In this document: positions 1 to 18,846 of the stretch, piece after piece
Numbering within the stretch: position 1 is the first letter of the stretch
Layout of the letters: each line of letters begins with the position of its first letter
NCBI GenBank assembly: GCA_008932965.1
Contig: WBXG01000033.1
Location: 1 to 18,846, forward strand
Direction: 5' to 3'
Source of the DNA: Verrucomicrobiota bacterium
Lineage (GTDB): Bacteria; Verrucomicrobiota; Verrucomicrobiia; Chthoniobacterales; UBA6821
Length of the DNA stretch: 18,846 nt
Made by a program: the position numbers and the translations under genes
The notes under the pieces: generated by a model
What the model saw: the letters and a program-made list of their open reading frames with translations, nothing else
Told to the model about the DNA's origin: nothing
Databases searched by the model: none

Positions 1-799
1 AAAACCAATCAGCAGGAGAGTCGATGATTTTTTCAGCAAGCTGGCAGCCAAGGTCATAGGTAATTTCCGCAACAGTGCGATCTTTGGTTGGCGTGGGAGG
101 ATTGAACCGAATAGACCAACGAGCAGTTCCAACTGTATGGATTGTAGCATGCATGAGATAAGCTCCGGTCTTTTGTGCAAGTGTTGCTGCAAGCGGGGAA
201 GTGGAGGCTAATTTATGAAAAAAAGGAATCCAAATACCAGAGTCACCAGCATGCTGATCAATCAAGACACCGACTAATCCCCCTTCTCGAAGAAAGGTGG
301 CTGCTGCTGGAAGATCTCGTTTTCGATTAAAGGTAGTGACTCCTTGAGAACGATCCGCATTAATGAGCTCGTCCAATGCTTTATTTCGCAGTTTCTGATA
401 GATGGCTCCGGAGCGACGTTTCTCAAGGAGGTTGGCGATTTGAGCATTCATTTCCCAATTTCCAAAATGACTCAATGCAATGACGACACCGGGAGGCTCT
501 GCAGAATCCATGAGTTCATGAAATAGAGCCTTATTCTCAATCTTGAGAACCTCACTCAATCTTGCTTTGGAGAGGGATGGAATTTTAATCGAAGAAAGCA
601 TATTGGCTCCAAGTCGCATGAAATGATCTCGTGCCAATCGAGCTCGTTGAGACTCAGAAAGAGTCGTTCCAAAAGCAATAGAGAGATTGTTTCGAGCAAG
701 CTTCCGGTAGTAAGGAATCAACAGATAAACAAAAAGCCCCAATATTTCTCCAAGCCGAAAGCACACCAGCAGCGGGAGCATCCTAATAAATTGAACCAT
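1..799 (-). CDS. LpxL/HtrB-family lipid A late acyltransferase (lysophospholipid acyltransferase superfamily), 3'-partial because it runs off the window start
   Basis: Absent from the ORF track because the window edge cuts it. My minus-strand translation from the ATG at 799-797 is open to base 1: MVQFIRMLPLLVCFRLGEILGLFVYLLIPYYRKLARNNLSIAFG...GVVIALSHFGNWEMNAQ...GLVGVLIDQHAGDSGIWIPFF.... It has an N-terminal membrane anchor, the HFGNWE (HX4D/E) catalytic motif and a following LIDQ block, which together are the LpxL/LpxM/LpxP pattern. An alternative start is Met7 (base 781). Confidence 0.75.
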   Translation of the reverse strand, partial: MVQFIRMLPLLVCFRLGEILGLFVYLLIPYYRKLARNNLSIAFGTTLSESQRARLARDHFMRLGANMLSSIKIPSLSKARLSEVLKIENKALFHELMDSAEPPGVVIALSHFGNWEMNAQIANLLEKRRSGAIYQKLRNKALDELINADRSQGVTTFNRKRDLPAAATFLREGGLVGVLIDQHAGDSGIWIPFFHKLASTSPLAATLAQKTGAYLMHATIHTVGTARWSIRFNPPTPTKDRTVAEITYDLGCQLAEKIIDSPADWF

Positions 800-819
800 C
801 CACTTTAATAAAACAAATT

Positions 820-841
820 GAAGGAATAAAAAAATTCCTTC
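820..841 (-). terminator. Perfect 8-bp stem / 6-nt loop hairpin (GAAGGAAT-N6-ATTCCTTC), T-rich 3' flank on the minus strand, about 20 nt upstream of the lpxL-like ATG
   Basis: Read directly. The plus strand is gaaggaat aaaaaa attccttc. On the minus strand the hairpin is followed by AATTTGTTTTATT. It could terminate or attenuate read-through from the upstream livH block. The stem is AT-rich, so function is uncertain. Confidence 0.3.
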
Positions 842-886
842 TCTCTTGAAAATTGATGGATGATGGTGGTTATTCATGTGAGGATT

Positions 887-1113
887 TTAGCCCGAACATT
901 CCATAATAAATCTATTACGGCTTGTGGAAAGCTCATTGTTAGAGCGTTGGTCTCACATGGTGACTTGGGCGTTAGGGACTCCTACAGCTCGGTATCACAA
1001 TCCTTCACCCTCCTATTTCATAATGATCGTAACGAGGAGGCTCTGTTCGCCATTGTTACATCTACTCTCATGGAGGTATACTCGGCACCTATCTTTAAAA
1101 TATTCCAGATAGG
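887..1113 (+). repeat. Degenerate, possibly composite copy of the TIR-bounded miniature repeat family
   Basis: The left terminus TTAGCCCGAACATTCCATAATAAATCTATTACGGCTTGTGGAAAGC aligns with the terminus at 8630 (TTAACCCGGATATTTCGTACTAAATCTATTGCAGCTTGTGGAAGGC). Internal GCGTTAGGGACTC...CGGTATCACAATCC matches GCGTTAGACTCTC...CGGTATGAAACATAC in the 11540 copy. An internal TIR-like CTATTTCATAATGATCGTAACGAGGAGG lies at about 1012-1040. The right end AAAATATTCCAGATAG is only weakly TIR-like, so the right boundary is uncertain. For repeats, strand '+' means the L-arm (..CTACTGCGGCTTGTGG..) is at the low coordinate. Confidence 0.55.
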
Positions 1114-1168
1114 AGCAGAAAAAATATTTGAATTATTTGGTAAAGGGAACGATCTTCACTCGCCCTCT

Positions 1169-1353
1169 TTAGCCCGCATATTTCATACTGGTTCGTTGCG
1201 AGGCGCCGCGAATCCTGATTCAGACAAGGAAGGTGATGGATTGCGACGACGGCTGTATGTTTCATACTGCCCGAGGAGCAATTCGAGGCTGACGCAGTAT
1301 CCATCAGGTGTTCGCAAGCCGCAGCAGAATCAGTATGAAATATCCGGGCTAGC
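1169..1353 (-). repeat. Intact full-length (185 bp) copy of the miniature inverted-repeat element, 40 nt downstream of the livH stop
   Basis: The termini are TTAGCCCGCATATTTCATACTG (1169-1190) and CAGTATGAAATATCCGGGCTAG (1331-1352), which match in 21 of 22 positions as an inverted repeat. The reverse complement aligns along its length with the 11540-11723 copy, for example TGGATACTGCGTCAGCCTC vs TGGATGCTGCGTTAGACTC and GGGCAGTATGAAACATACAGCC vs GGGCGGTATGAAACATACAGCC. Confidence 0.85.
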
Positions 1354-1392
1354 CCTTTTTCAATTGCAAACAACTCGTAGAGAGCAAAAGCT

Positions 1393-2268
1393 TCACACTT
1401 TTTGTATAGGAGGTTCTCCTAAAATTCCATACGGTTTAAAAACTAAAATAATAAGCAGTAGGGAATAAGCAATAAGGTCCCGATAGGTAGAGGGAAGAAT
1501 CGTGACGCTGATCACTTCGGTCGCCCCAAGAATATAGGCTCCTAAGAGCGCGCCACGGATATTTCCAATACCTCCAATCACCGCAGCTACAAAAGCTTTC
1601 CATCCAATAAGGATTCCCATGGAAGATGAAATAACAGGATAGGCTAGAGCATAAAGTAATCCAGCAGCTCCGCCAAGAGCCGCTCCTAAAGCGAACGTAA
1701 GGGAAATAATGCTATCGCCAGGAATCCCGAGAAGAGAAACCATAAGTCGATCGCTGGAAAGCGCTCGAATGGCCATGCCAAAGGATGTAAAGCGAATGAT
1801 GAAATCTAAAAGAAGCATAAGGAGTAACGAAACTCCAATCACTACTATTTGGAGAGAGGAAATAGTGATGCCATGGAAATGAGTGATACTATTCTGAAGG
1901 AGCGTTGGCATATGCCTGGGATAAGGACTAAAAGCTAGTGTTATATTTTCTATAATGAGCCCACAGCCCAAAGCAGTAATAATTGCAGAAACGCGCGGTG
2001 CATTTCGAATTGGGCGATAGGCAAGCCTTTCTAGCAAAGCCCCTAGGAAGCCGATTGCAATCATTGTTAAGGGAAGCACAATCCAAAAAGGAACCGGAAC
2101 GATCGACTCTAACAAAAGGCAAAAAAAAGCACCTAACATGAAGAGATCTCCATGAGCAAAATTAATCATGCTCAAAACTCCATAGACCAAGCTATATCCT
2201 AAGGCGATTAAGGCATAGATAGATCCAAGTTGAAATGCATTGATGACTTGTTGAGCAATATAATCCAT
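1393..2268 (-). CDS. livH: Branched-chain amino acid ABC transporter permease (LivH/HAAT family)
   Basis: 291 aa, polytopic. The N-terminus MDYIAQQVINAFQLGSIYALIALGYSLVYGVLSMINFAHGD is the canonical LivH signature. It starts 7 nt after the upstream binding-protein gene. No livM, livG or livF follows. Confidence 0.85.
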   Translation of the reverse strand: MDYIAQQVINAFQLGSIYALIALGYSLVYGVLSMINFAHGDLFMLGAFFCLLLESIVPVPFWIVLPLTMIAIGFLGALLERLAYRPIRNAPRVSAIITALGCGLIIENITLAFSPYPRHMPTLLQNSITHFHGITISSLQIVVIGVSLLLMLLLDFIIRFTSFGMAIRALSSDRLMVSLLGIPGDSIISLTFALGAALGGAAGLLYALAYPVISSSMGILIGWKAFVAAVIGGIGNIRGALLGAYILGATEVISVTILPSTYRDLIAYSLLLIILVFKPYGILGEPPIQKV

Positions 2269-2275
2269 GACTCAA

Positions 2276-3463
2276 CTACGGTTTCACGGTCTTCACATAG
2301 ATGAATTTTCCATCTTTAATAGTGAGAATGATAATATCTTTTAAAGGATCATGATTCTCTTTAATAAAGGAAAAATCTCCGGTCACACCAGAAAAGAATT
2401 CAATATGAGCCATCGCATTGATGATGGCTTTCCGGTTTAAAGAGTCAGCCTTTGCAATCGCTTCAGTGACAAGTCCCATCGTGTCATAGGTCAATGCAGC
2501 GATATCATCTGGAGGCTGTCCATAGGCGGCCTGATATTGAGCTGCAAATTTTTTTTCTTTAGGGAGTCCTGACTCGAGTGAAAAATGATTTGAAAAATAA
2601 GCATTACTTAAACAATGTCCCGTATCAAGTTTGAGGAGATCAGAAGTGCTCCAAGAGTTATAACCTATCAATTGAGCTGTGATTCCTAATCTTCTAGCTT
2701 GCTGTGCAATAAGTGGAACATCGTTATAATAAGCAGGAATAAAAAAAACATCAGGGTTCTCTGCCTTGATTTTTGTTAATTGGGCACTAAAATCACGATC
2801 TCCGGTTGTATATGTTTCTGTTGCAACCACCTTACCTCCTGCTTGGAGAAATGATTTTTGAAATTCATGAGCTGCACTATTAGGTGATTCACTTGATATA
2901 TCGTAAAGAATGGCAGCTTTGGATAGATGTAAATTATTTAAGGCAAACTGAGCTAGTAGAGGGGTCTCTACTAATTCTGTAAAACAAGCTCGAAAGACAT
3001 TTTTTTTAAAAGAACCATCACTATTTCGGGTGGTTCGAAGATTTGTAGACCAAGGGGAGATCATCAGACATCCCATGCTCTCGGCAATTTCTGAAGAGGG
3101 AACAGCGCATGAGCTTACGTTAGGACCAACCATGGCGACGACTTCATTTTGAGCGATGAGTCGTTGAGAAATAGCAACAGATTCATCGGCTTTCGATCCA
3201 TTATCGCCAATAACAAGTTCGATTGGCATTTTTTTTCCAGCAATATCAATGCCTCCAGATTGGTTGACTTCAGAGACATAGAGCTTAGCTGCATTAACGC
3301 ATGAAGCCCCAACTGCTGGTGCCTCACCAGTGATCTCGGCATTAAGACCAATTTTAACAACTGGCTTTGTCGGTTGACAACTCACAACCAATAAAGAAAA
3401 GAAAAAGACTAAACAGAAGGTATCTTTACTCTGCCTGTTCATTAATTTATTCCAGAAAGTCAT
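2276..3463 (-). CDS. Leu/Ile/Val-binding-protein-family (type 1 periplasmic binding fold) ABC substrate-binding lipoprotein
   Basis: 395 aa. It has a signal peptide with a lipobox (LLVVSC). The body (VKIGLNAEITGEAPAVG...MVGPNVSS...DVFFIPAYYND) matches the LivJ/LivK-like amino acid / amide binding family. It is adjacent to livH. Confidence 0.8.
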   Translation of the reverse strand: MTFWNKLMNRQSKDTFCLVFFFSLLVVSCQPTKPVVKIGLNAEITGEAPAVGASCVNAAKLYVSEVNQSGGIDIAGKKMPIELVIGDNGSKADESVAISQRLIAQNEVVAMVGPNVSSCAVPSSEIAESMGCLMISPWSTNLRTTRNSDGSFKKNVFRACFTELVETPLLAQFALNNLHLSKAAILYDISSESPNSAAHEFQKSFLQAGGKVVATETYTTGDRDFSAQLTKIKAENPDVFFIPAYYNDVPLIAQQARRLGITAQLIGYNSWSTSDLLKLDTGHCLSNAYFSNHFSLESGLPKEKKFAAQYQAAYGQPPDDIAALTYDTMGLVTEAIAKADSLNRKAIINAMAHIEFFSGVTGDFSFIKENHDPLKDIIILTIKDGKFIYVKTVKP

Positions 3464-3487
3464 GATAGTTTTCTTTCAATCAATCTT

Positions 3488-3952
3488 CTATAAACTCATG
3501 AGGTATTGCTTTGAGGAAGATTTTTTTTGTAGTATATGGGACGCTGGAGAAAAGAGTGAATCATTCTCCCTTTCATTGCAATCAAAGGAAACAGGCTCCT
3601 CTTCATCTTTTTCAATCATGGGTGTAGAGTAATAGTGAATGGCTGAAAAATGATCAGAACTAAGGAGGCTTGCAGATGAAGCGTTTTCGTTTGGAGCAGA
3701 GGATGTTGTTTGAAGTATGATGATTCCACAAAAAAGGGCTACTACAGTTGCTGCTACATAGGCAATCCTTGGAATAGGAAGTTCTGAAAAGAAAAAAGAA
3801 ATCTGGTCCTTGATTTTTTCTAAAAACGATTCAGTAGTAGATAGAGCTTTTTGTCGTCGATGAAACTCTAAAATAAATTCTTCCAACATTTCGGCTGAGG
3901 AGCATTCGTGGCTTTTAATTTGAAGTAATTGATGAATTTTTTGTTCGTTCAT
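3488..3952 (-). CDS. Putative single-pass membrane anti-sigma factor, assigned by position downstream of the ECF sigma
   Basis: The track ORF 3488..3970 starts at a TTG. The ATG at 3952 (MNEQKIHQ...) is preceded by GAGGAG 9 nt upstream, so I prefer it. It has one clear TM helix (IAYVAATVVALFCGIIILQ) between a cytoplasmic part of about 60 aa and an extracytoplasmic part of about 70 aa. There is no HxxxCxxC zinc motif. The assignment is contextual only. Confidence 0.5.
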   Translation of the reverse strand: MNEQKIHQLLQIKSHECSSAEMLEEFILEFHRRQKALSTTESFLEKIKDQISFFFSELPIPRIAYVAATVVALFCGIIILQTTSSAPNENASSASLLSSDHFSAIHYYSTPMIEKDEEEPVSFDCNERENDSLFSPASHILQKKSSSKQYLMSL

Positions 3953-3980
3953 ATATAAAAATCTCCTCAATATTAAAATT

Positions 3981-4613
3981 CTATTTCACCATAAATTCTT
4001 GTAAAAAGTTTTGCAACTGTCGGTGAGCATAAAAAAGCCGTGATCTTATAGTTCCTTCGGTCGTTTTAAGAATTTTGGCGATTTCAGCTTGAGGGATTCC
4101 CTGAATATCAAAGAGGGTAACGACAGCTCGATGTTGAGCTGAAAGTTGCAGCATGGCTTTAGTCAGTTTTTTTTGAAGCTCCTGATTGTTCATTAATGCT
4201 ACAGGATCGAGATTGTTTTTATTTTTTGCAGCGTCAATAAACTCAGGATCATTCTCAATAGGATTATTATCATCATTGATACTCGTAAAATAGTGACGTC
4301 GCTGTTTTTTGATAAAGTTTAATGTCATGTTCACAGCAATACGATAAATCCACGTGTAAAAACCTGATTTCCCATGAAAATGATTAATAGATCTATAAGC
4401 TTTTGCAAAGACATCCTGGAGAAGATCATTGGTATCTTCATGATTTGAGGTCATATGGAAGATGAGGCCATAGAGACGAGGGTGGTATTTGCGAATAAGA
4501 TTATCGAAAGCCTTGGAATCACCATTTTGGGTTTGTGAAACTAGAAACTTATCCTCATCAGCTTGACTAGCTTTTGATTGAGTTAAGCTCACAGCTTCCT
4601 CTGCAGCAGCCAT
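3981..4613 (-). CDS. ECF (group 4, RpoE-like) sigma-70 family RNA polymerase sigma factor
   Basis: Region 2 is DLLQDVFAKAYRSINHFHGKSGFYTWIYRIAVNMTLNFIKKQRR. Region 4 is LSAQHRAVVTLFDIQGIPQAEIAKILKTTEGTIRSRLFYAHRQLQ. The track start at 4697 adds 28 hydrophobic residues not expected in an ECF sigma. Met29 (ATG at 4613) gives a typical length of about 210 aa. A TTGATA-N16-TATTTT sigma70-like motif lies upstream of it on the minus strand (plus-strand 4652-4679). The start choice remains uncertain. Confidence 0.85.
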   Translation of the reverse strand: MAAAEEAVSLTQSKASQADEDKFLVSQTQNGDSKAFDNLIRKYHPRLYGLIFHMTSNHEDTNDLLQDVFAKAYRSINHFHGKSGFYTWIYRIAVNMTLNFIKKQRRHYFTSINDDNNPIENDPEFIDAAKNKNNLDPVALMNNQELQKKLTKAMLQLSAQHRAVVTLFDIQGIPQAEIAKILKTTEGTIRSRLFYAHRQLQNFLQEFMVK

Positions 4614-4713
4614 TGAGTTGAGAAAGGTTTTAATGATTTGGGGAAGAAAATAAAATAATGGTAAGCTCTGGCTTATCAAATTAAAAGTGGAAGTCATAGA
4701 TAGAATATTATTT

Positions 4714-4858
4714 CTAGCAGAGAAATTTCCACTAGGGAACTTAAAGTTCTCCTGCTAATTGAAATATCCGAGTTAACCCGCATATTTCCTACTGATCGTG
4801 ACGAGGAGCCCGGAAGCTAGCTGGATATCACGATGATTTCGAAATCTTCCTCGGGTAG
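4714..4858. repeat. Two abutting short copies or remnants of the repeat family sharing a TTAA junction
   Basis: GAAATATCCGAGTTAA (4761-4776) is an element end. It directly abuts TTAACCCGCATATTTCCTACTGATCGTGACGAGGAG (4773-4808), the R-arm terminus of a second copy. This creates the palindrome GAAATATCCGAG-TTAA-CCCGCATATTTC. The distal ends are degenerate: CTAGCAGAGAAATTTCCACTAG at 4714 and GATGATTTCGAAATCTTCCTCGGGTAG ending at 4858. Confidence 0.6.
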
Positions 4859-4889
4859 TGAGTTGGGGCTGATATTTGGAGAATCATAT

Positions 4890-5303
4890 TCACTGTTGTA
4901 AAGTTTTCCCTACTTTTTTCCATATCTGGGCAGCAAATAAGGGTATTTTTGATTGATGAAGACTTATCTTTTTTCCTTGAGAGCTAAGTGAAATCCAATA
5001 GTGCTCATAATCGGTAGAGAGGACTTTCTTCTTTTGAGTGTCGTACTCTTTTTTTAGATCTAGGAGCTGCCATCTCCCTTCTAAGTCTCCTTGAATACAG
5101 CGCCATTTTCGATCCCCAACACTCCAGCCAGCTGAGTACATCTGAGGTGTTGATACGATGATTTTGCCGACAAGTTCATTTTTTTCTTGTTCAACACAAA
5201 TGAGACAGCCTGAAAATTCATCTCCTGCACGTTCCCAAATACCGATGAGTTCACTCCTATCTTTGGGATCATGGAGTCCTAAACATGTTTGAAAAAAGCC
5301 CAT
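4890..5303 (-). CDS. Hypothetical protein (137 aa), tightly coupled to the helicase gene
   Basis: The ORF starts 4 nt after the helicase stop codon. I recognise no motif. It is Trp/Gly/Lys-rich and probably beta-rich (IGIWERAGDEF...GKIIVSTPQMYSAGWSVGDRKWRCIQGDLEGRWQLLDL). I saw no obvious TM segment or signal peptide. Confidence 0.5.
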   Translation of the reverse strand: MGFFQTCLGLHDPKDRSELIGIWERAGDEFSGCLICVEQEKNELVGKIIVSTPQMYSAGWSVGDRKWRCIQGDLEGRWQLLDLKKEYDTQKKKVLSTDYEHYWISLSSQGKKISLHQSKIPLFAAQIWKKVGKTLQQ

Positions 5304-5307
5304 TTTT

Positions 5308-7293
5308 TTAAGTGAAATGTTGATTGTATATATCCCAGCGTTCGTAAAGATGCGTTTTTAATTCTGCTAGAAATCGCGAGGGGCGTTGAAATGCTTCTCC
5401 ATAATTAGCATTGAGTCTGAGCTCTGGATAAGTGAGGTAGAGTTCTTCCTTGCAGCGAGTCACAGCAACATAGAAAAGTCGTCGTTCCTCTTCGAGAGCA
5501 TTTTCTTCAGCGAGGGATCGAGCTGTTGGAAACATTCCTTCCGTAAGCCAGACGAGGAAAACGACGCGCCATTCTAATCCCTTGGCTTGATGGATGCTTG
5601 AGAGGCAGACCTGATCTGTATGATTTTCTGTTGTCTCTTCACTCTCTCCAAGAAGTGTTAACTGTACTAAAAACTCACTTGTATCGGAAAATTGTTTAGA
5701 ATAATTGAGTAGTGTTTCGAGATCATCACGCCGGACATCATAGTTTGAGAATTTTTCCTTCATGATCTCTTCATAAAAAGCATGGAGGATGGTCTCAATC
5801 ATGACAGCAGGAGTCATGATTGTTGCTTGATCCTGCGTTATCTCTACTAGAGTATGGACACATTGTTGCCACTGCTTAGTAGCTTTAGCGGGTGGTTTGC
5901 AGGAGAGGAGTTTTTTAAATTGAGGTACTCCTCCAAGTGCTTCGAGCGTCTGTTTCCAAAGTGACTCTGCTGTTTTTTTTCCTATTCCAGGAAAGAGTTG
6001 AATAAGGCGTTTGAAGGCCACTTCATCATTTGGATTGAGGGCAAATTTCATCATCGCAGCTACATCTTTAATATGAGCCTGCTCAAAAAAACGAAGACCA
6101 CTTGTGATATAAAAAGGGACTCCTCGACGTGTTAACTCCATCTGAATTTCCATGGAGTGGTAATGAGCTCTATAAAGAATAGCCATCTCAGAAAAAGGAA
6201 TTCCTTTTTCGTGTAGCTCCAAAAGACGCTGCCCAATAAATGAGGCTTGTTCATTATTCGTTGCTAATGGAACAAGAGCGGGTTGAGTAATATAAGGAGA
6301 ACGGACTGCTTGAAGTTCTTTAGGAAATTGATTGGGGTTGCATGCAATAGAGGCATTTGCCAATTCCAAAATCTGAGGAACACTTCTATAATTTGTTTCA
6401 ATAGGAAAAAGTTGTGCTAAGGGATAGCGTTTTGGAAATTCTAATATGTTACTCACATTAGCTCCACGCCACGAATAAATCGATTGCGCATCATCACCCA
6501 CGACCATGAGGTGTTTATGCTGCAAAGCAAGAAGGTCAATCAGGCCTGCTTGTAAAAAGTTTGTATCTTGGTACTCGTCTACCAAAATCGCACGGAATTG
6601 TTGCTGGTAGCGGGTTGCAACCTCAGGATGAGTCAGGAAGAGTTCCCCTGTTTTTGTTAATAGATCATCAAAGTCCATAGTGTTTGCTGCTTTTTTGGCA
6701 GCATCATACCCACCCATGGCATCCTCGAGCTGCTCCTCAATATCAAGGAAGTAACGATAACGTCGAAGCAATAAAGCATGTAATGTTTCCCCAGTGTTAC
6801 TGCAGAGGCTTATGATCTCTGCAAGGACATTGGCCTTGGGAAAACGTTTGTCAGCACCTCGAAGAGCTTTACGTGTAATGACAGATTCAAGAAGATCTTC
6901 TTGATCATTACGATCCATGATCGTGAAATTTTTTGGGTAACCAAGCATTTCCGAATGCTGACGTAAAATTCGATGCCCAATGGAGTGAAAGGTTCCACCC
7001 CAGAGATTACTAGCTCTTCCAGGAAGGAGAGCATTAACTCGTTCTAACATTTCACGTGCTGCTTTGTTGGTGAAGGTGAGGAGTAAAATTTGCTCTGCAG
7101 CATATCCTTGTTCTAAAAGCCAACTCACTCGATAGGTTAATGTTCGCGTCTTGCCGCTTCCGGCACCTGCAATGACGAGTGCTGCTCCTGGAGCTGAGGT
7201 GACAGCAGCATGCTGTTGTTTATTAAGAGCAGTGGTATAGTCAATATTGGTTTTACCAAGTGAAACTGGATGCAGCTGATAAGAACGATTCAT
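5308..7293 (-). CDS. UvrD/PcrA/Rep-family ATP-dependent DNA helicase (SF1A)
   Basis: 661 aa. It has Walker A AGAGSGKT, motif II VDEYQDTN, motif III VVGDDAQSIYSWRGA, motif IV/V region NYRS / HQAKGLEW and motif VI YVAVTRCKEELYL. Confidence 0.9.
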   Translation of the reverse strand: MNRSYQLHPVSLGKTNIDYTTALNKQQHAAVTSAPGAALVIAGAGSGKTRTLTYRVSWLLEQGYAAEQILLLTFTNKAAREMLERVNALLPGRASNLWGGTFHSIGHRILRQHSEMLGYPKNFTIMDRNDQEDLLESVITRKALRGADKRFPKANVLAEIISLCSNTGETLHALLLRRYRYFLDIEEQLEDAMGGYDAAKKAANTMDFDDLLTKTGELFLTHPEVATRYQQQFRAILVDEYQDTNFLQAGLIDLLALQHKHLMVVGDDAQSIYSWRGANVSNILEFPKRYPLAQLFPIETNYRSVPQILELANASIACNPNQFPKELQAVRSPYITQPALVPLATNNEQASFIGQRLLELHEKGIPFSEMAILYRAHYHSMEIQMELTRRGVPFYITSGLRFFEQAHIKDVAAMMKFALNPNDEVAFKRLIQLFPGIGKKTAESLWKQTLEALGGVPQFKKLLSCKPPAKATKQWQQCVHTLVEITQDQATIMTPAVMIETILHAFYEEIMKEKFSNYDVRRDDLETLLNYSKQFSDTSEFLVQLTLLGESEETTENHTDQVCLSSIHQAKGLEWRVVFLVWLTEGMFPTARSLAEENALEEERRLFYVAVTRCKEELYLTYPELRLNANYGEAFQRPSRFLAELKTHLYERWDIYNQHFT

Positions 7294-7297
7294 GAGA

Positions 7298-7456
7298 TTA
7301 TCCCTATTTCAAAATAAAAATAGAGATGTAAAAGTTGGAGTGAATTTTATAATACATCCACTAATGAAGGAGCCAAATTTTTTTAGCAATGACTTCCGTA
7401 GCATTCATCGGACTTCTCAATTTCCACAGATGATTAGTATGAAATACTCGGGTTCA
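7298..7456 (+). repeat. Copy of the repeat family (about 159 bp) filling the whole dacA-like/helicase spacer and overlapping the dacA-like 3' end
   Basis: The right terminus GATTAGTATGAAATACTCGGGTTCA (7432-7456) is a strong match to the R terminus GATCAGCATGAAATATCCGGGTTAA. The subterminal GCATTCATCGGACTTCTC resembles GCCTTCATGGCCTCCTC of the 11540 copy. The left terminus TTATCCCTATTTCAAAAT (7298-) matches the consensus only if a 3-nt gap is allowed, so the left boundary is less certain. Confidence 0.55.
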
Positions 7457-8360
7457 TCTCATTACCTGAAGAGGGGTGAGTTTTTCGATGTTTTCTGGAG
7501 TGATGTTTTTTAGGAGTGGCAGTTTGTGAGCTGCGAGGCCGATTTTTGACATAATGGACAACCTTTTTAACAACCGGGATATTTAAGGCCCATGCAAGTA
7601 AATCAGCAGAATCGCTAAAAAGTTGATTGCGATTAGGAGTTCCTAAAATCACTGTGATGGCATCACGGCCTTGGTAAGAGCCACTGGTAATAAGGCAATG
7701 CTTACTTTTATCTGTATAGCCCGTTTTCATCCCATTACAAAAGGAATTGTTGTCCATTGTATGGTTGGTGTTTTTAAGCATAACAACGTTTCCATTTGCA
7801 TAGTGAAAGGGATAATATTTTGTAGCGATGATGGATCTTAATTTAGGATTGTGATAAACGGCCATAGCAATCTTAGCCATATCCAAGGCCGTGGAATATT
7901 GATCTGCAGGAAGCCCATTGGGATTCGCAAAATGAGATGAGTGAGCTCCGAGTTCTTCGGCTTTTTGATTCATCATCACGGCGAAATTCTCAATGGAGCC
8001 TGCTTGATCCCGTGCAAGAACACGAGCTACATCGTTTTCACTCTTAATAAGAAGTGCATTAAGAAGTTCTTCTCGAGTATAACTATCTCCAGGTTTGAGA
8101 TTGAGCATTGTTGGTTCTGTTTTTTCATCAATGGGAAGAATCGTGACATAACGATTAAGGTTTCCATTTTCAGCAACAATGAGCGCTGTTAAGATTTTTT
8201 GAGTGCTCCCTACAGTTCTTCGTTCGTTCGGGTTTCTAGAGTATAAAAGTGCACCATTATCAGCATCGATAACAACAACTGAGGCACCTTGAACATTCGG
8301 TGGTGGAACTGCTGCTGTGCAGGTGGCTACGAAAACAAAAAAAAAGAGGATGAGGTTCAT
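7434..8360 (-). CDS. D-alanyl-D-alanine carboxypeptidase (peptidase S11, PBP5/6-like low-MW PBP)
   Basis: It has SxxK (STQKILTA), SxN (SEND) and KTG (KTGYT) in the correct order and spacing. The preferred start is Met11 (ATG at 8360, MNLILFFFVFVATCTAAV, a signal peptide). The track start at 8390 lies in a TIR-like remnant. The last 6 codons and the stop (NPSISY*) are encoded by the repeat terminus. Confidence 0.85.
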   Translation of the reverse strand: MNLILFFFVFVATCTAAVPPPNVQGASVVVIDADNGALLYSRNPNERRTVGSTQKILTALIVAENGNLNRYVTILPIDEKTEPTMLNLKPGDSYTREELLNALLIKSENDVARVLARDQAGSIENFAVMMNQKAEELGAHSSHFANPNGLPADQYSTALDMAKIAMAVYHNPKLRSIIATKYYPFHYANGNVVMLKNTNHTMDNNSFCNGMKTGYTDKSKHCLITSGSYQGRDAITVILGTPNRNQLFSDSADLLAWALNIPVVKKVVHYVKNRPRSSQTATPKKHHSRKHRKTHPSSGNEMNPSISY

Positions 8361-8472
8361 GGTAAAGCAACCGTTTGGTGGATATTTCATCGATAGTTCA
8401 CGTACTTCATTCTTTGAAAACGGACATTTTTTGAATAAGAGATGACATTGAGCTCCTCAACCCAAACTGCTC

Positions 8473-8541
8473 GAACCTGGATATTTCATACTGATCTACT
8501 GCGGCTTCTTCGTCACGATTAGTAGGAAATATTCAAATTAA
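8473..8541 (+). repeat. Miniature (about 69 bp) internal-deletion derivative of the repeat family
   Basis: GAACCTGGATATTTCATACTGATCTACTGCGGCTT|CTTCGTCACGATTAGTAGGAAATATTCAAATTAA. The L-arm (..CTACTGCGGCTT) is fused directly to the R-arm (CTTCGTCACGAT..). The termini form an imperfect inverted repeat. Confidence 0.75.
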
Positions 8542-8629
8542 GCAAAGCTCCTCAAAGAGGTTTTGGAAATAGGACCGCAGGTGATGGGAGGAAATGTAGG
8601 GTGGGAGTGCTTGTTTGGTCAAGTATGCT

Positions 8630-8800
8630 TTAACCCGGATATTTCGTACTAAATCTATTGCAGCTTGTGGAAGGCATATTGTACCCTTTTCATATAGTAA
8701 TCGGACTATTGTGGCTTATTTTTTGGTCCCCAGCTGCATTGTCATAGCTTGCATCATGGTACGCTTAGCGTCTTGCTCGTCTACCATGCTAGAAACCAAA
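8630..8800 (+). repeat. Partial or degenerate copy of the repeat family in the 5' region of the GH63-like gene
   Basis: The left terminus is strong: TTAACCCGGATATTTCGTACTAAATCTATTGCAGCTTGTGGAAGGC. Internal GCTTAGCGTCTTGCTCGTCTACC resembles GCGTTAGACTCTC / GCGTTGACTTGCTCGCTTTCGCTCGTCTCGCC of other copies. I recognise no R terminus, so the right boundary is approximate. Confidence 0.5.
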
Positions 8801-8881
8801 ATTTCAGAGCTCCATCGTCTCACTATTTAATAGATAGGGAATGAGTGATCATACTCATTTTTACGAGTTCAATCATAGTTT

Positions 8882-11542
8882 ATGGAAAAAAACCCAGAAT
8901 CAGTACGTATCCAGGAAAGAGATGAAAATCTCATTGATTGGAGGCTTTGGGGGTCTTATTTGAGTGATCGCCAATGGGGAACAGTTCGTGAGGATTATTC
9001 TGCTAATGGAGATGCTTGGTCTTACTTTCCCTTTGATCATGCTCCTATGCGTGTCTATCGGTGGGGAGAGGATGGCCTTCTTGGAATTTCGGATAGTGAC
9101 AATCGTCTTTGTTTTGCTCCAGTTTTTTGGAATGGAAAAGACCCTATACTCAAAGAGCGCCCTTTTGGTCTTTCAAATTTGCAGGGAAATCACGGTGAGG
9201 ATGTAAAAGATTATTTTTATCATTTAGAAAATAGTCCTTCACACTCTTTTATGAGCGGTCTGTATAAATATCCACAAACTGCTTTCCCTTATCAACAGGT
9301 GATTGAGGAAAATAAAAAACGCTCTCGAGAGGAACCAGAGTATGAATTAGTCGATACTGGAATTTTCAATGAAGGGCGTTATTTTGATATTTTTGTAGAA
9401 TATGCTAAAGAGCACTTTGATGATCTCTGTATTAGGATTAGAGCTATTAATCGAGGTCCGGATTCAGCTCCCCTTTATATTTTACCGACTCTTTGGTTTC
9501 GTAATGTTTGGTCTTGGGGAGAGAAGGATGCGATAAAGCCAGTGATGTATCTCGATGAGAAATGCATTGTAGCTCAACCATGGGGTCTTCCAGAGTACCG
9601 TCTTTTTTTTGATGAAGAACCATCAGAAGTGCTTTTCACCGATAATGAAACAAATCAGGAAAAAGTTTTTAACACTAAAAATGTTGCCCCCTATTTGAAA
9701 GATGCTTTTCACGAGTATCTCATCAAAAATCATAAGGAGGCCATTAATCCTAATCAAAAAGGAACTAAAGCTACTCCTCTCTATCATAAAATGCTGGCCC
9801 CTGGAGAAGAATGGACCCTCCAATTACGTCTCTGTGCAAAAAAAACTTTGGAGGAGACCTCCTCTCAAGAACATTTTGGAGCTTCCTTTAAAAAAACATT
9901 AGAACTGCGAGAAGAGGAATGCCTTAGCTACTATCGTATGCTCACTCCAGGACTTAGCGAAGAGCTCTTCTTGATTCAACGCAGAGCTCTTGCTGGTTTG
10001 CTATGGTGTAAAAAATTTTATTACTATCCAGTCATAGACTGGCTGCGTGGTGATCCTACAATGCCATTACCACCTGCGGCTCGCTGGAAAGGTCGGAATG
10101 CTTTTTGGAAGGAACTGCATGCCCATGATATTATCTCGATGCCAGACTCATGGGAGTACCCTTATTTTTGTAGTTGGGATTTAATGTTTCAATCTGTTGC
10201 CCTAGCTGTGGTTGATCCTGCTATGGCAAAAAAGCAAAATATGCTACTTCGTGGAGAACGCTACACAGCACCAAATGCACAAGCTCCCTCCTATGAGTGG
10301 TCCTTTTCAGATTCTACTCCGCCCATTGATGCTTGGGCGACATGGAGGATCTATACGATTGAACGAGGCCGAACCGGCAAAGGTGATGACGCCTATTTAA
10401 GAAAAGCTTTTAATAAGCTCCTATTGACCTATGCATGGTGGAGCAACCGAGTAGATGCTACCGGTGATAATGTTTTTGCAGGTGGTTTCTTGGGCTTGGA
10501 TAACATCAGTGTTTTTGATCGTCGTTATAATTTGGAAGATGGAAGTAAAATCATGCAAAGCGATGGAACCGCATGGATGTCGATGTTTTGCTTGAATATG
10601 CTCAATATTGCTCTTGAGCTGGCAAAAAAAGATCCAGAATACGAGCATGTTGCTGACAAATTTTTAAGTGATTTTGTCTATTTGGCTGCTGCCACTAATA
10701 ATATAGGTAATGAAGGCTATAGCCTCTGGAACCATGAGGATGGATTTTATTACGATGTCATTAAGCGCTCTAATGGCTCTTCTGAGCACCTTAAAGTTCG
10801 TTCTGTAGTTGGTTTAACACCACTTTTTTCAGTAGAAAGTTTTGATTCTGCTACAGTAAGACGATTTGAAATTCTTTTAAAACGCTTTGATTGGTTCCGA
10901 CATCATCGTCCTGAACTGATGTTTCAATTAGAGCATTTGAAAAAAATTAACAATGGTCGAATGATGATTTCATTAGTTCCTCCAGACCGTCTGAAACGTC
11001 TTTGCACACGTCTTTTTGATGAGGAGGAGTTTCTCTCCCCTTATGGCATTAGAGCTCTTTCACGCTATTACAAAGATCATCCGTATACTTTTACTGAGGG
11101 AAGTGAAAGCGCTACGATAACCTATAATCCTGGGGAAAGTAACACAGCGATGTTTGGAGGGAACTCTAACTGGCGTGGACCTGTTTGGATGCCCATGAAC
11201 ATGCTTATTATCGAGTCTCTTCAAAAATTCGCTTTCTATTACGGAGATAGTTTTAAGGTCGAATTTCCAACAAGAAGTGGTCGCTTGATGAATCTATGGG
11301 ATATCTCACTTGAATTGGAGCATCGATTGGTGAGCATTTTTACAAAAGATAAAAACGGCAATCGTCCATTTAATGGTAATAATGATCTCTTTAAAAAAGA
11401 TCCTTATTGGAATGATCAGATCTGTTTTCATGAATATTTTCATGGTGATACGGCTGTTGGTCTTGGTGCAAGCCATCAGACTGGATGGACAGCACTCATT
11501 GCTAAGGTCATTCGACAAACGAGTGAATTAGGAAAAAGGTAA
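8882..11542 (+). CDS. GH63-like (MGH1-like / mannosyl-oligosaccharide glucosidase-related) glycoside hydrolase
   Basis: 886 aa. The N-terminal block WRLWGSYLSDRQWGTVREDYSANGDAWSYFPFDHAPMRVYRWGEDGLLGISD...FWNGKDPILKERPFGLSNLQGNHGEDVKDYFYHLENSPSHSFMSGLYKYPQ is what I recall for the widespread roughly 890-aa bacterial 'glucosidase' family with an (alpha/alpha)6 GH63-type C-terminal domain. The substrate is not inferable. Confidence 0.75.
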   Translation: MEKNPESVRIQERDENLIDWRLWGSYLSDRQWGTVREDYSANGDAWSYFPFDHAPMRVYRWGEDGLLGISDSDNRLCFAPVFWNGKDPILKERPFGLSNLQGNHGEDVKDYFYHLENSPSHSFMSGLYKYPQTAFPYQQVIEENKKRSREEPEYELVDTGIFNEGRYFDIFVEYAKEHFDDLCIRIRAINRGPDSAPLYILPTLWFRNVWSWGEKDAIKPVMYLDEKCIVAQPWGLPEYRLFFDEEPSEVLFTDNETNQEKVFNTKNVAPYLKDAFHEYLIKNHKEAINPNQKGTKATPLYHKMLAPGEEWTLQLRLCAKKTLEETSSQEHFGASFKKTLELREEECLSYYRMLTPGLSEELFLIQRRALAGLLWCKKFYYYPVIDWLRGDPTMPLPPAARWKGRNAFWKELHAHDIISMPDSWEYPYFCSWDLMFQSVALAVVDPAMAKKQNMLLRGERYTAPNAQAPSYEWSFSDSTPPIDAWATWRIYTIERGRTGKGDDAYLRKAFNKLLLTYAWWSNRVDATGDNVFAGGFLGLDNISVFDRRYNLEDGSKIMQSDGTAWMSMFCLNMLNIALELAKKDPEYEHVADKFLSDFVYLAAATNNIGNEGYSLWNHEDGFYYDVIKRSNGSSEHLKVRSVVGLTPLFSVESFDSATVRRFEILLKRFDWFRHHRPELMFQLEHLKKINNGRMMISLVPPDRLKRLCTRLFDEEEFLSPYGIRALSRYYKDHPYTFTEGSESATITYNPGESNTAMFGGNSNWRGPVWMPMNMLIIESLQKFAFYYGDSFKVEFPTRSGRLMNLWDISLELEHRLVSIFTKDKNGNRPFNGNNDLFKKDPYWNDQICFHEYFHGDTAVGLGASHQTGWTALIAKVIRQTSELGKR

Positions 11543-11723
11543 CTGGGATATTTCATTCTCAATCACTTGCGTAAGCCGGGAAGCAAGGGTGGATGCTGCG
11601 TTAGACTCTCATTTTGATTTGGGCGGTATGAAACATACAGCCCTGCATCAAAATGCTTGCCTGCCTTACCCCATCAGCCTTCATGGCCTCCTCGTCACGA
11701 TCAGCATGAAATATCCGGGTTAA
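11540..11723 (+). repeat. Intact full-length (184 bp) copy of the repeat family occupying the entire convergent spacer between the GH63-like gene and fsr
   Basis: The termini are TAACTGGGATATTTCATTCTCAATC (left) and GATCAGCATGAAATATCCGGGTTAA (right). The internal motif is GGGCGGTATGAAACATACAGCC. The left terminal TAA is the GH63 stop codon. The right 23 nt encode the last 7 codons and the TGA stop of fsr. Confidence 0.85.
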
Positions 11724-13206
11724 CTTTTTTTGTACTTGGTAAAAAAGCTGTTAAAAGTCCAAGGAGTGGAAGCATGGAGCAAACTTTAAAAACAAAGCTA
11801 ATGCTGGTTGCATCCGCAAGAGCCCCAAGAGAAACGGATCCTAATCCTCCCATTCCAAAAGCGAGCCCAAAGAAGAGACCGGAAACCATTCCCACATTAC
11901 CTGGAATAAGTTCTTGAGCATAAACCAAAATAGCTGAAAAAGCAGAAGCAATGATCACACCAATGATCACACTGAGCACAGCAACCCAAAAAAGGGAGGC
12001 ATATGGTAGCAGAAGAGAGAAGGGTGCAGCTCCTAAAATAGAGACCCAAATGACTTTTTTGCGACCGATACGATCTCCCCAAGGTCCACCTATGAGGGTT
12101 CCCATTGCTACAGAAACAAGAAGAAGAAAGAGAAAATATTGAGATTGAGCAATCGAGAGATGAAATTTTTTTATTAAGAAAAAGGTGTAATAACTGAGCA
12201 TGCTTTCCAAATAAAAATATTTTGAAAAAATTAAAATGACTAATATCACTATAGCGAAAATCCGTCGTCGTGATGAGATGTGTTTATAGCTGGCTTGAGC
12301 AGTAGCTTTGCTAGCAAGCCTGTGGGTGTTTTGAGAAAACCAAGCTCCAATTTTCCCTAAAATAAGAATTCCTCCAAAAATAAAAAAACTCAGCCAAAGA
12401 ATCTGAAAACGACCATGAGGAACAATAAAAACAGCAATGAGAAGAGGGCCAAGAGAGGTTCCTGTATTTCCTCCAACCTGAAATAGTGACTGAGCTAGAC
12501 CATTTTTTCCACCGGAGGCCATATGAGCAATGCGTGAGGCTTCAGGGTGAAAAATGGCAGCTCCAAATCCGATGCAGGCAGCTGCCATGAGCAGATAATA
12601 ATAACTTCCAACAGTTGCCAAAAGAATAAGCCCGATAAGAGTGAAGCCCATTCCAAGCGGTAAAGCATAAGGTTTTGGGTATCGATCGGTATAGAATCCA
12701 ACAATAGGTTGAAACAAAGATCCTACCGATTTAAGTGTTAAGTTAATGCATCCAATTTGAAAAAAATTCAGTTGAAATGATTTTTTTAAAAGTGGATAGA
12801 GGGCTGGAACTGAAGATTGTATTAGGTCAGTAAGCAAGTGACATGAGGAGAGGGCTGCTAAGAGAAGAAAAGCAGTATTCTGGTTTTTTTTGTACTCCTC
12901 TAGCCCGGATGTTTTACATTGATCACCTGCAGAAACCGGAAAGTCAGATGGATGCTTCGGTGAGCTCGTAGTCTTCTTTGAGTAGTCTGTGCTAGCAATT
13001 ATGTTGTCAGAATTTATTGTCTGCGTTGACTTGCTCGCTTTCGCTCGTCTCGCCCTTTCAGGGCTACCTAAAAGCAGTCTCCCCCGCGGTCTCCCGAACG
13101 CCGGTGGTGCCCCATCAGCCTTTACAATCTCCTTGTCACGATCGGCGTGAAATATCTGGGCTGGCGTATTGGAATCTTGAGAATGGGGGCTTTTAGGGGA
13201 ATTCAT
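11701..13206 (-). CDS. fsr: Fsr-family (fosmidomycin-resistance-type) MFS transporter carrying a repeat-derived N-terminal extension
   Basis: From TAFLLLAALSSCHLLTDLIQS onward it is colinear with E. coli Fsr as I recall it (FHPE(A/S)SR, ASGG.NGLAQS.FQVGGN, SAILVYAQEL.PG..GMVSGLFFG.AFGMGG). The roughly 103 aa preceding that block have no Fsr counterpart, and residues ~15-103 are encoded by a 265-bp repeat copy. The only in-frame ATG, GTG or TTG upstream of TM1 is the ATG at 13206. Confidence 0.8.
   Translation of the reverse strand: MNSPKSPHSQDSNTPAQIFHADRDKEIVKADGAPPAFGRPRGRLLLGSPERARRAKASKSTQTINSDNIIASTDYSKKTTSSPKHPSDFPVSAGDQCKTSGLEEYKKNQNTAFLLLAALSSCHLLTDLIQSSVPALYPLLKKSFQLNFFQIGCINLTLKSVGSLFQPIVGFYTDRYPKPYALPLGMGFTLIGLILLATVGSYYYLLMAAACIGFGAAIFHPEASRIAHMASGGKNGLAQSLFQVGGNTGTSLGPLLIAVFIVPHGRFQILWLSFFIFGGILILGKIGAWFSQNTHRLASKATAQASYKHISSRRRIFAIVILVILIFSKYFYLESMLSYYTFFLIKKFHLSIAQSQYFLFLLLVSVAMGTLIGGPWGDRIGRKKVIWVSILGAAPFSLLLPYASLFWVAVLSVIIGVIIASAFSAILVYAQELIPGNVGMVSGLFFGLAFGMGGLGSVSLGALADATSISFVFKVCSMLPLLGLLTAFLPSTKKVNPDISC
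12900..13164 (+). repeat. Full-length (265 bp) repeat copy embedded in the 5' part of the fsr reading frame
   Basis: The termini are CTAGCCCGGATGTTTTACATTGATC (12900-) and GATCGGCGTGAAATATCTGGGCTGG (-13164). The R-arm CCCCATCAGCCTTTACAATCTCCTTGTCACGATCGGCGTGAAATATC aligns with CCCCATCAGCCTTCATGGCCTCCTCGTCACGATCAGCATGAAATATC of the 11540 copy. Internal GATGGATGCTTCGGTGAGCTC resembles GGTGGATGCTGCGTTAGACTC. Confidence 0.8.
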
Positions 13207-13309
13207 TTTTCAAGTGATTAAAATAGCACTTAAAAAGAAAAATTCATGTTTTTTTTAGATAATATAACTCACTCCATTCTTCTCGATTTACGTATTCCTA
13301 AAATTAAAG

Positions 13310-14467
13310 TTAGGATTTAAAAAATGAATCACGGCTTGCCACAAGTTTAATAATGAGTTGAGTAAGGTGAAGAGATTCTGCTCGCTGACCTCGCATTAAT
13401 CGTGCATTGCAGTCGCGACACAATAAAAAACCTTGAATCAATTCCTCAGATTGAAAAGCATGGGCCTGCATTGCAGCTAACCCCAGGCCATAAAAATTAA
13501 TCGTACCATCTTTTTTTCTAGGAAGGTGCATGACTTCATGAGGTGGGAGTTTTTGTAATGTTGATGAAAAAAATGCTGCTTTGGCAGGTGCTTTCAACTG
13601 GTGACGTGTCATGAGATCTTTAACGAGAAGAAGGTTTCTAACCGTGGGTACGATCGCTGCGAGAAGAAGGCCCATTGCTGATTCGCCTTGAGATAAAAGT
13701 TGTTGAAGGGTATTAAGAGCAAGGGGTAAATTGCGTTCGCCAATCGCATTACTTAAGTCAAAGATCCCTCCAGTTCGTGTTAATGGAACAAGAGATTGGA
13801 CAAGTTTTTTTGTAATGCGCTTTTCCGCCCCTGCAGCAGTGACGAGTTTGACTAGTTCAATTTCTATTTGTCCTGAGTTGGTTCCAATATGGGCTGCAAG
13901 CAATTGAGCAGCATCCATGTCTAATTCAATATTACGATGCTGTGCGCGTTGAATAACCCAATTAACAATATCATTCTCCGTTGCATGAAAGCCAAAGTCA
14001 GGCTTATCGCAGAGTAGGACCTTAGCAAGAGAGGAGAATTTCTTGTAAAAAGAGCGTCTTTTGTCGGGCTCTGGAGCACTTATTAAAAGAGTAATTCCAG
14101 GTGAGATACCATCTTGAAGCACTATCAATAATTCTTCTAAAGCTGCTTGAACAGATTCAGATCGTCCGGCTGGAGTATCTTTAAGGCAGGTGATATTTTT
14201 TAACCAAACTAATTTTCCTCCTGGAGAAAACGGGAAGGTCAATATCGCCTGAATGGTTTTTTCTAGAGCTTGGACTGCTTGATCAACGGTATCATTGATC
14301 ATTTCAATTATTTCTAAGCCAAAAGCATCATGGGGGTCAGGTGCTAGCTCTAAGGCTTTTTCCTGGGCTTTAAGACGTACCTCTGCTTCGTCATTTCCTG
14401 TCACAAAGTGGATGTAATGAGGTGTGGGAAGAGAGGGATCCTGAGAAAATCGAGATTTCATCACCAT
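13310..14467 (-). CDS. holA: DNA polymerase III delta subunit (HolA)
   Basis: 385 aa. It has the HolA-like layout: an N-terminal YIHFVTGNDEAEV..., a middle ...LLISAPEPDKRRSFYKKFSSLAKVL, and a C-terminal domain IFDLSNAIGERNLPLALNTLQQLLSQGESAMGLLLAAIVPTVRNLLLVKDL. The start ATG is 1 nt from the uvrB stop, which indicates an operon. Confidence 0.7.
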   Translation of the reverse strand: MVMKSRFSQDPSLPTPHYIHFVTGNDEAEVRLKAQEKALELAPDPHDAFGLEIIEMINDTVDQAVQALEKTIQAILTFPFSPGGKLVWLKNITCLKDTPAGRSESVQAALEELLIVLQDGISPGITLLISAPEPDKRRSFYKKFSSLAKVLLCDKPDFGFHATENDIVNWVIQRAQHRNIELDMDAAQLLAAHIGTNSGQIEIELVKLVTAAGAEKRITKKLVQSLVPLTRTGGIFDLSNAIGERNLPLALNTLQQLLSQGESAMGLLLAAIVPTVRNLLLVKDLMTRHQLKAPAKAAFFSSTLQKLPPHEVMHLPRKKDGTINFYGLGLAAMQAHAFQSEELIQGFLLCRDCNARLMRGQRAESLHLTQLIIKLVASRDSFFKS

Positions 14468-14468
14468 G

Positions 14469-16583
14469 TTATCTTTTTAACTTCTTTTTTTGTTTGGATT
14501 TTAACAGCGTAGAAGAACTGTTTTTTGATGATTGTAGTTCCTTAATTTGATCTCGTAAAAGAGCTGCTCGTTCATATTCCATCTTGCTCGATGCTACGCT
14601 CATTTCATTTTGTAATTCTTGAATAAAGGCAGCACGATCCTGAGGTGTTTCATCAATGATCGTAGAAGTATCATTTTGGAGAACAACCCTGAGACTCTCT
14701 TGAATAGGGCGTTCAACGCTTCTAGGAGTAATATTGTTTTTCTTATTATGCTCCAGTTGACGAGCACGGCGGTATTCAGTGACCTCGAGTAATGCACGAA
14801 TACTTTCAGTAATAGTATCCGCAAAAAGAACCACTTCTCCATGAAGATGACGCGCTGCTCGTCCTGCCGTCTGAATCAAAGAGGTCTTACTGCGCAAGAA
14901 TCCCTCTTTGTCAGCATCCAGAATACATACGAGGCTTACCTCAGGAAGATCGAGTCCCTCTCGAAGTAAATTGATCCCAACGACAATGTCACATTCTCCG
15001 GCGCGCAGAGAACGTAAAATTTCTACACGCTCGATTGTATCAACGTCACTGTGAAGATAGGTGACTTTAAGTCCCACTTCTTTGAGATAATCACTTAGGT
15101 CCTCAGCAGTTCTTTTTGTAAGAGTCGTGATAAGAACGCGCTCCCCGTGTTCAATACGTGTGCGACACAGTTCAATAGTTTCATCAATTTGATCTTTGAG
15201 TGGACGAATGAGAATACGTGGATCGAGTAATCCGGTAGGACGTATGATTTGTTCGACAATTAATGGAGTTTGATCGGCTGTGACATCAAGGTTTTCTTCT
15301 GAAGGGTTAGCTTTGATGAGTGAGGCTTTGGGAGCACTTATTTCAGATTCTTCAAGAAGGCCAACATTACCAACAAAACTATTACAAATTTCAAATTTAC
15401 TTGGGGTGGCGCTAATATAGAGCTTTTGCTTCTCTATTTTCATAAACTCAGAAAAACTTAATGGTCGGTTATCCAAAGCACTTGGTAAGCGAAAACCATA
15501 TTCGACTAAGGTCATTTTGCGTGCTCGATCCCCAGCATACATTCCGCTTATTTGAGGAAGAGAAGCATGAGATTCATCAATCATGATCATTGCATCTTCT
15601 GGCAAGAAGTCCATGAGCGTGTAGGGAGGTGCCCCAGTTGCTCTTCCTGTTAAATGCCGAGAATAATTTTCAATTCCATTGCAATACCCCATCTCTTGCA
15701 TCATTTCGAGATCATAATCGGTTCTCATTTTGAGACGTTGAGCTTCGAGGTATTTTCCATTTTCTTCAAACCAGGCAAGCCTCTCCTTGAGCTCTGCTTT
15801 AATCGTGATAATTGCTTGTTGGAGTTTGTTCTGAGGAGTAACAAATTGTTTCGCTGGGAAAAGAGTAAAATGTGTTAACTCTCCCTCGACACGGCCGGTG
15901 AGGGGATTAAAGAGTGAAATGCGTTCAATTTCATCACCGAAAAATTCAATCCTTATAGCCTTATCTTCTTCTTGTGCAGGATGCACCTCTACCACTTCTC
16001 CTCGGACTCGGAAGCGTCCTCGTGAGAATTCTATTTCATTTCTTTCATAAAGCATCTCCACCATTCTTCGAAGGAGCTCTTCGCGATTAATAATAGTACC
16101 TTTTTTAATGGTAAGAAGCATTTGTAAAAAATCTTCAGGGGAGGCTAGTCCATAAATACAAGAAACACTTGCTACCACGATGACATCCCTTCTTGTCAGC
16201 AGGGAACTCGTTGTCGAGAGGCGCAAACGCTCTATCTCTTCATTGATAGAACTATCTTTTTCTATGTAGGTGTCTGATCGTGGAATATATGCCTCAGGTT
16301 GATAGTAATCAAAATAACTCACAAAATATTCTACCGCATTGTGAGGGAAAAATTGTTTAAATTCAGAATAAAGCTGTGCTGCCAGGGTCTTATTGTGAGA
16401 AATAATCAATGTCGGACGATTGATATTTTCAATGATGTTGGCGGCTGTGAATGTTTTTCCAGAGCCAGTAACCCCAAGGAGTGTTTGGTGACCATTGCCA
16501 TGAAGAATGGAGCGAGTGAGCTTCTCAATGGCCTGAGCCTGATCTCCGCGAGGTTCATAGTTAGATTGGAGATCAAATGACAT
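14469..16583 (-). CDS. uvrB: Excinuclease ABC subunit B (UvrB)
   Basis: 704 aa. It has GVTGSGKTFT Walker A, FVSYFDYYQPEAY, DESH, RPTGLLDP, helicase C motifs (LLREGLDLPEVSLVCILDADKEGFLRS, QTAGRAAR) and a C-terminal UVR domain (YERAALLRDQIKELQ). Confidence 0.95.
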   Translation of the reverse strand: MSFDLQSNYEPRGDQAQAIEKLTRSILHGNGHQTLLGVTGSGKTFTAANIIENINRPTLIISHNKTLAAQLYSEFKQFFPHNAVEYFVSYFDYYQPEAYIPRSDTYIEKDSSINEEIERLRLSTTSSLLTRRDVIVVASVSCIYGLASPEDFLQMLLTIKKGTIINREELLRRMVEMLYERNEIEFSRGRFRVRGEVVEVHPAQEEDKAIRIEFFGDEIERISLFNPLTGRVEGELTHFTLFPAKQFVTPQNKLQQAIITIKAELKERLAWFEENGKYLEAQRLKMRTDYDLEMMQEMGYCNGIENYSRHLTGRATGAPPYTLMDFLPEDAMIMIDESHASLPQISGMYAGDRARKMTLVEYGFRLPSALDNRPLSFSEFMKIEKQKLYISATPSKFEICNSFVGNVGLLEESEISAPKASLIKANPSEENLDVTADQTPLIVEQIIRPTGLLDPRILIRPLKDQIDETIELCRTRIEHGERVLITTLTKRTAEDLSDYLKEVGLKVTYLHSDVDTIERVEILRSLRAGECDIVVGINLLREGLDLPEVSLVCILDADKEGFLRSKTSLIQTAGRAARHLHGEVVLFADTITESIRALLEVTEYRRARQLEHNKKNNITPRSVERPIQESLRVVLQNDTSTIIDETPQDRAAFIQELQNEMSVASSKMEYERAALLRDQIKELQSSKNSSSTLLKSKQKKKLKR

Positions 16584-16703
16584 CGTTTTGGATGGTAGAG
16601 TAGATCATTGCAAATGCGAGCATCTAGTTTGTAGAAGACTCTTTTTGCAATTGAGACTACTATTCATTTGATCTAATAATATTTGTTTCTAACCAACGCC
16701 CCC

Positions 16704-17813
16704 ATGCTTTTACTTGATTCTTCACTTTTATCCATTTGGAAAAAAATAGAAGCAGGAGTACGTCTTTCCAGAGAGGATGCCATCACTCTGTATCATTCTC
16801 CAGATCTTGCTGGGATTGGGGCAATGGCTAATGTCGTTAGGGAACGAAAGCATGCCAATGTGGCAACTTACGTTTTCAACCGCTACGTTAATTATTCCAA
16901 TATTTGCATCCTTAATTGCCAATTTTGTGCCTTTGGTGCTAAGAAGCGTGATGCACATGCTTTTGAAACGGCAATTCCAGAAATAGTGGCAGCAGTACGC
17001 GAATCATGGAATAAGGGAGCTACTGAAATTCATATGGTCGGGGGATTGCACCCCTCACTTCCAGGAGAGTGGTATCTGGATCTTTTGCGTGAGATGAGAA
17101 GGGTAAGTCCGGAGATTCATCTCAAAGCCTTCACTGCAGTTGAGGTGAGACACCTCGCATTTAGGGTCTTTAAAAAACCACTGAGACAAACGCTCGAATT
17201 ATTGCGTGATGCAGGACTCAATACCTTAACTGGAGGTGGAGCTGAAATTTTTGATCCCGGTGTGCGTGATCGTATTTGCCGAGGCAAAGAAACTGCCGAG
17301 CAGTGGCTAGAGGCGCATCAAATCTGGCATGAGATGGGGATGCGTAGTAATGCCACCATGCTTTTTGGACATATCGAAACAGCAGAGCAACGAGTTCATC
17401 ACCTCCATCTACTTCGTGATCTTCAGGATAAGACTCATGGCTTTACGGCTTTTCTTCCTTATGCTTTTGTCCCTGAAACAACTGCTCTTTCACATATTAT
17501 TCCTGCATCGGAAGAGGAGTCTCTTCGAAATTTGGCAATTGCTCGACTTTTCCTTGATAATTTTGAACATATTACTGCCTACTGGATTAGTTTTGGATTA
17601 CCCCTTGCTGCAAAATCTCTTCACTACGGTGTCGATGATCTCCATGGGACTATTGAGGAGGAGAGGATCTTTCATATGGCTGGATCAAAAACTCCAAAAG
17701 AACAAACAGTTGATACCTTAGAAAAAGCAATTCGGGAAGTGGGCCGAGTGCCATCTCAAAGGAATACATTTTATCAACAGATTAAAAAAACATCGAGTCG
17801 ACCTGTCACATGA
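16704..17813 (+). CDS. Futalosine-pathway radical SAM enzyme (MqnC / MqnE family); I cannot decide by eye which of the two
   Basis: It has the CxxxCxxC cluster motif in NYSNICILNCQFCAF, a TIM-barrel radical SAM body (HMVGGLHP...) and a C-terminal ...YGVDDLHGTIEEERI typical of the MqnC/MqnE/CofH-like clade. An mqnA homologue overlaps its 3' end. The track start at 16683 is a TTG, and I prefer the ATG at 16704. Confidence 0.8.
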   Translation: MLLLDSSLLSIWKKIEAGVRLSREDAITLYHSPDLAGIGAMANVVRERKHANVATYVFNRYVNYSNICILNCQFCAFGAKKRDAHAFETAIPEIVAAVRESWNKGATEIHMVGGLHPSLPGEWYLDLLREMRRVSPEIHLKAFTAVEVRHLAFRVFKKPLRQTLELLRDAGLNTLTGGGAEIFDPGVRDRICRGKETAEQWLEAHQIWHEMGMRSNATMLFGHIETAEQRVHHLHLLRDLQDKTHGFTAFLPYAFVPETTALSHIIPASEEESLRNLAIARLFLDNFEHITAYWISFGLPLAAKSLHYGVDDLHGTIEEERIFHMAGSKTPKEQTVDTLEKAIREVGRVPSQRNTFYQQIKKTSSRPVT

Positions 17814-18550
17814 ATCTATTAAGAAACATTAGTAAAAGTTTCCACCTTGGAGCTGTTTCTTATTTAAATTCACGTCCACTTTTGGAGACTCTTCCTTTTC
17901 CTATTTATAGGGATGTACCCTCCGGGTTATTTCATCTTTATAATAGTGGAAAACTGGATGCAGCACTTCTCTCAATTTACGATATTTTAAGGCTTCCTGA
18001 AGCCGAGGTGGTCGACAATATTGGAATAGGATGTAGAGGTGATGTGTATAGTGTCATCTTAGTATATGAGGGGAGTTTAAAAAATATTAAGAAAGTTCAA
18101 CTTGATCCTGCTTCACATACCTCTAATCAACTATTAAAAATTATCTTGGCTGAGTTTTATCATCTTTACCCTGACTATCTCGAAGAAAATAATGATCAAA
18201 ATAAAGTTGAAGCAAGATTGATTATTGGTGATCCTGCTATAGCTTTTAGAGAAAAGAGAAACTGTTCTATATTAGATTTGGGAGGAGAATGGTTTCATTT
18301 TACAAAATTGCCTTTTGTATTTGCTATGTGGTGCTTAAATAAAGAAAATACACAAAAAGAATATTTAAAAAAAATCTTACTTCGCTCCAAAGAGGAAGGA
18401 CTATTACTACGTCATAGAATTGCAGCTAATGAACTTAACCCAACTATTGCATTTCGCTATTTAACAGAACATATTCGATACGATGTGGGGGCAGAAGAAC
18501 TCGAAGGATTAGAATTATTCAAATCACTTCTTAATAAATATTCTTTATAA
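17810..18550 (+). CDS. mqnA: Chorismate dehydratase MqnA (futalosine pathway, VitK2_biosynth/DUF178 fold)
   Basis: 246 aa. HLGAVSYLNSRPL near the N-terminus is the MqnA hallmark, and ...LIIGDPAI... and PFVFAMWC also fit. An ATGA start/stop overlap with the upstream radical SAM gene suggests translational coupling. Confidence 0.75.
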   Translation: MNLLRNISKSFHLGAVSYLNSRPLLETLPFPIYRDVPSGLFHLYNSGKLDAALLSIYDILRLPEAEVVDNIGIGCRGDVYSVILVYEGSLKNIKKVQLDPASHTSNQLLKIILAEFYHLYPDYLEENNDQNKVEARLIIGDPAIAFREKRNCSILDLGGEWFHFTKLPFVFAMWCLNKENTQKEYLKKILLRSKEEGLLLRHRIAANELNPTIAFRYLTEHIRYDVGAEELEGLELFKSLLNKYSL

Positions 18551-18558
18551 TCATAAAG

Positions 18559-18846
18559 TTAGTATTCAAAAGAATTAGAGTATTTATTAAATGGAGATAA
18601 AGATGAGATAGTAAGAGTATCATTTTTGATTAATTTTTCTCCATCATCATAACACTTCGTAGCTTGTAGTGCATACTTATACCCCTCGTTTTCATCACCA
18701 TCCCTATAATATTGTAATGCTATAAGGGCGTTCGATATAGCATCTGTAAAATTTTCTATTGGTATTTGGTCATGATTAATCAAACAGGTAAGAATTTCTT
18801 TTTCGTACTCTCCTGCATTATAGAGCAAAACGGGCTTATTATCATT
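18559..18846 (-). CDS. Hypothetical protein, 5'-partial (frame stays open to the window end)
   Basis: The track ORF 18559..18828 begins at a TTG. The same frame continues without a stop to base 18846 (..NDNKPVLLYNAGEYEKE..), so the gene probably starts outside the window. It is markedly more AT-rich than the rest of the window, and I recognise no motif. Confidence 0.35.
   Translation of the reverse strand, partial: NDNKPVLLYNAGEYEKEILTCLINHDQIPIENFTDAISNALIALQYYRDGDENEGYKYALQATKCYDDGEKLIKNDTLTISSLSPFNKYSNSFEY

Follow-up and report, generated by a model that had tools for sequence, protein, structure and literature searches.

An uncultured, Chthoniobacterales-type freshwater verrucomicrobium (40.7% GC) carries 10 copies or fragments of a single repeat family in the window, by which we mean the whole 18,846-nucleotide stretch of DNA analysed here. 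We are confident (probability roughly 0.92) that these repeats belong to a MITE family of non-autonomous DNA transposons, as the original prediction proposed, carried by this uncultured freshwater verrucomicrobial lineage. The elements are small, have a 21-bp terminal inverted repeat (TIR) and a 4-bp target-site duplication, contain no transposase ORF, and occur in hundreds of dispersed, mobile copies with both filled and empty alleles. The sequence family is new; MITEs as a kind are already known.

Termini, copies and distribution

The termini recur in the window far above chance. The 18-mer GGATATTTCATACTGATC has seven matches at up to 3 mismatches against 0.01 expected, and the 21-mer CCCGGATATTTCATACTGATC, which is the TIR found at both ends of 96 aligned full copies, has 10 matches at up to 5 mismatches against 0.04 in shuffles; another 21-mer-like site, at 17922, lies within a conserved gene and was discarded as a chance match. 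Thirteen termini had been proposed, and we recovered 12 of them at up to 7 mismatches and within 1-4 nt of their predicted positions. The thirteenth (4776, minus strand) is a stub that ends after about 14 nt, and one further terminus, at 1004-1041, had been omitted. The copies and fragments are as follows.

887..1013, plus strand: one-ended "subfamily 2" copy with flank TTAG (887-890), an L-type terminus and a body of about 120 nt (nhmmer 888-1013, E 6.7e-14); its right end is lost or overwritten, and it is 83-85% identical to copies in loci L013, L046, L058 and L089.
1004..1041, plus strand: extra R-type terminus, TTCA CCCTCCTATTTCATAATGATC GTAACGAGGAGGC (4 mismatches to the 21-mer), which abuts or overlaps the preceding copy and ends after about 35 nt; inverted repeat I4, 82% complementary to 11686-11723.
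1169..1352, minus strand: full-length copy, 184 nt including flanks TTAG and CTAG, running L to R on the minus strand (nhmmer E 5.3e-47, whole model); arms 1170-1194 and 1327-1351 are 92% complementary, and the copy is 96% identical to Tobar MAG copies.
4755..4776, minus strand: terminus stub, TTAACTCGGATATTTCAATTAG when read inward (direct-repeat family D4, 4760-4779), lying tail-to-tail with the next copy; TTAA at 4773-4776 is common to both.
4773..4862, minus strand: half copy comprising TTAA, an R-type terminus and the arm as far as the central hairpin, then truncated (nhmmer 4774-4860, E 6.9e-13); 90% complementary to 11685-11725 (I2).
7390..7456, minus strand: end portion of a copy, 65 nt, its terminus occupying 7452-7432 and its flank TTCA 7453-7456 (nhmmer 7390-7454, E 4.2e-07).
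8472..8541, plus strand: 70-nt mini element in which L and R termini are fused, with flanks CGAA and TTAA (families D10 and I3); the termini at 8476 (plus) and 8537 (minus) have 1 and 6 mismatches to the 21-mer.
8630..8677, plus strand: one-ended copy in which TTAA and an L terminus are followed by about 45 nt of the subfamily-2 arm before truncation (nhmmer 8631-8677; D5, 80% identical to 886-939 over 54 nt).
11539..11723, plus strand: full-length copy of 185 nt, flanks GTAA and TTAA included (nhmmer E 2.2e-45).
12900..13164, plus strand: long-form copy of 265 nt, flanks CTAG and CTGG included (nhmmer 12900-13042 and 13097-13162), that has, besides the usual termini and arms, a GC-rich palindromic module in its interior; D6, 82% identical to 11669-11719.

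The three copies predicted to be intact, at 1169-1352, 11539-11723 and 12900-13164, proved to be homologues end to end (nhmmer; E 1e-45 to 1e-47 for the first two), and the similarity spans the whole ~180 bp rather than being confined to an 11-mer. Their L and R subterminal arms reappear, together with a central palindrome, in the consensus of the 96 full copies, which come from other genomes. The element proper starts with CCCGG and ends with CCGGG; the arms are partly palindromic for about 50 nt, and a central hairpin lies mid-element. Core length has a mode of 176 nt with further classes near 270 and 370 nt, and TIR pairs of 250-300 bp form a class in other genomes. The only ORFs of the element are 61-codon read-through frames, none of them a transposase gene. 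The proposal that the short copies are L+R fusions holds for 8472-8541 only, since 887-1013, 4773-4862, 7390-7456 and 8630-8677 are one-ended truncated copies. Back-to-back copies on one shared TTAA, as at 4773-4776, are frequent in other genomes. In our reading of the ORF map, each of the seven intergenic spacers that exceed about 140 bp holds element DNA, in agreement with the predicted colonisation of the long spacers.

When the search was extended beyond the window, as had been suggested, to about 1.4 Mb from related MAGs and lake metagenomes, more than 600 additional copies came to light: at least 270 non-overlapping ones in the 661 kb made up of four related MAGs and the window, of which at least 108 are full length, and at least 346 more in 711 kb of lake-metagenome contigs; these densities are biased upwards because the comparison loci were picked for carrying the repeat. 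All comparison genomes are short-read MAGs or metagenome contigs, which lose multi-copy IS and can mis-join repeats. Many copies are truncated. The nearest coding matches to the window were 83-85% identical among the loci compared, and three syntenic relatives (L111, L112 and L113) carry no copy in about 20 kb each. At matching sites, both nearer and remoter relatives lack copies. Numerous contigs end within a copy.

Target-site duplication and mobility

The nearly constant outermost tetranucleotide, YTAR, had been read as either part of the TIR or a duplicated target; it is a 4-bp target-site duplication and lies outside the repeat. The flanking 4-mers are identical in 60 of the 96 full copies, against 28 expected. 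Targets are preferred in the order TTAA, CTAG, CTAA, with TTAA accounting for 44 of 96 left flanks and three of five empty sites, and CTAG and CTAA for about 40% of targets. The non-palindromic CTAA occurs as a direct repeat eight times and in inverted arrangement once. We also found one element nested within another as CTAA[...]CTAA, whose intact homologue has a single CTAA, and five exact filled/empty allele pairs, each with one YTAR when empty and YTAR[CCCGG..CCGGG]YTAR when filled. Flank identity in these pairs reaches 98-99.5%, and the cores measure 176, 194, 273 and 373 nt; new insertion and precise excision look alike in such pairs. The five pairs and the nested insertion therefore demonstrate that the elements are mobile. 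At the convergent junction occupied by the 11539..11723 copy, L111 and L112 are empty and L102, another relative, has been filled independently, by a different element at another position.

Mobilisation could proceed as follows: a DDE-type transposase acting in trans would bind both ends, excise or copy the element and join it into a YTAR tetranucleotide (TTAA, CTAG or CTAA), after which repair of the staggered cut would duplicate the 4 bp. No transposase is present in the window, as predicted, and we infer mobilisation in trans only from the anatomy of the elements, because no autonomous element, transposase gene or IS with these ends, of the kind that the original prediction suggested looking for, was found in about 1.4 Mb of related DNA, where short-read assemblies may have lost one.

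Reading frame, gene ends and host function

The modal net insertion is 180 nt, or 60 codons (101 of 292 elements). Frame 0, counted from the Y of YTAR, is free of stops in the consensus on both strands and open in 55 and 48 of the 96 copies on the two strands, compared with 0-2 for the other frames; the other two phases stop at once, either on the TAA/TAG of the target or on a TGA seven codons into the end. Because the phase-0 frame is stop-free in both orientations, phase-0 insertions leave the host gene open, and at least 10 of the 96 full copies lie in frame inside long ORFs of real genes. In Dxr, for example, a 60-aa insert relative to solved structures splits the NADPH-binding Pfam domain at profile position 50/51. 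Many copies lie exactly on gene stop codons because YTAR contains TAA/TAG: when a long ORF enters an element end (102 cases), it stops on the duplicated-target TAA/TAG in 55, at the TIR TGA in 17 and reads on in 30. Most copies are intergenic or at stop codons. Given these frame properties, the copies that persist are mostly those in spacers, at the ends of genes or, within genes, in phase 0. A net length divisible by three was considered as a general rule and rejected, being true of the 180-nt and 183-nt forms and of only 32 of 81 long forms.

Three genes of the window end in an element or in its duplicated target. The D-Ala-D-Ala carboxypeptidase gene draws its last six codons and stop (NPSISY, then stop) from the 7390..7456 copy, as judged by comparing its C-terminus with that in L102. 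The 11539..11723 copy fills the junction of two convergent genes, for a glycoside hydrolase and an MFS transporter; the stop of the former is the TAA of the left flank, and the latter terminates within the right terminus (..KKVNPDISC, then stop). The 8630..8677 copy sits in the divergent promoter spacer upstream of the glycoside hydrolase gene, and in L102 the same spacer holds a degraded subfamily-2 copy.

We considered whether the in-gene copies might be exapted protein modules, akin to the peptides of Rickettsia palindromic elements (RPEs) and selected for a function in the host protein. A frame open on both strands, a 180-nt net insertion, the in-frame copies inside long ORFs and the one splitting the Dxr domain would all suit such a role. 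However, in the one pair compared the insert has no third-position excess (0.148/0.164/0.098 by codon position, against 0.234/0.175/0.562 in the host gene), and that pair represents two independent insertions with differing target duplications. The open frame has moreover been lost in about half of the copies, which by a rough calculation matches neutral decay, and we regard exaptation as improbable. The pair consists of inserts in the pseudopilin-like gene of two MAGs, which were examined as possibly inherited; they count as independent because their target duplications differ and their divergence is far below that of host third codon positions. We give very little credence to a structured RNA gene or a cis-regulatory RNA/DNA hairpin kept for host function, such as termination or mRNA stabilisation. 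The consensus does fold as a long hairpin (-88.8 kcal/mol, z = -9), gene ends and the gaps between convergent genes are frequent sites for copies, and identity across genomes is higher for copies (up to 96-97%) than for the genes around them (about 84%). Yet in RNAalifold on the 96 copies nothing beyond the TIR pairing and two short helices (3 and 4 pairs) was retained, at a consensus energy of -4.9 kcal/mol, and for the window copy at 11536-11727 the folding advantage over shuffles is slight (z = -2.45). Scan counts of terminator- and promoter-like sites in the window equal those of shuffles, the Rfam search that had been proposed returned no match, and many copies are truncated. Target duplications and empty alleles indicate insertion, not descent.

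Candidate transposases and known repeat systems

Several further searches were made for a partner of the MITE family. Between TIR pairs spaced 0.6-5 kb apart there is nothing but ordinary genes (Nth, YidC, PriA, a coiled-coil protein and a pseudopilin-like protein), and no multi-copy repeat longer than 300 bp was left after masking. ORFs adjoining one-ended copies have no family in common; in an NCBIfam screen of these ORFs the 25 most-matched families, a view that leaves single matches outside, were all housekeeping. A protein search with the element-encoded peptide returned only 30 small verrucomicrobial hypothetical ORFs, and the viral collection gave no match. On L141, a short metagenome contig with IS30- and IS110-like genes, the MITE is inserted into the IS30 transposase gene and is not an IS30 end. 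The R arm at 11723 (minus strand) reads GAGGAGGCC ATG, like a ribosome-binding site and start codon of a transposase gene, a reading that we rejected because the consensus has GCTGCG or GCCGCG in place of ATG. Many accepted MITE families have no known partner element.

We tentatively entertain an IS1380/piggyBac-type transposase as the partner, which would make the repeats a prokaryotic counterpart of piggyBac-style MITEs. The elements end in CCCGG..CCGGG, duplicate 4 bp and most often target TTAA, and IS1380 and piggyBac have in common 4-bp duplications and 5'-CC..GG-3' termini (PMC10045372). However, the elements are non-autonomous and target YTAR rather than strictly TTAA, which is the target given for piggyBac (PMC7351741); no IS1380-family gene was found, the transposase query used in tblastn being InsH, and ends and duplication length alone are weak family markers. 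A transposase of the IS5 family (IS5 group) that duplicates a 4-bp YTAR, a comparison already drawn in the original prediction, is possible but rather doubtful. The duplications TTAA, CTAG and CTAA fit the motif and length of the IS5 target and duplication, 5'-YTAR-3' (PMC5009759), and a YTAR target is likewise reported for IS711 (PMC2266754). IS5 and its derived MITEs share this duplication but differ in their ends: those of E. coli IS5, GGAAGG..CCTTCC, have a polarity opposite to CCCGG..CCGGG, and IS5A of E. coli K-12, the one IS5 member compared, ends in GGAAGGTGCGAA..TTCGCACCTTCC, unlike the elements described here. With InsH as query, tblastn found nothing in the 1.4 Mb of related DNA (lowest E 2.1), which is weak evidence because InsH alone misses distant IS5-family subgroups.

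Among known bacterial repeats, Correia elements (Neisseria), ERIC, RUP and Nezha are likewise TIR-bounded, non-coding, ~100-300 bp long and present in hundreds of copies, lie at gene boundaries and form long hairpins when transcribed; their sequences are unrelated. In Correia elements, which carry promoters and IHF sites, the duplicated target is TA, whereas in the verrucomicrobial family the duplication is of 4 bp (YTAR) and neither promoter nor terminator signals are conspicuous. Nor is the family a member of the REP/BIME class, whose RAYT-mobilised units are imperfect palindromes of 20-40 nt without TIR or target-site duplication, as opposed to ~180 nt with 21-bp TIRs and 4-bp duplications. 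The closest parallel in behaviour is with RPEs, short abundant palindromic repeats often found in frame in unrelated housekeeping genes with the host ORF left open (reviewed in PMC10969869). They too are ~100-190 bp long, very abundant in a gene-dense genome, in frame within genes and without a known transposase. RPE sequences, however, are unrelated to those described here and their host is an obligate intracellular alphaproteobacterium rather than a free-living freshwater verrucomicrobium; the verrucomicrobial elements are bounded by clear 21-bp TIRs, their 4-bp YTAR duplication is proven, most of them lie between genes or at stops, and the one in-gene pair compared lacks protein-level constraint. 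The family thus resembles RPEs in behaviour only and is not an RPE member.

On a more speculative and, we think, unlikely scenario, a putative prokaryotic transposase of the IS1380/piggyBac lineage would drive the elements, target TTAA/YTAR and perhaps excise precisely, the stop-free design and stop-codon target having shaped their near-harmlessness. If true, this would account for the family reaching about 5% of DNA (a figure biased upwards by the use of repeat-bearing loci) in a free-living lake bacterium, and would offer a bacterial model of targeting of the piggyBac type, and the RPE phenomenon would have a second, independent instance.

For annotation, the MITE family accounts for spurious ORFs, such as the 202-aa ORF at 860-1468 and the N-terminal extension of the MFS gene, for the altered C-termini of three window genes and for 60-107-aa "hypothetical proteins" in public MAGs. 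Repeats of this sort are also a source of breaks and confusion when an abundant freshwater lineage is assembled from metagenomes. Where near-identical strains differ in their insertions, these polymorphisms could provide population-genetic markers for the uncultured bacteria. More generally, the family clearly shows that outside Rickettsia, too, a palindromic mobile element can sit in frame in housekeeping genes such as dxr, and it follows a simple rule, in which a YTAR target that holds the stop codons TAA/TAG places copies exactly at gene ends.

Miniature elements and their target site

The repeats in the spacers of the window are a real family of non-autonomous MITEs, as originally predicted, and copies, terminal inverted repeats (TIRs), target-site duplications (TSDs) and filled and empty alleles all agree with this reading. 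A repeat search recovered the direct and inverted families already described; the 21-mer CCCGGATATTTCATACTGATC matches the window 10 times with up to 5 mismatches (0.04 in shuffles), and the 18-mer GGATATTTCATACTGATC 7 times with up to 3 (0.01 expected). Twelve of the 13 termini in the original prediction were recovered, the thirteenth being a truncated stub, and one further terminus was absent from that list. Every listed piece in the window is matched by a profile made from the two 184-nt copies, and the consensus of 96 full copies taken from other genomes shows the proposed L and R subterminal arms as well as the central palindrome. The proposal that short copies are L+R fusions holds for a single piece; the other short pieces are one-ended and truncated. 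By the sum of the listed parts, element DNA takes up about 1.1 kb of the 18.8 kb, in a window that our analysis did not itself select. The positions that matter below are:

860-1468 (+), mechanically called ORF of 202 aa, probably not a gene
1004-1041, the additional terminus
4773-4776, back-to-back copies sharing one TTAA
7390-7456, copy at the end of the S11 peptidase gene
8472-8541, the L+R fusion
11540-11542, left-flank TAA of a copy
11701-13206 (-), mechanically called ORF of 501 aa, an MFS gene over-extended at its N-terminus
12990-13100, GC-rich module of a long form
16683-18550, radical-SAM/CofH_C and VitK2_biosynth genes
17922-17942, rejected 21-mer-like site

The last of these, CCGGGTTATTTCATCTTTATA (6 mismatches), lies in the VitK2_biosynth-family gene and is not an element end; as it is kept as coding sequence in the related loci L102-L104, the resemblance is due to chance.

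Whether the YTAR tetranucleotide at the element flanks belongs to the TIR or is a duplicated target had been left open, and flank counts, a nested insertion and empty alleles now settle it as a 4-bp TSD. Left and right flanking 4-mers are identical in 60 of the 96 full copies against 28 expected (TTAA/TTAA in 35, CTAG/CTAG in 17, CTAA/CTAA in 8). The non-palindromic CTAA occurs eight times as a direct repeat and once in inverted arrangement, a bias consistent with duplication and not with an extension of the TIR. At the comparison locus L046, one element sits within another copy as CTAA[CCCGG..CCGGG]CTAA, and CTAA stands only once at that point in an intact homologue of the host copy. Five orthologous site pairs with unique flanks likewise show one YTAR when empty and YTAR duplicated around the element when filled (TTAA three times, CTAA and CTAG). 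Because the flanks of one pair are 98-99.5% identical, that event is recent; the cores of the five filled elements measure 176, 194, 273 and 373 nt, so all size classes share ends and target. Back-to-back copies sharing one TTAA are common, as expected if the duplicated target beside an element serves as a target again. At the convergent junction of the glycoside hydrolase and MFS genes, the window carries a subfamily-1 copy and the syntenic relative L102 a different element (subfamily 2) at another position with a CTAG duplication; the spacer is 4 bp in L112 and an unrelated 88 bp in L111, two relatives without copies. The insertions in the window and L102 are thus independent.

Gene ends and open reading frames

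YTAR includes the stop codons TAA and TAG, and it is because element ends and targets coincide with gene stops that copies fill the spacers between transcription units. An ORF that is open over 150 codons or more runs into 102 of the 584 element ends: 55 of these ORFs stop exactly on the TAA or TAG of the duplicated target, 17 stop at a TGA six codons into the TIR, and the remaining 30 continue in frame 0. Within the window, the glycoside hydrolase gene takes its stop from the left-flank TAA, the MFS gene terminates within a right terminus (..KKVNPDISC*) and the S11 peptidase gene within its adjoining copy (..NEMNPSISY*); the MFS and peptidase proteins of relatives have other, native C-termini. 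A scan for promoter-like and terminator-like sites found no excess of either.

The consensus with both flanks is 184 nt, making the net insertion 180 nt, which is also the mode (101 of 292 TIR-bounded elements). Frame 0, counted from the first YTAR base (TTA ACC CGG, read as L T R), is stop-free on both consensus strands and open in 55/96 and 48/96 copies on the two strands. Each of the other four frames is open in 0-2 copies, with stops at the target TAA or at the TGA in ..CATACTGA.. (translation NPDISY*). The open frame 0 explains why the 202-aa and 501-aa ORFs traverse element copies. In public MAG annotations, 'hypothetical proteins' of 49-107 aa are called in such copies.

Long ORFs enclose at least 10 of the 96 full copies in frame 0. 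The insert in Dxr is clear, as alignments with solved Dxr structures cover residues 9-45 and resume from about 120-145 onward, and the Pfam domain PF02670 is split at profile position 50/51. Further in-frame hosts are a LivM-type permease, a PMT/GT39-type transferase, a PD-(D/E)XK nuclease, MalQ, an OprB porin and a NAGPA-domain protein. Rickettsia palindromic elements (RPEs) behave in the same way, inserting in frame within genes (PMC10969869). In the one pair compared there was no sign of selection on the encoded peptide: differences by codon position are even in the insert (0.148/0.164/0.098) versus 0.234/0.175/0.562 in the host gene. Since their target duplications differ, the two inserts arose independently within one permissive loop. 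In two MAGs, a pseudopilin-like gene of ~1020 aa with no Pfam match holds two element copies per genome, at differing positions (L083:2866-5931 and L094:2859-5912), and seems unusually tolerant of insertion.

Structure and candidate partners

The consensus is a near-palindrome with a perfect 21-bp TIR, arms that partly match over ~50 nt, and a central hairpin. Folded as RNA it reaches -88.8 kcal/mol (z = -9), with a weaker fold for the window copy at 11536-11727 (z = -2.45); across the 96 copies RNAalifold retained only TIR pairing and two short helices, and an Rfam search gave no match to the element. We take the hairpin to be a trace of the inverted duplication of an end, and not an RNA gene. 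Alignment reveals mosaic subfamilies that combine different arms, and long forms (~270 and ~370 nt) in which a GC-rich palindromic module of ~95 nt occurs as one or two inverted copies (L131:1053-1423, and in the window). This module holds a GCCC-GTAA-GGGC hairpin and is itself found in about 30 loci; its window copy has no Rfam match. Many one-ended copies share an internal breakpoint just after ..GCTGATGGGG or ..GAAGGCTGATGGGG (L042, L055, L092, L099, L066), suggesting that deletion or abortive transposition favours this point.

The search for a partner transposase found none. TIR pairs at IS size have no such gene between them, no multi-copy repeat other than the elements is longer than 300 bp, and neither the peptide encoded by the element, nor the genes beside one-ended copies, nor InsH of E. 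coli led to a candidate; as short-read assemblies tend to lose IS copies, this does not prove that the transposase is absent. IS5 makes a 4-bp YTAR duplication (PMC5009759), like the elements here in both length and sequence, but its ends are GG..CC, unlike CCCGG..CCGGG. IS1380 and piggyBac have in common that they duplicate 4 bp and have CC..GG ends (PMC10045372); both features fit, and TTAA is the commonest target here. On these likenesses a partner resembling IS1380 may be slightly preferable to one resembling IS5, with low confidence in either. On the metagenome contig Ga0194051_1025719 (L141), an IS30-family-like transposase gene lies beside an IS110-like one (232-1269 and 1477-2208). The IS30-type gene was rejected as a parent, because a copy at 922-1105 (TTAA..TTAA) lies in frame within it and the gene is an insertion target; the lineage therefore carries IS elements, and the MITE lands in them too.

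Host and distribution

The window has a G+C content of 40.7%, and its UvrB is 93% identical to a lake-metagenome protein, with named matches in Chthoniobacterales or Verrucomicrobia MAGs; an exact look-up of this UvrB returned no record. Its genes, identified by way of the ORF list and the Pfam labels that syntenic loci carry, are an ordinary set: acyltransferase, LivH, LivK, an ECF sigma and anti-sigma pair, UvrD, S11 peptidase, MGH1-like glycoside hydrolase, MFS transporter, HolA, UvrB and two futalosine-pathway genes. The latter, the radical-SAM/CofH_C and VitK2_biosynth pair of the futalosine route to menaquinone, adjoin uvrB and are kept in 4/4 syntenic relatives. In the Deming MAG, a PIN-domain gene and a small upstream gene, likely a toxin-antitoxin pair, lie between the radical-SAM menaquinone gene and uvrB (L111:9209-9893); the window has a 100-bp spacer at this position.

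Scanning one genome per species with the R-arm pattern returned at least 101 stretches, and the matches listed all fall in four freshwater MAGs (Kiruna_bin-02438, Tobar2m-G38, Deming_bin.170 and a Lac Pavin MAG). The profile found 270 non-overlapping copies, 108 of full length, over 661 kb of these MAGs plus the window. A metagenome scan with the terminus added at least 82 further stretches (711 kb, 346 copies), and the viral collection searched held no copy. Element density is about 5% in the sampled loci, a figure biased by their selection for carrying the repeat. Syntenic relatives whose UvrB is 89%, 86% and 82% identical have zero copies in about 20 kb each, and the relative at 93% has three or four.

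The elements are better conserved between genomes than the surrounding genes, reaching 96-97% identity where the genes of the same genomes are about 84% identical; the window copy at 1169-1352 and its counterparts in the Tobar MAG (L039, L074, L008, L055) are 94-96% identical, and shared genes 83-85%. A conserved master copy, recent lateral spread among co-occurring lineages, or concerted evolution are possible explanations.

The searchable literature yielded no account of MITEs in Verrucomicrobia. These repeats are a new family of a well-known kind of element, and the family stands out for its very high density in a free-living lake bacterium, for an RPE-like design that tolerates translation, and for an insertion target that coincides with stop codons.
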